In this document: positions 1 to 64,000 of the stretch, piece by piece
How positions within the stretch are numbered: position 1 is the first letter of the stretch
How the letters are laid out: every line of letters begins with the position of its first letter
NCBI GenBank assembly: GCA_021815305.1
Contig: JAKAHC010000002.1
Location: 224,112 to 288,111 of the forward strand
Direction: 5' to 3'
Source: Deltaproteobacteria bacterium
Lineage (GTDB): Bacteria; Desulfobacterota; Deferrimicrobia; Deferrimicrobiales; Deferrimicrobiaceae
Length of the DNA: 64,000 nt
The notes under the pieces: model-generated
Database searches by the model: none
What the model was told of the DNA's origin: nothing
Seen by the model: only the letters and a program-made list of their open reading frames with translations
Translations under genes and position numbers: made by a program

Positions 1-908
1 AGGTTCCTGGCATAAGGGACCGGAACTTCGATCTGCCCCAGCCGCTCCACCGGCGCATCGAGGAAGTCGAACCGGTCGCGACCGATTCGCGCGGCGATCT
101 CCGCACCCATGCCGCATGTCGTCCAATCCTCTTCGAGAACGAGCGCGCGGTGCGTCTTTACCACCGAATCGTACACCTTCGACATGTTCAGGGGCCGTAG
201 AGTGCGCAGGTCGACGATTTCGCACTCGATCCCGTCCCGGGACAGCTCCTCCGCGGCGGCCAACGCCACGTGCAGCATTCTCGAATAGGTGACGATCGTG
301 ATGTCACCCCCCGCGCGTTTGATGTCCGGGACACCCAGCGGAACGGTGTATTCCCCGTCGGGGACGTCGCCTTTCACGCCGTACAGGCGCGCGTGTTCGA
401 TGAACATCACGGGATTGTCGGACCGGATCGCGGTCTTGAGCATTCCCTTGGCGTCGTAAGGCGTACCCGGCATCGCCACGATCAGCCCGGGAAGATGGGC
501 GAACCAGGCCTCGAAGGATTGCGAGTGGGTCGCCGCCAACTGCCCCCATCCCGCCGGGGTCCGGATCACCAGCGGCACTTTCATCTGTCCGCCGAACATG
601 AAATGGATCTTGGCCGCATTGTTGACGATCTGGTCCATCGCCTCGAGGCTGAAATTGATCGTCATGAGTTCCGCCACCGGCCGCAACCCCCCCATGGCCG
701 CTCCGACCGCCGCCCCGATGATCGCCGCCTCCGCGATCGGGGTATCGATGATGCGTTTCCCGCCGAACTCGTCGTACAGGCTGCGGGTGACCGCGTAGGT
801 GCCTCCCCACACGCCCACCTCCTCCCCCAGGATCAGGACCCGCTCGTCGCGGATCAATTCTTCCCGCAAGGCGTCGCGGACGGCATCGCGATAGGATTTT
901 TCGGACAT
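1..908 (-). CDS. pdhB: Pyruvate/acetoin dehydrogenase E1 component beta subunit. The 5' part of the gene is here (start ATG at 908) and the C-terminus runs off the left window edge.
   Basis: The reverse-complement translation from the ATG at 908 reads MSEKSYRDAVRDALREELIRDERVLILGEEVGVWGGTYAVTRSLYDEFG...IDTPIAEAAIIG. This is the classic E1-beta N-terminus. It lies 8 nt downstream of pdhA. The ORF track missed it because the gene has no stop inside the window. Confidence 0.85.
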   Translation of the reverse strand, partial: MSEKSYRDAVRDALREELIRDERVLILGEEVGVWGGTYAVTRSLYDEFGGKRIIDTPIAEAAIIGAAVGAAMGGLRPVAELMTINFSLEAMDQIVNNAAKIHFMFGGQMKVPLVIRTPAGWGQLAATHSQSFEAWFAHLPGLIVAMPGTPYDAKGMLKTAIRSDNPVMFIEHARLYGVKGDVPDGEYTVPLGVPDIKRAGGDITIVTYSRMLHVALAAAEELSRDGIECEIVDLRTLRPLNMSKVYDSVVKTHRALVLEEDWTTCGMGAEIAARIGRDRFDFLDAPVERLGQIEVPVPYARN

Positions 909-916
909 GCCGGCCT

Positions 917-1954
917 CTATTCCGCGACAAGGACGTTGGCGCACAGTTCGGACGGGTCCGGGGGGGGGCTGTTTTCCGCGAAACGGACCGCCGTCTCTAT
1001 TTCCGCCTCGATCCCGTCGGAGATCTTCCGGAGGTCCGCCTCTTCCGCGATCCGGTTTCCCAGGAGGAAGTTGCGCCAGAGCAGGATCGGGTCCCGCGCC
1101 TTGGCTTCTTCCACCTCGTCCTTGGTGCGGTACCGTTGCGGGTCGCCCATCGAGTGCCCCCGGAAACGGTACGTCTTCGCCTCGATCAGCCGCGGCCCTC
1201 CGCCGGCGCGCGCCTTGTCGGCCATCTCGCGGACGGCGTCCCGCACCGCGAGGACGTCGTTTCCGTCGATTTGCACGGACGGAATGTTCAGGCAGGCGGC
1301 TTTCTTGTAGATGTCGCTGACCGCGGATGCGCGTTCGACGGCCGTTCCCATCCCGTACCTGTTGTTTTCCACGATCGCAAGGAGCGGAACTTTCCATACC
1401 GCCGCCATGTTCAGCCCGGAGTAGAACGTGCCGATATTTGTGGCTCCCTCGCCGAAGAAACAGGTGACGACCCTGGGCAGATTCCGGTACTGGTTCGCGA
1501 GCGCCAGGCCGACCGCAAGCGGGATGTGTCCGCCGACGATGGCATAGCCTCCCCAGAGGTGGCGGTCGACGGCCGCCATGTGCATCGAGCCGCCCTTTCC
1601 TTTCGAGATGCCGGTCGCCTTCCCGTACAGTTCGGCCATCACCAATCCCGGGTCGATGCCCCGCGCCAGGACGTATCCGTGGTCCCGGTAATGCGTGACC
1701 ACGTCGTCATCCGGCTTCAGGGCGGCCATGGCGCCTACCGCGATGGCCTCCTCGCCGATGTAAAGATGCAGGAAGCCGCCGATCTTGCCTTGGCCGTACG
1801 CCTCTTCCGCCCGTTCCTCGAACCGGCGGATCAATCCCATCTTCCGATGCAAATCCAGCGCTTCCGTCCTTGCGACGTTCAAAGTGGCGCCCCCGGGAGA
1901 CCGTTCTGGAAGACACGCAGCCGCATCATGCCCCATGGTCCCTGACGATCCCAT
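917..1954 (-). CDS. pdhA: Pyruvate/acetoin dehydrogenase E1 component alpha subunit (TPP-dependent).
   Basis: This 345-aa ORF contains LIRRFEERAEEAYGQGKIGGFLHLYIGEEA, the TPP-binding motif GEGATNIG and a YRFRGHSMGDP motif. An alternative start is the ATG at 1936. Confidence 0.85.
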   Translation of the reverse strand: MGSSGTMGHDAAACLPERSPGGATLNVARTEALDLHRKMGLIRRFEERAEEAYGQGKIGGFLHLYIGEEAIAVGAMAALKPDDDVVTHYRDHGYVLARGIDPGLVMAELYGKATGISKGKGGSMHMAAVDRHLWGGYAIVGGHIPLAVGLALANQYRNLPRVVTCFFGEGATNIGTFYSGLNMAAVWKVPLLAIVENNRYGMGTAVERASAVSDIYKKAACLNIPSVQIDGNDVLAVRDAVREMADKARAGGGPRLIEAKTYRFRGHSMGDPQRYRTKDEVEEAKARDPILLWRNFLLGNRIAEEADLRKISDGIEAEIETAVRFAENSPPPDPSELCANVLVAE

Positions 1955-2154
1955 CCTGTTCTATGATGCGAATTTTGTCACTATTGTTTTGCAGGTCCTG
2001 CGGGAACAGGGAGGAGGCGTTTCCGCATTCTTGATACATGCGTAAGCGGATACACGATACCGTTCGGTTGGTTCCAACGCCTGAATGCCGGGTACGGGCG
2101 CCACGCCGGTACACCCCGATCGACTTCGGGTGCCGGAACCGGACAACGGTTTTT

Positions 2155-2231
2155 TGGCGCCCCCGGGGTGACTCGAACACCCGGCCAAAGGTTTAGGAAA
2201 CCTCTGCTCTATCCGCCTGAGCTACGGGGGC
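2155..2231 (-). tRNA. tRNA-Arg (anticodon CCT) with an encoded CCA end.
   Basis: The minus-strand sequence is GCCCCCGTAGCTCAGGCGGATAGAGCAGAGGTTTCCTAAACCTTTGGCCGGGTGTTCGAGTCACCCCGGGGGCGCCA. It folds as a cloverleaf with a 7-bp acceptor stem, a TTCGAGT T-loop and an anticodon loop TTCCTAA. Confidence 0.85.
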
Positions 2232-2249
2232 GTCCCTGTGCCGCGACGA

Positions 2250-2777
2250 TCACTCGTCGAACTTGAGAAGCGAAAACACCTTCTGGTTCTTGAGGCGCTC
2301 GCGCCCTCGAAGCGGCGTGAGCTCCGCAAGAAAGCAACATTCTACGATATCGGCGCCGAGCCGGTTCAGCAGGTCGAGGACCGCGACCACGGTCCCGCCC
2401 GTGGCCAGCACGTCGTCGGCCACCACCACCTTCATCCCCGGCCGGATGGCGTCTTCGTGGATCTCCAGCCGGTCCTTCCCGTACTCGAGCTCGTAGGAGG
2501 CCGACACCGTCTTGTACGGGAGCTTGCCCGGCTTGCGCACAAGGACGACGCCCGTGCCCAGCTTGTAAGCCATCGCGGCCCCCATGACGAATCCGCGCGC
2601 CTCGATCCCCACCACCGCCTCGACGCCCTTGTTGAAGTGACGGTGCGCCATCAGGTCGATCGCCTGCTGGAAGGACGCGGGATCGGAAAGGAGCGTGGTG
2701 ATGTCCTTGAACTGGATCCCTTTCCTCGGGAAGTCGGGGACGTTGCGGATCCGTTTCTTCAGGTCGCCGGTAGCCAT
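2250..2777 (-). CDS. apt: Adenine phosphoribosyltransferase.
   Basis: The conserved N-terminus [30 protein letters not shown] and the PRPP-binding motif [13 protein letters not shown] are present. The track ORF (368 aa) has a spurious N-terminal extension. The start was chosen at the ATG at 2777. Confidence 0.9.
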
Positions 2778-2785
2778 GGTCTCCC

Positions 2786-3307
2786 TCAGCGCGCGAGGCG
2801 GAAAAGCGGGTCCACCGCTTCCCCGTCGACGCGCAACTCGAAGTGCAGGTGTGAAGTCGTCGCGTTCCCGGTGCGGCCGACCGTGCCGATTACGGCGCCG
2901 ACCGGCACGGCATCGCCCGATTCTACACGAAACGCATCGAGATGTCCGTACAACGTCGTGATGCCGTCCCCATGGTCGAGAACGACGACGTTGCCGTACC
3001 CGCGAAGTCCGTCCCCCGCGTAGAGGACGAGCCCGATCTCTGCGGCCCGGACCGGTGTTCCCCGGGGAGCCAGGATGTCGATCCCCTCGTGGAACCTCCC
3101 CCCCCGCCCGCCGAATCCGGAAGAAACCGGACCCTGGACGGGCCAGAGGAAACGTTTCCGGGAGAGGCGCGCCTCGATGTCGCGAGCGGAACGTGGGGGG
3201 TAGGCGGTCATGGCCCCGCTCTCCGGGAGCCGGTTGGCGTGGAAGTGGCCGCACCCGCACGACAACGACGCGAGGAGCAGCGTCAGCGCCCTTCGGAACG
3301 GGGTCAT
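2786..3307 (-). CDS. M23 family metallopeptidase (NlpD/LytM-like), secreted, probably a lipoprotein.
   Basis: A signal peptide [19 protein letters not shown] is followed by the M23 motifs HEGIDI and GHLHFE. The gene sits immediately downstream of pcm, as nlpD does in E. coli. Confidence 0.75.
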
Positions 3308-3957
3308 TCTCGGAATCCGTGTTCTCCGAGCAGAGGGACGAAGCGGCACCCGCCAAGGAAATCGGTGAACGGCTTCCCTTCCTTCTTGGTCACGCGGGTC
3401 AACTCCTGTTCCGACCGTGTGCCTACCGGAAGGACCAGGATACCGCCTTCCTCGAGCTGGGAAAGCCACGGCGTGGGGATGCGGGGGGACGCGGCGGCGG
3501 AGAGAATCCGGTCGAAAGGAGCGTGTTCCGGGCTCCCCAGGGATCCGTCGCCGGCGACGTAGATCACGTTGTCGATGAGAAGCTCCTCAAGGAGCCGCCG
3601 GGCGCCGTCGAGAAGCGAAGGGAGCCGCTCCACCGTCACCACCTCCCGGCAGAGGCGGGCGAGAATCGCCGTCTGGTATCCGGAGCCTGTCCCGATCTCG
3701 AGCGCCTTCTCCGTCCCCGAGAGACGGAGCGCCTTCGTCATCTCGGCGACGATGTAGGGCTGGGAGATGGTCTGCCCCTCCCCGATGGGGACCGGCGCAT
3801 CGGCGTAGGCGTCGTGGTGGTGTTCCTCGGGGATGAAGAGGTGCCGCGGGATTTCTTCCATCACCGACAGGAGGCGTTCATCGTGGATTCCCCTCCGGCG
3901 GATCTGCTCCTCCACCATGCGGCGGCGCAGGACGAGGTCCCGGTTCACCAGTCCCAT
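3304..3957 (-). CDS. pcm: Protein-L-isoaspartate O-methyltransferase.
   Basis: The ORF contains [15 protein letters not shown] and the SAM-binding motif [15 protein letters not shown]. The start was chosen at MGLVNRDLV (ATG at 3957). The track ORF carries a spurious 225-aa R/G-rich N-terminus. Confidence 0.85.
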
Positions 3958-4709
3958 TTCCGCAGCGTCCGGAGCGCCGCGTAGTTCGTCAGGTCCAGGT
4001 GGATGGGGGTGATCGATACGAAGTTCTGCTCCACCGCTTCGAGGTCGGAGCCCGGGACGTCCTCGCTCCGGAGATGGTCTCCGCCGATCCAGTAATATTT
4101 CCGCCCGCGGGGGTCCCGCTTCTCCACGATGAGGTCGTCGTAGACCCGCTTCCCCTGCCGGGTCAGCCGGATGCCCCGGATCTCTTTTTTCGCGACATTG
4201 GGCACGTTGACGTTCAGCAACGTGTCCTCGGGAAGCCCCTGTTCCATCACCCGGCGCGTAACCGAAAGCGCGACATCCGCCGCCGCATCGAAACGGAACC
4301 GGTTCCTGGTGACGAGGGACACGGCGATGGAGGGGATGCCCAGCAGCGTTCCCTCGATCGCCGCCGACACGGTCCCGGAGTACGTGATGTCGTCTCCCAG
4401 GTTCGCTCCCTTGTTGATTCCCGAAACGATCAATTCGATCTTCTTTCCCCGGAGAATTCCGTTCACGCCCAGATTGACGCAATCGGTGGGGGTGCCGTCG
4501 ACGGAATACACGCGGGGGGCCAGTTTCTCCACGCGCAGGGGGTGGGTCAGCGTGAGGGAGTGGCTCGCCGCGCTGCGCTCCCTGTCGGGGGCGACCACGT
4601 AGACCGTCCCCAACTCCTTCAAGACCTCGCAAAGCGCGTCGATTCCCTCGGACCGCACGCCGTCGTCGTTCGTTACGAGGATGGCGGGGCCGTCGCCTTC
4701 CGCTGCCAC
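3945..4709 (-). CDS. surE: 5'/3'-nucleotidase SurE.
   Basis: The ORF contains ILVTNDDGVRSEGIDAL and GINKGANLGDDITYSGTV. A GTG start at 4709 is preceded by GGAGGAA 6 nt upstream. The track's longer ORF reads through tRNA-Pro. Confidence 0.85.
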   Translation of the reverse strand: MAAEGDGPAILVTNDDGVRSEGIDALCEVLKELGTVYVVAPDRERSAASHSLTLTHPLRVEKLAPRVYSVDGTPTDCVNLGVNGILRGKKIELIVSGINKGANLGDDITYSGTVSAAIEGTLLGIPSIAVSLVTRNRFRFDAAADVALSVTRRVMEQGLPEDTLLNVNVPNVAKKEIRGIRLTRQGKRVYDDLIVEKRDPRGRKYYWIGGDHLRSEDVPGSDLEAVEQNFVSITPIHLDLTNYAALRTLRKWDW

Positions 4710-4741
4710 GTGGTTCCTCCGGTTCGTAACTCTAAAGATCC

Positions 4742-4779
4742 AAGGAAAGGGGGCTACGAGAGCGTGTCTCGTAACCCCC
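4742..4779 (-). terminator. Rho-independent terminator candidate after tRNA-Pro.
   Basis: The minus strand reads GGGGGTTACGAGA-CACGC-TCTCGTAGCCCCC, a 13-bp stem with a 5-nt loop, followed by TTTCCTTGG. Confidence 0.45.
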
Positions 4780-4790
4780 CGTGGATATTC

Positions 4791-4867
4791 TGGTCGGGAC
4801 GACTGGACTTGAACCAGCGGCCCCCTGCACCCCATGCAGGTGCGCTACCAGGCTGCGCTACGTCCCG
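4791..4867 (-). tRNA. tRNA-Pro (anticodon GGG) with an encoded CCA end.
   Basis: The minus-strand sequence is CGGGACGTAGCGCAGCCTGGTAGCGCACCTGCATGGGGTGCAGGGGGCCGCTGGTTCAAGTCCAGTCGTCCCGACCA. The acceptor, D-arm and T-arm are canonical and the anticodon loop is ATGGGGT. Confidence 0.85.
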
Positions 4868-4875
4868 ATCCGTGG

Positions 4876-4912
4876 AAAAACAATTTTACCGGACGGAGGG
4901 GGGCTTTGTCAC
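4876..4912 (-). promoter_or_regulatory. Sigma-70-like promoter candidate for tRNA-Pro.
   Basis: The minus strand reads GTGACA-N18-TAAAAT. The -10 element ends about 8 nt before the mature tRNA 5' end. Confidence 0.35.
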
Positions 4913-4913
4913 G

Positions 4914-5282
4914 TCATTTCCGGGATTCAGCCGCTTCCGCTCTCCCGTAATCGTCTTCGACCCGTTCGATGTCGTCCTCGCCGACATACTCCCCCATCTG
5001 CACCTCGATCACCACGAGGTCCTCCGTCCCCACGCTCTCCACGCGGTGAAGGGAACCCCGAGGGATCTCGATATGTCCTCCGGGGTGAACCCGCCGGAAA
5101 TCTCCGCCAAGCGTCACCAGGGCCTCTCCGCGCACCACCTGCCACAGCTCCGCGCGCCTGGCGTGCCGCTGGAGGCTCAGGCGCATCCCCGGGCGCACGA
5201 CAAACTGTTTGACCTTGTACCCCCGGTCTTCGTGCAGTACCAGGTAATACCCCCAAGGCCTTTCCCCGCGCTCGATCGTCAT
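4914..5282 (-). CDS. Cupin-domain protein (mannose-6-phosphate isomerase type-II C-terminal-like).
   Basis: This 122-aa ORF has cupin motifs, LSLQRHARRAELWQVVRGEA...VHPGGHIEIPRGSLHRVESVG. GC3 is high. Confidence 0.6.
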   Translation of the reverse strand: MTIERGERPWGYYLVLHEDRGYKVKQFVVRPGMRLSLQRHARRAELWQVVRGEALVTLGGDFRRVHPGGHIEIPRGSLHRVESVGTEDLVVIEVQMGEYVGEDDIERVEDDYGRAEAAESRK

Positions 5283-5337
5283 CGCACCACTTCGAATTAT
5301 GTATTTTATACTTTTATATTCGACTACTTGCGTAATT

Positions 5338-5691
5338 TCATTTAAGTATGGAATGAATTTTCACGAGTTCTTTTTTCACCTTCTGCAGTTCGGCCTTGAA
5401 CGGGTTGCCGGCAAGTTCCAGCTTGAGTTGCTGCTGCTTCTGTTTCATCCGTTCCTTGAGTTTTGCCCGGGCCCCCTCGATGGTGAACTTTTCCACGTAC
5501 AGGAGGCGCTTGATCTCCTGGAGCGTTTCCACTTCGACCCGTTTGTACACCCGGTGCTGGGAGCGGTTTTTCGAAGGGGTGAGACGGAACTCGGATTCCC
5601 AGAAACGAAGAACGTATGCCTTGACGTCCAAGATCCGGCTCACTTCCCCGATCTTGAAGTAGAACTTGTCTGGGATCTGGGGAGCCGCCAC
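5338..5691 (-). CDS. MerR-family transcriptional regulator.
   Basis: A helix-turn-helix N-terminus (FKIGEVSRILDVKAYVLRFWESEF) is followed by a coiled-coil C-terminus. It lies directly downstream of ihfA. Confidence 0.7.
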   Translation of the reverse strand: MAAPQIPDKFYFKIGEVSRILDVKAYVLRFWESEFRLTPSKNRSQHRVYKRVEVETLQEIKRLLYVEKFTIEGARAKLKERMKQKQQQLKLELAGNPFKAELQKVKKELVKIHSILK

Positions 5692-5720
5692 GACGTCCCC
5701 TTTCGTCCTCCGGGTACGGG

Positions 5721-6011
5721 CTAGGACGACTTCGCCTCGTTAATGTATGACTTTAAGATCTGGCTGGGGCGGAACGTCAGAACCCGCCGAGCGGTGATCT
5801 GGATGTCGTCACCGGTCTGCGGGTTGCGGCCTTTCCTCGGACGCTTGTCGCGGAGCGTGAAGTTGCCGAATCCGGAGATCTTGATCTTCTCTCCGGTCTT
5901 GAGACTGGCCTTCATCGTCTCGAAGATGGCCTCGACGATATCCTGCGACTCCTTCTTTGAGAGTCCGCCGATCTTCTCGTAAACGATCTCGACCAGGTCC
6001 GCCTTCGTCAT
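5721..6011 (-). CDS. ihfA: Integration host factor alpha subunit / HU-family DNA-binding protein.
   Basis: The ORF reads MTKADLVEIV...GFGNF.LRDKRPRKGRNPQTGDDIQI, which carries the beta-arm signature. Its position after pheT matches the E. coli gene order. Confidence 0.8.
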   Translation of the reverse strand: MTKADLVEIVYEKIGGLSKKESQDIVEAIFETMKASLKTGEKIKISGFGNFTLRDKRPRKGRNPQTGDDIQITARRVLTFRPSQILKSYINEAKSS

Positions 6012-6029
6012 GACGCCTCCTCCCGGCCC

Positions 6030-8435
6030 TCAAGAGGTTCGAATTTTCCCGCCGAACCGATTCTCTAATAAATTTACTATCTTGGTATGTATACTATGTA
6101 CATCGGCGTCCGTCAAGGTTCTGTCGGACGGCTGAAGTTTCACACGGATGCCGACGCTTTTCCTGCCTTCGCCGATCTTTTCTCCGGTAAACACATCGAA
6201 AACGTTCGCCTCCTCGATCTCGGGAGAAACCTCCCGGACCATGGAGAGTACGTCCCCCACGGGAATCGTCGCGGGGAACACACACGCCACATCGCGGAAT
6301 ACCGGAGGAAATTTCGGCAAGGAGCGGTACATGCCCGGCGCGGGTTGCGCAACCAGCGCCGCCTGCATGCGGATCTCCGCGTAGAAAACCTGCCCCGGGA
6401 TCTCGTATTCTCCAAGGAGTTCCCGGCGGACCGCGCCGAACCAACCGATCGACGCTCCGTCCTTGAGGAGATCCGCGGACTTCCCTTCCTCGAAGAACGG
6501 CCGCCGCGACGGAACCACATGAAGAGGCGCAGCGCCCAGGTGCAACAGGAGCGGTTCCACGACCCCCTTGATGTCGTAGAAATCCACCGGAACGTCGCCA
6601 CCGGACCAGTCTCGCGGAATACGCCTGCCGCAGAGGACCAGGCCCAGGCGGGGCTCTTCGTAATGTCCCGCCACGAACGGTTTCCCGTAGCCTTTTCCGG
6701 CTTCATACAGCCGCATGTCCTCGGTGAACCGGTGAACGTTGTCCGACACGTTCTGCAGGAGTCCCGTCAGCAGGTGCGGTCGCATCAAGGTGGTGTCGTC
6801 AGAGATCGGGTTCTTCACCCGCACGGCATCCGAAGGTTCGAACCCGAGGAGGGACCCCAGCCGCTCCCACTTGCGCCCCGACACGAAGGAGAAGTTCACG
6901 GCCTGCGAGAATCCGTGGCCCCGCAGGAAGTCGCACGCGCGTTCGACGGCGTCGACGAACCGGTCGTCTGCGGAGAACTCCGGTGCGCGGGACACCGGGT
7001 AGGTGGCGGGGATCCCTTCGTAACCGGACAACCGCGCGATCTCTTCGATGAGGTCGATCTCCCGCTCGATGTCGAAACGGCAGGAGGGGACTGCGACCTC
7101 CCACGCCTCCGGCGATCTCTCGGCCACGGGAAAGGAAAGCCGTCCGAAGATCTCCCTGCACTCCGCGGGAGAGTACTCTTTCCCGACGATGCGGCCGGCT
7201 CGCTCCGGACGAAACGGAACCACGCGGGAAAAGGACCTCTCCCCTCCCACGTCGATGATGCCCTTTGCCGGAACCACGGGCGCGAAGCCGGACAGGAGCG
7301 AAACCGCCCTGTCCGCCGCGTACACCGTTCCGGCCGGGTCCACCCCCCGTTCGAAACGGTACGACGACTCGCTGGACAACCCCAGCCGGCGCGACGTCCT
7401 CCGGATCGATGCCGGGGCGAAATGGGCGCTTTCGAAAAGGACGCGCGTGGTGCGGTCGGTGACTTCGCTGTCGGCGCCGCCCATCACTCCAGCGACGGCA
7501 ACCGGTCCTTCCGCATCCCAGATGAGGAGCATCCCGGGGTCGATCCCGCGTTCCGTCCCGTCGAGCGTCGCGAACGCCATTCCCTCTTTCGGGGCGCGCA
7601 CGTCGATGCGGGAGCCCCGCAGCCGGTCGAGGTCGAAGGCGTGCATCGGCTGCCCGACTTCCAGCAGCAGGTAGTTCGTGACGTCTACGACGTTGTTGAT
7701 CGGCCGGATGCCGCACAGGGAGAGCCGTCTCTGCATCTTCCTCGGGGAGGAGGCGATCGTCACCCCCGTGACGACCCTCGAGGAGTACCGGGGACACAGG
7801 GCCGGATCGGTTACGGTGACGGACACAAGGTTCCCGACGGCGTCCCCTTCCTCACGGATCGGGACATCCGGAAGGAAGACCTTCTCCCCCGTGATGGAAG
7901 CGATCTCCCGCGCCACTCCCAGCACGCTAAGGCAGTCGCCCCGGTTGGGGGTGATTTCGACATCGAGAAGCCAGTCCGTCAGCTCCAGCGCGTCCGCCAG
8001 CGGGATTCCCGGGGGGGTATCGTCGGGAAGGATCAGGATTCCCGCGGATTCTTCGGCGAGCCCGAGCTCCTGCTCGGAACAGAGCATCCCTTCCGAGGAT
8101 TGCCCGCGGATCTTCGCCTTCGAGATCACCGCCCCGTTGGGGAGCTTCGCACCGACCTTCGCCAGCGCCACCGCATCCCCCGCCTTCATGTTCCTGGCGC
8201 CGCAGACGACGTCGAACGTGGACGCACCGTCGGTCACGGCGCACACGGAGAGACGGTCCGCAGACGGGTGCGCGGACATCGAAAGAATCCTCGCCGTGAC
8301 GACGGAACCGAACCCCTCTCCCAGGAACCGGCAGGAGGAGACCTCCACGCCCGCCATCGTCAGCGCCTCCTGGATCCGGACGGGCGACAAGCGGGTGTCG
8401 ACGAACTCTTTGAGCCACGAGTACAGGATTTTCAA
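6030..8435 (-). CDS. pheT: Phenylalanine--tRNA ligase beta subunit.
   Basis: The N-terminus is KILYSWLKEFVD and B3/4, B5 and FDX-ACB domain sequences follow. A TTG start at 8435 is preceded by GGGAGAG. The track's upstream M extension is R/S-rich junk. Confidence 0.9.
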   Translation of the reverse strand: MKILYSWLKEFVDTRLSPVRIQEALTMAGVEVSSCRFLGEGFGSVVTARILSMSAHPSADRLSVCAVTDGASTFDVVCGARNMKAGDAVALAKVGAKLPNGAVISKAKIRGQSSEGMLCSEQELGLAEESAGILILPDDTPPGIPLADALELTDWLLDVEITPNRGDCLSVLGVAREIASITGEKVFLPDVPIREEGDAVGNLVSVTVTDPALCPRYSSRVVTGVTIASSPRKMQRRLSLCGIRPINNVVDVTNYLLLEVGQPMHAFDLDRLRGSRIDVRAPKEGMAFATLDGTERGIDPGMLLIWDAEGPVAVAGVMGGADSEVTDRTTRVLFESAHFAPASIRRTSRRLGLSSESSYRFERGVDPAGTVYAADRAVSLLSGFAPVVPAKGIIDVGGERSFSRVVPFRPERAGRIVGKEYSPAECREIFGRLSFPVAERSPEAWEVAVPSCRFDIEREIDLIEEIARLSGYEGIPATYPVSRAPEFSADDRFVDAVERACDFLRGHGFSQAVNFSFVSGRKWERLGSLLGFEPSDAVRVKNPISDDTTLMRPHLLTGLLQNVSDNVHRFTEDMRLYEAGKGYGKPFVAGHYEEPRLGLVLCGRRIPRDWSGGDVPVDFYDIKGVVEPLLLHLGAAPLHVVPSRRPFFEEGKSADLLKDGASIGWFGAVRRELLGEYEIPGQVFYAEIRMQAALVAQPAPGMYRSLPKFPPVFRDVACVFPATIPVGDVLSMVREVSPEIEEANVFDVFTGEKIGEGRKSVGIRVKLQPSDRTLTDADVHSIHTKIVNLLENRFGGKIRTS

Positions 8436-8463
8436 GAGAACGCTCTCCCTGCCCCCCGCCGCA

Positions 8464-9498
8464 TCAGAACTGCGAGAGGAAGCGGATGTCGTTTTCGAAG
8501 AAAAGGCGGATGTCGGAGATCCCGTGACGCAGCATCGCGATGCGTTCCACGCCCATGCCGAAGGCGAAGCCCGAGTACTCCTCGGGGTCGTATCCCACGA
8601 AGCCGTACACGGCCGGGTCGACCATCCCCGCCCCAAGGATCTCCAGCCATCCGGAGTCCTTGCACACGCGGCACCCCGAACCGCCGCAGATGACGCACCG
8701 GATGTCCACCTCGGCGGACGGCTCCGTGAAAGGAAAGTAGCTCGGGCGAAACCGGAGAGGTTTCCCGGGACCGAACGTCATCCGGCAGAACTCCGTGAGA
8801 AGGCCTTTCAGATCCGCCATCGTGATGTCCCGGTCGACCGCGAGCCCTTCCACCTGGTGGAACATGGGGGAATGGGTGATGTCGGAATCGGACCGGTAGA
8901 CCGCGCCGGGAGCGATGATCCGGACGGGGGGCCGCATCTTCTCCATCGTGCGGATCTGTATGGGCGAGGTGTGGGTGCGCAGGACGAGATCGCCCGCATC
9001 GGATTCCACGTAGAACGTGTCCTGCATATCACGCGCGGGATGCTCCGGCGGGAAGTTGAGGGCCTCGAAGTTGTAGTAATCCTTCTCCACGTCCGGTCCG
9101 CCGCGCACGGAAAACCCCAGCCGCCGGAAGACGTCGATGATGTCCGCCATCGTCCGGGAGATGGGGTGGCGGTGCCCGGGGAGATGCCCTCTTCCGGGTA
9201 GCGTGACGTCGAGATGGGCCCGCCCCTCCCGCAAGGCCCGCTCCCGCTCCCGGATGCCGGAAAGGCGGGAGTCGAAGAACTTCTCCAGCTCGATCCGCGC
9301 GCGGTTCGCCTCGGCGCCCACCGTCTTTCGCTCGTCGACGGCGAGGGAGGCGATCCCCTTCAGGATCTCCGAGATCGCACCCTTCTTGCCGAAGAAACGC
9401 CCCTTCGCTTCGAGAAGTTCGCTCTCGTTGCGCGCCGAGGAAAGCGCAGCGAGCCCCTCTTCCCGCAGGCGCGCGATCCTCTCGGAGGTGCCGGGCAA
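8464..9498 (-). CDS. pheS: Phenylalanine--tRNA ligase alpha subunit.
   Basis: Class-II synthetase motifs are present (FRPSYFPFTEPSAEVDI, GFAFGMGVERIAMLRHGISDIR). A TTG start at 9498 has AAGGGG upstream. Confidence 0.9.
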   Translation of the reverse strand: MPGTSERIARLREEGLAALSSARNESELLEAKGRFFGKKGAISEILKGIASLAVDERKTVGAEANRARIELEKFFDSRLSGIRERERALREGRAHLDVTLPGRGHLPGHRHPISRTMADIIDVFRRLGFSVRGGPDVEKDYYNFEALNFPPEHPARDMQDTFYVESDAGDLVLRTHTSPIQIRTMEKMRPPVRIIAPGAVYRSDSDITHSPMFHQVEGLAVDRDITMADLKGLLTEFCRMTFGPGKPLRFRPSYFPFTEPSAEVDIRCVICGGSGCRVCKDSGWLEILGAGMVDPAVYGFVGYDPEEYSGFAFGMGVERIAMLRHGISDIRLFFENDIRFLSQF

Positions 9499-9511
9499 CT
9501 TCTGCCGCCCC

Positions 9512-9868
9512 TTACGCCAGGGCGGCCCTGGCTTTGTCGGCGAGGGAGCGGAATCCGGCGGCGTCGCTGACGGCGAGGTCGGCCAGGATCTTGCGGTCGA
9601 CCTCGACGCCCGCCTTCTTCAGCCCGAAGACGAACTGGCTGTACGAGAGCCCGTTCTCCCGCGCCGCGGCGTTCACCCGGGTGATCCAGAGGGCGCGGAA
9701 CTCCCGCTTCTTCGCGCGGCGGTCCCGGTAGGCGTACTGCAGCGCCCTTGCGACGGCCTCCTTGGCCGAACGCAGCAGGCGGCCGTGGCCGCCACGGAAC
9801 CCCTTTGCGAGCTTGAAGATCTTGCGGCGTTTCTTCTGAGCGTGTACCGATCTCTTTACGCGAGGCAT
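9512..9868 (-). CDS. rplT: 50S ribosomal protein L20.
   Basis: The ORF reads [26 protein letters not shown]... Confidence 0.95.
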
Positions 9869-9907
9869 GGCGTTGTCCCCTCTACCTTGATCTTTCGGAT
9901 TCCATCT

Positions 9908-10105
9908 TTAGAGATACGGAAGCAGGCGGCGGATCGAGCGCTCGTTCGTGGAATGAACGAGGGACGATTTCCGCAAGGCCCGTTTCCGCTTCCGGTCCTT
10001 CGACGTGAGGATGTGGCTCTTCCCCGACTTGGCCCGCTTGATCCCGCCGCATCCGGTCGCTCGGAACCGCTTGCTCGCGCCCCGGTTCGACTTCATCTTC
10101 GGCAT
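9908..10105 (-). CDS. rpmI: 50S ribosomal protein L35.
   Basis: The ORF reads [22 protein letters not shown]... Confidence 0.95.
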
Positions 10106-10108
10106 GTC

Positions 10109-10693
10109 CTATTCCTCCTGTTTCTCGGCCGCCAGGGGTGACTGCGCCGGCTTGACGGCGCCCCCTGCGGGTTTCTTCTTGTGGACCGTGGGCGAGACGA
10201 TGGTCATCATCGTCTTTCCCTCCATCTTCGGCGGAGACTCCACCTTCGCGATGTCGGCGATGGCGTCCACGATGTGCTTCAGCACCTCGAAGCCGCTCTG
10301 TGAGGCGTAGGCCAGCTCCCGCCCGCGGAACCGGACGGTGACCTTCACCTTGTCGCCCTCCTCCAGGAAACGGCGGATGTGCTTGAGTTTCGTGTTGATG
10401 TCGTGCTCTTCCGTCTTCGGCCGGACCTTGATCTCCTTGACCTGGATGACGGTCTGTTTCTTCCTCGCCTCCTGCTCCCGCTTGCTCTGGATGTACTTGA
10501 ACTTGCCGTAATCCATGATCCGGCACACCGGCGGTTCCGCCTGGGGGGCCACTTCGACCAGGTCGAGGTCGGTCGCGCGCGCGCGCTGAAGCGCTTCCAT
10601 CGTTTTCACCACCCCGAGTTGCTCCCCTTCGGGTCCCACCAGCCGCACTTCCGGTACAAGGATCTGCTCGTTGATTCGGGATTCTTTGGCGAT
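10109..10693 (-). CDS. infC: Translation initiation factor IF-3, with an inferred non-canonical AUC start.
   Basis: The conserved N-domain (SRINEQI.VPEVRLVGPEGEQLGV) and C-domain (VCRIMDYGKFKY, IQVKEIK.RP) are present. No ATG, GTG or TTG lies in frame between the thrS stop and the conserved N-domain. An ATC 5 nt after AAGGAGG is the only plausible start. Confidence 0.8.
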   Translation of the reverse strand: MAKESRINEQILVPEVRLVGPEGEQLGVVKTMEALQRARATDLDLVEVAPQAEPPVCRIMDYGKFKYIQSKREQEARKKQTVIQVKEIKVRPKTEEHDINTKLKHIRRFLEEGDKVKVTVRFRGRELAYASQSGFEVLKHIVDAIADIAKVESPPKMEGKTMMTIVSPTVHKKKPAGGAVKPAQSPLAAEKQEE

Positions 10694-10704
10694 GACGTCC
10701 TCCT

Positions 10705-12555
10705 TTACTTTGCCGGGTTGACGGTTTCCCCGCGGAGCAGGTCGAGAAACGCCTCGACGCCCAGGGAAGGGAGCTGTTCCCCGCCCCTCCGGCGGGGGGT
10801 GACCACGCCCTGCGATGCCTCGCGCTCTCCCGTCACGAGCGCGTAGGGGACCTTGTTCATCTGGGATTCGCGGATCTTGTATCCCAGTTTCTCGTTGCGG
10901 AAATCCCCGTTGGCGCGGAACCCCGCCCCCCGGAGTTTCTCGACGACTTCCCCCGCGTATCCGTTCTGACGGTCCGTCACGGGGAGAACGTCGACCTGTA
11001 CGGGGGCGAGCCATGCCGGAAAGGCGCCCGCGTAATGTTCCACAAGTACCCCGAAGAACCGCTCGAGCGATCCCATCAATGCCCGGTGGATCATGATCGC
11101 GCGGTGGGCCGTGCCGTCCTCGGCGATGTAGGCGGCGTCGAAACGCTCGGGGTTGTTGAAGTCCACCTGGATCGTGGAGCATTGCCAGGAGCGCCCCAAC
11201 ATGTCCTTGATCTTGATGTCGATCTTGGGACCGTAGAACACCCCCTCCCCCGGGTCTACCGCGAAGGGGAGCCCTTTGCGCTCCAGGGCCTTCCGGAGGG
11301 CGGATTCCGCGAGGTCCCAGTTCGCAAGCGTCCCGGCGTACTTCTCGGGACGGGTGGAGAGGTAGATGTCGTACCTGTCGAAACCGAAGGAGCGGAGAAC
11401 GAAGAGGGTGAAATCGAGCAGGGAGAAGATCTCCTCATCCAACTGGTCCGGCCGCAGGAACAGGTGCGCGTCGTCCTGGGTGAAGCCACGCACCCGCAGG
11501 AGGCCATGCAGCGTTCCCGAAGGCTCGTACCGGTAGACCGTCCCCAGCTCCGCGTAACGGATCGGCAGCTCCCGGTACGACCGCATCCGGGACTTGTAGA
11601 TCTGGATGTGGAACGGACAGTTCATCGGCTTCAGCTGGTACTCCTGCCCCTCGACCTCTATGGGGGAGAACATGGCCTGCCGGTAGTAGTCCGTGTGCCC
11701 GCTCACGCGCCAGAGGTCGAGCCGCGCGATGTGGGGGGAGAAGACCAGGTCGTACCCCGCCCTGGCGTGCTCGTCCCTCCAGAAATCCTCCATGATCCGG
11801 CGCACCGCCGCGCCTTTGGGATGCCACAGGATCAGCCCCGGCCCGATGTCGTCGGACACGCTGAACAGGTCCAGCTCCCGGCCGAGTTTCCTGTGGTCCC
11901 GCTTCTTGATCTCCTCGAGGATCCTCAGGTGCTCCTCGAGCTCCTTCTTCGTCGCAAAGGCCGCCCCGTAGATGCGGGTGAGCATGCGGTTCTTCGAATC
12001 CCCGCGCCAGTACGCCCCCGCCGTGTTCATGAGCTTGAACGCCCCGATGCGCCCCGTGCTCGGCACGTGCGGTCCGCGACACAGGTCGAGGAAGTCCCCC
12101 ATCCGGTAAAGGGAAACGGTCTCTTCCCGGATGTCGTCGAGGAGCTCCCCCTTGTACGGCTCCCCGGGGAACAAGGTCCGTGCCTGCGCCTTGCCTGCTT
12201 CCTCGCGGACAAACGGGAGATCGGCCTTGACGATCTCCCGCATCCGCCCTTCGATCTTTTCGAGATCTTCGGGGGTGAAGGGAGTTTCCACGTCGAAGTC
12301 GTAGTAGAAGCCGTTCTCGATCGCCGGGCCGATCGTGATGCGCGCTTCCGGAAACAGCTCCTTCACGGCGGCTGCCATGACGTGCGCCGTGCTGTGGCGA
12401 AGGATCTCCGCGCCGTCCGGATCGGTCGGCAGGACCCAGGCGACGGAGGCCCCTTCGGGAACCGGGCGTGCGAGGTCCACCACGTCGCCGTCCACCTTCG
12501 CGGCGATGGCGACCTTGGCCTTCCCTTCCTTCCTTGCGAGCTCCAGGAGCGTCAT
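10705..12555 (-). CDS. thrS: Threonine--tRNA ligase.
   Basis: The 616-aa ORF reads TGS-domain sequence, HSTAHVMAAAV, MNCPFH, class-II motifs and FRNEKLGYKIRE. The start is the ATG at 12555. Confidence 0.9.
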   Translation of the reverse strand: MTLLELARKEGKAKVAIAAKVDGDVVDLARPVPEGASVAWVLPTDPDGAEILRHSTAHVMAAAVKELFPEARITIGPAIENGFYYDFDVETPFTPEDLEKIEGRMREIVKADLPFVREEAGKAQARTLFPGEPYKGELLDDIREETVSLYRMGDFLDLCRGPHVPSTGRIGAFKLMNTAGAYWRGDSKNRMLTRIYGAAFATKKELEEHLRILEEIKKRDHRKLGRELDLFSVSDDIGPGLILWHPKGAAVRRIMEDFWRDEHARAGYDLVFSPHIARLDLWRVSGHTDYYRQAMFSPIEVEGQEYQLKPMNCPFHIQIYKSRMRSYRELPIRYAELGTVYRYEPSGTLHGLLRVRGFTQDDAHLFLRPDQLDEEIFSLLDFTLFVLRSFGFDRYDIYLSTRPEKYAGTLANWDLAESALRKALERKGLPFAVDPGEGVFYGPKIDIKIKDMLGRSWQCSTIQVDFNNPERFDAAYIAEDGTAHRAIMIHRALMGSLERFFGVLVEHYAGAFPAWLAPVQVDVLPVTDRQNGYAGEVVEKLRGAGFRANGDFRNEKLGYKIRESQMNKVPYALVTGEREASQGVVTPRRRGGEQLPSLGVEAFLDLLRGETVNPAK

Positions 12556-12584
12556 CCGTCATTCTTTCCGGTGGATTTCCAAAA

Positions 12585-12653
12585 CAAAAAAAAACTCCCC
12601 GCTTCCCTTCGGCCGCCTGCGTGCCGTCCGTCGGGTAGCGTCGTGCCGGGGAG
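12585..12653 (-). terminator. Possible terminator or attenuator after tRNA-Val, in the thrS leader.
   Basis: The minus strand reads CTCCCCG...(44 nt)...CGGGGAG followed by a T9 run. The loop is large, so the structure is uncertain. Confidence 0.35.
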
Positions 12654-12658
12654 AAAAA

Positions 12659-12735
12659 TGGTGGGCGATACTGGACTTGAACCAGTGACCCCCTGCATGT
12701 CAAGCAGGTACTCTAACCATCTGAGCTAATCGCCC
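12659..12735 (-). tRNA. tRNA-Val (anticodon GAC) with an encoded CCA end.
   Basis: The minus-strand sequence is GGGCGATTAGCTCAGATGGTTAGAGTACCTGCTTGACATGCAGGGGGTCACTGGTTCAAGTCCAGTATCGCCCACCA. The anticodon loop is TTGACAT. Confidence 0.85.
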
Positions 12736-12758
12736 TTGCTCACGGATCAGGATTCCCA

Positions 12759-12788
12759 AAAATAGCAGACTACCCGATGGAATGTCAA
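12759..12788 (-). promoter_or_regulatory. Sigma-70-like promoter candidate for tRNA-Val.
   Basis: The minus strand reads TTGACA-N18-TATTTT. The -10 element ends about 24 nt upstream of the tRNA 5' end. The -35 lies just after the DUF512 stop codon. Confidence 0.45.
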
Positions 12789-12793
12789 CGATA

Positions 12794-14116
12794 TTATGGA
12801 CGAATTTCATTATATACCACGTCGAAAAACCCCCGGGGGGTAGGTCGGAAGATCCGCACGGGCGTACCCGCCCGAAGGGAAACCTCTTCCGGTGAAACGC
12901 CGTCCAGGAACAGGTCGCCTGCATCGCGAAGGGTCACGGACGGGACGAAGAGGGTACCTCCCCGGACTTTCCCTTCCACCGAGGAGAGAATGTCTCCTCC
13001 CCCGAGGAGCCCGGTCACCGTGACGCTTTCCCCCATCAGGCGGTTCGTGGCGGGCACTGCGTGGAAGCGTGCTCCCGCCCTGCGGGAAAATTCCCCGAGA
13101 AACTCCGCGACGAGACGCGATGCCGATTTCCCCGTGACCACGGTTCCCCCCAGCGCACCTGCGGGCCAGGTTCGCCGCCGGAAGAGGCTTGCCGCCCCGT
13201 CCCGGAACTGCCGGACCAGCCCCACCCCGTTCTCGATCTGCGCGAACGAGCCGTAAGCCCGGCGCCCGGGGATCCTCTCTCCCGCAAGGAGATAATATTC
13301 GTCCGCCGCGACGGCGAAGGGTTCGCCGTCGCGGCTCCTTCCCACCTCTTTCCGGAGCCTGCGGAGCATGGCCAGGGTCGCCCTCGCCTCGTCCCGGGAT
13401 ACGGGACGCAACTGCGGCAGCCCGTGGCGGTGCGCGGTGAGACCGACGGGGACCACGGCCACGGTTCTCACGGAAGGCCGAAACATCGAGAGATCCCGCA
13501 GGGAACGTTCGAGTTCCGCGCCGTCGTTGATTCCCGGGCACACCACGATCTGGCAATGCAGCGCGATCCCGCCGCGGGAAAGCGATTTCAAGACCTCCAT
13601 GACGTCACTCGCCCGGGGGTTCCCCAGCATCCGCCTCCGAAGGTCCGGGTCCGTCGTGTGGATCGAGGCATAGAGCGGAGAGAGGCGATACCGGAGGATC
13701 TTCGCCGACTCTTCTTCCGTGAGGTCGGAGAAGGTGACGTATTGCCCGTGAAGAAAGGAGAGCCGGACGTCCTCGTCCTTGACGTAGAGGGATCGCCGCA
13801 ACCCCCTGGGAAGCTGGTGGACGAAGCAGAAGATGCACCGGTTCCCGCAGCGGCGCACCCGGATCGGTTCGGGGTAGACCCCGAGGGCCTCCCCCCGGAG
13901 CCGGAACTCCTTCCGGGAAACGGCGCCGGTGGAGGACCGCCACTCCAGGGTGAACCGTCCCCTCGATGTGAGGAAGTGCAGGTCGAGCAGATCCGAGACG
14001 GAGCGCCCGGAAACCGCCAGCACCCGGTCTCCCGCGCGGATTCCCGCGCGGTGCGCCGGGCTTCCGGAGGAAACGGCGTCGATGGCGACTCCTTCCGCCG
14101 CCCGTCTCTCAGCCAC
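12794..14116 (-). CDS. PDZ-domain / DUF512 radical-SAM-like protein.
   Basis: An N-terminal PDZ-like segment is followed by CGNRCIFCFVHQLP and a DUF512-type C-terminus. A GTG start at 14116 overlaps the pgsA stop (GTGGCTGA). Confidence 0.7.
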   Translation of the reverse strand: MAERRAAEGVAIDAVSSGSPAHRAGIRAGDRVLAVSGRSVSDLLDLHFLTSRGRFTLEWRSSTGAVSRKEFRLRGEALGVYPEPIRVRRCGNRCIFCFVHQLPRGLRRSLYVKDEDVRLSFLHGQYVTFSDLTEEESAKILRYRLSPLYASIHTTDPDLRRRMLGNPRASDVMEVLKSLSRGGIALHCQIVVCPGINDGAELERSLRDLSMFRPSVRTVAVVPVGLTAHRHGLPQLRPVSRDEARATLAMLRRLRKEVGRSRDGEPFAVAADEYYLLAGERIPGRRAYGSFAQIENGVGLVRQFRDGAASLFRRRTWPAGALGGTVVTGKSASRLVAEFLGEFSRRAGARFHAVPATNRLMGESVTVTGLLGGGDILSSVEGKVRGGTLFVPSVTLRDAGDLFLDGVSPEEVSLRAGTPVRIFRPTPRGFFDVVYNEIRP

Positions 14117-14711
14117 CGGAGAGTTTCCGGATCCCCAGGAAGAGGTACTGCACCCCGGAGACCGCCGTGGTCAGCGAGCATGCGGCGATCACCCCCATGG
14201 AGGCCGGCGAGCCTCCTCCCACCCCGAAGGAGACCGCGGATTCCGGAAACGCCGCCACGGCGAGGAAGTAGAGTACCGTGACCATCTGCACGCTCGTGTT
14301 CGCCTTGCTCAGTCCCGTCGGCTGGATGTCGGTCGCCTTGAGGAGAAGCAGGTAGAGGAAGCTTCCCACGAGGATGAAGAGGTCCCGGCTGATCACCAGG
14401 ATCGTCAACCAGTCGGGGACGATCTTCACGTACGCCAGCACGACGAAAGATGTCGCCATCAGGAGCTTGTCCGCGATCGGGTCGAGGAACGCACCCACCA
14501 GGGTCCGCTGGTGCAGCCACCTCGCCAGGAGCCCGTCCAGACCGTCGCTTGCGCCGCATACCGCGAACACCAGGAGGGCTTCCGCCTCTCGCCCGGCGAT
14601 CAGCAGGTAGGCGAACAGCGGGACCAGGAGGACCCGCATCGCCGACAACCCGTTGGCGATGTTGATCAGGCGAGCCTGGTCGAACCGGTCTCTTCCGTGC
14701 GGTGAAGCCAT
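14109..14711 (-). CDS. pgsA: CDP-diacylglycerol--glycerol-3-phosphate 3-phosphatidyltransferase (CDP-alcohol phosphatidyltransferase).
   Basis: The ORF contains NIANGLSAMRVLLVPLF and DGLDGLLAR...DPIADK. The start was chosen at the ATG at 14711, which gives a 46-nt overlap with hflX. The alternative ATG at 14639 avoids the overlap. Confidence 0.75.
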   Translation of the reverse strand: MASPHGRDRFDQARLINIANGLSAMRVLLVPLFAYLLIAGREAEALLVFAVCGASDGLDGLLARWLHQRTLVGAFLDPIADKLLMATSFVVLAYVKIVPDWLTILVISRDLFILVGSFLYLLLLKATDIQPTGLSKANTSVQMVTVLYFLAVAAFPESAVSFGVGGGSPASMGVIAACSLTTAVSGVQYLFLGIRKLSGG

Positions 14712-15799
14712 AGCTCCCTCTCGACGATGGACAACAGTTCCGGAATCCCTTCCCCCGTCCGTGCGGAGATCCTGACGGCCCCTTCCGGAGAATACGCGCC
14801 CTGGTGGCAAAGGTCCCGTTTGTTCGCCGCCAGGACGCACGGCTTTTCCCGAAACGAAAGCTCGGAGAGAATTCCCTCCACGGCGGTCACGTTGCTCTCC
14901 ATCGCCTCGGAGCTTCCGTCCGCCACGTGGAGCAGCAGGTTCGCCTCCCCGATCCCCTCGAGGGTGGCAAGAAACGCCTGCCGCAGTTCCTTCGGCAGGT
15001 CGTGGATGAAACCGACGGTGTCCACAAGGATGGCGTCCTTCCCCCCGGGGAGGCGGAAACGCCTTGCCGTGGGGTCAAGCGTCGCGAAGAGCTGGTCCGC
15101 CACGAAGACCTCCGCGCCCGTCAGCCGGTTGAAAAGCGTGGATTTTCCGGCGTTGGTGTACCCGACCAGGGCGACCACCGGGTATCCCACTTCGCGGCGG
15201 CGACGGTAGTGGAGGGATCGCGTTCGTCGCACGGTGTCCAGCTCCCGCTCGATCTGGCGGATCTGGGCACGGATCCTGCGGCGGTCCTCCTCGAGCTTCT
15301 TCTCGCCCGGCCCCCGGGTGCCGATCCCGCCGCCCAGGCGGGACAGCTCTTTCCTGCCCCCGGCAAGGCGCCCCAGACGGAAGGAAAGCTGCGCAAACTC
15401 CACCTGGAGCTTCCCTTCCCGGGTCCGCGCCCGCTGCGCGAAGATGTCGAGGATCACCTCCCTGCGGTCGAGGGTCTTCACTCCCAACTCCTCTTCCAGA
15501 AGGGACTGCTGCTTCGGCTTCAGAAGGTTCTGGAAAACCGCGAGGTTCGCGCCGTGCTCCCCGATCTCCTGTTTCAGCCGCAGGAGCGATCCCTTGCCGA
15601 GGACGGTTGCAGGGTTCTCGGCCTCCACGGACTGCACATGGGAGGCGGCGATTTCCCCCCCCGCCGACCGCACGAGCTCGGAGAGCTCTTCCATCACTTC
15701 GGAGACGTGGAGAACGGCCGCCGGCCCCCGGGCCCGCTTGCGGTGGGCGTAGACAAGGAGGGCGCGCTCCTTCTTTTTCGGGGTGGCGGGGGCGGGCAT
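14666..15799 (-). CDS. hflX: GTPase HflX.
   Basis: The ORF contains LDIFAQRARTREGKLQVEFAQL, GGIGTRGPGEKKLE and the G-domain motifs GYTNAGKSTLFN and DTVGF. The ATG at 15799 overlaps the dnaE stop (TGATG). The track ORF has a 213-aa spurious extension. Confidence 0.85.
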   Translation of the reverse strand: MPAPATPKKKERALLVYAHRKRARGPAAVLHVSEVMEELSELVRSAGGEIAASHVQSVEAENPATVLGKGSLLRLKQEIGEHGANLAVFQNLLKPKQQSLLEEELGVKTLDRREVILDIFAQRARTREGKLQVEFAQLSFRLGRLAGGRKELSRLGGGIGTRGPGEKKLEEDRRRIRAQIRQIERELDTVRRTRSLHYRRRREVGYPVVALVGYTNAGKSTLFNRLTGAEVFVADQLFATLDPTARRFRLPGGKDAILVDTVGFIHDLPKELRQAFLATLEGIGEANLLLHVADGSSEAMESNVTAVEGILSELSFREKPCVLAANKRDLCHQGAYSPEGAVRISARTGEGIPELLSIVERELWLHRTEETGSTRLA

Positions 15800-18700
15800 C
15801 AGCGCAGGCGCAGCACGTCGTATCCGAACCGGTTCCGCAGTTCGCGCGCGAGTTCCAGGGACGGCGCGACACCGATGCCGTCCGGCAAGGCGATGACCGC
15901 TTCGTACTCCCCTGCGCGGATCATGTGGAGGTACCCTTTCTTGTCCCCGGCGTTCCGCAGGATCGTCCGGTGCAGTTCGGAAATGTCGCCCGCCCCCGCG
16001 CGGTCGAGCAGGACCTCGAAATGGACCGATTTCGCGAGTCGCTCCTTCACGTGCTCCATCCGGAAGACGTCCTCGGCGATGATCTTGACCGCCGACTCCC
16101 CTGACTCCACGCGGCCGACGAGGAAGACCGGATCCTGCGTCGACAGGGTGTCGCGACACTCTGCGAACTTCTCGGGGAATACGACGACCTCGGCCGTCCC
16201 CTCGAGGTCCTCCAGGGTAAGCGTCGCCATCTTCCCCCCCCGGCGCGTGGTCCGTTCCTTCAGCGCCGTGACGATCCCTCCCAACTTCACCTCGGCGCCC
16301 GATTTGAGATGCTGGAGCTTTGCGGTGGTCGCGTTCGCGTACAGCGCGATTTCGCCGGCGTAGGCGTCGAGGGGGTGGCCGGTGATGTAGAACCCCAGCG
16401 CTTCCTTCTCGTAGGAGAGCCGTTCCCCGCGGGTCCACGCAGCCGCCGCTTCCCTCCCGGGATCCTGCGCGCGGGACGACGGTTTCTCCTTCTGGGGCGC
16501 AGCGAAAAGGGCGAACTGGCCGGATTCCTTGCGCCGGAACTCCGCCTGCGCCTCCTCGAGCAGAGCCGGGAGGTCCCGGAACACCTTGCCGCGGTCCGGA
16601 TCGAGGGAATCCAGCGCCCCCGACTTGATCAGGCTCTCCACCGCCCGCTTGTTCACCTTCCGCAGATCCGCACGGGAGAGGAAGTCCCGAGGATTGGCGA
16701 AGGGGTTGTCCTTCCGGGCCTCCATGATCGCCTCGATCGCGGAGGCTCCGAGCCCCTTGATCGCCGAGAGACCGAACCGGATGGCGCCCCCCGTCGGGAA
16801 GAAGGCGAACTGCGACTCGTTCACGTCGGGCGGGAGGATCGGGATCCCCTTCTCCCTGCAGTGTGCGATGTACCGGATGATCTTGGCGGTGTCTCCCGAC
16901 TCCGAGGTCATCAGGGCGCTGAAATACTCCACCGGAAAGTGGGTCTTCAGGTAGGCCGTCTGGTACGCCACCAGGGCGTACGCGGTGCTGTGGGACTTGT
17001 TGAACCCGTATCCGCCGAACTGCCGGATCAGGTCGAAGATCTCGGCCGCCTTTCCCTGCGGGATCCCGTTCGCCGTCGCCCCTTCAAGGAAATGCGCCTT
17101 CTGGCGCTCCATCAGGGCATCGTCCTTCTTCCCCATCGCTTTCCGCAGGACGTCGGCCTCGCCGAGGGTGAACCCGGCGAGGGCCTTCGCGATCTCCATC
17201 ACCTGCTCCTGGTAGAGGATGACGCCGTACGTCTCGCTCAGGATCTCTTCGAGTTGGGGAAGGCTGTAGGCGACTTTCTTCCGGCCGTGACGCCGGTCCA
17301 CGAAGTCGTCCGCCATCCCGCTCTGCAGCGGGCCCGGCCGGTAGAGGGCGACCATGTCGATGAGGTGGTTGAACCGGTCGGGGGCGAGCCGCACGATGAG
17401 CTCGGTGAAGCCCCGGCTCTCGCTCTGGAAAACCCCCGCCGTGTCGCCGCGGGTCAGGGTCGCGTACGTTTCCGGGTCGGTCAGGGGAAGGGTGCTCAGG
17501 TCAAGGTCGACCCCGCGCTGTTCCTTCAGGAAGCCGAGGGTGTCGTGGATGGCCGTGAGCGTGCGCAGTCCCAGGAAGTCGAACTTCACGAGGCCGATCC
17601 GCTCGACGGGCCTCATCGAATACTGCGTGGTGATCTCGCCCGTCGTCTGCCGGTAGAGCGGGCAATAGTCGGTGATCGGCCGGTTGGCGATCACCACGGC
17701 GGAGGCGTGCGTGCCCGCGTGGCGCGAGCGCCCCTCGATGGCTTTGGAGTATTCGAAAAGCTCCGCGACCTTCGGATTCTCCTCGATCATCTCCTTCAGG
17801 CGAGGCTCGGCTTTGGGCGCGTTCTCCACGGTCATCTTGAGATCCGCGGGGATGAGCTTTGCGATCCGGTCCACCTCGGCGTAGGGCATTTCGAGGACCC
17901 TGCCCACGTCCCGCACCGCGACACGGGGTTTCCATGTCCCGAAGGTGATGAGCTGCGCAACCTTCTCCCTGCCGTACTTCCCCTGGACGTAGGCGATCAC
18001 CTCATCCCGCCGATCCTTGCAGAAGTCGCAGTCGATGTCGGGAAGGCTCACCCGTTCCGGGTTCAGGAACCGCTCGAAGAGCAGTTTGTAGGGGATCGGG
18101 TCGACCTCGGTGATCCGAAGCGCATAGGCCACTAGGCTCCCCGCGGCGCTTCCGCGCCCCGGCCCCACCGGGATCCCCGCGTCCTTCGCCCACCCGATGA
18201 AATCCGCGACGATGAGGAAATAGCCGGGAAACCCGGTCTTCTCGATGACCGAGATCTCGTACGCAAGCCGCCGGCGGTACTCCTCCTCCACTTCCGGCGA
18301 AAGCCCCCCCTCCCGTTTTCGCCGCTCCTGAAGCCGCAGGGTGAGCCCTTCCGCCGCGCGCGCCCGCAGGTAGGCTTCCGAAGTGACGCCCGGCGGCAGG
18401 TCGAACTCGGGGATCTTGTTCGCTCCCAGCTCGATGCCGACGTTGCACCGCTCGGCGATGGCCAGGGTGTTCGTGATGGCGTCGGGGGCGACGTGCCCGA
18501 AGGCGCGCTCGAACTCCTCGCAGGTCTTTACATAGAACTGATCCGAGCCGAACCGCATCCGCGTGGGGTCGCCGAGTGTCTTTCCCGTCTGGAGGCAGAG
18601 AAGGATCTCCTGGAGCCTCGCGTCCCCCGGGTTCAGGTAATGACAGTCGTTCGTCGCGACCAGAGGAGTTCCAGACCTCCGCGCGAGGGCGATCAGGAGA

Positions 18701-19266
18701 GGGTTCATCCGATCCTGCTCCGGCAGCCCGTTGTCCTGGATCTCGATGTAGAAACGCCCGTCCGGAAAGATCGAGCGATACTCCTCGAGTACCTCGAGCG
18801 CCCTCGCATCTCCTTCCGTCCCCATCGTGAAGGGGACCTCCCCCTGGAGGCACGCGGATGTCGCGATCAACCCTTCCGAGTACCGGCGCAGAAGCTCCTT
18901 GTCGACACGGGGCTTGTAATAGAAGCCTTCCGTGTGGGCGAGGGAGGAGAGCCGGATCAGGTTTCTGTACCCGGTCTCGTTCTCGGCGAGAAGGACGAGA
19001 TGGTAGGCATACTCTCCCGTGGGGGCCGCTTTCCGCTCCTCGCGACCGCCGGGGGCGACGTAGAGCTCCGCACCGAGGATCGGGCGGACGCCGCCCTTGT
19101 GCGCCTCCTCGTAGAACTCGATCGTCCCCATCATCCCGCCGTGGTCCGTCACCGCGACGGCGGGCATCCCCAGCTCCCTGGCCCGCCGGATCAGCGGGCC
19201 GAACTGGATCGTCCCGTCCAGGAGGCTGTACTGAGAGTGAAGGTGAAGGTGGACGAAATTTTTCAT
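15799..19266 (-). CDS. dnaE: DNA polymerase III alpha subunit.
   Basis: A PHP domain ([15 protein letters not shown]) and polymerase core motifs are present across about 1155 aa. The ATG at 19266 overlaps the guaA stop (ATGA). Confidence 0.9.
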
Positions 19267-20813
19267 TCCCACTCGATGGTGCTGGGGGGCTTGGAGGAGA
19301 TGTCATACGCCACGCGGTTGATCCCCTTCACCTCGTTGATGATCCGGGTGGAGATCCGCTGCAGCAGGTCGTAGGGGAGGCGCACCCAGTCCGCCGTCAT
19401 CCCGTCCTGGCTCTGCACCGCCCGCACCGCGGCGACGTTTTCGTACGTCCGGAAGTCGCCCATCACCCCGACGGTCTTGATCGGGAGGAGGACGGCGAAG
19501 GATTGCCAGATCGACTCGTACAGCCCTGCCCCGCGGATCTCCTCGTCCACGATCGCGTCGGCATCGCGCAGAATCCGGAGCCTCTCCGGCGTGACCGGCC
19601 CGATGATGCGCACCGCGAGCCCCGGTCCCGGGAACGGCTGCCGGTCGAGGACGTGTGGCGGCACGCCGAGCTCGCGCCCCAGCTCCCGCACCTCGTCCTT
19701 GAAAAGCTCCCGCAACGGCTCGATCAGCTTGAGGTGCATCTTCTCCGGAAGCCCGCCGACATTGTGGTGGGACTTGATCACGGCGGAGGGTCCTTTGAAG
19801 GAGACGCTTTCGATCACGTCGGGGTAGAGGGTTCCCTGGCCGAGAAACGCGACGCCCCGGATTTTCCGGGCCGATTCCTCGAAGACCCGCACGAACAGCT
19901 CCCCGATGATCTTCCGCTTCCGTTCCGGGTCCTCCACGTCCGTGAGCGCCGTAAGGAACGTCTCCGCCGCGTCCACGTACTCGAGGTGCAGTCCGATGGC
20001 GTCCCGGAAGGTGTGGATCACCTCCTCCGCCTCCCCTTTCCGCAGCAGCCCGTTGTTCACGAAGATGCAGGTGAGCCGGTCCCCGATCGCCTTGTGGAGG
20101 AGGATCGCCGCGACGGAGGAATCCACTCCCCCCGACAGCCCGAGGACCACCCCTTCGCCTCCGACCTCCTCCCGGATCTTTTTCACGCTGCCCTCCACGA
20201 AGGAGTGCATCGTCCACGCCGGGTCGAGGCCGCACACCCGGAAAAGGAAATTCGCGAGGATTTCCTTCCCCCGCGGGGTGTGGACCACCTCGGGATGGAA
20301 CTGGACTCCGAAGAGCGTACCCTCGTGATTCGATATGGCCGCCACGGGGGAATTGTCGGAGCGTGCGATCGAGGAGAACCCGGCCGGAAGCCGCTCGATC
20401 CGGTCTCCGTGGCTCATCCAGACGGGGATCTCCATGCCGTGGCGGAACTCCTCGATCCCGAGGAACAGGGGACTGCCCCACTGTCCGCGGATGTTGGCGA
20501 TCCCGTACTCCCGCTCCGCCGACCGCCCGACCTTTCCGCCGAGCAGGTCCGCGATCAGCTGCATCCCGTAGCAGATTCCCAGCACGGGAACCCCCAGATC
20601 GAGGACCTCCCGGGAAATCCTGGGCGCGTCTTCCTCGTATACGCTGGAGGGGCCGCCGGAGAGGATGATACCCGCGGGGCGGAAGGAGCGGATGAACTCC
20701 ATCCCCGCGCTGAAGGGGTGGATCTCGCTGTAGACGCGCTGCTCCCGTACCCGGCGGGCGATGAGCATCGTGTACTGCGACCCGAAGTCGAGGATGAGGA
20801 TCTTCCCTTCCAA
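19263..20813 (-). CDS. guaA: GMP synthase (glutamine-hydrolysing).
   Basis: A glutamine amidotransferase domain ([19 protein letters not shown]) and an ATP-pyrophosphatase domain (SGGVDSSV) are present. A TTG start lies 5 nt after the guaB stop with GGTGGAG upstream. The track's 1030-aa ORF is a spurious extension. Confidence 0.9.
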
Positions 20814-20818
20814 CTTCG

Positions 20819-23194
<2,376 letters not shown>

Positions 23195-23217
<23 letters not shown>

Positions 23218-24088
23218 CGGACTTTCCGTTCTCCTTTTCCGGAACAGGCGTCTCCCCTTCCGAGCGCTCCAGCACTCCGATGACGCTTGCCCCGTACAGG
23301 TAAGCCGCCGCGAAGAGGTAAGCTACGATTATAAAACAAATCAGGCTGAACAAGGAACCGTAAAGAAGGTTTAACCTGCTGAATTTCCTTACGTAAAACG
23401 TAAACCCGAACTTTACGGCCTGCTCCAGGATGAGAAACACGACCGTTCCGGCCAACGCGTTGCGGAGCCGGATCTTCCCCGGGGCGAGGAAACGGTAACT
23501 CAGGGCACTGCCAAGGAACAGGATCGCCGCCACGGCGATCGACCCGACCAGGTGCAACAGTGCGTGGACCGCGACGTCCAGGCGGGCCGAAAACCCCCTC
23601 GTCGCGTAGAACAGCCCTTCCCACAGGGGGGGGATCACGATCGCCGCGGCGGTCAGCAGGATCAGGACGAGCATGAAAACCACGTGAAACCCCAGGGAGT
23701 GCATGATCCGCTTCTGCCCCTTGCGCATCAGCATCACCGAAAGCGAGGTATGGATCGCTTCCGTCGCGTTGAACGAAGCGAACAGAAGCAGCAGGGATCC
23801 CGCGATGCCGAAAGCCCCTCTCGCCGCGAACAGGTGCTTCAGGTTGGGCACCAGGACCTGTGCGCCGTAGGGAAAATATTCCCGCAGGAATTCCGAGAGC
23901 TGCGAAAAGGGCAGTTCGTCCGTTCCGATGAAGAGCGAAGTGGCGGCGAAGGTGAGAAACAGGATCGGGACCGCGGACAGCAGGATGTTGAACGCGACCG
24001 CGGCGCTGTAGACCGACCCGTGGTTGCGGAAGAACAGGACGCCGCCTTCGCGGAACGCCCGCAAGGCTTTCGCCCGGCGATCGGTCAT
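23195..24088 (-). CDS. YihY/BrkB-family inner-membrane protein.
   Basis: About six predicted TM helices lie across 297 aa with the YihY-like pattern. The ATG at 24088 overlaps the der stop (ATGA). Confidence 0.7.
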
Positions 24089-25407
24089 CGTTCCCTGTAG
24101 ACGATGCGGACGGGGACGCCTTCGAATCCGAACCGGTCCCGGATCTTGTTCTGGAGGTAGCGGGTGAAGGAGTCGGGGATCCCGCGCCGATCCTTCACGA
24201 AGACGGCGAAGGAGGGAGGCGCGACACCCGCCTGGGTGATGTAGAAGGCACGATTCCTGCCTCTCTGCGACGGGATCGGCACCGTGTAGAGGAACGCCTG
24301 TGCCATCCGGTTGAGCAGGCCCGTGGGGACGCGGTGATGGAAATTCGCGATCGCCTCCTCGATCTTCCGGAACAGGAGGGGAAACCCTTTCCCCGTGGGG
24401 GCCGCAGTGGGAACCACGGGGGCGAACGAGACGTACTCGAGCCCCTCCTGGATCCCCCGCAACCCCTTGCGCCGCTCTTCCGGCCCCGGCCATTGGTCGT
24501 CCTTGTTCGCCGCCACGACCACCGCGCGCTCCTCGTCCAGGATGTATCGGAGGATCTGCCGATCCTGGTGCCCCAGCCCCGAAGGGGCGTCGATCAGCAG
24601 GACGGCCAGTTCGCATCGCTTGAGGGAGTCCAGGCTCTTGATCACCGAGAACTTCTCGATGACGTCCTCCGTCTTGCGCTTCGCGCGGATCCCGGCCGTG
24701 TCGATCAGCAGGTATCGCCTGCCGTCCCGGTGGACCATCACGTCGATGGCGTCCCGGGTCGTTCCCGGCTGCTCGGATGCGATGACCCGGTCGAAGCCCG
24801 CCAGGGTGTTCACAAGGGTGGATTTTCCCACGTTGGGACGCCCGACGATCGCGATCCGGGGAACGGCGTCCGAATCCCCGGGCGCTTCCCCTCCGAAGTC
24901 CGCTTCCGGCATCCGGGAGACGATCTCCTCGAGGATCTCCGAGACACCGGTCCCGTGCTCGGCGGAGACGGGGTAGATCCGCTCCACGGAGAGGGCGTGG
25001 AACTGCTCGACCCCCCCGCGACCTTCCGTGGCGTCCACCTTGTTCGCCGCCAGGAGGAACGGCTTCTCGCGCTCCCGGAGCATCCCGGCGATCTCCTTGT
25101 CCAGAGGAAGGAGCCCGTCGCGGGAATCCACGAGGAAGACGACCAGGTCGGACTCGTAGACGGCCCGCAGGACCTGCCCCCGGACCTTGGAGAGGATGTC
25201 GTCGTCCCCCCCGGGCAGGTAACCGCCCGTGTCGATCAGCCGGAACCTGCGCCCGTCGTACTCCACCGGCTGCGCCACCAGGTCGCGCGTGATCCCCGGC
25301 TGGTCGAAGGTGATGGCGCGACGCTTCCCCGCGATCCTGTTGAACAGGGTCGACTTTCCCACGTTCGGGCGCCCCACGAGCGCCACCGTGAACTCACCCC
25401 GGCTCAT
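24085..25407 (-). CDS. der: Ribosome-associated GTPase Der (EngA).
   Basis: Two tandem G-domains (GRPNVGKSTLFN and GRPNVGKSTL) precede a KH-like C-terminus. Confidence 0.9.
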   Translation of the reverse strand: MSRGEFTVALVGRPNVGKSTLFNRIAGKRRAITFDQPGITRDLVAQPVEYDGRRFRLIDTGGYLPGGDDDILSKVRGQVLRAVYESDLVVFLVDSRDGLLPLDKEIAGMLREREKPFLLAANKVDATEGRGGVEQFHALSVERIYPVSAEHGTGVSEILEEIVSRMPEADFGGEAPGDSDAVPRIAIVGRPNVGKSTLVNTLAGFDRVIASEQPGTTRDAIDVMVHRDGRRYLLIDTAGIRAKRKTEDVIEKFSVIKSLDSLKRCELAVLLIDAPSGLGHQDRQILRYILDEERAVVVAANKDDQWPGPEERRKGLRGIQEGLEYVSFAPVVPTAAPTGKGFPLLFRKIEEAIANFHHRVPTGLLNRMAQAFLYTVPIPSQRGRNRAFYITQAGVAPPSFAVFVKDRRGIPDSFTRYLQNKIRDRFGFEGVPVRIVYRER

Positions 25408-26290
25408 ATCCCAGGCGCCTCAGCATGGATTCGCTCCGCGACCAATCCCTCTCGACCTTCACGAACAGCTCCAAGTATACCCGCGCACCGGTCTCTTTCT
25501 CCAGTTCCAGCCGCGCGGCGGTCCCCGCCTTCTTCAGGAGCGTCCCGCCCCTGCCGATCACGATCCCTTTCTGTGACTCGCGTTCCACAAGCACATCCGC
25601 CCGGATGCGCACGAGGTTCTTTTCCGGCTCCTCCCGGTACTCCTCGATGTTCACCGCGACGCTGTACGGGATCTCCTCCTCGAGCTGCGAGAAAAGCTTC
25701 TCCCGGATCACTTCCTTGGCGATGAAGCGCATCGGCAGATCGGTCAAGTCCTCCTCCGGGTAGAAAGCCGGGCCTTCCGGGAGGCGCGCGAACAGGGCGG
25801 ACAGGAATCCGCCCACACCGGTCCCCTTCGCCGCCGATACGAGGAAGGAGTCCGCGTAGAACCCGCCACGGACCAGTTCGACGCGGCGCGCGTCGGCGGC
25901 CGTCTCCCCCATCCGGTCGATCTTGTTCACCACCAGGAGCTTCGGAACCGGCAGATTCGCAAGGATCCCGCGTACTAGGGCGTCCTCTCCACCCGCGCCG
26001 ACGGGACGGTCGTCCACCAGGTGCGCGACGATGTCGGCTTCCTCGCCGATCCGTTGCGCGGTGCGCACCATGTAGGAGTTCAGGGCCCGCTGCGGCCTGT
26101 GGATCCCCGGGCTGTCGAGGAAGACGATCTGCCCGCGCTCCTCCGAGCGGATCCCGGCGATCCGGTCCCGGGTGGTCTGCGGCTTCGGAGTGACGATGGC
26201 GATCTTCGCGCCCAGGATCCGGTTCATCAGGGTGGACTTGCCCACGTTCGGGCGTCCGAGCAGGGCGACGAACCCCGATTTGCGGTTCAC
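25394..26290 (-). CDS. era: GTPase Era.
   Basis: A G-domain (GRPNVGKSTLMN, DSPG) precedes a KH domain. The GTG start overlaps the rnc stop (GTGA) and has AAGGAGA 5 nt upstream. Confidence 0.9.
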   Translation of the reverse strand: MNRKSGFVALLGRPNVGKSTLMNRILGAKIAIVTPKPQTTRDRIAGIRSEERGQIVFLDSPGIHRPQRALNSYMVRTAQRIGEEADIVAHLVDDRPVGAGGEDALVRGILANLPVPKLLVVNKIDRMGETAADARRVELVRGGFYADSFLVSAAKGTGVGGFLSALFARLPEGPAFYPEEDLTDLPMRFIAKEVIREKLFSQLEEEIPYSVAVNIEEYREEPEKNLVRIRADVLVERESQKGIVIGRGGTLLKKAGTAARLELEKETGARVYLELFVKVERDWSRSESMLRRLGYEPG

Positions 26291-26982
26291 AGGGTCTCCT
26301 TGCCCGAGGCGTCGAGTCGGGAGATCATCCCCGCTGCGGCCGCCATCTCCGCATCCTTCTTCGAGCTGCCCCGCCCTTGCGCGGGAGAGTGCCCCGCGAG
26401 CAGGACCTCCACGCGGAACTCCCGCGCGTGGTCCGGGCCATCGGAGGAGAGAAGCCGGTAGACCGGCAGGGGGATCCGTTCCCGCTGGCACCACTCCTGG
26501 AGGCGGGACTTCGCGTCGAAACCTTCGACCAGCGTGCCCATCAGGTCCGCAAGCCGGAAGTGCCCGTGGACGAAATCGATTGCGGCGGCGTACCCGCCGT
26601 CGAGGAAGATCGCACCGACGATCGCCTCCACCGCATCCGCCGCCATCTTCCGGGTAACGCCGATCCCTTTCCTGCGAACGGCGGGATCGATGGAGAGCGA
26701 TGCCGGCACGCCGATGCGTTCCCCCACCCGCTGGAGGTTCCGGTTGTTGATGACCGCGGCGCGGGCCTTCGTGAGCACCCCTTCCCCCGCCAGCGGCAGC
26801 ATGCGGTACATCTCGTGGGCGATGCACAGGTTGAGCACCGAATCGCCGAGGAACTCGAGCCGTTCGTACGACCGCTTCCCGTCGCCGAGGGTCGGGACGG
26901 AACCGTGGCGCAACGCCTCGGCCAGCAGTTCCGGTGCCCGGAACCTGTAGCCGATCCGATCCTCAATCTCCGTCGCGGCCAA
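26287..26982 (-). CDS. rnc: Ribonuclease III.
   Basis: The RNase III signature ERLEFLGDSVL and a dsRBD C-terminus are present. Confidence 0.9.
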   Translation of the reverse strand: MAATEIEDRIGYRFRAPELLAEALRHGSVPTLGDGKRSYERLEFLGDSVLNLCIAHEMYRMLPLAGEGVLTKARAAVINNRNLQRVGERIGVPASLSIDPAVRRKGIGVTRKMAADAVEAIVGAIFLDGGYAAAIDFVHGHFRLADLMGTLVEGFDAKSRLQEWCQRERIPLPVYRLLSSDGPDHAREFRVEVLLAGHSPAQGRGSSKKDAEMAAAAGMISRLDASGKETL

Positions 26983-28270
26983 CCGCAGCCCTTCCTTTCA
27001 GCAACGTCCCCTGCATCTCGTGGACGCGTACCGGAACCAGCTCTCCCATTCGCGCGCCGAAGGCCTCGAAGAGCACCTCGACGTAATTCTCCGATGTGCC
27101 CAGGTACCCTCCGGCGCCGGCGTCGCCGGTTTCCGTCACCACCGTCAGGATCTTGCCGATCTGCCCCTCGAGATACCGGCTCCGCATCGCCCTGTCCGAA
27201 TCCCGCAGCGCCGCAACACGCCCCTTCTTCTCCGCCGCGGACACGTCGTCGGTCCAGCCGGCGCTCTCCGTCCCCGCCCGGCGGGAGTACGGGAACGCGT
27301 GGAGGTAGCTCAACGGGGAGTCGCCCAGCAGGCGCTGCGTCTCCCGGAAATCGTCGGCGGTTTCCCCGGGGAACCCCGCGATCACGTCGGCTCCGAGGCG
27401 GATCCCCGGGATTTCCCGGCGGAGCATGTCCAGTCTCGCACGATATTGCCTCGAGGTATACGGGCGGCGCATCCGTTGGAGCACCCGGTCCGAACCGCTC
27501 TGCAGGGGAACGTGGAGGTGGGGGCACAGCCGCGGTTCTGCGGCGAGGATCGCCACGAGCCGCGACGTGACCTCGAGCGGTTCGACGGACCCGAGACGGA
27601 ACCGGCACCGCGACGTCGCGGCGAGGAGCGCCGCGATCAGGACGGCCAGGCCGTTCCTCTCCCCGCGGTCGGCCCCGTACCTGCCGACGTGGATTCCGGT
27701 CAGGACGAGTTCGTTCGCCCCTTCCTCCTCCGCGCGCACGGCGCGGTCGACGACCTCGCGCAGAGGCAACGACCGGCTCGCCCCCCGGGCCTTCGGGACG
27801 ATGCAGTAGGCGCAGGAGGCTTCGCACCCGTCCTGCACCTTGAGGAAGGTGCGGTGGCGACCCAGGAGGAGGTGGGCGTGGTACTCCGACAACGCATCCT
27901 CCCGGCGGGATCCGCCTCCTCCGAGGAACCGCAGGAGGTCTTCCAGGGCCGAGGGCTCGCGGATGCCCACCCAATGATCCACCTCGGGAATGTCGTCCCG
28001 GTCCTCCTGGGCGACCTCCGCGTAGCAACCGGTCATGATGAGGACGGCGCCCGGATTCTCCCGGCGCAGGCGCCTCGCAATGGCGCGCGAATCCCGGTCG
28101 GCCCGATGGGTGACGGTGCAGCCGTTGACGACGAGTACGTCGGCGGGTCCGTGCCCCGGGACGGCCTCGAACCCGGCGCGGTGGGCCTTGTCGAGGATGC
28201 CGGCGGAGTCGGCGAAATTCGCCTTGCAGCCGACCGTTACGACCGCGAGGCGTTTGCGCATTCGATCCAT
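26963..28270 (-). CDS. mtaB: MiaB-like tRNA methylthiotransferase (MtaB family).
   Basis: An MTTase N-domain (VVTVGCKANFADS), a radical-SAM motif CEASCAYC and a TRAM domain are present. The start was chosen at the ATG at 28270. The track ORF has a spurious 212-aa extension. Confidence 0.8.
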   Translation of the reverse strand: MDRMRKRLAVVTVGCKANFADSAGILDKAHRAGFEAVPGHGPADVLVVNGCTVTHRADRDSRAIARRLRRENPGAVLIMTGCYAEVAQEDRDDIPEVDHWVGIREPSALEDLLRFLGGGGSRREDALSEYHAHLLLGRHRTFLKVQDGCEASCAYCIVPKARGASRSLPLREVVDRAVRAEEEGANELVLTGIHVGRYGADRGERNGLAVLIAALLAATSRCRFRLGSVEPLEVTSRLVAILAAEPRLCPHLHVPLQSGSDRVLQRMRRPYTSRQYRARLDMLRREIPGIRLGADVIAGFPGETADDFRETQRLLGDSPLSYLHAFPYSRRAGTESAGWTDDVSAAEKKGRVAALRDSDRAMRSRYLEGQIGKILTVVTETGDAGAGGYLGTSENYVEVLFEAFGARMGELVPVRVHEMQGTLLKGRAAVGRDGD

Positions 28271-29325
28271 CCGCCGCCCAAAACTTCGTTGCCGTCGTAG
28301 AGCACCAAAGCCTGTCCGGGGGTCACGCTGCGTTGCGGAGCGTCGAACCGGACCTGGAGGCGTTCCCCGGCCACGCGCACCGTGCACGGCGCCCCGGGGT
28401 GGCGATACCGGACCTTGGCGGCGGCCCGAAACTTTTCCCCCGGCGGATTCCCGGCGACGAACGACGGGATGGCGATCGTGGCCTCCCCGGAAAAAATGTC
28501 GCTTTCGGTCCCTAGGACGATCTCGTTGCGCTCCGCGTCGATGGCGACCACGTAGAGCGGCTCCTTCGAGGCGATCCCCAGCCCCTTGCGCTGGCCGACC
28601 GTGTAGTGGAGGACCCCCTTGTGATTTCCGAGGAAGTTCCCCTCCCGGTCCACGAAGCGTCCCCGATCTTCCCGGATCCCCTTGCTCTCGAGGAACCGCG
28701 TGTACGAATCGTCCGTGACGAAACAGATGTCCTGGCTCTCCTTCTTCTCGTATACCGGCAGCCCCGCGCCGAGCGCGATGCGCCGGACCTCGTTCTTTCT
28801 CATCTCTCCCACGGGGAACCGGATCCTCCGGAGGCGGTCGCTGTCCAGGGAGAAGAGGAAGTACGATTGGTCCTTCGAAGCGTCCGGCGAGGCGAACAAC
28901 CGGCACCGCCCGTCCTCTTCCCTGCCGATCACGGCGTAATGCCCCGTGGCCACCCCCTCAGCCCCCAGTTCGTCCGCCTTGCGCAGCAACGCCCGGAATT
29001 TCAGGTGCTCGTTGCAAAGGATGCAGGGGTTCGGCGTCCTTCCGGCGACGTACTGCCGGATGAACGGGTCGACCACCTCCCGGCGGAACTCGTCGCGCAG
29101 GTTCAGCACGTAGTACGGAATCCCCAGCGTGTCGCACACGCGCCTTGCGTCGTACAGGTCGTCCAGGGAGCAGCAGGTCCCCTCGCGGTCGCGGGTCACC
29201 TTCGAATAGTCGTAGAGGTCCATCGAGACGCCGATGACCTCCCATCCTTCCCGCTGCAGGAGGAGCGCAGCCACGGAAGAATCCACCCCGCCGCTCATCG
29301 CCGCCAGGATCCGCCTTTTGCTCAT
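28237..29325 (-). CDS. mnmA: tRNA-specific 2-thiouridylase.
   Basis: The PP-loop [13 protein letters not shown] is followed by NPCILCN. The start is the ATG at 29325. Confidence 0.9.
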   Translation of the reverse strand: MSKRRILAAMSGGVDSSVAALLLQREGWEVIGVSMDLYDYSKVTRDREGTCCSLDDLYDARRVCDTLGIPYYVLNLRDEFRREVVDPFIRQYVAGRTPNPCILCNEHLKFRALLRKADELGAEGVATGHYAVIGREEDGRCRLFASPDASKDQSYFLFSLDSDRLRRIRFPVGEMRKNEVRRIALGAGLPVYEKKESQDICFVTDDSYTRFLESKGIREDRGRFVDREGNFLGNHKGVLHYTVGQRKGLGIASKEPLYVVAIDAERNEIVLGTESDIFSGEATIAIPSFVAGNPPGEKFRAAAKVRYRHPGAPCTVRVAGERLQVRFDAPQRSVTPGQALVLYDGNEVLGGGWIECANASRS

Positions 29326-29401
29326 CGACCATGCCTCAACATCAGTTGTTGCGCAGGGCGTGGCGTAGTGGAAGCCGCCCGCGAGCCCGAAAGCGACATC
29401 G

Positions 29402-30574
29402 TCACATTGCCTCCCGGGGGTGGTAGAGCGGCGACATCGCCCGCAGCTTGGCAACCACCCGTTCCACGGCGTCGACCGAGTACGAAACGTCCTCTTCCGT
29501 GTTCCCCAACCCCAGCGAAAACCGCAGGGCCCCCTGTGCGTCCGTGGGGTCGGCCCCCATCGCAAGGAGGATCGGCGACGCCTCCATCGACCCCGAGGTG
29601 CAGGCGGACCCGGAAGAGCAGGCGATTCCGAGCATGTCGAGGTTCAGCAGCAGCGCCTCGCCTTCCACGTACCGGAAGGAGAGGTTCACCGTGTTCGGGA
29701 GCCGCTTCGTGGGGTGGCCGTTCAGGACCAGGTCCGGGATCCGGTCGAACAGCGCGCGTTCGAAGGTGTCCCGGAGCCCGCGGACCTGCGCCACCTCGGC
29801 GTCCATGTTCTTGCGCAGAAGGGAGAAGGCGGTCCCCATCCCGACGATCCCGACAACGTTCTCGGTCCCGCCGCGCCTCCCCCGCTCCTGGTGTCCGCCG
29901 TGGACCACGGGCGACAGTTCCAGTCCCTTCCGGACAAGGAGCCCTCCCGCTCCCTTGAGCCCGTTGATCTTGTGGCCGGAGAAGGTGAGCAGGTCCACCG
30001 GCAACGTTTCCCAGGGAAGCGGGATCTTGCCGGTGGCCTGGACCGCGTCGGTGTGCACCAGGATGCCCGCGCCCTTTGCGATCTCGCCGATCTCCCCGAT
30101 GGGCATGAGGCAACCCGTCTCGTTGTTCGCCGCCATGATGGAGACGAGGATCGTGTCCGCCGCAAGGGCCTCCCGCACGCTTTCCGGATCGACGATCCCC
30201 TGGCGGTTCACCGGAACATAGGTGACGCGGAACCCCTGGGTCTCGAGGAACCTGCACGTGTTGATGATCGCCGGGTGCTCGACCTGGGAGGTGACGATGT
30301 GCTTCCCCGCGTTCCCCTCGAGGTACGCCACCCCTTTCAGGGCGAGATTGTCCGCTTCGGTCCCCGAGCTGGTGAGTACGACCTCCAGCGGGCGGCAGCC
30401 GTAGAAGGCGGCCATCTCCTCCCGCGCGTCCTCGACCGCCTTCCGGACGTCGCGGCCCGCCCAGTGGATGCTGGACGGATTGCCGAAACTCCCCCCGAGG
30501 AACGGCTGCACGGCGGCGGCCACCTCCGGGTGCACCGGGGTCGTGGCGTTGTGGTCGAAGTACACCTTCCTCAC
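29402..30574 (-). CDS. iscS: Cysteine desulfurase (IscS/NifS).
   Basis: The ORF contains VYFDHNATTP, a PLP lysine in SGHK and an active-site SSGSACTS. A GTG start with GGAAGGAGG upstream overlaps the iscR stop (GTGA). Confidence 0.85.
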   Translation of the reverse strand: MRKVYFDHNATTPVHPEVAAAVQPFLGGSFGNPSSIHWAGRDVRKAVEDAREEMAAFYGCRPLEVVLTSSGTEADNLALKGVAYLEGNAGKHIVTSQVEHPAIINTCRFLETQGFRVTYVPVNRQGIVDPESVREALAADTILVSIMAANNETGCLMPIGEIGEIAKGAGILVHTDAVQATGKIPLPWETLPVDLLTFSGHKINGLKGAGGLLVRKGLELSPVVHGGHQERGRRGGTENVVGIVGMGTAFSLLRKNMDAEVAQVRGLRDTFERALFDRIPDLVLNGHPTKRLPNTVNLSFRYVEGEALLLNLDMLGIACSSGSACTSGSMEASPILLAMGADPTDAQGALRFSLGLGNTEEDVSYSVDAVERVVAKLRAMSPLYHPREAM

Positions 30575-31002
30575 GCACCTGCCTCCTTCCGCGACCCTTC
30601 CGGCTCCCGGAACAGGTCCTCCACGGACATCGAGTCGAGAAACTCCTCGATCCGCGCCTCGAGGGCGTCCCACATCCCCTGCGTCCGGCACTTCTCGATC
30701 ATGCTGCACCGGCGCCCCGCCTGGCGGCATCCGATCCGGGCCGGCCGCCCCTCCGCGGTGCGGATGATCTCCCCCACCGTGATCTCGCCCGGATGACGGG
30801 CGAGGATGAAACCTCCCCCGGGGCCGCGGACGCTTTTCACGATGTTTTTCTTCCGCAGCCTAAGGAACAACTGCTGCAGGTACGGCTCCGGGATCGTCTC
30901 CTGTTTCGCGAGCGCCTGGATCGGCACCGGGTTCCCCCGCGAAGACGCGGCCAGCGCCACCATCGCCATCACGGCGTATCTCCCCTTGCTGGTGATCTTC
31001 AC
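30571..31002 (-). CDS. iscR: Rrf2-family Fe-S cluster assembly regulator IscR.
   Basis: The N-terminus reads [13 protein letters not shown]. Three Cys are spaced C-x5-C-x5-C ([14 protein letters not shown]) for cluster ligation. The start is a GTG at 31002. Confidence 0.8.
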
Positions 31003-31688
31003 GATGCGGACCTCGCCGCGGGGGCCGATTCCTTTTTCCGCTCCTCTTTCAGATCGTTCGCAAGCTCCTCCACGCGTTTCTCCAGGGCGAAGAGCTGGTC
31101 GGTCAGGCACTGGATCGCCTTTCCTTCCGGGTCCGGGGTGCCGGCCACCCCGGTTGCGTCGCTGTAGACGTTCCCTTCGCGGAAGACGACACGGCCCGGG
31201 ATGCCCACCACGGTGGAATTCGGGGGAACCTCCTTGTTGACCACGGAACCGGACCCGATCTTCGAGTCCCTCCCGATCCGTATCGGCCCGAGGATGGATG
31301 CGCCCGCCCCCACGATCACGTTGTCCTCGAGGGTGGGGTGCCGTTTCCCCTTGTTCCAGCTGGTGCCGCCCAGGGTCACCCCGTGGTACAGGGTCACGTT
31401 GTTCCCGATCTCGGTCGTCTCGCCGATCACCACGCCCATGCCGTGGTCGATGAAAAACCCCTCTCCGATCGCCGCGCCGGGATGGATCTCGATCCCGGTG
31501 AGCCAGCGCGAGACATGGGAAAGGAACCGCGCCGGCACCTTGAATTCGTGCGTCCACAACCAATGTGCGAGGTGGTGGAACCGCATGGCGTGAAACCCGG
31601 GGTAGCACAACAGGATTTCGAGGACGCTGCGCGCCGCGGGGTCCCTCTCGAAGATGACCTTGATGTCGTTCCGCACCGATCGAAACAT
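30999..31688 (-). CDS. cysE: Serine O-acetyltransferase.
   Basis: A SATase N-domain precedes hexapeptide repeats ([28 protein letters not shown]). Confidence 0.85.
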
Positions 31689-31724
31689 TTCCCCCCCTCC
31701 GGAACGAATATCAGACCGAATAGG

Positions 31725-32180
31725 TCAATTATTTGATATTCCGGCAAGAAAGGGAAGGATTTTTTTCAACCGTTTCTCCTTGATCCCCGGTACCGACAGG
31801 AGGTCGTCCGGAGAACGGAACCCGCCTTTGCGCTTCCGCTCCGCCACCATGGCGGCGGCCACCGAATCGGAGATCCCGGGAAGGCCCGAGATTTCTTCCA
31901 AGGAAGCCTTATTTATATCTATTCGTTTCCCAAGAAGATATTTCTGGCGCGCAGTGAGGGGGCCGTGCCGGGCGCTTGCGTTCCTTTCAGGGGAGGAATC
32001 GATGCCGGGAAACGAAGCGGCGAGGGCGGCAGGAGCCGCGGAAGGCCCGGATGGAGCGGAAGGATGCGTAAGGAACTGTCGACCCGTGGCCACGGTATTC
32101 CAGACCAACACAATCAGGGAAAGGAGGAGATACGCCCTGCCCCTTGGGTCGTCACTCTCCCTGTTCTCCTCCTTCCGCAA
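31725..32180 (-). CDS. comEA: ComEA-like helix-hairpin-helix DNA-binding protein.
   Basis: An N-terminal TM segment precedes a C-terminal HhH pair (INKASLEEISGLPGI...LLSVPGIKEKRLKKI). The TTG start at 32180 has GGAGGA 6 nt upstream. Confidence 0.65.
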   Translation of the reverse strand: MRKEENRESDDPRGRAYLLLSLIVLVWNTVATGRQFLTHPSAPSGPSAAPAALAASFPGIDSSPERNASARHGPLTARQKYLLGKRIDINKASLEEISGLPGISDSVAAAMVAERKRKGGFRSPDDLLSVPGIKEKRLKKILPFLAGISNN

Positions 32181-33740
32181 GTCGCGTCCTCCACAGCTTG
32201 AACCGGATGCTGTCCACCAGGGCCTGCCAGGACGCCTCGATGATGTTGTGGGAGACGCCCACGGTTCCCCAGGTGGATTCCTTGTCCCCGGACCGTATCA
32301 AGACCCGTACCGAGGAACCGGTCCCTCCCTGCTGGATGACGCGCACCTTGTAGTCCAGAAGCGTCACCTCGGAGACTTCCGGATAGAACTTCTCGAGGGC
32401 CTTGCGCAGGGCGTGGTCCATCGCGTTTACCGGGCCGTTCCCCAAAGCCGCCGTGTGCTCCACCTTGCCGTCGACGTCGATCATGATCGTCGCCTCGGCG
32501 ATGGGGTCCTCCCGTTCGGACCGTTTTTCGTCGATGACCCGGAAGCCTTTCAGTTCGAAAAACGGTTTGTGCTCGCCCACCGCCCGCCGCGCCAGCAGTT
32601 CGAAGGAGGCGTCCGCCGCCTCGAACTGGTACCCCTTGTGTTCGAGCTCCTTGATCTCCTCGAGGATCTTCTCCGTGCCGGGGTCGCCGGACCGGAATTT
32701 CAGCCCCTGCTCCTGGATCTTCGAGAGGATGTTGCTGCGCCCGGCGAGGTCGGAGATGAGGACCCTCCGCCGGTTTCCCACGACCTCGGGCTCCACGTGC
32801 TCGTAGGTGCGGGGGTGGCGGCGGATCGCGGAGACGTGCATGCCGCCCTTGTGCGCGAAGGCCGCCTCGCCTACGTACGGCTGGTGGATCCAGCGCCCCA
32901 TGTTCGCCACTTCGGCGACATAGCGGGACAGCGCGGACAGATTCTTCATCCGCCCCCTGGGAATCACTTCCCTCCCCATCTTCAGTTGCAGGTTCGGGAT
33001 GATGGAGCAGAGGTTGGCGTTGCCGCACCGCTCCCCGTATCCGTTGATCGTCCCCTGCACCTGCGTGGCCCCGTTCTCCACCGCCGCGAGGGAGTTGGCC
33101 ACAGCCATCTCCCCGTCGTTGTGCGTGTGGATGCCCAGCGGGATGGCGGTCGCCTTCCGGACCTCCTTCACGATGCGGGCGATCTCCGAGGGGAGCCCCC
33201 CGCCGTTCGTGTCGCACAGGACAAGGCAGTCGGACCCGCTGTCGACCGCCGCCTCGAGGACCTTCATCGCGTACTTCGGGTTGAGCTTGTATCCGTCGAA
33301 GAAATGCTCCGCGTCGAAGAACACCTTTCCCGTGTGCCGTTTCAGGTATGCCACGGTCTCCTTCACGGCGCGCAGGTTCTCCTCGAGGGTGGTCCGCAGC
33401 GCCTCGGTGACGTGGAAGTCCCACGACTTCCCGACCACCGTGATCACCGGCGTCCCCGCGCCGACCAGGGCCTTCATGTTGGCGTCCTCGTCCACCTTCT
33501 TCCCGACCCGCCGGGTCATCCCGAAAGCGCAAACGGTGGAGTTCTTCCAGCGGATCTTCCTTGCCCGCTCGAAGAACTCCTTGTCCTTGGGATTGCTGCC
33601 GGGGTATCCGCCCTCGATGTAGTGGATCCCGAAATCGTCCAGCTTCTCCGCGACGGCGATCTTGTCGAGGACGGAAAGGGAAACCTCCTGGGACTGCGTC
33701 CCGTCCCGCAGCGTCGTATCGTAGAGAGTCACGGTCTTCA

Positions 33741-33741
<1 letters not shown>
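32152..33741 (-). CDS. cimA: (R)-citramalate synthase / 2-isopropylmalate synthase family (CimA-type).
   Basis: The ORF reads MKTVTLYDTTLRDGTQSQ, then HTHNDGEMAVANSLAAV, then a LeuA-dimer C-terminus. The start is the ATG at 33741 (ATGA with the lysC stop). The track's 964-aa ORF has a spurious extension. Confidence 0.8.
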
Positions 33742-34961
<1,220 letters not shown>

Positions 34962-34969
34962 CGCCTGCG

Positions 34970-35443
34970 TCACCCTCCTGGATGGAAGCGTTGGTACCGC
35001 GCCTGGAGATCGAGGAGCTCCGGCCGGTCCGGGGCCGAGACGGCAACCGATCGCCGGTCTTCGCCCGAAATCGACAATGTAACCCTTATGCAATTCGTTG
35101 GCAAGATTTCCGCCACCTTTTCGGCCCATTCCACGACGCACACCGCGTCGCTCCCGGCCAGGATCTCGTGGAGTCCGATCTCCTCCGCCTCCCGGACCGA
35201 GTCCAGGCGGTAGACGTCGGCGTGGACCAGCCGGACCCGTCCCTCGTGCTCCGTGATCATCGTGTAGGTGGGGCTTGCGATCCTCTCCGGGAGGATCCCC
35301 AACGCCTCGCCGATCCCCTTGCAGAAAAGGGTTTTCCCCGCTCCCAGGTCGCCGGTAAGGGCCACCACGTCCCCGGGACGAAGCGCCTCCCCCAGCATCC
35401 GTCCGATCGCAAAGGTGTCATCGGGTGCGTTCGAAGGGAACAC
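34970..35443 (-). CDS. tsaE: tRNA threonylcarbamoyladenosine biosynthesis protein TsaE.
   Basis: The Walker A motif GDLGAGKT and the SPTYTM.. ..YHADVYRL pattern are present. A GTG start has GAAGG upstream. Confidence 0.75.
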
Positions 35444-35640
35444 GCAGACGCCTTCGGATTCGCGGGACCCTTCCGCTCCGCTACGCTCGCGACCTGCGTC
35501 CGTTCGCTGCGATTCCACCCGACGCAAGTTCCGCCTCGCTCCATACGCCGCCCTGCACGGACCCCCGGCGCCCATGGACGGGCAATCGCCGCGGATGTCC
35601 CGGTCGGCGAAAGCGTCCCCGTCGCGCCCCCCGCGTGAAA

Positions 35641-37221
35641 TCATTCTTTCGGCGGGGATTCGCCGAGGGTGTGCTGCAGCGCGCCCCGGATGTTGCCGAT
35701 CACGTCCGTGGCCGATACGGGAGTCATCGGGTGCTCCTGGAGGAGCAGATCCGCCGACATGCCGTGCAGGAAGACGCCGGCGCATGCCGCGTCCGTCGGG
35801 GAAAGCCCCTGGGAGGCCAGTGCGGCGATCATCCCGGTCAACGCGTCTCCCATGCCCCCGGAGGCCATGTACGGGTTCCCCGTGGTGTTGATGAAGACAT
35901 CCCCCTTGGGGGTGGCGACCAGCGTGCGGGCCCCTTTCAGGACCACCGTCACGCTCTCTTCCTCCGCAAGATGGCGCGCCGAGTCGATCCGTGACGCCTC
36001 GATCGACTCGATCGACTCCCGGGTGAGGCGGGACATCTCCCCCGGATGGGGGGTGACGAGGCACGGCGCCCCCGCGGTCTGCAGGACGTTCACCTGGCCG
36101 GAAAGGGCGTTCAGGGCATCAGCGTCCAGCAGGAAGGGAACCTTGATCCCGGGAAGGAGCTCCTTGAGAAACGCCGGCATCGCGTCGGTCGTTCCCAGTC
36201 CCGGACCCACGACGAGAACGTCGGCCTTCGCGACGATCGACAGAAGCGCCGGGATCATCGCCGGGGTGAAGTGGCCTCCCCCGTCGTCCGGGACGCCGGC
36301 GCACATCACCTCCATCTGCTTGGCCTCCACGATCGGCCGAAGCGACGCCGGCGTGACGACGGTGATCAGCCCCGCCCCCATCCGAAGCGCGGCAAGGCCC
36401 GCCAGGCACGGCGCGCCCGTCAGCCCGGGCGAGCCCCCGACGATAAAGACGCGGCCCGCGTCCCCCTTGTGGAAGTCCGGCGGACGGACGGCGAGCATGC
36501 TCTTGACGATCTGCTCGTCCAGCGCCTCCGTCTTGATTTCCGCGTCGAAGACCGCTCGCGAGGGGATGCCGATGTCGTAGATCTCCGTCTCTCCGCAGTG
36601 GATCGATCCGGGGAGCAGGACGTGGCCCAGCTTGAGCAGCCCGAACGTCCCCGTGTAGTCCGCGCGGACGGCCTCTCCAAGGATCCGGCCCGTCGTGGCG
36701 TCGATCCCGCTCGGGATGTCCACGGCGAAGACGGTGGCCATCGACAGGTTCACGACTTCCACGACTTCCCGCATGATCCCCGACAGCGGCGAGGACAGCC
36801 CCGTGCCGAGAATCGCGTCCACGACGAGGTGGACCTCCTCGAGGTACGTCCGCAAGTCCTCGACGCCCTCGGTGTCCCGGATCACGCGGATCTCCACGTC
36901 CATCCGGCGGAGGATCTCGTGCTGCGTCCGCGCATCCGCGGACAGCGCGTCCACTTCGCCCAGCAGGAACACCTCGACGTACACGCCGCGGTTGTGCAGG
37001 TGGCGCGCGATCACCATCCCGTCCCCGCCGTTGTTTCCCTTCCCGCAGACCACCGCGATGGAGGCCTCCTGCGGGGCTCCCACCTTCTCCTCGAGGACAC
37101 GGAGGATCCGGTCGCTGCACGACCGCCCCGCGTTCTCCATCAGAACGAGAGAGGGGACGCCGTATGTCTGGATCGTCACCCGATCCAGTTCGGCCATCTG
37201 GCGTGCGTTTGCGACTTTCAT
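35641..37221 (-). CDS. nnr: Bifunctional NAD(P)H-hydrate epimerase/dehydratase.
   Basis: An N-terminal YjeF-N domain (VVCGKGNNGGDG) precedes a C-terminal carbohydrate-kinase-like dehydratase domain (GPGLG...GDALTG). The ATG at 37221 overlaps the acpS stop (ATGA). Confidence 0.85.
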   Translation of the reverse strand: MKVANARQMAELDRVTIQTYGVPSLVLMENAGRSCSDRILRVLEEKVGAPQEASIAVVCGKGNNGGDGMVIARHLHNRGVYVEVFLLGEVDALSADARTQHEILRRMDVEIRVIRDTEGVEDLRTYLEEVHLVVDAILGTGLSSPLSGIMREVVEVVNLSMATVFAVDIPSGIDATTGRILGEAVRADYTGTFGLLKLGHVLLPGSIHCGETEIYDIGIPSRAVFDAEIKTEALDEQIVKSMLAVRPPDFHKGDAGRVFIVGGSPGLTGAPCLAGLAALRMGAGLITVVTPASLRPIVEAKQMEVMCAGVPDDGGGHFTPAMIPALLSIVAKADVLVVGPGLGTTDAMPAFLKELLPGIKVPFLLDADALNALSGQVNVLQTAGAPCLVTPHPGEMSRLTRESIESIEASRIDSARHLAEEESVTVVLKGARTLVATPKGDVFINTTGNPYMASGGMGDALTGMIAALASQGLSPTDAACAGVFLHGMSADLLLQEHPMTPVSATDVIGNIRGALQHTLGESPPKE

Positions 37222-37610
37222 TCCTTCCCTCCCGACGATTCGAGGATCACGAACGCAACCGCCTTCCCCCCATCGTGGGTGATGGAGACGTGGACGGTTT
37301 CGCCGCCCCGCCACTTCAGCCACTTGACCGCCTGACCGTGCAGACGGATGACGGGCCGGCCCATCGGCCCGCGCACCGTCTCCACGTCCCGCCACAGGAT
37401 CCCCTGGGCCTTTCCCGTCCCCAGGGCCTTCATCACCGCTTCCTTGACGGCGAACCTCCCCCCCAGCCGTTCGGCCGGGTTGGCGCCCTTCATCGCGTAA
37501 TCCTTCTCGGAGTCCGTGAAGACGCGCGCGAGGAACCGCTCCCCATGCCGTTCGAGCAGCCCGGCGATCCTTGCGACGTCCACGATGTCCACCCCGATCC
37601 CGGCGATCAT
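37218..37610 (-). CDS. acpS: Holo-[acyl-carrier-protein] synthase.
   Basis: The ORF reads MIAGIGVDIVDVARI...FAVKEAVMKALG. Confidence 0.85.
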   Translation of the reverse strand: MIAGIGVDIVDVARIAGLLERHGERFLARVFTDSEKDYAMKGANPAERLGGRFAVKEAVMKALGTGKAQGILWRDVETVRGPMGRPVIRLHGQAVKWLKWRGGETVHVSITHDGGKAVAFVILESSGGKE

Positions 37611-38386
37611 TCGAGGGGGACACTCCTGGTTCCGTCCCGGGTCGAAGGGAAAGAGCGTCCTCCGCCAAGGTGGATCAGGTCCGCGATCTCTTTCACCGCC
37701 GCCGGGAGCCCCAGGAATATCGCCCGGGCGATGATGCTGTGGCCGATGTTGAACTCCTCTATCCCTTCGATGGCGAGGACGGGGACGATGTTGCGCACGT
37801 CCAGACCGTGCCCCGCGAACACCTTGAGCCCCAGGGAGCCTCCGTAGAACGCCGCGACGCGGATCCTGGCCAGCTCCTCCCCGTACTTCCCGGTGCGGAA
37901 CGCCTCGCAATAGGTCCCCGTGTGAAGTTCGACCGCATCCGCCGCCACCTGCCGGGACGCCCGGACCTGGGCCAGGTCCGGGTCGATGAACATGCTCACG
38001 AGGATCCCCGCGGTTTTCAGGCGCGCGACCGTCGCAATCAGCGCCTCCCGCTGCCCGAGAACGTCCAGGCCCCCCTCGGTGGTGATCTCCTCGCGCTTTT
38101 CCGGGACAAGGGTCGCGGACCGGGGTTTCAGTTCGCAGGCGATCCGGGTCATCTCCTCCGTCGCCGCCATCTCCAGGTTGATGCGGGTGGTCACGATGTT
38201 CCGGAGCGCCGTCAGGTCCCCGTCCTGGATGTGCCGCCGGTCCTCCCGAAGGTGCACCGTGATGCCGTCGGCCCCGGAAAGCTCGGCGATCGCCGCGGCG
38301 GCGGCCGGTTCCGGGGTGGCTCCCCGCCTTGCCTGGCGCAGCGTCGCCACGTGGTCGATGTTTACCCCGAGCCGCTTCCGCAACAT
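37607..38386 (-). CDS. pdxJ: Pyridoxine 5'-phosphate synthase.
   Basis: The ORF contains LGVNIDHVATLRQAR, HLREDRRHI and ELHTG.Y. Confidence 0.9.
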   Translation of the reverse strand: MLRKRLGVNIDHVATLRQARRGATPEPAAAAAIAELSGADGITVHLREDRRHIQDGDLTALRNIVTTRINLEMAATEEMTRIACELKPRSATLVPEKREEITTEGGLDVLGQREALIATVARLKTAGILVSMFIDPDLAQVRASRQVAADAVELHTGTYCEAFRTGKYGEELARIRVAAFYGGSLGLKVFAGHGLDVRNIVPVLAIEGIEEFNIGHSIIARAIFLGLPAAVKEIADLIHLGGGRSFPSTRDGTRSVPLE

Positions 38387-38388
38387 GG

Positions 38389-39741
38389 CTATTGCCCTTC
38401 TGCCCTGGCCTTCTCGGCGAGGGACATCACCATCGCTTCCACCTCCGCGCGGTTGTGCCCTTCCACCATGATGCGCAGCAGCGGCTCCGTGCCGCTGTAC
38501 CGCACGACGATCCGGCCCCGGCTTCCCAGTTTCCGCTCGAACTCCTCTTTCGCTTTCTGGAACCTCTTCATCGATTCCAGAGGGACCCGTTGCTTCATCC
38601 GCACGTTGTGCAGCACCTGGGGGAATACGGCCAGCCGGTCCCCGAGCTCGGAGAGCCTCTTTCCCGAATCCACCATCACGGCGAGCAACTGCAGCGCCGC
38701 GAGGACGCCGTCGCCCGTGGTGGCATAGTCGGTGAAGATCAGGTGCCCCGACTGCTCCCCGCCGAAGTTGTACCCGCCCTCGCGCATCGCCTCGACGACG
38801 TACCGGTCCCCCACCTGGGTTCGGACCAGCCGGATCCTGCGCTCCTTGAGATAGAGCTCCAGCCCGATGTTGCTCATCACGGTGGCGACCACCGTGTTCC
38901 TGGCAAGCCGTTTCCTGTGGGCGAACTCCTCGGCGCAGATCGCCATGATCCGGTCGCCGTCCAGCACGTCCCCCTTCTGGTCGACGATGATGACCCGGTC
39001 GGCGTCGCCGTCCAGGGAGATCCCCAGGTCCGCACGCGCCTCCTTGACCTTCGCCGAGACGACCTCCGGGTACAGGGAGCCGCACTGGTCGTTGATGTTC
39101 AGTCCGTTCGGCTGAACCCCGATCGTGATCACCTCGGCGCCCAGTTCGGCGAACACCTGCGGGGCGATCCGGTACGCAGCGCCGTTGGCGCAATCGACCA
39201 CGATCCGCAGTCCCTCGAGGGACAGGTGGGCCGGGAAGGTGCTCTTGAGGTACACGATGTACCGCCCCGTGGCGTCGTCGATCCGGTGGGCGCGGCCGAT
39301 CTCCGGGGATGAGGGGCGGCTCTCCTTCAGCTGCTCCCCGTACATCAGCCCTTCGATGCGGGACTCGACATCGTCCGGAAGCTTGTACCCGTCCCGGCCG
39401 AAAAACTTGATTCCGTTGTCGGGGTACGGGTTGTGGGACGCGGAGATCACGACGCCGGCGTCCGCCCGCATCGAGTGCGTGAGAAACGCGATCCCGGGAG
39501 TGGGCATGGGGCCCACCAGCAGCACGTCGCCTCCCATCGCGCAGATGCCGGCGGAGAGCGCCGTTTCGAACATGTATCCGGACAACCGCGTGTCCTTGCC
39601 GATGACGACCTTGTGGCGGCCCGAATGGTTGCGGAAAAGGTGGGCCACCGCCTGGCCGAGGGCCAGGGCGGTCTCCACGGTCATGGGGTGAGTGTTGGCC
39701 ACCCCCCGTACTCCGTCGGTTCCGAACAGCTTCCTGACCAA
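38389..39741 (-). CDS. glmM: Phosphoglucosamine mutase.
   Basis: The ORF contains LFGTDGVRG, the active-site serine in SASHNP and DGDADR. A TTG start has GGGAGGG upstream. Confidence 0.9.
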
Positions 39742-39863
39742 GGGAACCCTCCCGGTGCTGGATCTCTCATCGGCGCGGGATATCTTCGCCTTAACCTTTC
39801 AGCATAGTGGAATCGAAACAGGAACGGAAGGAGAACCGTGGATCCCTCCGGGGATGCGGATCG

Positions 39864-40553
39864 TTACCCCCCCGCCCCTCCCTTGCGGAACGTGATCGTC
39901 ACGCGGACGTTCGTGACCCCCACGATTCTTGCGTGCATTTCGCGCAATTCCAGCCGCGCCGTCGTCGTGTACGTCTGCGTGTCGGTGTCCGGGAGGATCT
40001 CCTCGGTGGAGACGGACGACATCTTGGAGAGTTCGTCGGGTAGCGCCTCGACCTCGACTTCCGGGGGAACGATCGCGATTTTTGCGATCCGCTTACGGAC
40101 CGCCGGCCCCCCCCCGATCCTCGCCACCACGGGAAAAACGCGCCGCACCGTCTTTTCGAGGACCACCTCGACGGCCGAAGGGAAGATCCGCTGCACCGTG
40201 GTTCCCGCGGGCACCTTCACCGTGCGGTCGTCCAGGGTGATGTACTGGCGTCCCAAACGCCCGCCCGAGAGGTCGATCGAGGCGGAGATGTCCGACGGGC
40301 GGAGTCCCGACAGGAGGGAGGCAGGCCCCGACACCCGGACCTCCACCTGTCGCTCCACCTTGTTGATGACCGTCAGCCCCTTCGGCACATCGCGGATCTC
40401 CAGGGGGACGTTGAACCCCACCAGCACCTTGCTCTCGCCGGCGACGAACCACCATGCCACGATCGCCAGCCCCAGGGCGAGGAACTTCAGGCCGACGTTG
40501 TGGCTTGCGAATCGTTTCAGCACCCGCGGAAGGTCGGAGACGCTCCCTCTCAC
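39864..40553 (-). CDS. cdaR: CdaR/YbbR-like regulator of diadenylate cyclase.
   Basis: An N-terminal TM segment is followed by YbbR-like repeats. The GTG start overlaps the cdaA stop (GTGA). Confidence 0.7.
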   Translation of the reverse strand: MRGSVSDLPRVLKRFASHNVGLKFLALGLAIVAWWFVAGESKVLVGFNVPLEIRDVPKGLTVINKVERQVEVRVSGPASLLSGLRPSDISASIDLSGGRLGRQYITLDDRTVKVPAGTTVQRIFPSAVEVVLEKTVRRVFPVVARIGGGPAVRKRIAKIAIVPPEVEVEALPDELSKMSSVSTEEILPDTDTQTYTTTARLELREMHARIVGVTNVRVTITFRKGGAGG

Positions 40554-41320
40554 TTTCCCTTCCTCCCCCCGCCGCCGAACAGCTTGTCCAGCGTATCCCG
40601 CAGTTGCTCCGGCGTATCCGTTTTCCTTGCCCCGAGGTTGGAGAAGACGGTGACGTTCCCCGTTTCCTCGGAAACGACGACGGCCACGGCGTCCGTGTCC
40701 ATCGTGACGCCGAACGCCGCCCGGTGGCGCGTCCCCATCTTGATCGTCTCCAGCGACTCCGCGGGGATCGGCAGAATCACCCCGGCGGCGGCGATCCGGT
40801 TCCCGCGCAGGACCACCGCACCGTCGTGGACCGGCGATCCCGGGGCGAAGATCGCCGCCGCGAGGTCATGGGAATAGAGGGCGTCCATCCTCCGGCCGTG
40901 CTCCACGAACTCCTCGAGCCCCATCTCCCGCTCCAGGAGCAGGATGGCGCCGATGCGTTCCCGCGCGAAGTGAAATGCGCTGAAGGAGAGCTGCTCGATC
41001 AGGTCCGGATCGGGGGCGTTCCCCTTCCCCCCGAGAATCCGCCACTGGCCGATCCTGGCCAGCCCCCTGCGGATCTCGTTCTGGAAGACGACCACCAGCA
41101 CGACGAGGATGTTTCCCAGGACGTTCCCCACCAGCCACTGGAAGGTCACCATGCCGGCCTTTTTGGAGATGACGTACAGCACCATGAGCGCCAGCAGGCC
41201 GAAGAGCATCTGGACGGCCCGCGTGCCGCGGATGAACAGGAGGATCCAATAGATGATGAACGCCACCAGAAGGACGTCGAGGACATCCACCGCTCGGATG
41301 GGAGGAATCGCGTCGATCAC
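40550..41320 (-). CDS. cdaA: Diadenylate cyclase (c-di-AMP synthase) CdaA.
   Basis: Three N-terminal TM helices precede a DAC domain (DGAVVL...RHRAA.G..E.TDA..VVVSEETG). The GTG start overlaps the folP stop. Confidence 0.85.
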   Translation of the reverse strand: MIDAIPPIRAVDVLDVLLVAFIIYWILLFIRGTRAVQMLFGLLALMVLYVISKKAGMVTFQWLVGNVLGNILVVLVVVFQNEIRRGLARIGQWRILGGKGNAPDPDLIEQLSFSAFHFARERIGAILLLEREMGLEEFVEHGRRMDALYSHDLAAAIFAPGSPVHDGAVVLRGNRIAAAGVILPIPAESLETIKMGTRHRAAFGVTMDTDAVAVVVSEETGNVTVFSNLGARKTDTPEQLRDTLDKLFGGGGRKGK

Positions 41321-42480
41321 GCCATGGGCCCCCGGATCGCTTCCGCCACCCTTACCACCTCCCGCATCTCCCTCACGTCGTGCACGCGCACGACGTGCGC
41401 GCCGTGCAGCACCGCCGCGGTCACCGAAGCCGCAGTGCCGTAGGCCCTGTCCGCCGCCGGCTTCCCGGTAAGCGTGCCCAGGAACCCCTTTCTCGACGGG
41501 CCGAATACGATCGGCCGGCCGAGGACCCGGAGCTCCTCGAGGTGCCGGTGCAGCTCCAGGTTGTCCTCGAACCGCTTCCCGAATCCGATGCCGGGGTCGA
41601 CGAGGATCCGCTCCCGCTCGATCCCCGCCTCCACCGCCGCTTCGATCCGGTCCGAGAGCTCCCCGAGGAGCTCATCGAACAGCGAATCGTAGTGCGGCGC
41701 CTCCTGCATCGTCTCGGGGGTTCCCCGGCGATGCATCAGCACCACGGCGCACCCCGCATCCCGCACGATGTCCGCCATCCCGGGGTCGTCCGCGAGGGCG
41801 CTCGTGTCGTTGACGATCCTGGCGCCTGCCGCGATCGCCTCCCGAGCTACGGAAGCCTTCGTCGTGTCCACGGAGAGGACCGCGTCCGTCCCTTCGGCAA
41901 GTCCCCGCAGCACCGGGATCACCCGGGACAGCTCCTCTTCCGGGGACACCGGCCTGGAACCGGGCCGGGAGGATTCCCCTCCCACGTCGAGGATCTCCGC
42001 ACCCTCGGAGGCCATCGCGATCCCCCGCGTCACCGCCTCCGCCGCGGACCGGTAGGCGCCGCCGTCGGAGAAGGAATCGGGCGTGACGTTCACGATCCCC
42101 ATGATCCTTGGGGTGCCGGAAAGGTCGATGCCGCCGTCGGGGATGGGAACGTGGAAAGCCCTGGTGAAGCTCTTCGCAACCGACACGGCCGAAGCCCGCA
42201 AGACCCCTGCCCACGGAGCCTTCCTCGCCCATTCCTCCGCCTGTGCGAACGACGAAGGGGAGAACAGCAGGTGCGATCCGGTCCGAAGCACCGGGATCCC
42301 CTCCGCCGCCAGCAACCGCTCGATCCGGGGGTCCCCGGCGTCTTCCAGCTCCAGGGGAGCGGCCGCCACCAGCGCCCGCAGGTTCCGGAGAAACGCTTCC
42401 GCAGGCCCGGTTTGCGCTCCGAAAGCGCGCAGCCGGTCGCGGACCGTCGCGGGGTCGCCCGCCGGAAAGACCCGGACCAC
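41317..42480 (-). CDS. folP: Dihydropteroate synthase with an approximately 125-aa N-terminal extension of unknown function. The start is uncertain.
   Basis: The pterin-binding core MGIVNVTPDSFSDGG...DVGGESSRPG...NDTS...GIGFGK begins at the ATG at 42102. The same frame stays open, with high GC3, back to a GTG at 42480 or a TTG at 42495 just after the ftsH stop. Confidence 0.7.
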   Translation of the reverse strand: MVRVFPAGDPATVRDRLRAFGAQTGPAEAFLRNLRALVAAAPLELEDAGDPRIERLLAAEGIPVLRTGSHLLFSPSSFAQAEEWARKAPWAGVLRASAVSVAKSFTRAFHVPIPDGGIDLSGTPRIMGIVNVTPDSFSDGGAYRSAAEAVTRGIAMASEGAEILDVGGESSRPGSRPVSPEEELSRVIPVLRGLAEGTDAVLSVDTTKASVAREAIAAGARIVNDTSALADDPGMADIVRDAGCAVVLMHRRGTPETMQEAPHYDSLFDELLGELSDRIEAAVEAGIERERILVDPGIGFGKRFEDNLELHRHLEELRVLGRPIVFGPSRKGFLGTLTGKPAADRAYGTAASVTAAVLHGAHVVRVHDVREMREVVRVAEAIRGPMA

Positions 42481-42497
42481 CCCGTTTCGAGACAATG

Positions 42498-44351
42498 TCA
42501 GGCGGGGGCTCCTGCCTGCGCCGGCGATCCCCCGGGGCCCTCCGGAAGGACCGCCTCCTGGATGATCCGTTGGATCTCCGCCCCGTCGACCACTTCCTTC
42601 TCCAGGAGCCGTTTCGCCACGTTGTGCAGGATCTCGATGTGCGTGGAAAGCAGGGTCTTCGCCCGCTCGTAGCCGCCGTTGACGAATCCCCGCACTTCCT
42701 GGTCGATGTCCCGGGCGGTCGCCTCGCTGTAGTCCTGATGGCGCGTGAAATCGCGGCCCAGGAAAATCGCCTCCTGCTTCTGGCCGAACGTCACCGGCCC
42801 CAGCTTCTCGCTCATTCCCCACTCGCAGACCATCTTCCGCGCAAGGGCCGTGGCGCGCTCCAGGTCGTTCCCCGCACCGGTGGTGAGCTCGCCGCGCACC
42901 AATTCCTCGGCGACGCGTCCCCCCATCAGGATGGTGATGTTGTTGTTCAGGTACTCCTTCGAGTAGGTGTGCCGCTCGTCGATCGGCAGCTGCTGCGTGA
43001 TTCCGAGGGCCATCCCGCGCGGGATGATGCTCACCTTGTGGATCGGATCGGCGCCGGGGGTGAGCGTGGCGACGATCGCGTGGCCCGCCTCGTGGTAGGC
43101 GGTGGATCGCTTCTCCTCGTCGCTGATGATCATCGAGCGCCGCTCGCGCCCCATCATCACCTTGTCCTTTGCGCTCTCGAAGCAGTCCATCGTGACCTTG
43201 GCCAGGTTGGTGCTCGCGGCGTGCAGCGCCGCCTCGTTGGCGAGGTTGGCGAGGTCGGCGCCCGTGAACCCCGGGGTCCCCTTCGCCAGCACCTCGAGGT
43301 TGACGTCTTCGGCCAGCGGGATCTTCCGCACGTGAACGCCCAGGATCTGCTCCCTGCCCTTTACGTCGGGCTTGGGGACCACCACCTGCCGGTCGAACCG
43401 CCCGGGTCGCATCAGCGCCGGATCGAGCACGTCGGGCCGGTTCGTCGCGGCGATGAGGATGAGCCCCTCGGTCGACTCGAAGCCGTCCATCTCGACGAGG
43501 AGCTGGTTCAACGTCTGCTCCCGCTCGTCGTGGCCGCCTCCGAGTCCCGCCCCGCGGTGCCGACCGACCGCGTCGATCTCGTCGATGAAGATGATGCAGG
43601 GAGCGGATTTCTTCCCCTGGATGAAGAGGTCGCGCACCCGCGCCGCGCCGACACCCACGAACATCTCCACGAAGTCGGACCCGCTGATGGAGAAGAACGG
43701 GACCCCGGCTTCCCCGGCGATGGCCCGCGCCAGGAGCGTTTTCCCCGTGCCGGGGGAACCGACGAGCAGCACCCCCTTCGGGATGCGGCCCCCAAGCTTG
43801 GTGAACTTCTTGGGGTCCTTGAGGAACGCGATGATTTCCTGCAGCTCCTCCTTGGCCTCCTCGATGCCGGCCACGTCGGCGAAGGTCACCTTGTTCGTCG
43901 ATTCGGTCAAAAGCTTCGCCCGGCTTTTCCCGAACGACATCGCCTTCCCGCCGCCCGCCTGCATCTGGCGCATGAAGAAAACCCACACGCCGATCAGCAG
44001 CAGCATCGGCAGCCAGGAGACCAGCAGCGACATGTACCACGGGTTGTCGTCGATGGGTTTGGCCGTGATCTGCACGTTCTTTTCGCGCAGGTTCTTCACG
44101 AGCTCGGGATCGTCCGGGGCATACGTGTGGAACGACTTCTTCTCCTTGCCGGCGTTGTCCACGTACTTCCCGGTGATCTCCTGCCCCTTGATGGTGACCT
44201 CTTTCACCTTGCCGGAGTCCACCGCCTGGAGGAAGGAGGAGAAAGAGATCTCCTCGTGCTCGACCTTGTGGGTCTTGAACGTGTTGAAGAGGAAGACCAT
44301 CGCAAGCGCGATGAGCATCCAGAGGGCGAGATTGCGATAGAACTGGTTCAA
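42498..44351 (-). CDS. ftsH: ATP-dependent zinc metalloprotease FtsH.
   Basis: Two TM helices are followed by an AAA module ([13 protein letters not shown], the second region of homology) and the HEAGHAI zinc site. A TTG start at 44351 has AGGAGA 9 nt upstream. Confidence 0.9.
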
Positions 44352-44476
44352 GTTTCAGAGTCTCCTGTGGATGGGGATATCCCGTCGATCGGGACTCTCC
44401 TCCCATTCTTGTTATTTGATGCGCCGCGGCTAACTTACGGATCCCTTTCCTATCTTAGCACACGGGGGCGCGGTGT

Positions 44477-45853
44477 CTATTTCTCCGAACGGTTCTCCGG
44501 AACGAGCTTCCGGCGCCCGGGGAGAAGCATCCGCAGCAGGACGGCCTTGCGCGTTGCCGGGGTGACGGGGGCGTGTGCGGACCGGACCACGCCCGGGATC
44601 CAGAGGATCCTGCCGTCCGCATCGCAAACCACCGGCCGTCCCCGGCGCTCATCCCGCGGAACCTTTCTGTCGATGAGGATCTCCTTGACCCGCTTTTCGG
44701 TTTCCATCCCGAACGGACGAACCCGGTCCCCCGCCCGGAGGGGCCGGAGGATCACCGGGAACGCGACGGCCGATGCGTCGAACAGTTCCGCGTTTCCCTT
44801 CGCCGCGAGGCGCTTGGCCCGGGAGATCGTCGCATTCATCACCGCCTTGACGTGCAGGACCTGCGCCGTCGGCGCGCTCGCGGACACAGTGTGAACGAAC
44901 CGGGCCTCTCCGTACCGGTTGGCCAGCTCCCACCCCTTCCCGAGTTTCCGCCGTGCGGACGGCCCGCCGCCGCCGATCGTCTTGTCCATCCCGCGCAGCA
45001 ACCGCTCGTTCGGCGCCAGTCCGAGGCGATCGAAACAGATCCGCTGGAGGATCTTGACGCGCAGGATCGCCGGGATCCCGCGGAAGCCCTTCCGCGGGAT
45101 CCGCAGGATCGGTGCGGAGCTCGCCTCCTTCTTGACGTTCCTGCGGATCCATGCCCGGGCTTCCGCGTCCAGGTAATCGTCCAGTTCGCGGAACCGTTCC
45201 CCCAACGCAAAGATCCGCCGCTTCACGGATTTACCGTACCGTTTCACCAGCAGAGGCACCAGGATGTGGCGGATCCAGTTCCGCTCCGCGCGGGTGTCCC
45301 GGTTGGAGCGATCGATGCGATACGGTATCTTGTGTTTCTTTAAGTATTCTACTATATCCTCTTGCCATACATCGAAAATCGGACGAACGATACCGCCTTC
45401 AGAGACTCTCGGAATCCCTTTGAGCCCGGCGATTCCCGCCCCCTCCAGGAACCGCATCAGGATCGTCTCCACCTGATCGTCGGCGTGGTGCGCCACGGCG
45501 AGTTCCTTCGCACCGACGCGACGGCAGAGATCCGTCAGCCAGGCGTACCGAATCTTGCGGGCATCGTTCTCGAAACCGGACGGGAAACTCCGCGATGCCC
45601 CCATGGTTCGCGTCAAGAGACCGGCTTTCCCCAAATTCAGGATTTCCGTTTCCAATCGAAATTTTTTCGCGGTTTCTTCAACCAGCACCTGGTCCTTGTC
45701 CGATTCCTTGCCACGAAATCCGTAGTTTACGTGTCCCAGGACGATTCGACGTGTTTCCTCCCGCAGGAGACGGTCCAGCAGGAACATGGAATCCGGTCCG
45801 CCCGATACCGCGGCGATCAACGCCGGACCCTGCGGTTTGGTGCTCTTGCCCAT
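44477..45853 (-). CDS. tilS: tRNA(Ile)-lysidine synthetase.
   Basis: The PP-loop AAVSGGPDS and a HHADDQVETILMR motif are present. The start is the ATG at 45853. Confidence 0.8.
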   Translation of the reverse strand: MGKSTKPQGPALIAAVSGGPDSMFLLDRLLREETRRIVLGHVNYGFRGKESDKDQVLVEETAKKFRLETEILNLGKAGLLTRTMGASRSFPSGFENDARKIRYAWLTDLCRRVGAKELAVAHHADDQVETILMRFLEGAGIAGLKGIPRVSEGGIVRPIFDVWQEDIVEYLKKHKIPYRIDRSNRDTRAERNWIRHILVPLLVKRYGKSVKRRIFALGERFRELDDYLDAEARAWIRRNVKKEASSAPILRIPRKGFRGIPAILRVKILQRICFDRLGLAPNERLLRGMDKTIGGGGPSARRKLGKGWELANRYGEARFVHTVSASAPTAQVLHVKAVMNATISRAKRLAAKGNAELFDASAVAFPVILRPLRAGDRVRPFGMETEKRVKEILIDRKVPRDERRGRPVVCDADGRILWIPGVVRSAHAPVTPATRKAVLLRMLLPGRRKLVPENRSEK

Positions 45854-45911
45854 GATCCGTAATTGTGGAGGGTTTTTCCCGGCGCCGCAAGACCGCGGGC
45901 CGCTTGCGGAT

Positions 45912-46982
45912 CTACTTCTTGAGGATCTTGCCCTGTGTCGGAGGAGTCGGTCCCTCATTCAAAACACGCCAGTACAGTGCGGCGGACATCGGGGATGTGC
46001 CCCCCGAGTCCAGGACCGATCGCACCGCAAAATACACCTTTTCGTTTTTGGACATGCCATAGGTCACGGGATTGAAGTCGATAAAATTCCCGGAGAGGGA
46101 GGATACCATGACGGAAACCGACCCGGCAGGAAACGCCGGGTCGGTGCTCCAGTAGATGTTGTACCGAACGGTACGGCCCGCTTCGAGGGGAGTTCCATCG
46201 GAGTAGGTCGTTATGCCATCCCAGGATAATTCCCATATCTCCGTGGCGGGAGCGGATGGCGCGGCGGGCGAGGCGGACGAGATCGGTCCGGTGATGCCGA
46301 TATTCGCAGGCACCGCCGGAATCCGTGCCGGCACGTCGACAACGTTCACGCTCTTGGTCGCCGTCTTTGTGGTCCCGCCGCTGGTGTAGCCGGCCGTCAC
46401 CGTCACGCTCTGGGTCGCCGTCACCTGCGCCGCCGTCAGCACCCCGCTCGAACTGATCGTCGCGTAACCGGTCGACACGCTCCAGGTCGGGGACACCGAG
46501 GTGGTCGTGTTGTCGCTCCAGGTTGCCGTCGCCGTGTAGGTGGAGGTCGACCCCTCGTTCACGGAAGAGGCGCCGGCGATCGACAGGCCGCTCAAAGTCG
46601 GGGCTGGAGGAGTCACTACCGGTACGACCCACGCGTACGCGGGGGAAAGCGCCGATACCTCGCCCGTGCTCAGCGCGGCGCTCGCCGTGAAGTAGGCGGT
46701 CGCTCCGCGTGTCATTCCCTGCACGTCCGGGTCGAAGGTCGTTGAAGTGGCGGTCAGCCCCGTGGCGATGGGATGGAGGGACGTCAGGCTTGCGCTTGCT
46801 GACCAGTACACCGAGTACGTGACGGTGATTCCCCCGCCGATCGTCGTGCCATCCGTGTAGGTCGTGACCGGGTCCCAGGAAACGGTCCGGGTTTCCGCCG
46901 ATGCGTTTTCACGGAGCGCAAGGAGGAGACCGAGGGTCAAAAAAACCAAGGACGCCTTCCGAAAGCCCCTCGCCCTCGACAT
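45912..46982 (-). CDS. Secreted Ser/Thr-rich protein with fibronectin-III-like modules at both ends.
   Basis: A signal peptide is followed by a W-D-P..Y.DGT...Y.VYW module near the N-terminus and another near the C-terminus. The centre is S/T-rich. The ATG abuts the upstream lipoprotein stop (TAAATG). Confidence 0.55.
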   Translation of the reverse strand: MSRARGFRKASLVFLTLGLLLALRENASAETRTVSWDPVTTYTDGTTIGGGITVTYSVYWSASASLTSLHPIATGLTATSTTFDPDVQGMTRGATAYFTASAALSTGEVSALSPAYAWVVPVVTPPAPTLSGLSIAGASSVNEGSTSTYTATATWSDNTTTSVSPTWSVSTGYATISSSGVLTAAQVTATQSVTVTAGYTSGGTTKTATKSVNVVDVPARIPAVPANIGITGPISSASPAAPSAPATEIWELSWDGITTYSDGTPLEAGRTVRYNIYWSTDPAFPAGSVSVMVSSLSGNFIDFNPVTYGMSKNEKVYFAVRSVLDSGGTSPMSAALYWRVLNEGPTPPTQGKILKK

Positions 46983-47432
46983 TTAGCTGCGAGTCCAGAC
47001 GACCGGCGTCATGAAAGCCGATTTTTGTTTGTCGACCCCGACCGCTTTCAAGGAAACGTAGAGCTGGCTTCCCGAAGGAAGGTTCGGCAGGAGATTCAGG
47101 TTAAACTCCGTGACCAGCGATTTGACGATCGTTTGCCCGTCCTGCGAAGGAACGTCCGCCACGGAGGCCACCTCGGCAACCGGAAGATCGGTGTCGGCGA
47201 AATTCGGGTCCTGGCGGACGTAGATCTCGTAAAAATCCAGATCCTGGGCCGGATCCATGACGGTGTTGTCGTTATACGCGGCGGGAGGCGTCCATGTGAG
47301 GGCCGTAACGGGGCCTGCCGGAGGGGGCGGCGCAATCCCTTGGGAAGTGACTCCTCCACCCCCGCATCCGGTCAACAACCCGCCAAGTGCGATCCCCCCG
47401 ATCAGGCACCCCAGGTGATTCCGTCGAAACAT
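46983..47432 (-). CDS. FN3-like lipoprotein, a paralog of the 57971-58363 gene.
   Basis: The start was chosen at MFRRNHLGCLIGGIALGGLLTGC, where the ATG at 47432 has GGAGGGAA upstream. This gives a lipoprotein signal with lipobox LTGC. A LTWTPP..Y.DNT...DLDFYEIYV module follows. Confidence 0.6.
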   Translation of the reverse strand: MFRRNHLGCLIGGIALGGLLTGCGGGGVTSQGIAPPPPAGPVTALTWTPPAAYNDNTVMDPAQDLDFYEIYVRQDPNFADTDLPVAEVASVADVPSQDGQTIVKSLVTEFNLNLLPNLPSGSQLYVSLKAVGVDKQKSAFMTPVVWTRS

Positions 47433-47731
47433 CGCAATTCCCTCCACAGCCCGATACCTGTTCGCAATGGACTGTCATCCCCCGTTTCTCAAATTACGTG
47501 CCATCAGGGGTTCCGGGAATTGCGGAAAAACATCTTCTCAACATACTGATAAACATATGGATTCACCGTAAACACCGAAAGACAACAAACAATAAAAAAA
47601 CACATTCGCGTTTGTTCTTTCAGCATCGAAAGAAAAATTTCACAAATGATATTTTCAGGAGGGCAATCGAAGAGTCACAGAAACCCAATTCCCCGGATTC
47701 GCAGTGAAACCCATGATGTGGCCTCCTGCGA

Positions 47732-49906
47732 TCAGGAGGACTTCAGCTTCTCCAACGTTTTCTTTGCCTCCGCCGCCCCGGGAAATTTCGGGTCCATCGA
47801 CAGCGCGGCCTTGAGCTCCGCCGCCGCCTCCTTCTGTTTCCCCTTTTTCGCCAGCACCATTCCATAATGGTACCGGACGCTGGGGTTCCCCTTGGCCTTG
47901 CCCGCCGCTTCGGCGATCAGGGGGAGCGCCGAATCGTACAACTCCTTCCGGTAGAAAACCCATCCAAGGGTGTCCGCCACGTTGGGGTCTTCCGGCGCCG
48001 CTTCCCGGGCCGTCTGGGCGAATTTCAGCGCCTCGTCGAGGTTCCCGCCGCCGTCGGCAAGGTTCGCAGCCAGGTTGTTCGCGGCCAGGGGGTTTTTCGG
48101 GGAAAGCGAGAGCACCGCGCGGTATTCCTTGTTCGCATCGTCGATCCTTCCCATCGAATTGAGGACCATCCCGAGCAGCAAGTGCCCCCCGGTATTTTTC
48201 TCGTTCCGCTCGACCACCTTCCGCAGACGCTTCTCGGCTTCCGGAAATTTCTTTTGCGAGGCGTACAACACCCCCAGCCGATAGTACGGCGATGTGAAAT
48301 CCGGCGCGAGCTCGATCGCCTTCAGGAACGCCGCCTCGCCTTCGGCCGGCTTGCCGGTGGCGACGAGGAAACGTCCCGAGAGGTCCCAGAGCAGCGGGTT
48401 TTTCGGCTCGTTCGCCATCACGTCGTCGAGCACCCTCTTCGCCTTCGCCGCATCCTTCGCGGCGGCGAGCGCGAAGACGTATTCGTTGATCGCCGTGAGG
48501 TCCTTCGGGTTTTTCCCTACCGCCTGGCCGAAGAACCCAGCGGCCTCCGCCGGCTTTCCCTGCAGCTTCCGCGAAAACCCCATTTTCATGTAGCCTGCGG
48601 GGTTTTTCGGCATCTGCCGGATCATCGCCTGGTAGATCTGCTCCGCCTTCTTCCACTCCTTCCGCGCGAGGTACGAGTCTGCGAGAAGCGCCGCCGCCAT
48701 CGCGTTGGAGGGGTTGCGCCGCAACACCTCGATTGCCGCTTTTTCCGCCCCTTCCGGATCGTTGGCCTGAAGGGAAACCTGCCCGAGGATCATCTGGGCG
48801 CGAGCATTCGCCGGTTCGAGCCGGACCGCCTCCTTGATATCCTTTCTCCCCGCCTCGATCTGCCCCTGCTGGATTTCCGCCAAACCGTTGTAGAGGCGGG
48901 CGGGCGCCATGTTCGCATCCTGCCGGATCACTTCCCCGAAAAGGGCCATCGCATCATCGGGGCGCTTCTCCATCAGCGCGATGCGGCCTTTGAGGTATTT
49001 GCCGTCCAGGTCCTTGTCGTTCTCTTTCAGGATGGCGTCGACGATCGGTTTCGCCTCCGACACCTTCCCCGCCTCGAGCCTGATCTCCGCCAGCACCTTG
49101 CGCGCCTTCTGGGAGTTCATCTCCTTGATGACCGCGTTCAGTTCCTTTTCGCTTTCATCCATACGTCCCTGGAACAGGTAATGCTCCGCCAGGGCGATCC
49201 GGACGCCCTCCTTGTCCTTGGAAAGCCCGATCGCCTTGCGGTACTCCTTTTCCCCTTCGTCGGGTTCTCCCGAAACGAAGAAGAAGTTCCCGCGCGTAAC
49301 GCGCACGTCCGCGGAGTCCGGATCGGCGGCGAGCGCCTTGTCGTACCATTCCTGCGCACTTTTCCGGTCATGCTTCAGGAGGTAAAGGTTGCCGGCGGCG
49401 AGCAGCGTGCGTACACGCTTTGGGTCAAGCCCTGCGGCTTTTTTCAGCTTCGCGATCCCCTCATCCACCTTTCCCGAGCGTACCGCGAGGGCGGACTGCA
49501 AGATGTACCCTTGAGGATCCTGGGGACGGCTCTTCACCAGGTTGTCGGCGATCTGCACGGCCTCGTCTTTCTTCCCGGCGGCGACGTAGATCTCTCCCAG
49601 CTTGCCCAGGGCATCGAAGTTGCCCGGATCGAGTTCCACCGTCCTCTTCAGTTCCTGGAACGCCGTGCGGAGATCCTTCGACTCCATCGACGCCTTGGCG
49701 AGCTTCCAGTGCGCCTGGGCGTTGTTTGGAACCGCCTTGACGGCGTTCCTGTATTCGATCACCGCTTCACGGAACTTCGCCTGCTTTGCGTATTCGTCAC
49801 CGAGTTTGACATACTTGGCCAACATGGCCTCGGGCGATCTCGAACAGGTGGAGAGGAAAGCAGACAATACCAGGAGATAGACGATCCGAACGCCCGGATA
49901 CCGCAT
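47732..49906 (-). CDS. TPR-repeat lipoprotein, similar to the PEP-CTERM system protein PrsT.
   Basis: This 724-aa ORF has a signal peptide with lipobox LSTC followed by more than 15 TPR repeats. Confidence 0.75.
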   Translation of the reverse strand: MRYPGVRIVYLLVLSAFLSTCSRSPEAMLAKYVKLGDEYAKQAKFREAVIEYRNAVKAVPNNAQAHWKLAKASMESKDLRTAFQELKRTVELDPGNFDALGKLGEIYVAAGKKDEAVQIADNLVKSRPQDPQGYILQSALAVRSGKVDEGIAKLKKAAGLDPKRVRTLLAAGNLYLLKHDRKSAQEWYDKALAADPDSADVRVTRGNFFFVSGEPDEGEKEYRKAIGLSKDKEGVRIALAEHYLFQGRMDESEKELNAVIKEMNSQKARKVLAEIRLEAGKVSEAKPIVDAILKENDKDLDGKYLKGRIALMEKRPDDAMALFGEVIRQDANMAPARLYNGLAEIQQGQIEAGRKDIKEAVRLEPANARAQMILGQVSLQANDPEGAEKAAIEVLRRNPSNAMAAALLADSYLARKEWKKAEQIYQAMIRQMPKNPAGYMKMGFSRKLQGKPAEAAGFFGQAVGKNPKDLTAINEYVFALAAAKDAAKAKRVLDDVMANEPKNPLLWDLSGRFLVATGKPAEGEAAFLKAIELAPDFTSPYYRLGVLYASQKKFPEAEKRLRKVVERNEKNTGGHLLLGMVLNSMGRIDDANKEYRAVLSLSPKNPLAANNLAANLADGGGNLDEALKFAQTAREAAPEDPNVADTLGWVFYRKELYDSALPLIAEAAGKAKGNPSVRYHYGMVLAKKGKQKEAAAELKAALSMDPKFPGAAEAKKTLEKLKSS

Positions 49907-50150
49907 GCGCGCCTCCGAAGAAATCGTCCGATATTTTCGACAACGATAGGGTTTCTCGCGGGAAAGATCAAGGAGAAGAAAAATAAAAGGAGTAAAAAAA
50001 AAGAAAAGACACAGGGGTCAAAAAATCCCCAATTGCGTAATATAAAAGGTAAAAGTAGAAGTATTTTACACAGCGGCTCCGACCGTAAGTGGAAATGAGC
50101 CATGAACCATCTGTTTTTGAAAGGATATTTATCGTAACGAGAGGACCGGT

Positions 50151-50167
50151 CCGGGCGCGAAAATTGC
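50151..50167 (+). promoter_or_regulatory. Sigma-54 (-24/-12) promoter candidate for the GGDEF/HD-GYP gene.
   Basis: The sequence reads gGGCgCG-AAAA-TTGC with GG and GC exactly 12 nt apart. It lies about 45 nt upstream of the GTG start. Confidence 0.5.
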
Positions 50168-50213
50168 TTTTATCGTTGCAATATTTGTTCATTTGCGCAC
50201 AAAGGGGAGTTCC

Positions 50214-52376
50214 GTGGCGCCGATCGACCTGAAAAACCTGCCCCGTTGCACCATCGACTTCCCGCTCGAGATCTCCCCGGAAGAGATCGGCTCGCTCGCG
50301 GCCCCCGTCAACACCCTCCTGAAAAGCAGCTACCTCCTCGGGACGTCGTTCGACACCGAGGTCACCTTCCAATCCCTGTTCGACATTGCCGAGGAGATCG
50401 CCGGGGTCGAGGCGTGCGGGCTGCTGCTTGCCGCCGAGAATGCCCAGGATCCGTGGGAACTGAAGGTCAGCCGCCGGATCAACCCCGCCCCCGCGCCGGA
50501 TCATTTGCAGAACCTGGTCGCCCCCGCCATGATCGCGGCCCAATTCGGCAAGGGGATTTCCATGGACCCCCAGTGGGGGCCGTGGTCCGCGCCGGTTTGC
50601 GAAGCGTGGTCCTCCAGGTCCCTGGTCGCATTTCCGTTACAGAGGGACCGGGAAGTGGCGGGGGCGATCGTTTTCGGCAAGCAGGACTCGCACCCCTTCA
50701 CCAACGTGCAGGTAAAATTGCTCTGGTCCCTGTCGCTGCAGGCGGAAAACCACCTTCAGCGCAGCGAGTCGGTGAAGGCCCTTTCCCTGTATTCCTTTCT
50801 TGACCCGTTGACCCATCTCTACAACCGCAGATATTTCGACAACCAGATCGAAAAGGAAATTCTCCGGTCGCGCCGCACCGGAGAGCCGTTCAGCCTCCTC
50901 ATGCTCGACCTCGACGGTTTCAAGGCTTACAACGACCGGTTTCTCCACACCGCGGGCGACATCGCCCTGCAGGAATTCGCCATTATCCTGGGGGGCAGCG
51001 TGCGCGAGGTCGACACGGTAGCGCGGCTGGGCGGCGACGAATTCATCGTCATTCTACTGAAGGGGGACGAGGAAGGGGCCCAGGCCCTGGCCCACCGGGT
51101 CGTCCATCGGTTCCAGCGCCATCTCCTGCCCGGGGACGGCGACAGCCGCACCGAGCGGTTGTCGGTGAGCATCGGAGTGGCGTCGTTCCCGTCGGACTCC
51201 TTCGACAAGACCGACCTGTTGAACAAGGCGGACCGCGCCCTCTCCATCGCCAAATCCCGGGGCGGCGGCCAGGTGTGCACCGTCATCGACACCTTCGATG
51301 CGGCTCCGAAGAAAAGCCCGACGGCCGATGTCCCGATCCGGAAGATCTACGACGCGAGCCGGTCAGTGGTGGACATGGACAAGTTCCTCGAGATCCTCCT
51401 TTTCACCGGGATGCAGGGGCTCTCCGCCGGCCGCGGCTCCATCGTCGTGAAAGGCGCCGAGGGCGATTTCTCCCTTTGCGCCGCAATCGGTTTTTCCCGG
51501 CACGAGGAGCACCTTGCCGCGGGGCCTTTCCGACCCGGCCCGATCACCGCATGGGTGGTGGAACACCAGGTCCCGCTGGTCGTATCCCGGTCGGAGGATT
51601 CGCCGTTTTGCCCGACACCGAAAAAAAACGGCTACCAGACCGATTCGTTCCTGTCGATCCCATTGACGCACAAAGGCCGCGCGCTGGGGGCGCTCCACCT
51701 GACCAACCGCAAGGACCAGAGGCCGTTCACCCGGGAAGACCTCAAGACCTTTACCCCGATCTCTTCCGAAGTTGCCGCGATCCTTGCCCAGGGGATGGAC
51801 TTTCGGGAGAACGTCCGCGCCTTCTCCCTCTCCATCCTGTCCTCGTTGTCCGACGCGCTCGAACTTCGCTTCCCCTTCCTCTCGGGGCACTCGGGCCGCG
51901 TGCGGGACCTTTCCTTGCGGGTCGGGGAACGGATAGGCATGGAAAAAGAGGACCTCACCGCACTTCGCTTTGCGGCCGACCTGCACGACGTCGGGATCGT
52001 CGGCATCCCCGCGAACATCCTTTCAAAGAAGCACCGACTGAACGACCGCGAGATGGAGATGGTCCGGAAACATCCGTTCCTGGGATCGAAGATGCTGGAA
52101 GGGGTCCCGGGAATGGAAGCGACCCGCCGGGCGATCCTCGAGCACCACGAGAAATTCGACGGTTCGGGATACCCGTACGGTCTTCGCGGGGAGGACATTT
52201 CCCTTCCCGCCCGCATCCTCTCCGTGGCCGAGTTCTACGACGCCATCATCACGGATCGGCCGTACCGCGGCAGCCTGCAGCCCCAGGAAGGGTTGCAGTT
52301 GGTTCGCTCCGGCGCGAACACCCTCTTCGACCCCGAGGTGGCGCGGCTGTTCGCGGAATATGCATCCCCCCACTGA
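50214..52376 (+). CDS. GAF-GGDEF-GAF-HD-GYP multidomain c-di-GMP signalling protein (putative diguanylate cyclase/phosphodiesterase).
   Basis: The GGDEF domain carries an intact RLGGDEF motif. The HD-GYP domain (HDVG...HHEKFDGSGYP) is flanked by GAF-like regions. A GTG start at 50214 has AAGGGGAG upstream. The TTG at 50193 is the alternative. Confidence 0.8.
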   Translation: MAPIDLKNLPRCTIDFPLEISPEEIGSLAAPVNTLLKSSYLLGTSFDTEVTFQSLFDIAEEIAGVEACGLLLAAENAQDPWELKVSRRINPAPAPDHLQNLVAPAMIAAQFGKGISMDPQWGPWSAPVCEAWSSRSLVAFPLQRDREVAGAIVFGKQDSHPFTNVQVKLLWSLSLQAENHLQRSESVKALSLYSFLDPLTHLYNRRYFDNQIEKEILRSRRTGEPFSLLMLDLDGFKAYNDRFLHTAGDIALQEFAIILGGSVREVDTVARLGGDEFIVILLKGDEEGAQALAHRVVHRFQRHLLPGDGDSRTERLSVSIGVASFPSDSFDKTDLLNKADRALSIAKSRGGGQVCTVIDTFDAAPKKSPTADVPIRKIYDASRSVVDMDKFLEILLFTGMQGLSAGRGSIVVKGAEGDFSLCAAIGFSRHEEHLAAGPFRPGPITAWVVEHQVPLVVSRSEDSPFCPTPKKNGYQTDSFLSIPLTHKGRALGALHLTNRKDQRPFTREDLKTFTPISSEVAAILAQGMDFRENVRAFSLSILSSLSDALELRFPFLSGHSGRVRDLSLRVGERIGMEKEDLTALRFAADLHDVGIVGIPANILSKKHRLNDREMEMVRKHPFLGSKMLEGVPGMEATRRAILEHHEKFDGSGYPYGLRGEDISLPARILSVAEFYDAIITDRPYRGSLQPQEGLQLVRSGANTLFDPEVARLFAEYASPH

Positions 52377-52526
52377 TCACCGCCCCAGGAAAATAATTAC
52401 CCTTCCGGAGCCCCTCCCCCCAACAGATAGGCAATTCATTTCCCACCCATTGAAAACCAAAGATTCGGACAATATATTTTAATTTACAATTCAAATACTT
52501 ACAAATTTATACCCATAGGCCGCATT

Positions 52527-52542
52527 TGGCATGCCCGTTGCG
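52527..52542 (+). promoter_or_regulatory. Sigma-54 promoter candidate for PEP-CTERM protein 1.
   Basis: The sequence reads TGGCAT-GCCCG-TTGCG, a perfect GG-N10-GC spacing. It lies about 55 nt upstream of the ATG at 52597. Confidence 0.6.
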
Positions 52543-52596
52543 TTAATACCACTTGTAACAAAGGGAACATATCCGGGAGAAGAAGAGGAAGCCGCA

Positions 52597-53292
52597 ATGA
52601 CAAAAAGAGTACGAATCGGGATGGTGGTGTTCGGGGTTGTCCTTTCCCTCCTGTTCGGAGTGCCTTCGTTTGCCGCCAGTGTCAATATCGGCGATACCGT
52701 CCAATTTTCCTTCGCCCCCAATCATGCTTCGGGATTCCCGGGGGGAGCTTTCCTTGCGAAGGACCTCACCTCGGGAACTTCATGGCTTTCCTTTTGCCTC
52801 GAACATAACGAATACATCACGTTGGGTGCGAATTACCGAATCGACACGATCGGTCCCGATGCGGTCGGCGGGGGCGTCGGAAACTCAGGGACCCCAGGGG
52901 TCCTTGGCAAGACAGGAAGTTCCGACCCGATTTCCTCCCAGACCGCCTATCTGTATTATCGGTATGCAACCGGCGGGATTCCCGGAGTTTCGGGAGCGGG
53001 CACCGGAGCGCAGCAGCAGGCGCTTCAGAATGTGTTCTGGTACCTTGAAAACGAAATCTTCTCCCCTCCGGGGGGAGCATTGTTCCAGCAGTATCTGGCG
53101 ATTGCACAAACGGCGACCGAGGGGCAACACTACGACGTTTTCGCGGTGAATCCCAATACCCTGGCGGGAACACGGGCGCAGAGCCAGCTCGTGTACCTGC
53201 CGGTATCCGTGCCGGAAGCAGGGACTTTGTTGCTGTTCGGCAGCGGCCTGGTCGGCCTGGTCGGTTATCGACGAGTGCGCCGGATGCAATAA
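52597..53292 (+). CDS. PEP-CTERM sorting-domain protein (putative exosortase substrate).
   Basis: The N-terminus MTKRVRIGMVVFGVVLSLLFGVPSFAAS is a signal peptide. The C-terminus VPEAGTLLLFGSGLVGLVGYRRVRRMQ has the PEP motif, a TM helix and an Arg cluster. Confidence 0.8.
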   Translation: MTKRVRIGMVVFGVVLSLLFGVPSFAASVNIGDTVQFSFAPNHASGFPGGAFLAKDLTSGTSWLSFCLEHNEYITLGANYRIDTIGPDAVGGGVGNSGTPGVLGKTGSSDPISSQTAYLYYRYATGGIPGVSGAGTGAQQQALQNVFWYLENEIFSPPGGALFQQYLAIAQTATEGQHYDVFAVNPNTLAGTRAQSQLVYLPVSVPEAGTLLLFGSGLVGLVGYRRVRRMQ

Positions 53293-53424
53293 GTTTTCCC
53301 CGGATTTCATCCGGATTGGAAAGATTGGCCAAATGATTACCCACTCTCCGGAGCCTTCGAGGATGCTGTTTTATATTCACCTGGAAATTCAGTGAGTTAA
53401 ACACGCGTTACCAGCCGTTGTTGT

Positions 53425-53440
53425 TGGCACAAATACTGCG
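53425..53440 (+). promoter_or_regulatory. Sigma-54 promoter candidate for PEP-CTERM protein 2.
   Basis: The sequence reads TGGCAC-AAATA-CTGCG, about 57 nt upstream of the ATG at 53497. Confidence 0.55.
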
Positions 53441-53496
53441 TAATGTTCGGGTAACCGTTTTTGGACATACCCTGCAAGACGATCGGAGGATGTTGT

Positions 53497-54144
53497 ATGA
53501 GAAAGTTGACGCTTCTGGCGGCAGTCGGGTGCCTGATCCTTCTGTTCGCAACCGCGGGGCAGGCCGCTCTCTTCACGAACGGGAGCTTCGAGAACGGCAG
53601 CTACGACGCCGGTCTGAACAACTACAACACGCTCTTCAGCGGTTCCACCGCCGTCGACGGCTGGGTCGTCGGAGGAGGAGGAATCGACTGGATCAACGCC
53701 TATTGGACCCCGGCCGACGGCACCAAGAGCATCGATCTGGCGGGGAACAACCCTGGCAGCATCAGCCAGACGTTCGATACGACGGTCGGAACGCTTTACA
53801 CGGTCGAATTCGCCATGTCGGGAAATCCGGATGGGCTACCGATCCTCAAAGCGCTCATCGCCGACGCATTCAGCCCAACTCTGGCCGGCGCGACCATCGA
53901 ATATTTCAACACCACCGGCGTGACCCGGATCGGCGGCATGGATTGGTCTACAAGGTCGTTTCAATTCCTGGCGAATTCCCCCTCGACCACCTTGACGTTC
54001 GCCAGTTTCTCCAGCACCACCCCCTACGGCGCGGCGCTGGACAACGTGAAGGTGACGGCCGTCCCCGAGGCCGGTGCGATGATCCTGTTCGCTTCGGGCC
54101 TGGTCGGCCTGATCGGTTACCGGAGGACGCGCCGGATGCAGTAA
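53497..54144 (+). CDS. PEP-CTERM sorting-domain protein with a DUF642-like (FTNGSFE) domain.
   Basis: A signal peptide MRKLTLLAAVGCLILLFATAGQA is followed by FTNGSFENG...IDLAGN. The C-terminus VPEAGAMILFASGLVGLIGYRRTRRMQ is a PEP-CTERM tail. Confidence 0.8.
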   Translation: MRKLTLLAAVGCLILLFATAGQAALFTNGSFENGSYDAGLNNYNTLFSGSTAVDGWVVGGGGIDWINAYWTPADGTKSIDLAGNNPGSISQTFDTTVGTLYTVEFAMSGNPDGLPILKALIADAFSPTLAGATIEYFNTTGVTRIGGMDWSTRSFQFLANSPSTTLTFASFSSTTPYGAALDNVKVTAVPEAGAMILFASGLVGLIGYRRTRRMQ

Positions 54145-54169
54145 GGTTTTCGGGGCATTCACAGACGGG

Positions 54170-54200
54170 AAAGGGGCCCCTCGGGGCCCCTTTCCATTTC
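54170..54200. terminator. Bidirectional rho-independent terminator between the convergent PEP-CTERM gene and the response-regulator gene.
   Basis: The sequence reads AAAGGGGCCCC-TC-GGGGCCCCTTT, a perfect 11-bp stem, with A-run and T-run flanks. Confidence 0.6.
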
Positions 54201-54235
54201 CTTATAATTCACGGCAATCGGATTCCCGGTTCGGA

Positions 54236-55606
54236 TCACCCCTCCCGGAACGTCTTCCAATCGATGCGCAACACCTGGATCTTGTAGTTCAAAACACGAG
54301 GGGTGACCCCGAGCAGCTCCGCGGCGTCCTTCTGGACCCCCCGGGTTTTCCGGAGCGCCCGCTCGATGGCGCCCCTCTCCATCTCTTCGAGGTTCAAGGT
54401 CTCCAGGTACGGTTGCGATTCCCTTCCCGACTCGACGCTTTCGAGGATCAGGTCGGAGGGGGTGATCAGGGAGTTCTCGCAAAGGAGCACGGCACGTTCG
54501 ATCGCGTTCTGAAGCTCCCGTACGTTCCCGGGCCATTCGTACCTGCGCATCTTCAGGATCGTCTCCGGGGCGAACCCGTCCACCTTCTTCTTGAAGTCGG
54601 AGGCGTACCGGTTGAGGAAATGCCGCGCCAGCGGCAGGATGTCTTCGAGGCGCTCCCGGATCGGAGGAATGTGGAGCTGCACGACGTTCAGCCGGAAGTA
54701 CAGGTCCTGGCGGAACCGCCCTTCCTGCACTTCCTTGCGCAGGTCCTTGTTCGTCGCCGCGACCACGCGGACGTCCACCTTGACCGTCTTCCCGCTGCTG
54801 CCCAGCCGCTCGAACTCGTGCTCCTGCATCACCCGCAGCACCTTGGACTGCGTCGTGGGACTCATGTCCCCGATCTCGTCCAGGAAGATGGTCCCCTTGT
54901 CCGCCTGCTCGAACCGGCCTATGCGCATCCGGTCCGCGCCGGTGAAGGCGCCCCGCTCGTGGCCGAACAGTTCGCTCTCCAGGAGGTTCTCGTGGAGGGC
55001 AGCGCAGTTGACTTTCACCAGCGGCTGTTCCCGTCGCTGGCTGTGGAAGTGCACCAGCCCCGCCAGGACCTCTTTCCCGGTCCCCGTTTCCCCCGTGACC
55101 AGGACGGTGGCGGACGTCGGGGCGACCTTCCGGATCTTGGACAGCACCTCCTTCATCACCGGGTTTTCCGCGACGGGAAGCCCCTCCCCCATCTCGAGCC
55201 GGTACTGGACCTTCTTGAAAAAGTCGAGTTCCCCCCGCATCTTCTGGACGCGCAGCGCGGTCCCCACGCGATGTTTGAGGTGCTCGACGTCGAAGGGCTT
55301 CTGGATGTAGTCGAAGGCGCCCAGGCGCAGCGCCTGGAGCGCCGACTCCAGCGTCGCGTACGCGGTCATCAGGATGACCTCGGTCTCGGAGTTGACCTCC
55401 TTGGCCTTCCGCAAGACCTCCACCCCGCTCACGTCCCCCAGTTTGATGTCGGTCACCACGACATGGGCCGCTTCGGATTCCAGGGCCTGGAGCGCATCCG
55501 CCCCATTGGCCGCCACTGTCACGACGTAGCCCGCATCTTCCAGGGCGCCGGCAATCCCTACGCGCAACGCCTCGTTGTCTTCGGCCAGCAGAATCCTGTC
55601 AGACAT
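54236..55606 (-). CDS. Sigma-54-dependent response regulator (NtrC family; PrsR-like).
   Basis: A REC domain (D at LLAEDNE...DIKL) precedes an AAA+ sigma-54 activation domain (GETGTGKE, GAFTGA, ESELFGHE) and a Fis-type HTH. Confidence 0.85.
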   Translation of the reverse strand: MSDRILLAEDNEALRVGIAGALEDAGYVVTVAANGADALQALESEAAHVVVTDIKLGDVSGVEVLRKAKEVNSETEVILMTAYATLESALQALRLGAFDYIQKPFDVEHLKHRVGTALRVQKMRGELDFFKKVQYRLEMGEGLPVAENPVMKEVLSKIRKVAPTSATVLVTGETGTGKEVLAGLVHFHSQRREQPLVKVNCAALHENLLESELFGHERGAFTGADRMRIGRFEQADKGTIFLDEIGDMSPTTQSKVLRVMQEHEFERLGSSGKTVKVDVRVVAATNKDLRKEVQEGRFRQDLYFRLNVVQLHIPPIRERLEDILPLARHFLNRYASDFKKKVDGFAPETILKMRRYEWPGNVRELQNAIERAVLLCENSLITPSDLILESVESGRESQPYLETLNLEEMERGAIERALRKTRGVQKDAAELLGVTPRVLNYKIQVLRIDWKTFREG

Positions 55607-56696
55607 GGGCCTGCCTCAGGGGGATCTTGACGGTGAACTCGGTCCCCTTCCCCGGCTCGGAGAGGATGTCGAGCACCCCTTTATGGGCATAGACGATTTT
55701 CTGCGCCAGCGGGAGGCCGATCCCGGTGCCCCCCTTTTTTGTCGTGAAAAAGGGAACGAAGATCTTGTCCCGGATCTCTTCGGGAATCCCGGCCCCGTCG
55801 TCCTTGACGTTCACCGTGAGGAAATCCTCCCTCTCTCCGGAGGCATCGGAAAGCATCGGCTCCCTCGATTCGGGGACCAGGTCCCAGTACCCATGGGTCA
55901 CCCGGGCGGATATCGAAACGTTCCCGCTCCCCTCGCACGCCTGGGCCGCGTTGGTGACGATGTTGGCCAGCGCCTGCTCCATGAGCCCCTCGTCCATCTC
56001 GGCTTCCACGCCGGCGCTCCCCTGAGGAAAGAACGTCACCTTGACCCCATCGAACAGTTTTCCCGCCTGCGACGCGATGCGCTCCATCAGCGGCGCCACG
56101 GGGACCGCCCGGACCCCGAGCTCCGCGGGACGGACGAAGTTCAGGCACTCCCGGATGATGTACTCCACCTTCACGATCTCCCGCTCCATGTGGGAGATCG
56201 AGGAGAGGATCTTCGGGTCGCCCTGGTACCGGGACCGCAACAGCCCGCAATGGACGCCGATGCTGGCGATCGGGTTGCGGATCTCGTGCGCGAGCCCCGC
56301 CGCCATCTGCCCCAGCAGCCGAAGGCGCTCGTTCAGGTCGCGGTTCTCCTCGGCCACCTCGACGTGGGTTAGATCCTTGAAGAACGCGCAGATCCCGGTG
56401 CGCCGGTCGCCGTCTTTCAGTTCCGCGAGGGTGAATCCGATGGACCGATGCATCCCTTCCCTTCCCGGGAGAATCGCCTCCAGCCGCGTGGGCAGGTACC
56501 GCAGGTCCAACGCCTCGATCAGCAACCGGAAAAAGGCATTCTCGGCCGCTCGGGGGCGAAGGTTTTCACCGTTCTTCACGGCAAAACTTTCCAATATCTT
56601 CATCGCGATGTCGTTGAGGTATACGACCTGGCCCGCGGGATCGATCACCAGGATGCCCGCCCGGAAGCATTTCAGGATGTCGTTTTCAAGCCCCAA
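55599..56696 (-). CDS. PAS-domain sensor histidine kinase (NtrB/AtoS-like), partner of the regulator downstream.
   Basis: A PAS domain precedes the HisKA H-box AHEIRNP and the HATPase N, G1 and G2 boxes (NAAQA, DDGAGI, GGTGIGL). The TTG start overlaps the RR start region by 8 nt. Confidence 0.8.
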
Positions 56697-56949
56697 ATTC
56701 TAAGGACGCTCCCCTCAAGACGATGGACGCACAACAGCATACCAACAAAAAGGGGCCGTCTCCAGCGGGAGACGATCCGCAGCGGCATTGGGGCGCATCC
56801 CGCACGGCCCCGGGCGGAACGGGATCCCCTCGCACGACGGCACCTTCGAATCTCGCAGATCCGTCCGGCTACAGAGTTCCTTGACGGATCGGATCGACTT
56901 TGTTAGTGATCTTCTAGGCTTCCCAATCCTCGAAGTCCCCGGAGCACCC

Positions 56950-57942
56950 ATGCCCCTGCACCGCTGGCTCGCCCTGGATACGGACCGGACCCTCGAAACC
57001 TTGGCCCGGAAGATGAAGGAGACCGTTCTTCGAACGCTGTCCCGGAAAGGGGCCGTGGTCGCCATCTCCGGCGGGATCGACAGTTCCGTATGTGCCGCTC
57101 TCACAGCAGCCGCCCTTGGCCGGGACCGCGTCTTTGGTCTCCTGCTCCCGGAGAAGGACTCCTCTCCCAGGAGCCAGGAACTCGGCGAATCGGTGTGCCG
57201 GATCCTGGGAATTCCGTACGAGATAAAGGACATCGCGGACACGCTCGAGGCGATCGGCTGCTACCGCCGGCGCGACGCGGCCATCCGGAATGTCCTCCCG
57301 CAGTATGCGGCGGGTTGGAAGAGCAAGATCGTCATCTCGCGGCACGCAAGTGAGACGGCCCGCTGGAACTTCTTCCGGCTCATCGTCGAGTCCCCCGACG
57401 GGCAGCGGTCCGAGACGCGACTCCCCTTGAACGAGTACCTGGAGATCGTGGCCGCCACGAACTTCAAACAAAGGATTCGGAAGACGCTGGAGTACTTTCA
57501 CGCCGATCGATTGAATTACGCCGCCGTCGGGACACCGAACCGGCTGGAATACGACCAGGGATTCTTCGTCAGGAACGGCGACGGTGCCGCCGACGTCAAA
57601 CCAATCGCGCACCTCTACAAGAGCCAGGTCTACGAACTGGCGGCGACGCTGGGACTCCCGGACGCAGTCGTCGGTGCAACGCCCACGACCGACACCTACA
57701 GCCTGGAACAGGGACAGGACGAGTTCTACTTCTCGCTCCCCTACAACAAGATGGACCTCGTGCTGTTCGGGCTTAACAACGCGAAGTCGCCCGAAGAAAT
57801 CGCCGCGGAGACGGGCCTGACGGCCGAGCAGGTCCGGATGGCCTTCGAAGACATCCGCGGGAAGCGCAGGACGACCGCCCGGCTGCACTGGAAGCCGGTG
57901 CTTCTGGAGCCCGTCGCGGAGATCCGCGATCGCGAAGAGTAG
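56950..57942 (+). CDS. nadE: NH3-dependent NAD+ synthetase (PP-loop ATP pyrophosphatase).
   Basis: The PP-loop VVAISGGIDSS is present and the C-terminal half aligns with NadE (GT.N..E...GFF.K.GDG..D..P...L.K..V). The start was chosen at the ATG at 56950. Confidence 0.75.
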   Translation: MPLHRWLALDTDRTLETLARKMKETVLRTLSRKGAVVAISGGIDSSVCAALTAAALGRDRVFGLLLPEKDSSPRSQELGESVCRILGIPYEIKDIADTLEAIGCYRRRDAAIRNVLPQYAAGWKSKIVISRHASETARWNFFRLIVESPDGQRSETRLPLNEYLEIVAATNFKQRIRKTLEYFHADRLNYAAVGTPNRLEYDQGFFVRNGDGAADVKPIAHLYKSQVYELAATLGLPDAVVGATPTTDTYSLEQGQDEFYFSLPYNKMDLVLFGLNNAKSPEEIAAETGLTAEQVRMAFEDIRGKRRTTARLHWKPVLLEPVAEIRDREE

Positions 57943-57970
57943 CGGAGCTCGTTGGCCCGTCGCGAAGCGG

Positions 57971-58363
57971 TCAGAGCGAGAACGAAGCCGTCGGAGAGAA
58001 GTCGGACTTCGCGCCATCGTTGGTAACGGCGCGGATTGCCACGTAGTACGTTACGCCCGGGGACAGCTGGGGGGCCAGCAGCACGAGGTTGAAGGAGCGG
58101 TCTTCCGGCGCCACTGACGCCTCGGCGGAATCGGTCGGTCCGAAGGAAGGGTTCTCCTTCACATAAATCTCGAAACTCTGCAGGTCCGTGGCGGGATTGA
58201 GGGGGGTGCCGTTCGTATAGGACATGGGGGCTTCCCAGATCAACGTCTTGGCTGGAGTGGAGGCCGCGGGGACGGAATCACTGGAGCTGCTCCCTCCGCC
58301 GCACGCGGAAAGGAGTCCTCCAAGGATCGCGCACACAGCAAAGATCTTCTTCAGCCGACCCAC
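57971..58363 (-). CDS. FN3-like lipoprotein, a paralog of the 46983-47432 gene.
   Basis: A GTG at 58363, 9 nt after AGGAGGG, gives MGRLKKIFAVCAILGGLLSACGGG. This is a lipoprotein signal with lipobox LSAC. A LIWEAP.SYTNGT...DLQSFEIYV module follows. Confidence 0.55.
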   Translation of the reverse strand: MGRLKKIFAVCAILGGLLSACGGGSSSSDSVPAASTPAKTLIWEAPMSYTNGTPLNPATDLQSFEIYVKENPSFGPTDSAEASVAPEDRSFNLVLLAPQLSPGVTYYVAIRAVTNDGAKSDFSPTASFSL

Positions 58364-58390
58364 GTACACGTGCCCTCCTGACTGGAAATT

Positions 58391-58407
58391 GGCAAGGGCC
58401 GTGCCAA
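58391..58407 (-). promoter_or_regulatory. Sigma-54 promoter candidate for the 57971-58363 lipoprotein.
   Basis: The minus strand reads TTGGCAC-GGCCC-TTGCC, a consensus match with GG-N10-GC. It lies about 30 nt upstream of the GTG start. Confidence 0.55.
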
Positions 58408-58477
58408 TATCCTGAGCCATGAAGGTTCAATGGGTTATGCGTTTCGGAACGCGTCGGCAATTTCGGATTTGTAACCT

Positions 58478-59399
58478 CTATTTCAAAAGCGTATCCGTGA
58501 GGCTGGCCATGGCGACCTTCTCCGACAGGAGTTGGAGCAGGTACTGGCCGTATCCGTTCTTCCTCATCGGCGCCGCAAGAACCTCCACCTGCGCAGCGTC
58601 GATGAAGCCCATCCGGTAGACGACTTCCTCGACGCAGGCGACCTTCAGTCCCTGGCGCTTCTCGATCGTTTCTACGAAGGCGCTTGCTTCCAAAAGAGAA
58701 TCGTGCGTTCCTGTGTCCAGCCACGCGAACCCGCGCCCCAGGAGTTCCATGCGCAGCGCCCCTTGCGCCAGGTAGGCGTTGACGACGTCGGCGATCTCCA
58801 GTTCGCCCCGGGCCGAAGGTGAGGGGCTCGCTGCGATTTCCGCCGCTTGGCTGTCGCAGAAATACAGCCCGGGAACCGCGTAGCTGGATTTCGGACGCGC
58901 CGGCTTCTCCTCGATGTTCCGCACCGTACCGCGAAAATCGAATTCCACGACCCCGTACCGTTCCGAATCGCGCACCCAGTAACCGAAGATCGTGGCGCCG
59001 GTCTCCACAGCGGTCGCGCGCTGGAGGATCGACGCGAACCCGTGTCCGTAAAAGAGGGTGTCCCCGAGGATCAGGCAGACGGGGTTCTCTCCGGTAAACT
59101 CTCTTCCGATCAGGAATGCCTGCGCGATCCCTTCCGGCCGTGGCTGCGGCGCGTAGGCGATCCGGATACCCCACTGGGATCCGTCCCCCAGAAGATCCCG
59201 GAACATAGGAAGGTCGACCGATGTCGAGATGAGCAGAAGTTCGCGGATACCGGCGAGCATGAGCACGGACAGGGGGTAGTAGATCAGCGGCTTGTCGTAG
59301 ACGGGAAGGAGTTACTTGCTCACCGCCTTGGTGATGGGATACGGCGGGTCCCCGCTCCCCCGGCCAGGATGATCCTCTCTCGCCTCGGACTTCCCTCAT
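58478..59399 (-). pseudogene. rfbA: Glucose-1-phosphate thymidylyltransferase (RfbA/RmlA) disrupted by a 1-nt deletion and a CAA-to-TAA nonsense codon in the N-terminal nucleotide-binding motif.
   Basis: From the ATG at 59399 the frame reads MLTHEGSPRRERIILAGGAGTR, then shifts by -1 where Leu is expected, then reads [24 protein letters not shown]. The remaining about 260 aa (track ORF 58478-59266) are intact RmlA sequence. Confidence 0.6.
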
Positions 59400-60280
59400 G
59401 AGTGAGCATTCTTCGCTCCTTTCCCTTCCCTCCTCCGCAGCCCCCACACCAACAGACCCATCAGACCGAGAGCCATCACGAAGAACAGGATGCCGCCGTT
59501 CTGGTGGAGCCGGCTGCCCAGGATCCTCCGGTCCACGTACGCGCCCAGCAGGGCCAACGTGACGATCCTCACGCCGTTCTTGAAGACGGTGATGGGGACT
59601 ACGGACAGGACAAGAAGAAGCTTGTTCCCGGCTCTTCGCAAGAACAGATGCCCCGCAATGAGACTGGTCAGCACCAGCGACAAGCTCGACCGGATCCCGC
59701 TGCACTCCCGGGCGACTTCGATCGACAGCCCCGGGAGAGAAAAGGTGAAGCCGTCGCGGTAGACCGGGACCCCTGCAAGCTGGAAGAACCCGTAGGAGAT
59801 TTCCGCCGAGCCGCGTTGCAGCGCGGACACGATGGGATCCAGTAGGGCCTTCGGCAACGGGATCATGAAGACGAGGAAAAGAAGCGGGAAGGCCGCAGCC
59901 TTCCAAGCCCCCGGCCCGTAGGTCAGGCCGATCCACCCCACGTTGCACGCGACCATCGATGCCGTCATGACCGCCAAATAGTCGCCACGTCCGAGGAAGT
60001 CTCCCTTCGCTATGCCGTAGGCGTACAGCGCCGCAGCCGCCAGGATCGGCGCGCCGGCGGAGAGATGCCATCCCTCCCTCTCTCGGAAGATTTCCCCGCG
60101 GTCCTGGTAAGCAAGGTACGCGCTCACCAGCGGCACCAGCGGGATGTAAGAGAACGTGTCGTCGTTCCACGCGAAGCGGAACAGGGCCCAGAGGGACGAC
60201 CGATAGAGGACGAGCCAGGCGGCAAGAAACAGTAGGAACGCGCCGCTGCGTCCGTTCGTCCTTCCCGTGCCGGACATCAT
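59396..60280 (-). CDS. Exosortase (Xrt/EpsH family) transpeptidase.
   Basis: This 294-aa polytopic membrane protein has the conserved exosortase motifs EVARECSGIRS (catalytic Cys), PITVFKNGVRI and an Arg. Confidence 0.75.
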   Translation of the reverse strand: MMSGTGRTNGRSGAFLLFLAAWLVLYRSSLWALFRFAWNDDTFSYIPLVPLVSAYLAYQDRGEIFREREGWHLSAGAPILAAAALYAYGIAKGDFLGRGDYLAVMTASMVACNVGWIGLTYGPGAWKAAAFPLLFLVFMIPLPKALLDPIVSALQRGSAEISYGFFQLAGVPVYRDGFTFSLPGLSIEVARECSGIRSSLSLVLTSLIAGHLFLRRAGNKLLLVLSVVPITVFKNGVRIVTLALLGAYVDRRILGSRLHQNGGILFFVMALGLMGLLVWGLRRREGKGAKNAHS

Positions 60281-60305
60281 CCCTCTCCTCGCGACCGCGA
60301 CCGCC

Positions 60306-61826
60306 TCAAGCTGGCGGATCTCCCTTCAACGCGGACCGATCGACCTTCCCGTTGGCGGATTTCGGCAGCTCGTCCAGGAAGACGATCTCCTTCGGAACCA
60401 GAAACGCCTCGAAGTTCTCCGAACAGAACCGCAGGACGTCCGCCGCCTGCACCGCCTTACCCACTGTCGGCGCGATGAACACCTTGATCGCCTGCCCAAG
60501 GATCGCGTCCGGCACCCCGACCACCGCGGCCTCCGCCACGCCCGGCATGGCGGCCAATGTGTGCTCCATCTCCTTGGGGCTGATCCTGTGGCCTCCGGTC
60601 TTGATCATCTCCGACCGCCGCCCGACGACGTAGAGGAACCCGTCCTCGTCCGCTCGTCCTAGATCGCCCGTGTACAGGCACCCGTTCTTGAGAACCGCAG
60701 CCGTCTCCTGGGGACTGTTCCAGTATCCTGCCATGATGTTGTCCCCCTCCGCCACAATCTCGCCGATCTCGCCGGGCCGGACGGGGATGCCCTCTTCGTC
60801 GCGCAGCGTAATGCGAACGCCGGGGATCGCCTTGCCGATGGACCCGGGCCTGCGAAGGAGCTCCGCCGGTTCGAGATAGGTCAGGCGGGGTGCCGCCTCC
60901 GTCTGGCCGTACATGATGAAGACATCCGTCTCGGGCAGCGCCTCCTTGAGCTCGCGCGCCAGCGTCGGCGACATGGCGCCCCCGGCCTGCGTGACGTAGC
61001 GGAGGGCCGGAAACACTCGCGTCCTCAGGCTCGACCGGTTCAGCAGGATCGCGAACGTCGACGGCACACCTGCGAATCCCGTAACCTCTTCCTCCTGCAT
61101 TCGGTCCAATACGACGTTCGGAAACGCGAAGCGATTTTCGAGCACCAGGCATCCGCCAGCGAGAACGTGCGTTGTCAACAGCGAATTCCCGTAGGAGTAG
61201 CGGAACGGCAGGACCACCATCACGCGATCTTCGTACGTCAGCTTCAGGTACTCGACGATCGATGCGGCGTTCGAAAGGAGGTTCCGGCGCGTCAACATGA
61301 CCCCTTTCGGCCGCCCGGACGTCCCGGAGGTGTAGAGGATCAGGGCGAGTTGGTTCGTTTCCGCGTCCACCGGCCGTCGGCCCGCTCCCCGGAGCGCGCC
61401 GCCGCCCCTTCTCCGTCGGTCGAATTCCATCGAGTCGACGTCGACGATGGTCCGCACGGAGACGGCGTCTCCCAGCGTCCACTCCCGCGCTCGCAGTTGC
61501 TCCCCGCGACCGATCACCACGGACGGGGTGCAGTCGGCGACGATCCTTCCCAATCCCCTTTCGTTCGCGTCGTGAGCTACCGGCACGACGACGCCACCCG
61601 CGCGCAGAACCGAAAAGTAGGTCACGAGGTACTCGGGAGAGTTCTCCAGAAGAACAAGCACCCGCTCCCCCGGCGCAAGTCCCGATGCGACCAGCCGTTC
61701 CGACAGATCGGTTGCCCGTTGCTGCAGCCTGGAATACGGCACGCGGCGGTTCCCGCAAACGACCGCGATCCGATCCGGATACCGCTCCGCCGAGACCCGG
61801 AGAAGATCGTGAACTAGCGCGGTCAT
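60306..61826 (-). CDS. AMP-dependent acyl-CoA ligase (exosortase-system-associated type).
   Basis: The AMP-binding motif YTSGTSGRPKGV is present along with TGD, GYWN and a PKS.NGK C-terminus. It is adjacent to the exosortase, the AsnB-like gene and the ACP gene. Confidence 0.8.
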   Translation of the reverse strand: MTALVHDLLRVSAERYPDRIAVVCGNRRVPYSRLQQRATDLSERLVASGLAPGERVLVLLENSPEYLVTYFSVLRAGGVVVPVAHDANERGLGRIVADCTPSVVIGRGEQLRAREWTLGDAVSVRTIVDVDSMEFDRRRRGGGALRGAGRRPVDAETNQLALILYTSGTSGRPKGVMLTRRNLLSNAASIVEYLKLTYEDRVMVVLPFRYSYGNSLLTTHVLAGGCLVLENRFAFPNVVLDRMQEEEVTGFAGVPSTFAILLNRSSLRTRVFPALRYVTQAGGAMSPTLARELKEALPETDVFIMYGQTEAAPRLTYLEPAELLRRPGSIGKAIPGVRITLRDEEGIPVRPGEIGEIVAEGDNIMAGYWNSPQETAAVLKNGCLYTGDLGRADEDGFLYVVGRRSEMIKTGGHRISPKEMEHTLAAMPGVAEAAVVGVPDAILGQAIKVFIAPTVGKAVQAADVLRFCSENFEAFLVPKEIVFLDELPKSANGKVDRSALKGDPPA

Positions 61827-63805
61827 GCGCCCCTCGACATGCCTGCTCTGAGGTCGACGAAAAGCTCGGCGGAGAGCGCGTCCGCCGGCGGACGCGCCGC
61901 CACGAACGCCTGGTGAACGATCTGGGCGGAAAGGATCCCCGAAAGCGCCATGCCGTCCACCTCGCTCGCGCGGGGAACGCTTCTCATCTTCCGGAGCAGA
62001 CCCTCTACCTTCACTCCGTCGAAGAGCCCGGCATCTCGGATGGCCTCGGCAGAAAGTACGGCCGGCGTCGGATCTCCCTCGGGAAGAAGGCTCTCGCGGA
62101 TCGGTGCCCGATACGGATGTTTCGATCGGCTCAGGATCTCGTCCGGCACGAGATCCTGGCCGATCTTCTTCAACAACGTCTTTTCCGTCAGCCCGAATAC
62201 CTTGTGGCGCGTCGGCAGCCGGGAGAGAAACTCCATCAGCCGGTAATCCAGATAGGGAAGCCGGATCTCGACGGAATGTCCCATCGCCACCCGGTCTCCC
62301 TGCGAGGAAAGCAGGTATTTCGACAGGAAGGTAACGATCTCAAGGTATTGCGCGCGCGCGAGCGGATCCGCCGAATGGAATCCGACCGGCAGCATCGCTG
62401 CAAGCTCCTCCAATGCATCGTAGCCGCGAACGGCGGTCCGGATCGCCCCCCCGAAAAAAGTCTTGATCCTCGCCGTGTTCTCCCAACGGATCCTGTGGGA
62501 GAAGAACCTGTCGCCCGGATCGTCGATCCCGTTCGCAAAGAACGCCCGGAGCGTTTCCCGCAGCCTCGGGTCGCCGAAAAGGTACGGGTAGAGCTTCTCG
62601 ATGAGCAGCGGTCGAAGCCGCGATGTCGGATCCCTCGACCAGAACCACCGTACGAGCGTCTCGCGGAAGATGTCGTACCCGCCGAAGAACTCGTCCGCAC
62701 CTTCGCCGGTCAACACCACTTTGAACCCTGACTCACGGACGATCCCGGACAGGAAATACATCGGGACCGGGGCCGTCCGCAGCACGGGTGTTTCGCAACA
62801 CCGCACGACCTCGTCGAAACCTCGCCCGATCTCGGCGTTTCCCGCCCGGATTCGCGTGTGCTCCGTCCCGAGGTGGTTCACCATTCTTTCCTGGTAGCGC
62901 TCCTCGTCGAAGGTCGCCTCCTGGAATCCGATCCCGAAGGTTTTCAGGCGGTTATCGAAGCGCCCTTGGACCATCGCCGCGATCAAGGAGGAATCGAGGC
63001 CGCCGCTGACGTAACACCCCACGGGGACGTCCGCCCGCAGGCGGATGCGGACGGCATCGAAGAGGAGTTCGGTGCACCGCTCGCGAATTTCCTCGTCCGC
63101 GAGGTTCAGCCGCTCCTCGGGCGGCACGATGGGGAGTTCCCAGTATTTCCCGATCCGAACGCCGCCCTCCGACGCCAAGAGGAAATGCCCGGGCAGGAGC
63201 TCTTCGATCCCCTGGAAAAATGTCCTCCCGGGAAGCGTCGACCAGAAGGTGAAGATCTGGTCGAGCGCCCGCGGATCGATCCGGCGGGGCACGAAGGGGT
63301 CCTGGAAGAGTGCCTTGATCTCGGACGCGAATCGGATGCATCCTCCGCCGACATGGTAGTGCAGTGGCCGGATTCCGATCCGGTCTCTGGCCAGGAACAG
63401 CGTGTTCCTTTTCGCATCCCAGATGGCGATGGCAAACTGTCCGTTCAGTTCCACTAGGCAATCAGGCCCTTTATCCTCATAAAGATGAAGTATCACTTCC
63501 GTATCGGTCGAGGTGTAGAACCGGTGCCCGCGCGACAAGAGGCTTTCCCGCAGTTCGGGGTAGTTGAAGACCTCCCCGTTGTATACGATCCAGAGCGTGC
63601 CGTCCTCGTTATGGATCGGCTGTGCGCCTCCCGCAAGGTCGATGATGCTCAGGCGCGTGTGGACGAGGCCCGCCCGGTCATCCACATAGATCCCGGTACC
63701 GTCAGGTCCCCTGTGACGGAGCGCGCCCGCCATCCGGGCGAGGATCTCGACCGAGATCGTCCCGGGCGCTCCGTTATGAACGATGATCCCTGCGATTCCG
63801 CACAT
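61823..63805 (-). CDS. Asparagine synthase (glutamine-hydrolysing) family amidotransferase (exosortase-associated type).
   Basis: The N-terminus MCGIAGII is Ntn-hydrolase sequence with the catalytic Cys2. The PP-loop YVSGGLDSSLIAA is present. The ORF is 660 aa. Confidence 0.85.
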   Translation of the reverse strand: MCGIAGIIVHNGAPGTISVEILARMAGALRHRGPDGTGIYVDDRAGLVHTRLSIIDLAGGAQPIHNEDGTLWIVYNGEVFNYPELRESLLSRGHRFYTSTDTEVILHLYEDKGPDCLVELNGQFAIAIWDAKRNTLFLARDRIGIRPLHYHVGGGCIRFASEIKALFQDPFVPRRIDPRALDQIFTFWSTLPGRTFFQGIEELLPGHFLLASEGGVRIGKYWELPIVPPEERLNLADEEIRERCTELLFDAVRIRLRADVPVGCYVSGGLDSSLIAAMVQGRFDNRLKTFGIGFQEATFDEERYQERMVNHLGTEHTRIRAGNAEIGRGFDEVVRCCETPVLRTAPVPMYFLSGIVRESGFKVVLTGEGADEFFGGYDIFRETLVRWFWSRDPTSRLRPLLIEKLYPYLFGDPRLRETLRAFFANGIDDPGDRFFSHRIRWENTARIKTFFGGAIRTAVRGYDALEELAAMLPVGFHSADPLARAQYLEIVTFLSKYLLSSQGDRVAMGHSVEIRLPYLDYRLMEFLSRLPTRHKVFGLTEKTLLKKIGQDLVPDEILSRSKHPYRAPIRESLLPEGDPTPAVLSAEAIRDAGLFDGVKVEGLLRKMRSVPRASEVDGMALSGILSAQIVHQAFVAARPPADALSAELFVDLRAGMSRGA

Positions 63806-63814
63806 ATTGAAGCG

Positions 63815-64000
63815 TCAGGCAGGCTTAGGAGCGCCCAGCTTGCGTTCCAGATAGCCGCAGATGTTCTTCAGGCTGTTCAGGTTGTCCGGCGCAATCTCTC
63901 CATCCTCGACGCGGATTCCGAACGTCTTCTCCAGATAGCCGACCAGTTCGAGGACGCCGGTCGAATCGATGATTCCGTTCTCGAGGAACTGCGTGTCCTC
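63815..64000 (-). CDS. Acyl carrier protein. The C-terminal 61 codons are present and the N-terminus lies outside the window.
   Basis: The reverse-complement frame reads ...ENGIIDSTGVLELVGYLEKTFGIRVEDGEI...*. The DS motif is the phosphopantetheine attachment site. It ends 9 nt before the AsnB-like gene. Confidence 0.7.
   Translation of the reverse strand, partial: EDTQFLENGIIDSTGVLELVGYLEKTFGIRVEDGEIAPDNLNSLKNICGYLERKLGAPKPA

What the first reader, a model, noticed from the sequence alone, without database searches (positions are those of the whole stretch)
42090..42497. FolP appears fused to an approximately 125-aa N-terminal extension of unknown function
The canonical FolP N-terminus (IDLSGTPRIMGIVNVTPDSFSDGG) starts near the ATG at 42102. 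The reading frame continues upstream without a stop, and with coding-like GC3, to a GTG or TTG within 20 nt of the ftsH stop. The extra segment (VRVFPAGDPATVRDRLRAFGAQTGPAEAFLRNLRALVAAAPLELEDAGDPRIERLLAAEGIPVLRTGSHLLFSPSSFAQAEEWARKAPWAGVLRASAVSVAKSF) does not resemble FolB or FolK, the usual FolP fusion partners. If folP instead started at the internal ATG, about 395 nt of non-coding DNA would be left. That gap is unusual for this tightly packed strand and has a weak SD.
Basis: seen in the sequence. Interest (0 to 1): 0.5.

Follow-up and report, generated by a model that had tools for sequence, protein, structure and literature searches.

The report
FolP with a conserved extra N-terminal domain
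The folate-pathway enzyme FolP in this uncultured bacterium carries a real, conserved extra domain of about 108 amino acids at its front end, which is probably a divergent cousin of the reductase domain fused to FolP in Helicobacter-like bacteria, so this is an unannotated variant of a known fusion and not a new kind of system.

The parts
41317..42480 (-). folP coding sequence, 387 aa plus stop (long form)
   Evidence: ORF and translation. An identical 387-aa protein is called in GCA_021818205.1 and in an ENA assembly. TIGR01496 DHPS scores 315 bits against a cutoff of 163.
42478..42480 (-). GTG start codon of folP
   Evidence: Aligned position 1 is M or V in 84 of 96 relatives and is followed by [IV]-R-V. 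In eight loci the start lies 16-58 nt after the ftsH stop, and it is ATG in L083-L085 and L087.
42493..42495 (-). Alternative in-frame TTG, which would give 392 aa; probably not used
   Evidence: A 392-aa member (P0133) sits in the same 90% cluster. The TTG is absent from the closest relative L086.
42481..42497 (-). 17-nt ftsH-folP spacer with a weak G-rich Shine-Dalgarno-like stretch
42211..42480 (-). N-terminal alpha/beta domain, residues 1-90 (b1 a1 a2 b2 a3 b3 b4 a4)
   Evidence: AlphaFold model of the domain: pLDDT 86.9, pTM 0.77. In the full-length model these residues have pLDDT 91-95. Invariant R3 and R16; near-invariant V4, G21, L34, R35, L57, P63, S74, S76.
42157..42207 (-). Linker helix a5, residues 92-108, joining the extra domain to the barrel
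   Evidence: Helix 92-108 in the domain model and 92-104 in the full-length model. R103 is near-invariant.
42106..42156 (-). Canonical DHPS N-terminal beta-hairpin, residues 109-125 (equivalent to E. coli residues 1-17)
   Evidence: Strands 110-113 and 116-119. E. coli 1aj0 residue 10 aligns to residue 118. NF008625 aligns from residue 118.
42100..42102 (-).
   Evidence: Invariant in 91 sequences. The same Met is internal in E. coli DHPS.
41380..42102 (-). Pterin_bind (PF00809) TIM-barrel catalytic domain, residues 127-367
42498..44351 (-). ftsH, the upstream gene of the operon
   Evidence: ORF. Pfam FtsH_ext, AAA and Peptidase_M41 on the identical locus.
40550..41320 (-). cdaA (diadenylate cyclase), whose start overlaps the folP stop by 4 nt

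Best explanation
folP encodes a genuine two-domain dihydropteroate synthase. Translation starts at GTG 42480, 17 nt after ftsH. Residues 1-90 form a compact alpha/beta domain. Helix 92-108 links it to the normal N-terminal hairpin and TIM barrel (109-387), which keeps every catalytic residue, so DHPS activity is retained. These points are shown or strongly supported.

The extra domain is ancestral to this clade of uncultured bacteria related to Candidatus Deferrimicrobiaceae. It evolves about three times faster than the core and was later deleted cleanly in one nested lineage, so it is an accessory and is not required for DHPS chemistry.

The following steps are inferred. The domain is most likely a strongly diverged descendant of the widespread FolP N-terminal domain ('type B'), which is found on the FolP of Campylobacterales and of many anaerobes. 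In H. pylori that domain is reported to give flavin-dependent reduction of dihydropteroate, bypassing FolA.

My working mechanism is that the domain sits on the barrel end where the chain enters, away from the active-site loops. From there it either still reduces the DHPS product (about 0.3) or, having lost the type-B signature helix, survives as a stabilising or partner-binding remnant (about 0.4). The remainder covers some other ligand-binding role.
For: Real coding domain:
- Codon-position GC.
- More than 90 clusters of 383-393 aa cover 96-100% of the query.
- N-domain mean pairwise identity is 41%, against 70% for the core, and the start is conserved.
- dN/dS is 0.40 for the extension and 0.14 for the core, with third-position excess.
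- The same tilS-ftsH-folP-cdaA-ybbR-glmM layout appears in most long-form loci (cdaA/ybbR are missing in L089 and glmM in L088), with a 16-58 nt ftsH-folP spacer.
- AlphaFold gives pLDDT 86.9 and pTM 0.77 for the domain alone, and pLDDT 91.7 and pTM 0.91 for the full length.

Intact DHPS:
-.

Ancestral presence, then loss:
- Bootstrapped NJ tree of the cores: ingroup 98%; window subclade plus short forms 85%; long forms of that subclade alone monophyletic in 0% of replicates.
- In the short form L005 the folP start overlaps the ftsH end.

Link to type B:
- Type B was found in L035 (405-aa FolP in an ftsH-x-folP-cdaA-ybbR layout) and in 372 metagenome relatives.
- The type-B HMM hits the N-terminus of Sulfurovum mangrovi FolP at E=8e-34, in a lysC-hobA-holB-folP context.
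- hhalign of the window family against type B, with the shared FolP hairpin removed: score 30-31, probability 61-76%, 77 collinear columns. Column-shuffled controls give 10.4 +/- 1.9 (max 16.3), and no block-shuffled control reached 31.
- Residues conserved in both families: R3, E-A in helix 1, G-V, A-R-G before strand 4, and Q80.
Against: - The link to type B is only moderate. HMM-against-sequence searches in both directions find nothing.
- With 25-column blocks the shuffled score is already 26.1 (max 29.8), so most of the signal lies in the first ~40 residues.
- The near-invariant type-B motifs (ANI[IL]KQ[ED]xLSxG[GA][DE]xAV and QPFGL) are not conserved in the window family.
- No structure or model of type B could be compared.
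- The H. pylori sequence itself was not examined, and the primary paper was not held.
- Faster evolution and a natural deletion fit a dispensable domain better than an essential reductase.
- Whether the genome has folA is unknown. None is in the window, which is uninformative.
Confidence: 0.6

Rival explanations
1. The extension is a real domain but is unrelated to the Campylobacterales-type (DHFR2) domain. It would be a clade-specific acquisition with a BMC-like alpha/beta fold, acting as a structural cap, an oligomerisation or partner-binding module, or a small-ligand sensor on the barrel end where the chain enters.
For: - No Pfam, NCBIfam or PDB sequence hit.
- phmmer against 1.84 billion representatives finds only family members plus a few partial, multi-stretch matches to unrelated longer proteins.
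- Type-B motifs are absent, and HMM-against-sequence searches do not connect the families.
- Other phyla carry FolP N-terminal extensions with no detectable similarity (L009, L040, L047, L053, L072), so such additions seem to arise repeatedly.
- Conserved Arg and Ser residues (R3, R16, R35, S74, S76, S77) could form an anion-binding site. This last point is inference only.
Against: - The hhalign score of 30-31 exceeds every shuffled control, with a collinear 77-column alignment.
- The domain has the same position, a similar size and, by inspection, the same order of helices and strands as type B.
- Foldseek finds nothing significant (best E=0.54), so the BMC resemblance is weak.
Confidence: 0.33
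2. The 380-395 nt upstream of Met127 are a non-coding leader (regulatory RNA or spacer), and folP starts at the internal ATG 42102 or nearby. The long ORF would then be an artefact of high GC content.
For: - Five of six frames are stop-free in this stretch, and spurious long ORFs abound in the window.
- Some gene callers did call a 261-aa version of this very gene (P0134), and shorter versions in relatives (P0035).
Against: - Amino-acid conservation, a conserved start and dN/dS below 1.
- Confident models built from the alignment.
- Starting at Met127 would delete the canonical N-terminal hairpin, which aligns to E. coli residues 10-17.
- No Rfam match, promoter or terminator in 41800-42800.
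Confidence: 0.02
3. The extension is a separate small gene, joined to folP in this assembly by a frameshift or a lost stop codon.
For: One cluster contains a 75-aa and a 290-aa product on the same contig (P0139 and P0141), which looks like a split call.
Against: - The frame is continuous in the window, in an independent ENA assembly and in seven other loci.
- It is also continuous in more than 90 clusters.
- The linker helix and hairpin are contiguous in the model, and pTM is 0.91.
Confidence: 0.02

Closest known systems
Monofunctional dihydropteroate synthase FolP (E. coli type; TIGR01496, PF00809)
   Different: It carries 108 extra N-terminal residues, which no solved DHPS has.
Campylobacterales-type FolP with an N-terminal domain (SEED 'Alternative dihydrofolate reductase 2'; H. 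pylori DHPS/dihydropteroate reductase, Levin et al. 2007, PMID 17416665)
   Same: - An extra domain of about 110-125 aa lies directly N-terminal to DHPS.
- Total length is similar (Sulfurovum 381 aa; window 387 aa).
- Profile-profile similarity gives probability 61-76%.
- A few conserved positions are shared.
- Neither domain is modelled in Pfam, NCBIfam or PDB.
   Different: - The signature motifs ANI[IL]KQ..LS.GG/A.D/E.AV and QPFGL are missing.
- HMM-against-sequence searches do not connect the families.
- The loop between strands 3 and 4 is shorter.
- The window family keeps the canonical DHPS hairpin, which Sulfurovum lacks.
- Flavin binding and reductase activity are untested here.
HPPK-DHPS (FolK-FolP) bifunctional enzymes (yeast FOL1 2bmb, Francisella 3mcm, Plasmodium 5z79, Arabidopsis 7mpy)
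   Same: A second domain is fused to the N-terminus of the DHPS barrel.
Bacterial microcompartment (BMC) shell domain, permuted type (GrpU, 4olp)
   Different: Sequence identity is 13%. There is no PF00936 hit. The Foldseek E-value is 0.54. The domain is fused to an enzyme and not a free shell protein. There is no microcompartment gene context.

Membership tests
Dihydropteroate synthase (FolP/DHPS) | Pterin_bind / TIGR01496 profile match above the curated cutoff | tested here: met
   PF00809 scores 275 bits (cutoff 25.5). TIGR01496 scores 315 bits (cutoff 162.6).
Dihydropteroate synthase (FolP/DHPS) | Conserved substrate-binding residues (E. coli N22, D96, N115, D185, K221, R255, H257; this residue list is from my own knowledge of DHPS structures) | tested here: met
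   N131, D205, N224, D295, K331, R365 and H367 are invariant in 91 sequences. The mapping to E. coli numbering comes from the 1aj0/5u0v alignment.
Dihydropteroate synthase (FolP/DHPS) | TIM-barrel fold superposable on solved DHPS | tested here: met
HPPK-DHPS or DHNA-HPPK-DHPS fusion | The N-terminal partner is HPPK (PF01288) or FolB (PF02152) | tested here: not met
DHFR2-type FolP (type-B N-terminal domain, Campylobacterales / H. pylori) | An extra domain of about 110-125 aa immediately N-terminal to DHPS | tested here: met
   Residues 1-108. Sulfurovum FolP is 381 aa and its domain occupies residues about 4-115.
DHFR2-type FolP (type-B N-terminal domain, Campylobacterales / H. pylori) | Sequence membership in the type-B profile | tested here: inconclusive
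   The type-B HMM finds no window-family locus at E<=10. The window-family HMM scores 1.0 bit on Sulfurovum. hhalign gives probability 61-76% and score 30-31, above all shuffled controls.
DHFR2-type FolP (type-B N-terminal domain, Campylobacterales / H. pylori) | Signature motifs ANI[IL]KQ[ED]xLSxG[GA][DE]xAV and QPFGL | tested here: not met
   The aligned positions in the window family read A..L...L..RGIP.ARG with variable polar positions, and there is no QPFGL.
DHFR2-type FolP (type-B N-terminal domain, Campylobacterales / H. pylori) | Bound flavin and NAD(P)H-dependent dihydropteroate reduction | not testable with these tools
   This needs purified protein. The property is reported for H. 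pylori only, as cited in PMC1971073.
DHFR2-type FolP (type-B N-terminal domain, Campylobacterales / H. pylori) | The genome lacks folA, so the fusion substitutes for DHFR | not testable with these tools
   Only 64 kb of the genome is available. No FolA or ThyA homologue is in the window, which says nothing about the rest of the genome.
BMC shell protein (PF00936) | Profile match to the BMC domain and a microcompartment gene context | tested here: not met
   No Pfam hit. The neighbours are ftsH, cdaA, ybbR and glmM. There is only fold resemblance.

The most novel reading that the evidence does not exclude
The window family and the widespread type-B domain together form one large, unmodelled superfamily of FolP N-terminal domains with a BMC-like alpha/beta fold. 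The Deferrimicrobia-like branch has rebuilt the active surface (new invariant R3 and R16 and a conserved S-x-S-S/Q cluster in place of the ANIIKQEML helix). It would then perform a different job from the H. pylori enzyme, for example pterin reduction with another cofactor or allosteric sensing of an anionic metabolite. If so, this model would also be the first structural view of the DHFR2 domain class.
Probability: 0.15. Interest if true: 0.6.

Novelty: new variant of a known kind. Interest (0 to 1): 0.4.

Why it matters
FolP is the sulfonamide target and a signature gene for de novo folate synthesis. Fusions on FolP have revealed missing pathway steps before, as with the FolA bypass in H. pylori.

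This work shows three things:
- Public annotations of this gene disagree. Versions of 261, 387 and 392 aa are called for the same sequence.
- A whole clade of uncultured sediment and soil bacteria carries an N-terminal domain that no domain library models.
- The much larger type-B FolP N-terminal domain family (hundreds of metagenomic relatives, including Campylobacterales) is equally absent from Pfam, NCBIfam and the PDB.

If the window's domain is an active reductase, metabolic reconstructions of these MAGs that report a missing folA would be wrong. If it is a degenerate remnant, it documents how such a fusion decays and is finally deleted in a sister lineage.

Tried and rejected
- Searching the 5.8-billion-protein index with the extension alone found nothing. 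Searching with the 58-sequence profile found only seven short fragments. Yet the full-length query returned more than 90 proteins that contain the extension. I treat this as a limit of the word index, not as absence.
- phmmer of the extension against 1.84 billion representatives gave three family members plus four partial, multi-stretch matches to unrelated longer proteins, which I discounted.
- The afdb50 fold library was not available, so AlphaFold-database models of type-B FolPs could not be compared.
- The profile search against PDB sequences gave nothing below E=0.14.
- Rfam and the promoter/terminator scans of the region were empty. This rejects a riboswitch or leader.
- I tested whether the N-terminal extensions of Planctomycetota (L009, L040) and Actinomycetota (L047) FolPs bridge the two families. 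They do not: probability is 3% or less, apart from the last helix plus hairpin of L009 at 22%.
- Levin et al. 2007 is not in the library, and a search for HP1232 found nothing. The FMN and N-terminal-domain details for H. pylori therefore rest on the citing paper and on my recollection.
- A search for E. coli FolA and ThyA homologues in the window found none. This is uninformative.

Full report
**What is in the sequence.** The genes around the finding lie on the minus strand in the order tilS, ftsH (42498-44351), folP, cdaA (40550-41320), ybbR, glmM. The window is identical to part of contig JAKAEU010000001.1 of MAG GCA_021818205.1. An in-frame TTG lies at 42495. The quoted peptide is correct.

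**Is it more than chance?** The open frame is not evidence. Five of six frames over 42103-42497 have no stop. 60% of all codon positions in the window lie in stop-free runs of at least 131 codons. The folP frame stays open for 1029 codons through ftsH.
- Composition. GC at codon positions 1/2/3 is 0.72/0.56/0.83 in the folP frame, like the folP core (0.73/0.50/0.89) and its neighbours. The other two frames of the same strand have third-position GC of only 0.71 and 0.57.
- Conservation. A full-length search returned more than 90 protein clusters of 383-393 aa covering 96-100% of the query at 54-80% identity. Across 96 distinct N-termini the extension has 41% mean pairwise identity, against 70% for the core. 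R16 is invariant, and R3, V4, G21, L34, R35, L57, P63, S74 and S76 are nearly so. Aligned position 1 is M or V in 84 of 96 sequences.
- Loci. In eight loci with DNA in hand, the start lies 16-58 nt after the ftsH stop. It reads ATG or GTG, then [IV]-R-V either directly or after 2-3 extra residues.
- Selection. Against the closest relative (L086, 80% identity), the extension shows 24/25/42 differences at codon positions 1/2/3 and dN/dS 0.40. The core shows 29/17/89 and 0.14.
- Other features. No Rfam family, promoter or terminator matches the stretch.
The region is therefore translated, as part of folP.

**How long is the extension?** E. coli DHPS (1aj0) residues 10-272 align to residues 118-382. 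None of 41 solved DHPS sequences reaches below residue 106. NCBIfam PRK11613 aligns from residue 118. Residues 109-125 are the ordinary N-terminal hairpin of DHPS (strands 110-113 and 116-119). The extra part is therefore about 108 residues. Met127 is the universal internal Met of the MGI(L/V)N motif and not a start.

**The extra domain.**
- AlphaFold with 58 aligned N-termini gives pLDDT 86.9 and pTM 0.77, with the order b1 a1 a2 b2 a3 b3 b4 a4 followed by a long helix a5.
- The full-length model has pLDDT 91.7 and pTM 0.91. The extension scores 91-95 there, which suggests a fixed orientation on the barrel (the orientation is an inference from pTM).
- It has no Pfam or NCBIfam match, either in the window protein or in 58 relatives, and no PDB sequence match.

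**Distribution and history.**
- Source names on the relatives are mostly 'Deltaproteobacteria bacterium' and 'Candidatus Deferrimicrobiaceae bacterium'.
- The nearest species representatives in the genome collection (L003-L007, L043; core 72-75% identical) lack the domain. Their folP begins at or overlapping the ftsH stop, and two have an in-frame stop just upstream.
- In a bootstrapped NJ tree of the cores the whole group is monophyletic (98%). The window's subclade plus the short forms excludes the second long-form subclade (85%). The long forms of the window's subclade are never monophyletic on their own (0%).
- So the domain was present in the common ancestor and was later deleted cleanly in a nested lineage. 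It is dispensable for DHPS function there.

**A wider family of FolP N-terminal domains.** Inspecting the other loci turned up L035, a low-GC MAG with a 405-aa FolP in an ftsH-x-folP-cdaA-ybbR layout. Its N-terminus carries the motifs ANIIKQEMLSVGGEAAV and QPF[GS]L.
- A metagenome scan seeded with it found 372 relatives. The best 80 match across the whole N-domain at 32-86% identity, and 41 of the 80 have ftsH upstream.
- This 'type B' domain also has no Pfam, NCBIfam or PDB match.
- tblastn against plasmid records hit the folP of Sulfurovum mangrovi (381 aa, in a lysC-hobA-holB-folP context). The type-B HMM matches its N-terminus at E=8e-34.
- The SEED table in de Crecy-Lagard et al. 2007 lists the same gene under FolP and 'Dhfr2' for Helicobacter, Campylobacter, Wolinella and Sulfurimonas, and also for Syntrophus and Desulfuromonas. 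[quoted passage not shown]
- Type B is therefore the domain class studied in H. pylori (Levin et al. 2007). That paper was not held. That it binds FMN through the N-terminal domain is my recollection.

**Is the window's domain related to type B?**
- With the shared DHPS hairpin removed, hhalign gives score 30-31, probability 61-76% and 77 collinear columns.
- Column-shuffled controls score 10.4 +/- 1.9 (max 16.3). Block shuffles of 10 and 15 columns reach at most 23.2 and 29.8.
- Blocks of 25 columns already average 26.1, so most of the signal is in b1-a1-a2.
- HMM-against-sequence searches do not connect the families.
- The type-B signature motifs are not conserved in the window family. A few positions are shared: R3, E-A, G-V, A-R-G and Q80.
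- I rate homology at about 0.65.

**Mechanism.**
- Shown: a two-domain FolP with an intact DHPS barrel, and an accessory domain under weaker purifying selection that was lost once.
- Inferred: descent from the DHFR2-type domain.
- Function: it may still reduce the DHPS product, bypassing FolA (about 0.3). More likely, given the lost motifs, the faster evolution and the natural deletion, it is a stabilising or partner-binding remnant (about 0.4). Another ligand-binding role takes the rest.
- The main rival is an unrelated clade-specific domain with a BMC-like fold (0.33). Non-coding leader and split-gene readings are effectively excluded.

**Verdict.** This is a new variant of a known kind of FolP fusion, and interest is moderate.

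Noticed in passing
window 41317-44406 (minus strand) and the whole window: The folP reading frame stays open for 1029 codons, running out of frame through ftsH. The window has 98 ORFs of at least 250 aa, many overlapping on both strands. Stop-free length is not usable as coding evidence in this genome (64% GC).
   Followed up: yes
window 41317-42495; proteins P0001, P0133, P0134: Public gene calls for this same gene disagree. Products of 387 aa (GTG 42480), 392 aa (probably TTG 42495) and 261 aa (starting near the internal Met127) sit in one 90% cluster. NCBI records of relatives also mix long calls with truncated ones (for example P0035 against P0006).
   Followed up: partly
L003-L007, L043 (genome contigs); L005 625-3367: Close relatives (core 72-75% identical) have a short folP that starts at or overlaps the ftsH stop and lacks the N-terminal domain entirely. 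This is a clean natural deletion nested inside the long-form clade.
   Followed up: yes
L035 2099-3316; L090-L169; L170 2971-4116: A widespread FolP N-terminal domain (motifs ANIIKQEMLSxGGDAAVxRG and QPFGL) is present in hundreds of metagenomic FolPs and in Sulfurovum FolP. It has no Pfam, NCBIfam or PDB match, even though it corresponds to the SEED 'Dhfr2' fusion.
   Followed up: partly
L009, L040 (Planctomycetota), L047 (Actinomycetota), L053, L072 (Alphaproteobacteria): These FolP genes may also carry N-terminal extensions of about 70-110 aa, with no significant similarity to either family. Only the last helix plus hairpin of L009 resembles the window family (probability 22%). Their start codons and neighbouring genes were not checked, and several of these genomes are high-GC. 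If the extensions are real, additions to the FolP N-terminus would have arisen repeatedly.
   Followed up: partly
window 41320-41331 (C-terminus of FolP); alignments A1 and A3: Most relatives end in G-x-E-C or x-x-P-C, with a terminal cysteine. Many also have Cys at the position of residue 113 (V-P-C-R-G-R). The window protein ends in G-P-M-A and has Ile113. Its closest relative P0002 also lacks the terminal Cys.
   Followed up: no
window 41317-41320 and the operon junctions (L001 gene table): The operon is tightly coupled. folP/cdaA, cdaA/ybbR, pdxJ/acpS and acpS/yjeF each overlap by 4 nt. The ftsH-folP spacer is 17 nt, with only a weak G-rich Shine-Dalgarno-like stretch. This suggests translational coupling of folP to ftsH.
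   Followed up: no
window 45912-46982 (minus strand): A 356-aa ORF upstream of tilS has no Pfam hit on record. It has a signal-peptide-like N-terminus and two similar segments (SWDPVTTYTDGT...YSVYWS and SWDGITTYSDGT...YNIYWS) flanking a Thr/Ser-rich middle, so it may be a secreted repeat protein.
   Followed up: no
(tool behaviour): The word-indexed protein search missed all full-length family members when queried with the N-domain alone or with its profile, although they share up to 100% identity with the query. Negative results from that tool for short domain queries should not be read as absence.
   Followed up: partly

Follow-up and report, generated by a model that had tools for sequence, protein, structure and literature searches.

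Genes A, B and C and their surroundings

Three adjacent or neighbouring features of the window (the whole 64-kb stretch of DNA that was analysed, from an uncultured sediment bacterium) are described here: gene A, gene B and gene C, which are the only carriers of the shared module in the window. Their positions, and those of the surrounding features, are given in Table 1. The two lipobox-bearing ORFs of the original prediction, A and C, were present on the minus strand as described. The start codon of B directly abuts the stop codon of A, and the TAA-ATG junction claimed for A and the 356-aa secreted protein was found in the sequence. The start codon of C was set as GTG at 58363, with the ribosome-binding site GGAGGG at 58373-58378; an alternative, longer ORF from 58420 would include the sigma-54 element. 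Ribosome-binding sites are present in the region of genes A-C. The region is also rich in long spurious ORFs on both strands.

Table 1. Positions of the genes, protein domains and DNA elements discussed in the text.
Feature	Position	Strand	Description
Gene A	46983..47432	(-)	149-aa lipoprotein; signal peptide, lipobox LTGC, Gly-rich tether CGGGG, single FN3-fold domain (predicted) at residues ~41-149
Gene B	45912..46982	(-)	356-aa Sec-secreted protein (predicted); FN3-like / Big_2-like Ig / FN3-like, conserved C-terminal tail
B, N-terminal FN3-like module	46620..46895	(-)	residues ~30-121; AF2 strands 32-119; 33% identical to the C-terminal module
B, central Big_2-type Ig-like domain	46329..46604	(-)	residues ~127-218; the T/S-rich centre of the original prediction
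B, C-terminal FN3-like module	45963..46250	(-)	residues ~245-340; AF2 strands 247-339; hhalign vs A family 94%
B, conserved C-terminal tail	45915..45962	(-)	N-x-G-P-x-P-P-x-G-x-I-x-K-K, no transmembrane segment; pLDDT 60-69
Gene C	57971..58363	(-)	130-aa lipoprotein, paralogue of A; lipobox LSAC, CGGG tether, single FN3-like domain (predicted)
Sigma-54 -24/-12 element	47489..47503	(-)	TGGCACGTAATTTGA; one mismatch; 57 nt upstream of the A start codon
Sigma-54 consensus	58392..58406	(-)	TGGCACGGCCCTTGC; perfect match; upstream of C
Inverted repeat	47615..47634	(-)	TTCTTTC-N6-GAAAGAA; AT-rich prsT-A spacer; candidate activator-binding site
prsT (TPR lipoprotein gene)	47732..49906	(-)	immediately upstream of A; TIGR02917 325.3 bits, cut-off 312.2
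Exosortase (EpsH family) gene	59396..60280	(-)	two genes upstream of C; TIGR02602 127.3, cut-off 105.55
rmlA	58478-59266		between C and the exosortase gene; TIGR01207 375
Choice-of-anchor C gene	53497-54144		neighbour; 159.8 bits vs 120

By lipobox and signal peptide, A and C are predicted SPase II lipoproteins. In both, the signal peptide ends in a match to the pattern [LVI][ASTVI][GAS]C, namely L-T-G-C with Cys23 in A and L-S-A-C in C. The lipobox Cys was invariant in an alignment of 52 sequences, and L19 and G22 were at least 90% conserved. The signal of B is of a typical Sec type: a basic n-region and the hydrophobic core LVFLTLGLLLAL, then A-S-A/ETRT.

The locus also holds two PEP-CTERM genes, both ending in VPEAG...GLVGYRRxRRMQ, and a sigma-54 regulator. 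When the equivalog models for PrsK, PrsR and PrsT (TIGR02916, TIGR02915 and TIGR02917) were applied, the 365-aa kinase that had been called prsK scored 68.7 against the PrsK cut-off of 300; it is soluble and AtoS-like, and that name is not upheld. The regulator, taken for PrsR, likewise stayed under its cut-off (394 vs 502.6).

It had been claimed that none of the three proteins carries a PEP-CTERM tail, and this was confirmed for A, B and C with Pfam, NCBIfam and alignments: none answers to the definition of TIGR02595 / PF07589 (PEP motif, hydrophobic helix, basic cluster). In A and C the last element is the FN3 G strand. The C-terminus of B (...NEGPTPPTQGKILKK) has no hydrophobic helix, which ruled out the C-terminal tail as a PEP-CTERM-like sorting signal.

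The shared module and its homologues

A and C were 38% identical across 126 aa (E=6e-19), bearing out the claimed paralogy of the two lipoproteins. The module was also said to occur at both ends of B. The N- and C-terminal modules of B indeed matched each other with E=5e-16, and the latter matched C by BLASTP with E=2e-5. When the A-family and B-family profiles were compared by hhalign, the E value was 1.5e-7. The T/S-rich centre exists as a region of B, but it is predicted to be a folded Ig-like domain of the Big_2 type and is not a low-complexity linker. Across the orthologues of B the number of Big_2 repeats ranges from about 1 to 7, and is 1 here. In the tail, N342, P345 and P348 are invariant among 48 orthologues, with G344, G351 and I353 at least 90% conserved. 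The AF2 folds are of high confidence, and the predicted FN3 domains form seven-stranded beta-sandwiches that superpose on solved FN3 domains. As judged from these models, the ends of B are FN3-like and its centre Big_2-like.

No family scored above threshold for A, B or C in Pfam and NCBIfam scans. An assignment to FN3 or choice-of-anchor families had been proposed as a check, and it was not borne out by these models: C scored 20.4 bits (E=5.9e-4) against Pfam fn3 (PF00041), under the gathering threshold of 25 bits; A and B gave no fn3 match even at E<=10; and no NCBIfam choice-of-anchor model matched any of the three. The curated NCBIfam/TIGRFAM families of PEP-CTERM/EPS-locus accessories returned only noise (best E 5e-4, in a signal-peptide-like region). 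Sequence-profile searches of the PDB gave no significant match; the non-significant ones joined the signal-peptide/CGGGG region to MtrC/OmcA/AcfD (E 0.065-0.47) and the central domain of B to a phage capsid Ig domain (E 0.019). No strong match to a characterised unrelated family was found in Pfam, NCBIfam or PDB profiles.

The module is conserved beyond this genome, which is the opposite of what would have refuted the original prediction. We found 136 homologues of A and 211 of B, hundreds of them at 50-65% identity with lipobox, length and gene order kept. A word-indexed search with C recovered C alone; the wider family was reached by exhaustive profile search, which yielded 267 representative clusters of similar lipoproteins at E<=1e-3, nearly all of ~120-160 aa (the family comprises at least 267 clusters, defined at 50% identity). 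Of the 149 representatives that scored best, 95 have a strict lipobox, and many of the others a close variant followed by CGGGG. Ten distant members that were checked lie on contigs that are all shorter than 2 kb.

A, B and C are genuine genes that look expressed, and they belong to a family of beta-sandwich proteins of the cell envelope that had not been annotated before in MBNT15/Deferrimicrobium-like bacteria. As the family has no Pfam or NCBIfam model, its members are annotated merely as 'hypothetical protein', and a dedicated model would better annotate MBNT15 and related sediment genomes. They are otherwise ordinary beta-sandwich envelope proteins, and no mechanistic oddity was seen.

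Upstream elements and gene neighbourhoods

The sigma-54-like elements claimed upstream of both lipoprotein genes are present. At one mismatch or fewer, the window has six sigma-54 matches against 2.2 expected, and four of the six stand immediately in front of A, C and the two PEP-CTERM genes. Of 21 related genome loci, 20 have an equivalent element ahead of A, at a distance of 57-80 nt. Among C-type genes elsewhere it precedes only 3 of 36, i.e. it is not conserved. No sigma-70-like promoter was found in the region upstream of A. The A-B operon has a conserved, predicted sigma-54 promoter. The inverted repeat at 47615..47634, which may bind an activator, lines up with TCTTTCCAAGTTGGTAGAAC, a block conserved in the related loci. 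With its promoter and upstream palindromes, A-B would lend itself, as a clean regulon, to the study of enhancer-dependent control in an uncultured phylum.

The A-B pair is kept across MBNT15/Deferrimicrobium-like MAGs. In essentially every related locus with downstream DNA, B follows within a few tens of nucleotides of A, so the operon that had been claimed stands as an operon-like pair. In most of these loci a 1019-aa PAS kinase and a 469-aa sigma-54 regulator lie directly upstream, and unrelated transporter genes follow. Locus L032 has the same backbone as the window (kinase, regulator, GGDEF-HD, RmlA, TilS, FtsH) without PrsT-A-B, suggesting that the pair was inserted or moved.

Such an arrangement raises the explanation that A-B is a self-contained surface adhesin or fibre under sigma-54/two-component control, unrelated to exopolysaccharide, with the adjacency of prsT an accident of rearrangement and C a separately evolving paralogue. 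The conserved unit of kinase, sigma-54 regulator, A and B among unrelated genes agrees with it, as do the L032 backbone and the variable repeat number, which is typical of adhesins made of repeated Ig-like domains. However, the ties of paralogue C and of most of the wider family are to EPS clusters. B has no recognisable secretion system or outer-membrane anchor in its vicinity and shows none of the known adhesin export signals. We regard this explanation as rather doubtful.

The C-type genes have different neighbours, lying inside exopolysaccharide/exosortase clusters. Their metagenome loci were gathered with a 5-sequence alignment. Most contigs longer than 2 kb place them beside Bac_transf, Poly_export, Wzx, Wzy, beta-helix or deacetylase genes, and in five loci they come directly after RmlA. 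In L032 and L064 their neighbours are the sigma-54 regulator and 365-aa kinase also seen in the window. This synteny comes from fairly closely related contigs, whose neighbouring genes are 47-90% (mostly 55-75%) identical, and part of it could be gene order passed down by descent, with no functional coupling behind it.

A second explanation makes A, B and C all dedicated accessories of PEP-CTERM/exosortase sorting, e.g. receptors or scaffolds for proteins cleaved by EpsH. The presence in one locus of EpsH, PrsT, two PEP-CTERM genes and the sigma-54 regulator is in its favour, and so are the sigma-54-like elements common to A, C and both PEP-CTERM genes. EpsH directly precedes the C-type gene in seven metagenome loci (L044, L049, L052-L055, L059). 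Moreover, Haft et al. (2006, PMC1569441) noted that PEP-CTERM-positive genomes have a few additional sigma-54 sites in front of genes that are not PEP-CTERM genes. Against it, the 10 kb around A-B in more than 20 related loci, where the pair has its own two-component system, contained no gene for PrsT, EpsH or a PEP-CTERM protein. In L030 and L031 the C-type genes lie in EPS clusters, and no exosortase gene was detected in the 15-20 kb retrieved. The motif ATTACCC-N1-4-TCCGGAGCC is common to the upstream regions of the two PEP-CTERM genes only and is missing at A and C; no k-mer was common to three or more of the four upstream regions. Nor did any NCBIfam PEP-CTERM-associated family match. As an account of all three genes this is unlikely. 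The earlier idea of accessories to the PEP-CTERM locus survives in part: since C-type genes recur in EPS/exosortase clusters and A-B stands beside its own kinase and regulator in the relatives, the idea is plausible for C but unsupported for A-B.

Finally, the numerous spurious ORFs could suggest chance ORFs in GC-rich DNA, or a module that is a compositional artefact, but the hundreds of conserved homologues, the confident structure predictions, the ribosome-binding sites and the conserved promoters refute this, and we give it practically no weight.

Proposed roles and likeness to known systems

The reading that we prefer, and to which we give an even chance, is that the family serves the extracellular matrix as an accessory, structural or adhesive, and is not an exosortase substrate, with A tethering B, and C acting with the EPS/exosortase machinery. 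A structural role in the envelope or matrix seems most likely, bearing in mind that FN3 and Ig folds are functionally promiscuous and that the fold gives no function. As A-B is not near EPS/exosortase genes in the relatives, its link to the matrix rests on the arrangement in this genome and on paralogy with C.

After cleavage by signal peptidase II, A and C would each consist of a lipidated Cys, a flexible Gly-rich tether and one FN3-fold domain. B would be a Sec-exported rod, FN3 / Big_2(n) / FN3, with homologues of the lipoprotein domain at both ends. A may tether or nucleate B at the membrane, giving an envelope-anchored fibre or spacer whose length would be fixed by the number of Big_2 repeats. 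An NtrC-type activator would switch on A-B via sigma-54. C would be a membrane-tethered FN3 module that works alongside the exosortase and Wzx/Wzy-type EPS machinery; it might, for instance, keep the polymer or proteins of the matrix on the cell surface.

A bolder version, which we consider quite improbable, is that small FN3 lipoproteins are an unrecognised structural part of the Wzx/Wzy-type EPS and exosortase machines of sediment bacteria. Here, at the outer membrane, the lipid-tethered FN3 domain would catch nascent polymer, or proteins already processed by exosortase. A-B would have arisen as a subtype in which sigma-54 switches on an anchor plus fibre, tuned in length by the number of Big_2 repeats. 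The exosortase/PEP-CTERM system is still without a defined mechanism or full parts list, and the lipoprotein found repeatedly just behind EpsH within EPS clusters is a cheap candidate to test.

With the PEP-CTERM/exosortase (EpsH) system and its PrsK-PrsR-PrsT components (Haft et al. 2006, PMC1569441), the genes share the neighbourhood in the window, the sigma-54-type promoters and, for C-type genes, the position adjoining EpsH. Unlike PEP-CTERM proteins, A, B and C have no C-terminal PEP motif, transmembrane helix or Arg cluster, and A and C have a predicted lipid anchor at the N-terminus. A-B is moreover not syntenic with exosortase genes in the relatives, and the local kinase is not PrsK.

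B resembles surface proteins with Big_2/Ig-like repeats (Leptospira LigA/LigB, intimin/invasin, the S-layer proteins SbsC and Sap) in that tandem repeats are amplified among its orthologues too. It differs from them in being short, with one repeat, in having FN3-like caps at both ends, and in being encoded behind a partner lipoprotein gene; it also has no recognised anchor, autotransporter, LysM or SLH domain.

Polysaccharide export machines have small accessory lipoproteins, e.g. PelC with PelB, AlgK, and Wza/OPX. The likeness here would be purely positional, a small lipoprotein gene in an EPS cluster beside PrsT or a short Poly_export protein. PDB searches gave no similarity to PelC, AlgK or Wza in sequence or fold, FN3 matches being dominant.

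In fold, the modules resemble the FN3 domains of bacterial extracellular proteins (PF00041; e.g. the C. thermocellum Fn3-like protein 3mpc and the chitinase A1 FN3 domain 1k85), which have the same seven-strand beta-sandwich. The sequence hallmarks in common are the Trp of strand B (L-x-W-x-x-P), Y-E-I-Y-V in strand C, and Y-Y-V-x-[IV]-R-A-V-x-x-x-G-x-x-S in strand F and the FG loop. In contrast to the FN3 domains that serve as linkers in enzymes, the module would here stand alone as a lipoprotein on a Gly-rich tether, or cap a short rod.

Genes A, B and C and their shared module

When A was compared with C, an identity of 38% was obtained (E=6e-19), and the N-terminal and C-terminal modules of B were 33% identical to each other (E=5e-16). 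The C-terminal module of B also matched C (E=2e-5), and the A-family profile matched the B-family profile in hhalign (94%, E=1.5e-7). No further copy of the module was found elsewhere in the 64 kb by a six-frame HMM and tblastn scan. From these comparisons and the scan, therefore, the observation is real, far beyond chance. The original prediction of two paralogous lipoproteins, A and C, and a protein B with the module at both ends is confirmed, and the module paralogy is established.

In gene A, GGAGGG lies 7 nt 5' of the ATG, which aligned with Met1 of the orthologues. The product of gene B has a classical Sec signal peptide (…LALRENASA/ETRT); like the lipoprotein signals, it is taken as shown. 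For gene C, the GTG with its GGAGGG is likely to be the start. The longest ORF, from ATG 58420, would enclose a perfect sigma-54 element at 58392-58406 (58364-58420, minus strand). Public gene calls give C either the longer form, of 149 aa, or one of 132 aa.

Positions of genes and sequence elements in the window, with model scores in bits where a protein model was applied
Feature	Position	Strand	Remarks
Gene A	46983-47432	minus	149 aa; N-terminus MFRRNHLGCLIGGIALGGLLTGC-GGGG
Gene B	45912-46982	minus	356 aa; begins directly after TAA of A
Gene C	GTG 58363 to 57971	minus	130 aa; LLSAC-GGGS; best reading
Gene C RBS, GGAGGG	58373-58378	minus	
PrsT	47732-49906	minus	TIGR02917, 325 (cut-off 312), passes
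Exosortase	59396-60280	minus	generic TIGR02602, 127.3 (cut-off 105.55), passes
Kinase	55599-56696	minus	PrsK TIGR02916, 68.7 (cut-off 300), fails
Regulator	54236-55606	minus	PrsR TIGR02915, 394 (502.6), below cut-off
ATTACCC-N1-4-TCCGGAGCC	52396-52412 and 53336-53355	plus	common to both PEP-CTERM genes

Folds, repeats and termini

No family in Pfam or NCBIfam gave a name to A, B or C; C alone showed sub-threshold matches, to fn3 and Ig_Rha78A_N. The predicted structure of B (pLDDT 87.6) contains three beta-sandwich domains. Foldseek matched it to the FN3 tandems of neogenin and contactin, with E down to 5e-9, and also to LigA and the Sap S-layer protein; Pfam Big_2 was passed by one multi-repeat B orthologue. 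The FN3-like fold proposed earlier was thus correct, the 'module' being the FN3 signature itself, while the supposed T/S-rich centre of B is instead a folded Ig domain of the Big_2 type. Both folds are established at the level of predicted structure.

B orthologues fall into length classes of roughly 340, 430, 520 and 610 aa, and in one locus (L012, 10338-13364) tblastn revealed about seven near-identical tandem Big_2-like repeats. Tandem copies and length classes point to recent expansion and contraction of the repeat. Amplification was seen in L008, L011, L012, L018 and other related loci. Several relatives (L009, L011, L012, L018) carry, after B, an extra shortened copy of its signal peptide and N-terminal FN3 module; in L011 (12454-12975) this partial copy runs into an out-of-frame Arg/Pro-rich tail. 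Either pseudogene decay or mis-assembled repeats could explain the extra copy.

The one-repeat B orthologues all end in a conserved tail, N-x-G-P-x-P-P-x-G-x-I-x-K-K. This tail has no hydrophobic helix and therefore was rejected as a PEP-CTERM-type signal. At the other end of the pair, residues 4-56 of the A family (window ~47265-47423), with lipobox and CGGGG linker, weakly resemble the N-terminal regions of MtrC/OmcA and AcfD/SslE, lipoproteins that are exposed at the surface. The likeness is not significant (E 0.065-0.47) and could be a hint of surface exposure or mere signal-peptide similarity.

Distribution and gene context

Detectable homologues of A (n=136) and B (n=211) are essentially all annotated as hypothetical. 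The named sources indicate Candidatus Deferrimicrobium and 'Deltaproteobacteria' MAGs, a lineage classed as candidate phylum MBNT15 (PMC9386147). When 1.84 billion cluster representatives were searched exhaustively with a profile, 267 proteins reached E<=1e-3 and 120 of them E<=1e-10; almost all were 120-160 aa long. The strict lipobox pattern was present in 95 of the 149 best-scoring representatives, and many others had a close variant followed by CGGGG. Since 85 of 147 representatives were closer to C than to A, C falls within the larger subgroup, and A forms a specialised one linked to B.

Wherever downstream sequence exists among the 21 genome loci examined, B comes after A; the coupling is tight, and the predicted A-B operon holds. 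Most loci have a kinase and a sigma-54 regulator upstream of A (28-30% and 38% identical, respectively, to the window's pair). In annotated examples the order is a 1019-aa PAS kinase, a 469-aa regulator, A, B and an unrelated ABC transporter. Tandem duplicates of A-like (and B-like) genes occur in two loci (L022, 10001-12395; L024, 8899-12396). In L020 (672-1175), from the same MAG as L006, an additional A-like gene stands by itself, with no B, beside an MFS transporter.

In the window, the minus-strand order is Wzz, Bac_transf, hexapeptide transferase, DUF362, AsnB, AMP-binding, EpsH exosortase, RmlA and C. There follow NadE (plus strand), the 365-aa kinase, the sigma-54 response regulator, two PEP-CTERM genes and a GGDEF-GAF-HD gene (plus strand), then PrsT, A, B, TilS and FtsH. 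The kinase is soluble and AtoS-like, and was rejected as prsK. As it fails the PrsK model and the regulator falls below the PrsR cut-off, with PrsT passing, the locus is not the canonical PrsK/PrsR/PrsT set.

C-type genes have an established EPS/exosortase context. In L030 and L031 they lie inside EPS clusters, with deacetylase, beta-helix, glycosyltransferase, Wzx, Wzy and Poly_export genes among the neighbours. Among 33 metagenome loci, the C-type gene directly follows EpsH in seven (L044, L049, L052-L055, L059) and comes after RmlA in five (L046, L047, L057, L061, L062); in most contigs >2 kb it adjoins Bac_transf, Poly_export or Wzx. One related locus, L032 (JGI Ga0673044_0001357), retains the C-like gene, kinase, sigma-54 regulator, GGDEF-GAF-HD, RmlA, TilS and FtsH. 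Compared with window 42498-58363, it is devoid of PrsT, A, B and both PEP-CTERM genes, which therefore look inserted or rearranged in the window's lineage.

Regulation, possible role and known systems

With one mismatch or fewer allowed, TGGCAC-N5-TTGC occurs six times in the window (2.2 expected); A, C and both PEP-CTERM genes, four genes in all, each have one of these sites immediately upstream. A-B has a sigma-54 promoter: 20 of the 21 genome loci keep (C/T)GGCACG-N4-TTGA 57-80 nt 5' of the A start codon, and no sigma-70-like promoter was found upstream of A. Conserved palindromes, ATTACGTAAT and CCAAGTTGG, lie farther upstream in genome loci; a related inverted repeat, TTCTTTC-N6-GAAAGAA, is still present in the window (47615-47634). 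The perfect match upstream of C is not kept in relatives, where 3 of 36 have the element.

ATTACCC-N1-4-TCCGGAGCC (0 copies expected by chance, no other in the window) precedes the sigma-54-like elements 52527-52541 and 53425-53439 by 131 and 89 nt. The arrangement parallels the motif-1/motif-2 layout described by Haft et al. 2006 (PMC1569441), and the motif, as the analogue of their 'motif 1', is likely to serve the neighbouring sigma-54 regulator as its enhancer site. The motif is absent upstream of A and C, so these are probably under a different activator from that of the PEP-CTERM genes.

The most economical reading is that these proteins have a structural role in organising the matrix, and as a whole statement it has about an even chance of being right. 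A, held by its lipid and Gly-rich linker, would anchor or nucleate B; B would be a rod, with both FN3 caps resembling A and a length set by Big_2 copy number; C would be a tethered FN3 module working beside the EPS/exosortase machinery. The weakest steps of this reading, both of which we infer, are direct binding of A to B and the connection with polysaccharide. That A-B is an adhesin operon independent of EPS appears unlikely. It is quite doubtful that all three are dedicated exosortase accessories. The earlier idea of accessories to the PEP-CTERM locus is plausible for C from its EPS/exosortase-locus context, and unsupported for A-B, neither PrsT nor EpsH being found within 10 kb of A-B in annotated example loci. 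That the three are spurious ORFs has virtually no chance of being true.

The matrix-organising proteins proposed here have well-known folds and are of a well-known general kind (beta-sandwich envelope proteins, lipoproteins); no model or name exists for the family of A/B/C-type proteins. No description of the recurrent place of C-type genes behind EpsH was found in the literature searched. It may be noted that in Geobacter sulfurreducens the FN3-domain protein gene GSU1945 is numbered beside GSU1943 and GSU1944, 'PEP motif-containing putative exosortase substrate' genes (PMC10599522).

Follow-up and report, generated by a model that had tools for sequence, protein, structure and literature searches.

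An exosortase-linked rfbA gene that is very probably a recent pseudogene in an uncultured Deferrimicrobium/Desulfobacterota relative

The exosortase-linked glucose-1-phosphate thymidylyltransferase gene (rfbA/rmlA) of an uncultured Deferrimicrobium/Desulfobacterota relative is, in all probability, a recently inactivated pseudogene. We analysed it within a 64-kb stretch of DNA (hereafter, the window). When set against intact orthologues (four DNAs and 119 proteins), its disabling lesions are a frameshift, a nonsense codon, and a change of the GDN motif to GDT. As predicted from its reading frames, the locus cannot encode full-length RmlA.

The pseudogene occupies positions 58478–59409 on the minus strand, extending in reading-frame translations from an ancestral ATG (59409–59407) to a TAG stop (58480–58478). 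An AGGAG Shine-Dalgarno sequence can be read 6 nt 5′ of this ATG (59416–59420), and the encoded N-terminal extension, MLTHEGS (M-x-x-x-EGS), is similar to MK(P/T)SEGS in intact homologues. The first 14 nt of rfbA are shared with the 3′ end of the exosortase gene, whose TGA stop (59398–59396) lies inside rfbA. A first-pass annotation of this DNA had recognized that the start region of rfbA overlaps the exosortase stop; however, it had placed the start at 59399, where an ATG sits in the third frame, rather than at 59409 behind the AGGAG, and it had put rfbA upstream of the exosortase, while on the coding minus strand rfbA is downstream.

Translation from ATG 59409 gives MLTHEGSPRRERIILAGGAGTR and then leaves the RmlA frame, ending after 29 residues at a TGA (59320–59322, minus strand). 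The missing base lies within the Leu codon of the G-x-G-T-R-L loop on the rfbA minus strand (Arg-Leu codons reading ACC CGC C-G TAT, approximately 59342–59345), as located by the frame switch and by a gap relative to four intact orthologue DNAs; the loss of one base in this motif had been proposed before and holds. Likewise, the Gln codon of the conserved S-K-Q motif is indeed replaced by TAA (59312–59314, minus strand). The comparison with orthologues that the first-pass annotation had suggested showed their DNAs to be in frame, with CAA in the two exosortase-linked genes (L020, ERR14790934; L021, SRR23969305) and CAG in tilS-linked ones (L010, GCA_027403835.1; L014) at the position of the stop. 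Given the CAA of the exosortase-linked orthologues, one C-to-T transition is enough to account for the TAA. Between 59300 and 59350, the broken allele carries CGCCGTAT and AAGTAACTC, the intact-type counterparts being CGCCTGTAT and AAGCAACTC. The frame one base onward is open for 278 codons plus the stop (58478–59311, minus strand), through the TAG at 58480–58478 and with a typical GC3 of 0.79, and gene callers pick up 242- or 260-aa pieces of this frame. Deletion and TAA both fall inside ~30 nt of one gene. Neither lies within a homopolymer or simple repeat, which rules out phase variation. Under uniform decay, two lesions ~30 nt apart in a 930-nt gene have a chance of roughly 6%; the clustering at the 5′ end may point to one complex mutational event or to constraint on the rest of rfbA.

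Given their overlap and the lack of a terminator-like site between them, the exosortase gene and the rfbA pseudogene are probably still transcribed together. The Shine-Dalgarno sequence and ATG, kept where they overlap the exosortase end, would still support initiation, but the loss of 1 nt from the GxGTRL loop would divert ribosomes to a stop after 29 residues, yielding a short peptide. In the original frame, a TAA takes the place of the S-K-Q Gln codon, and Thr replaces the Mg-binding Asn of GDN. With the short peptide as the only product, the locus would no longer supply dTDP-glucose for the PEP-CTERM/exosortase exopolysaccharide.

For homology searches we repaired the gene by restoring the T and changing TAA to CAA, which gave a conceptual translation of 310 residues. 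This translation scored 463.8 bits against TIGR01207 (NCBIfam rmlA; cut-off 360.65), with residues 13–295 aligned to positions 3–285 of the 286-position profile, and matched solved RmlA structures without gaps at ~65% identity (5IFY, E 4e-127; 4HO0, E 5e-124). RmlA binds dTTP through the motif GxG(T/S)RLxPxTx4K, its LGDN (GDN) motif is a Mg2+-stabilising/dTTP motif, and xEKP and SxRGExEI are its Glc-1-P motifs, alongside a DTG motif (PMC8606822). In the window, the dTTP-binding motif is interrupted by the frameshift and its Lys is directly followed by the TAA, leaving the motif without an uninterrupted ORF. LGDN reads LGDT, a position occupied by Asn in 100% of the 119 homologues and in two PDB RmlA sequences. 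The Glc-1-P and DTG motifs are present in the open frame as EEKP, SARGELEI, and LDTGTHD.

The change of GDN to GDT was absent from the first-pass annotation. It results from an ACC (Thr) codon at 59059–59057 (minus strand) in place of the invariant Asn codon and corresponds to N118T in the numbering of the repaired protein. Across the 119 homologues, the repaired protein shows the highest number of substitutions at columns conserved to ≥97% (15, against a median of 1). In an isolation-matched control the count was 13 versus a median of 2, and an intact, equally isolated lineage (P0112/P0113) has nine, which keeps the excess from being decisive. Among the changes at 100% invariant columns to which both PDB outgroups also conform are G12R, R69M, L95I, N118T, and I119L; P149S is a further change at an invariant residue downstream. 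Tajima's relative-rate test gave opposite answers depending on the outgroup, namely no acceleration with 5IFY and acceleration with 4HO0 (p ~0.01–0.03). The identity of rfbA to its L010/L014 orthologues (76–80%) is at the level of the flanking genes (FolP 77%, CdaA 73–77%, FtsH 88–89%), and these identities give no sign of a general acceleration of rfbA. Taken at sequence level, constraint may have been relaxed at key rfbA residues, without general acceleration. As its divergence matches that of the flanking genes, the inactivation would be recent compared with the time since known relatives split off, and this recency would also account for the 278 codons that are still clean.

Could the 3′ part still be in use, as a non-catalytic protein of ~260 aa that starts at GTG 59266 or ATG 59260 and has a structural or regulatory role? 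The 278 open codons with their typical GC3, an overall divergence not above that of the flanking genes, and the restriction of lesions to the first 100 nt all suit such a product, yet we consider it improbable. Neither start is preceded by a Shine-Dalgarno sequence, and a protein initiated internally would lack the nucleotide-binding loop, as had been foreseen: its first 48–50 residues are gone, and with them GxGTRLxPxTx4K (PMC8606822) and the initial strand of the nucleotide-binding fold. Moreover, invariant residues further downstream are changed (R69M, L95I, N118T, and P149S), the closest relative is without the gene altogether, and a recent inactivation would leave a clean remainder anyway. 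Slightly less likely still are two further readings: that the C-terminal ~260 residues of RmlA are kept as a non-catalytic partner or regulator in the exosortase/PEP-CTERM system, or that the paired 5′ lesions are a selected off-switch for dTDP-sugar incorporation into the polymer.

An intact real rfbA, with sequencing or assembly having introduced both lesions into the consensus, is equally hard to sustain. Such errors are conceivable in that the source is a metagenome-assembled genome and the evidence comes from assemblies rather than reads; however, the lesions are identical in four assemblies from different samples, made with at least two assemblers. These are independent data sets and assemblers, possibly of related samples of one study, and all represent one clonal population. 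Specifically, two ENA MEGAHIT assemblies (ERZ27237541 and ERZ27237554) and the Logan assembly of SRR13241953 match the window at 100% identity over 6.1–6.8 kb, both lesions included, and an NCBI MAG (GCA_021818205.1; contig JAKAEU010000001.1, 413 kb) has the same 242-aa ORF call in the same place. The protein collection lists the truncated ORF twice, with 242 aa (P0001) and with 260 aa (P0121), from identical DNA but with different start calls; the two are carried by five and six contigs, in agreement with the 11 contigs on which the exact protein of the neighbouring AsnB gene is found. No intact rfbA allele was present among 5.8 billion protein clusters, where the next hit after the 100% match has 80% identity. 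The position of both lesions outside homopolymers also speaks against consensus errors, as does the lack of internal stops in the 45 other called genes of the same contig (52 kb). The stop codons of these neighbours are TGA in 29 cases, TAG in ten, and TAA in six. With all 45 intact and TAA a regular terminator, the genetic code appears standard and the assembly sound. An alternative code or a suppressor tRNA was ruled out by the same use of TAA and by the lack of any suppressor tRNA in the window. Since the lesions recur across assemblies and no intact allele was found, they are probably a property of this clonal population and unlikely to be an artefact, as judged from assemblies; four concordant assemblies, the missing intact allele, and 45 clean neighbours thus side with the first-pass annotation, which had argued for a genuine pseudogene over a sequencing error.

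Programmed recoding, in which a −1 ribosomal frameshift and readthrough or reassignment of the TAA would produce full-length active RmlA, draws on the retained Shine-Dalgarno sequence and ATG and on the open remaining frame, but its chances are minimal given that no X XXY YYZ slippery heptamer occurs in the 26 codons over which a shift could bring back the reading frame, that a slip at the deletion site would insert Pro in place of the invariant Leu, that all orthologues are in frame and have CAA or CAG where the stop lies, that TAA terminates six of the 45 neighbouring genes, that neither a suppressor tRNA nor an Rfam element was found, and that GDN is mutated as well.

By its predicted gene content, the region around the pseudogene appears to be a PEP-CTERM/exosortase exopolysaccharide locus. 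The exosortase gene (59396–60280, minus strand), which adjoins the 5′ end of rfbA, encodes a full translation of 294 aa, although the gene caller starts at the second ATG. It matches TIGR02602 (127.3 bits, cut-off 105.55) and PF09721; as it scored 150.8 against the XrtA model (cut-off 208), only the general TIGR02602 cut-off is exceeded. The sole specific cut-off passed at the locus is that of PrsT (325.3 bits > 312.2), with PrsR (394 < 502.6), the ligase (423 < 592), and the amidotransferase (424 < 817) remaining below theirs. In minus-strand order, the window contains an AsnB-type amidotransferase, an acyl-CoA ligase, the exosortase, the rfbA pseudogene, and a 149-aa lipoprotein-like gene (57971–58420, minus strand) that lies 3′ of rfbA without a terminator-like site in between. 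These are followed by an NAD synthase gene on the opposite strand, a histidine kinase, and a sigma-54 response regulator; then—all on the opposite strand—by a DUF642 gene, a PEP-CTERM protein gene, and a GGDEF-HD gene; and finally by a PrsT-like TPR protein, two lipoprotein-like genes, and tilS-ftsH-folP-cdaA-ybbR-glmM-pdxJ. The 10 kb upstream of the window encode Wzz, a priming transferase, glycosyltransferases, and a pectate-lyase-like protein. Bearing on the strain-specific loss of dTDP-sugar activation that the first-pass annotation had raised, searches of the 64-kb window and 10 kb beyond revealed neither a second rfbA (tblastn) nor rmlB, rmlC, or rmlD, and C-methyltransferases are absent from the window, from which it seems that the pathway consuming the rfbA product is missing from the locus. 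Rfam and promoter/terminator scans of 57800–60400 returned nothing relevant.

We also made several observations on the neighbouring genes. Small lipoprotein-like proteins form a family with members encoded in the window (57971–58420, 46983–47432, and 45912–46982, all minus strand) and on contig L022 (~8190–8640), where the homologue lies between exosortase and histidine kinase. The family has no match in Pfam or NCBIfam and shares a motif of approximately L-x-W-x-x-P-x-x-Y-x-x-x-T-x-x-x-P-x-x-D-L-x-x-[FY]-E-I-Y-V. Identity between its two 149-aa copies is 38% (E 1e-15), and the module occurs twice in a 356-aa protein. One copy lies 3′ of the rfbA pseudogene and the others in the slot where relatives have the rfbA upstream of tilS. 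Upstream of a 149-aa lipoprotein-like gene, an AT-rich spacer of 284 nt (47448–47731) stands out in this 64% GC genome; at 47503–47489 (minus strand) the sequence TGGCAC-N5-TTGA is a near match to a sigma-54 promoter, and the locus encodes a sigma-54-dependent response regulator (54236–55606). Lastly, the dihydropteroate synthase (Pterin_bind; ~41317–42480, minus strand; also L004 17427–18590) is called with 387 aa, versus 260–262 aa in relatives. Its homology is confined to the C-terminal 258 residues, and the N-terminal ~125 may represent a mis-called start or an added domain.

Among relatives, rfbA was found in two positions, namely after the exosortase (L020 and L021) or directly upstream of tilS (L010 and L014–L016). 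In the latter arrangement, the gene (L010 6001–6894; L014 8001–8903) precedes tilS-ftsH-folP-cdaA-ybbR-glmM-pdxJ, and the corresponding window region is 44477–47447. The closest exosortase (61% identity) is encoded on contig L022, which has an exosortase, a lipoprotein homologue, a histidine kinase, and a regulator, and on which tblastn (E up to 10) detected no trace of rfbA-like sequence. This contig (ERZ25039545 contig_49886) contains many very short called genes and a frameshifted lipoprotein homologue, resembling an error-prone long-read assembly. As it is likely error-prone, the integrity of its genes should not be over-interpreted, yet the absence of rfbA is robust. A search of genome and metagenome contigs with the exosortase yielded only relatives at 43–53% identity, none with rfbA nearby. 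On a contig of another relative (L017, GCA_040961535.1, 12 kb), two 301-aa rfbA genes (990–1895 and 6442–7347) each lie beside a divergent Bac_transf priming transferase, indicating that rfbA can be multi-copy and polysaccharide-linked in this group. With the slot after the exosortase intact in L020 and L021, occupied by a pseudogene in the window, and empty in L022, the window would represent an intermediate stage of gene loss, and rfbA appears dispensable in the window lineage.

The inactivation of rfbA is ordinary gene decay and needs no new mechanism. It nonetheless matters for annotation: the 242- or 260-aa "NTP_transferase" that gene callers report here is not to be counted as a functional RmlA, and a pathway model could mistakenly assign dTDP-glucose or rhamnose synthesis to the MAG on the basis of the called fragment. 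The locus further illustrates, in a small and clean case, how an accessory gene for sugar activation is lost step by step from a polysaccharide locus linked to an exosortase. Some relatives keep the gene whole, the window has it broken, and the nearest relative lacks it; this hints that these uncultured lineages secrete polymers of differing composition.

Compared with known RmlA/RfbA proteins (TIGR01207; PDB 1FXO, 1H5R, 5IFY, and 4HO0), the repaired translation aligns end to end at ~65% identity, and the window pseudogene retains the EKP, SxRGExEI, and DTG motifs. It differs from them in that its ORF is broken inside GxGTRLxPxTx4K, has a stop at the conserved Gln, and encodes GDT for GDN. The exosortase-linked rfbA genes of L020 and L021 are intact (300 aa), lie 17 nt 3′ of the exosortase, and are 73–75% identical to the window rfbA at the protein level, with CAA where the window has TAA. 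Relatives and window share the gene order exosortase and then rfbA, followed in L021 by a histidine kinase. Upstream of the exosortase they diverge: L020 and L021 carry NDP-sugar-type C-methyltransferases (PF08421/PF08484) and an SDR epimerase/dehydratase, whereas the window has an acyl-CoA ligase and an AsnB-type amidotransferase. Two or three C-methyltransferases precede the exosortase in these relatives (L020 1186–3710; L021 43–4905), with the SDR epimerase/dehydratase seen in L021 and none in the window; this upstream SDR gene of L021 was rejected as an RmlB (43 bits versus a TIGR01181 cut-off of 365). The closest homologues of the window rfbA, at 76–80% identity, are the tilS-linked genes of L010 and L014–L016 (the latter being GCA_007280195.1 and others). 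Here, relatives and window have the tilS-ftsH-folP-cdaA-ybbR-glmM neighbourhood in common, but the slot upstream of tilS, filled by rfbA in the relatives, holds two lipoprotein-like genes and no rfbA in the window (45912–47447).
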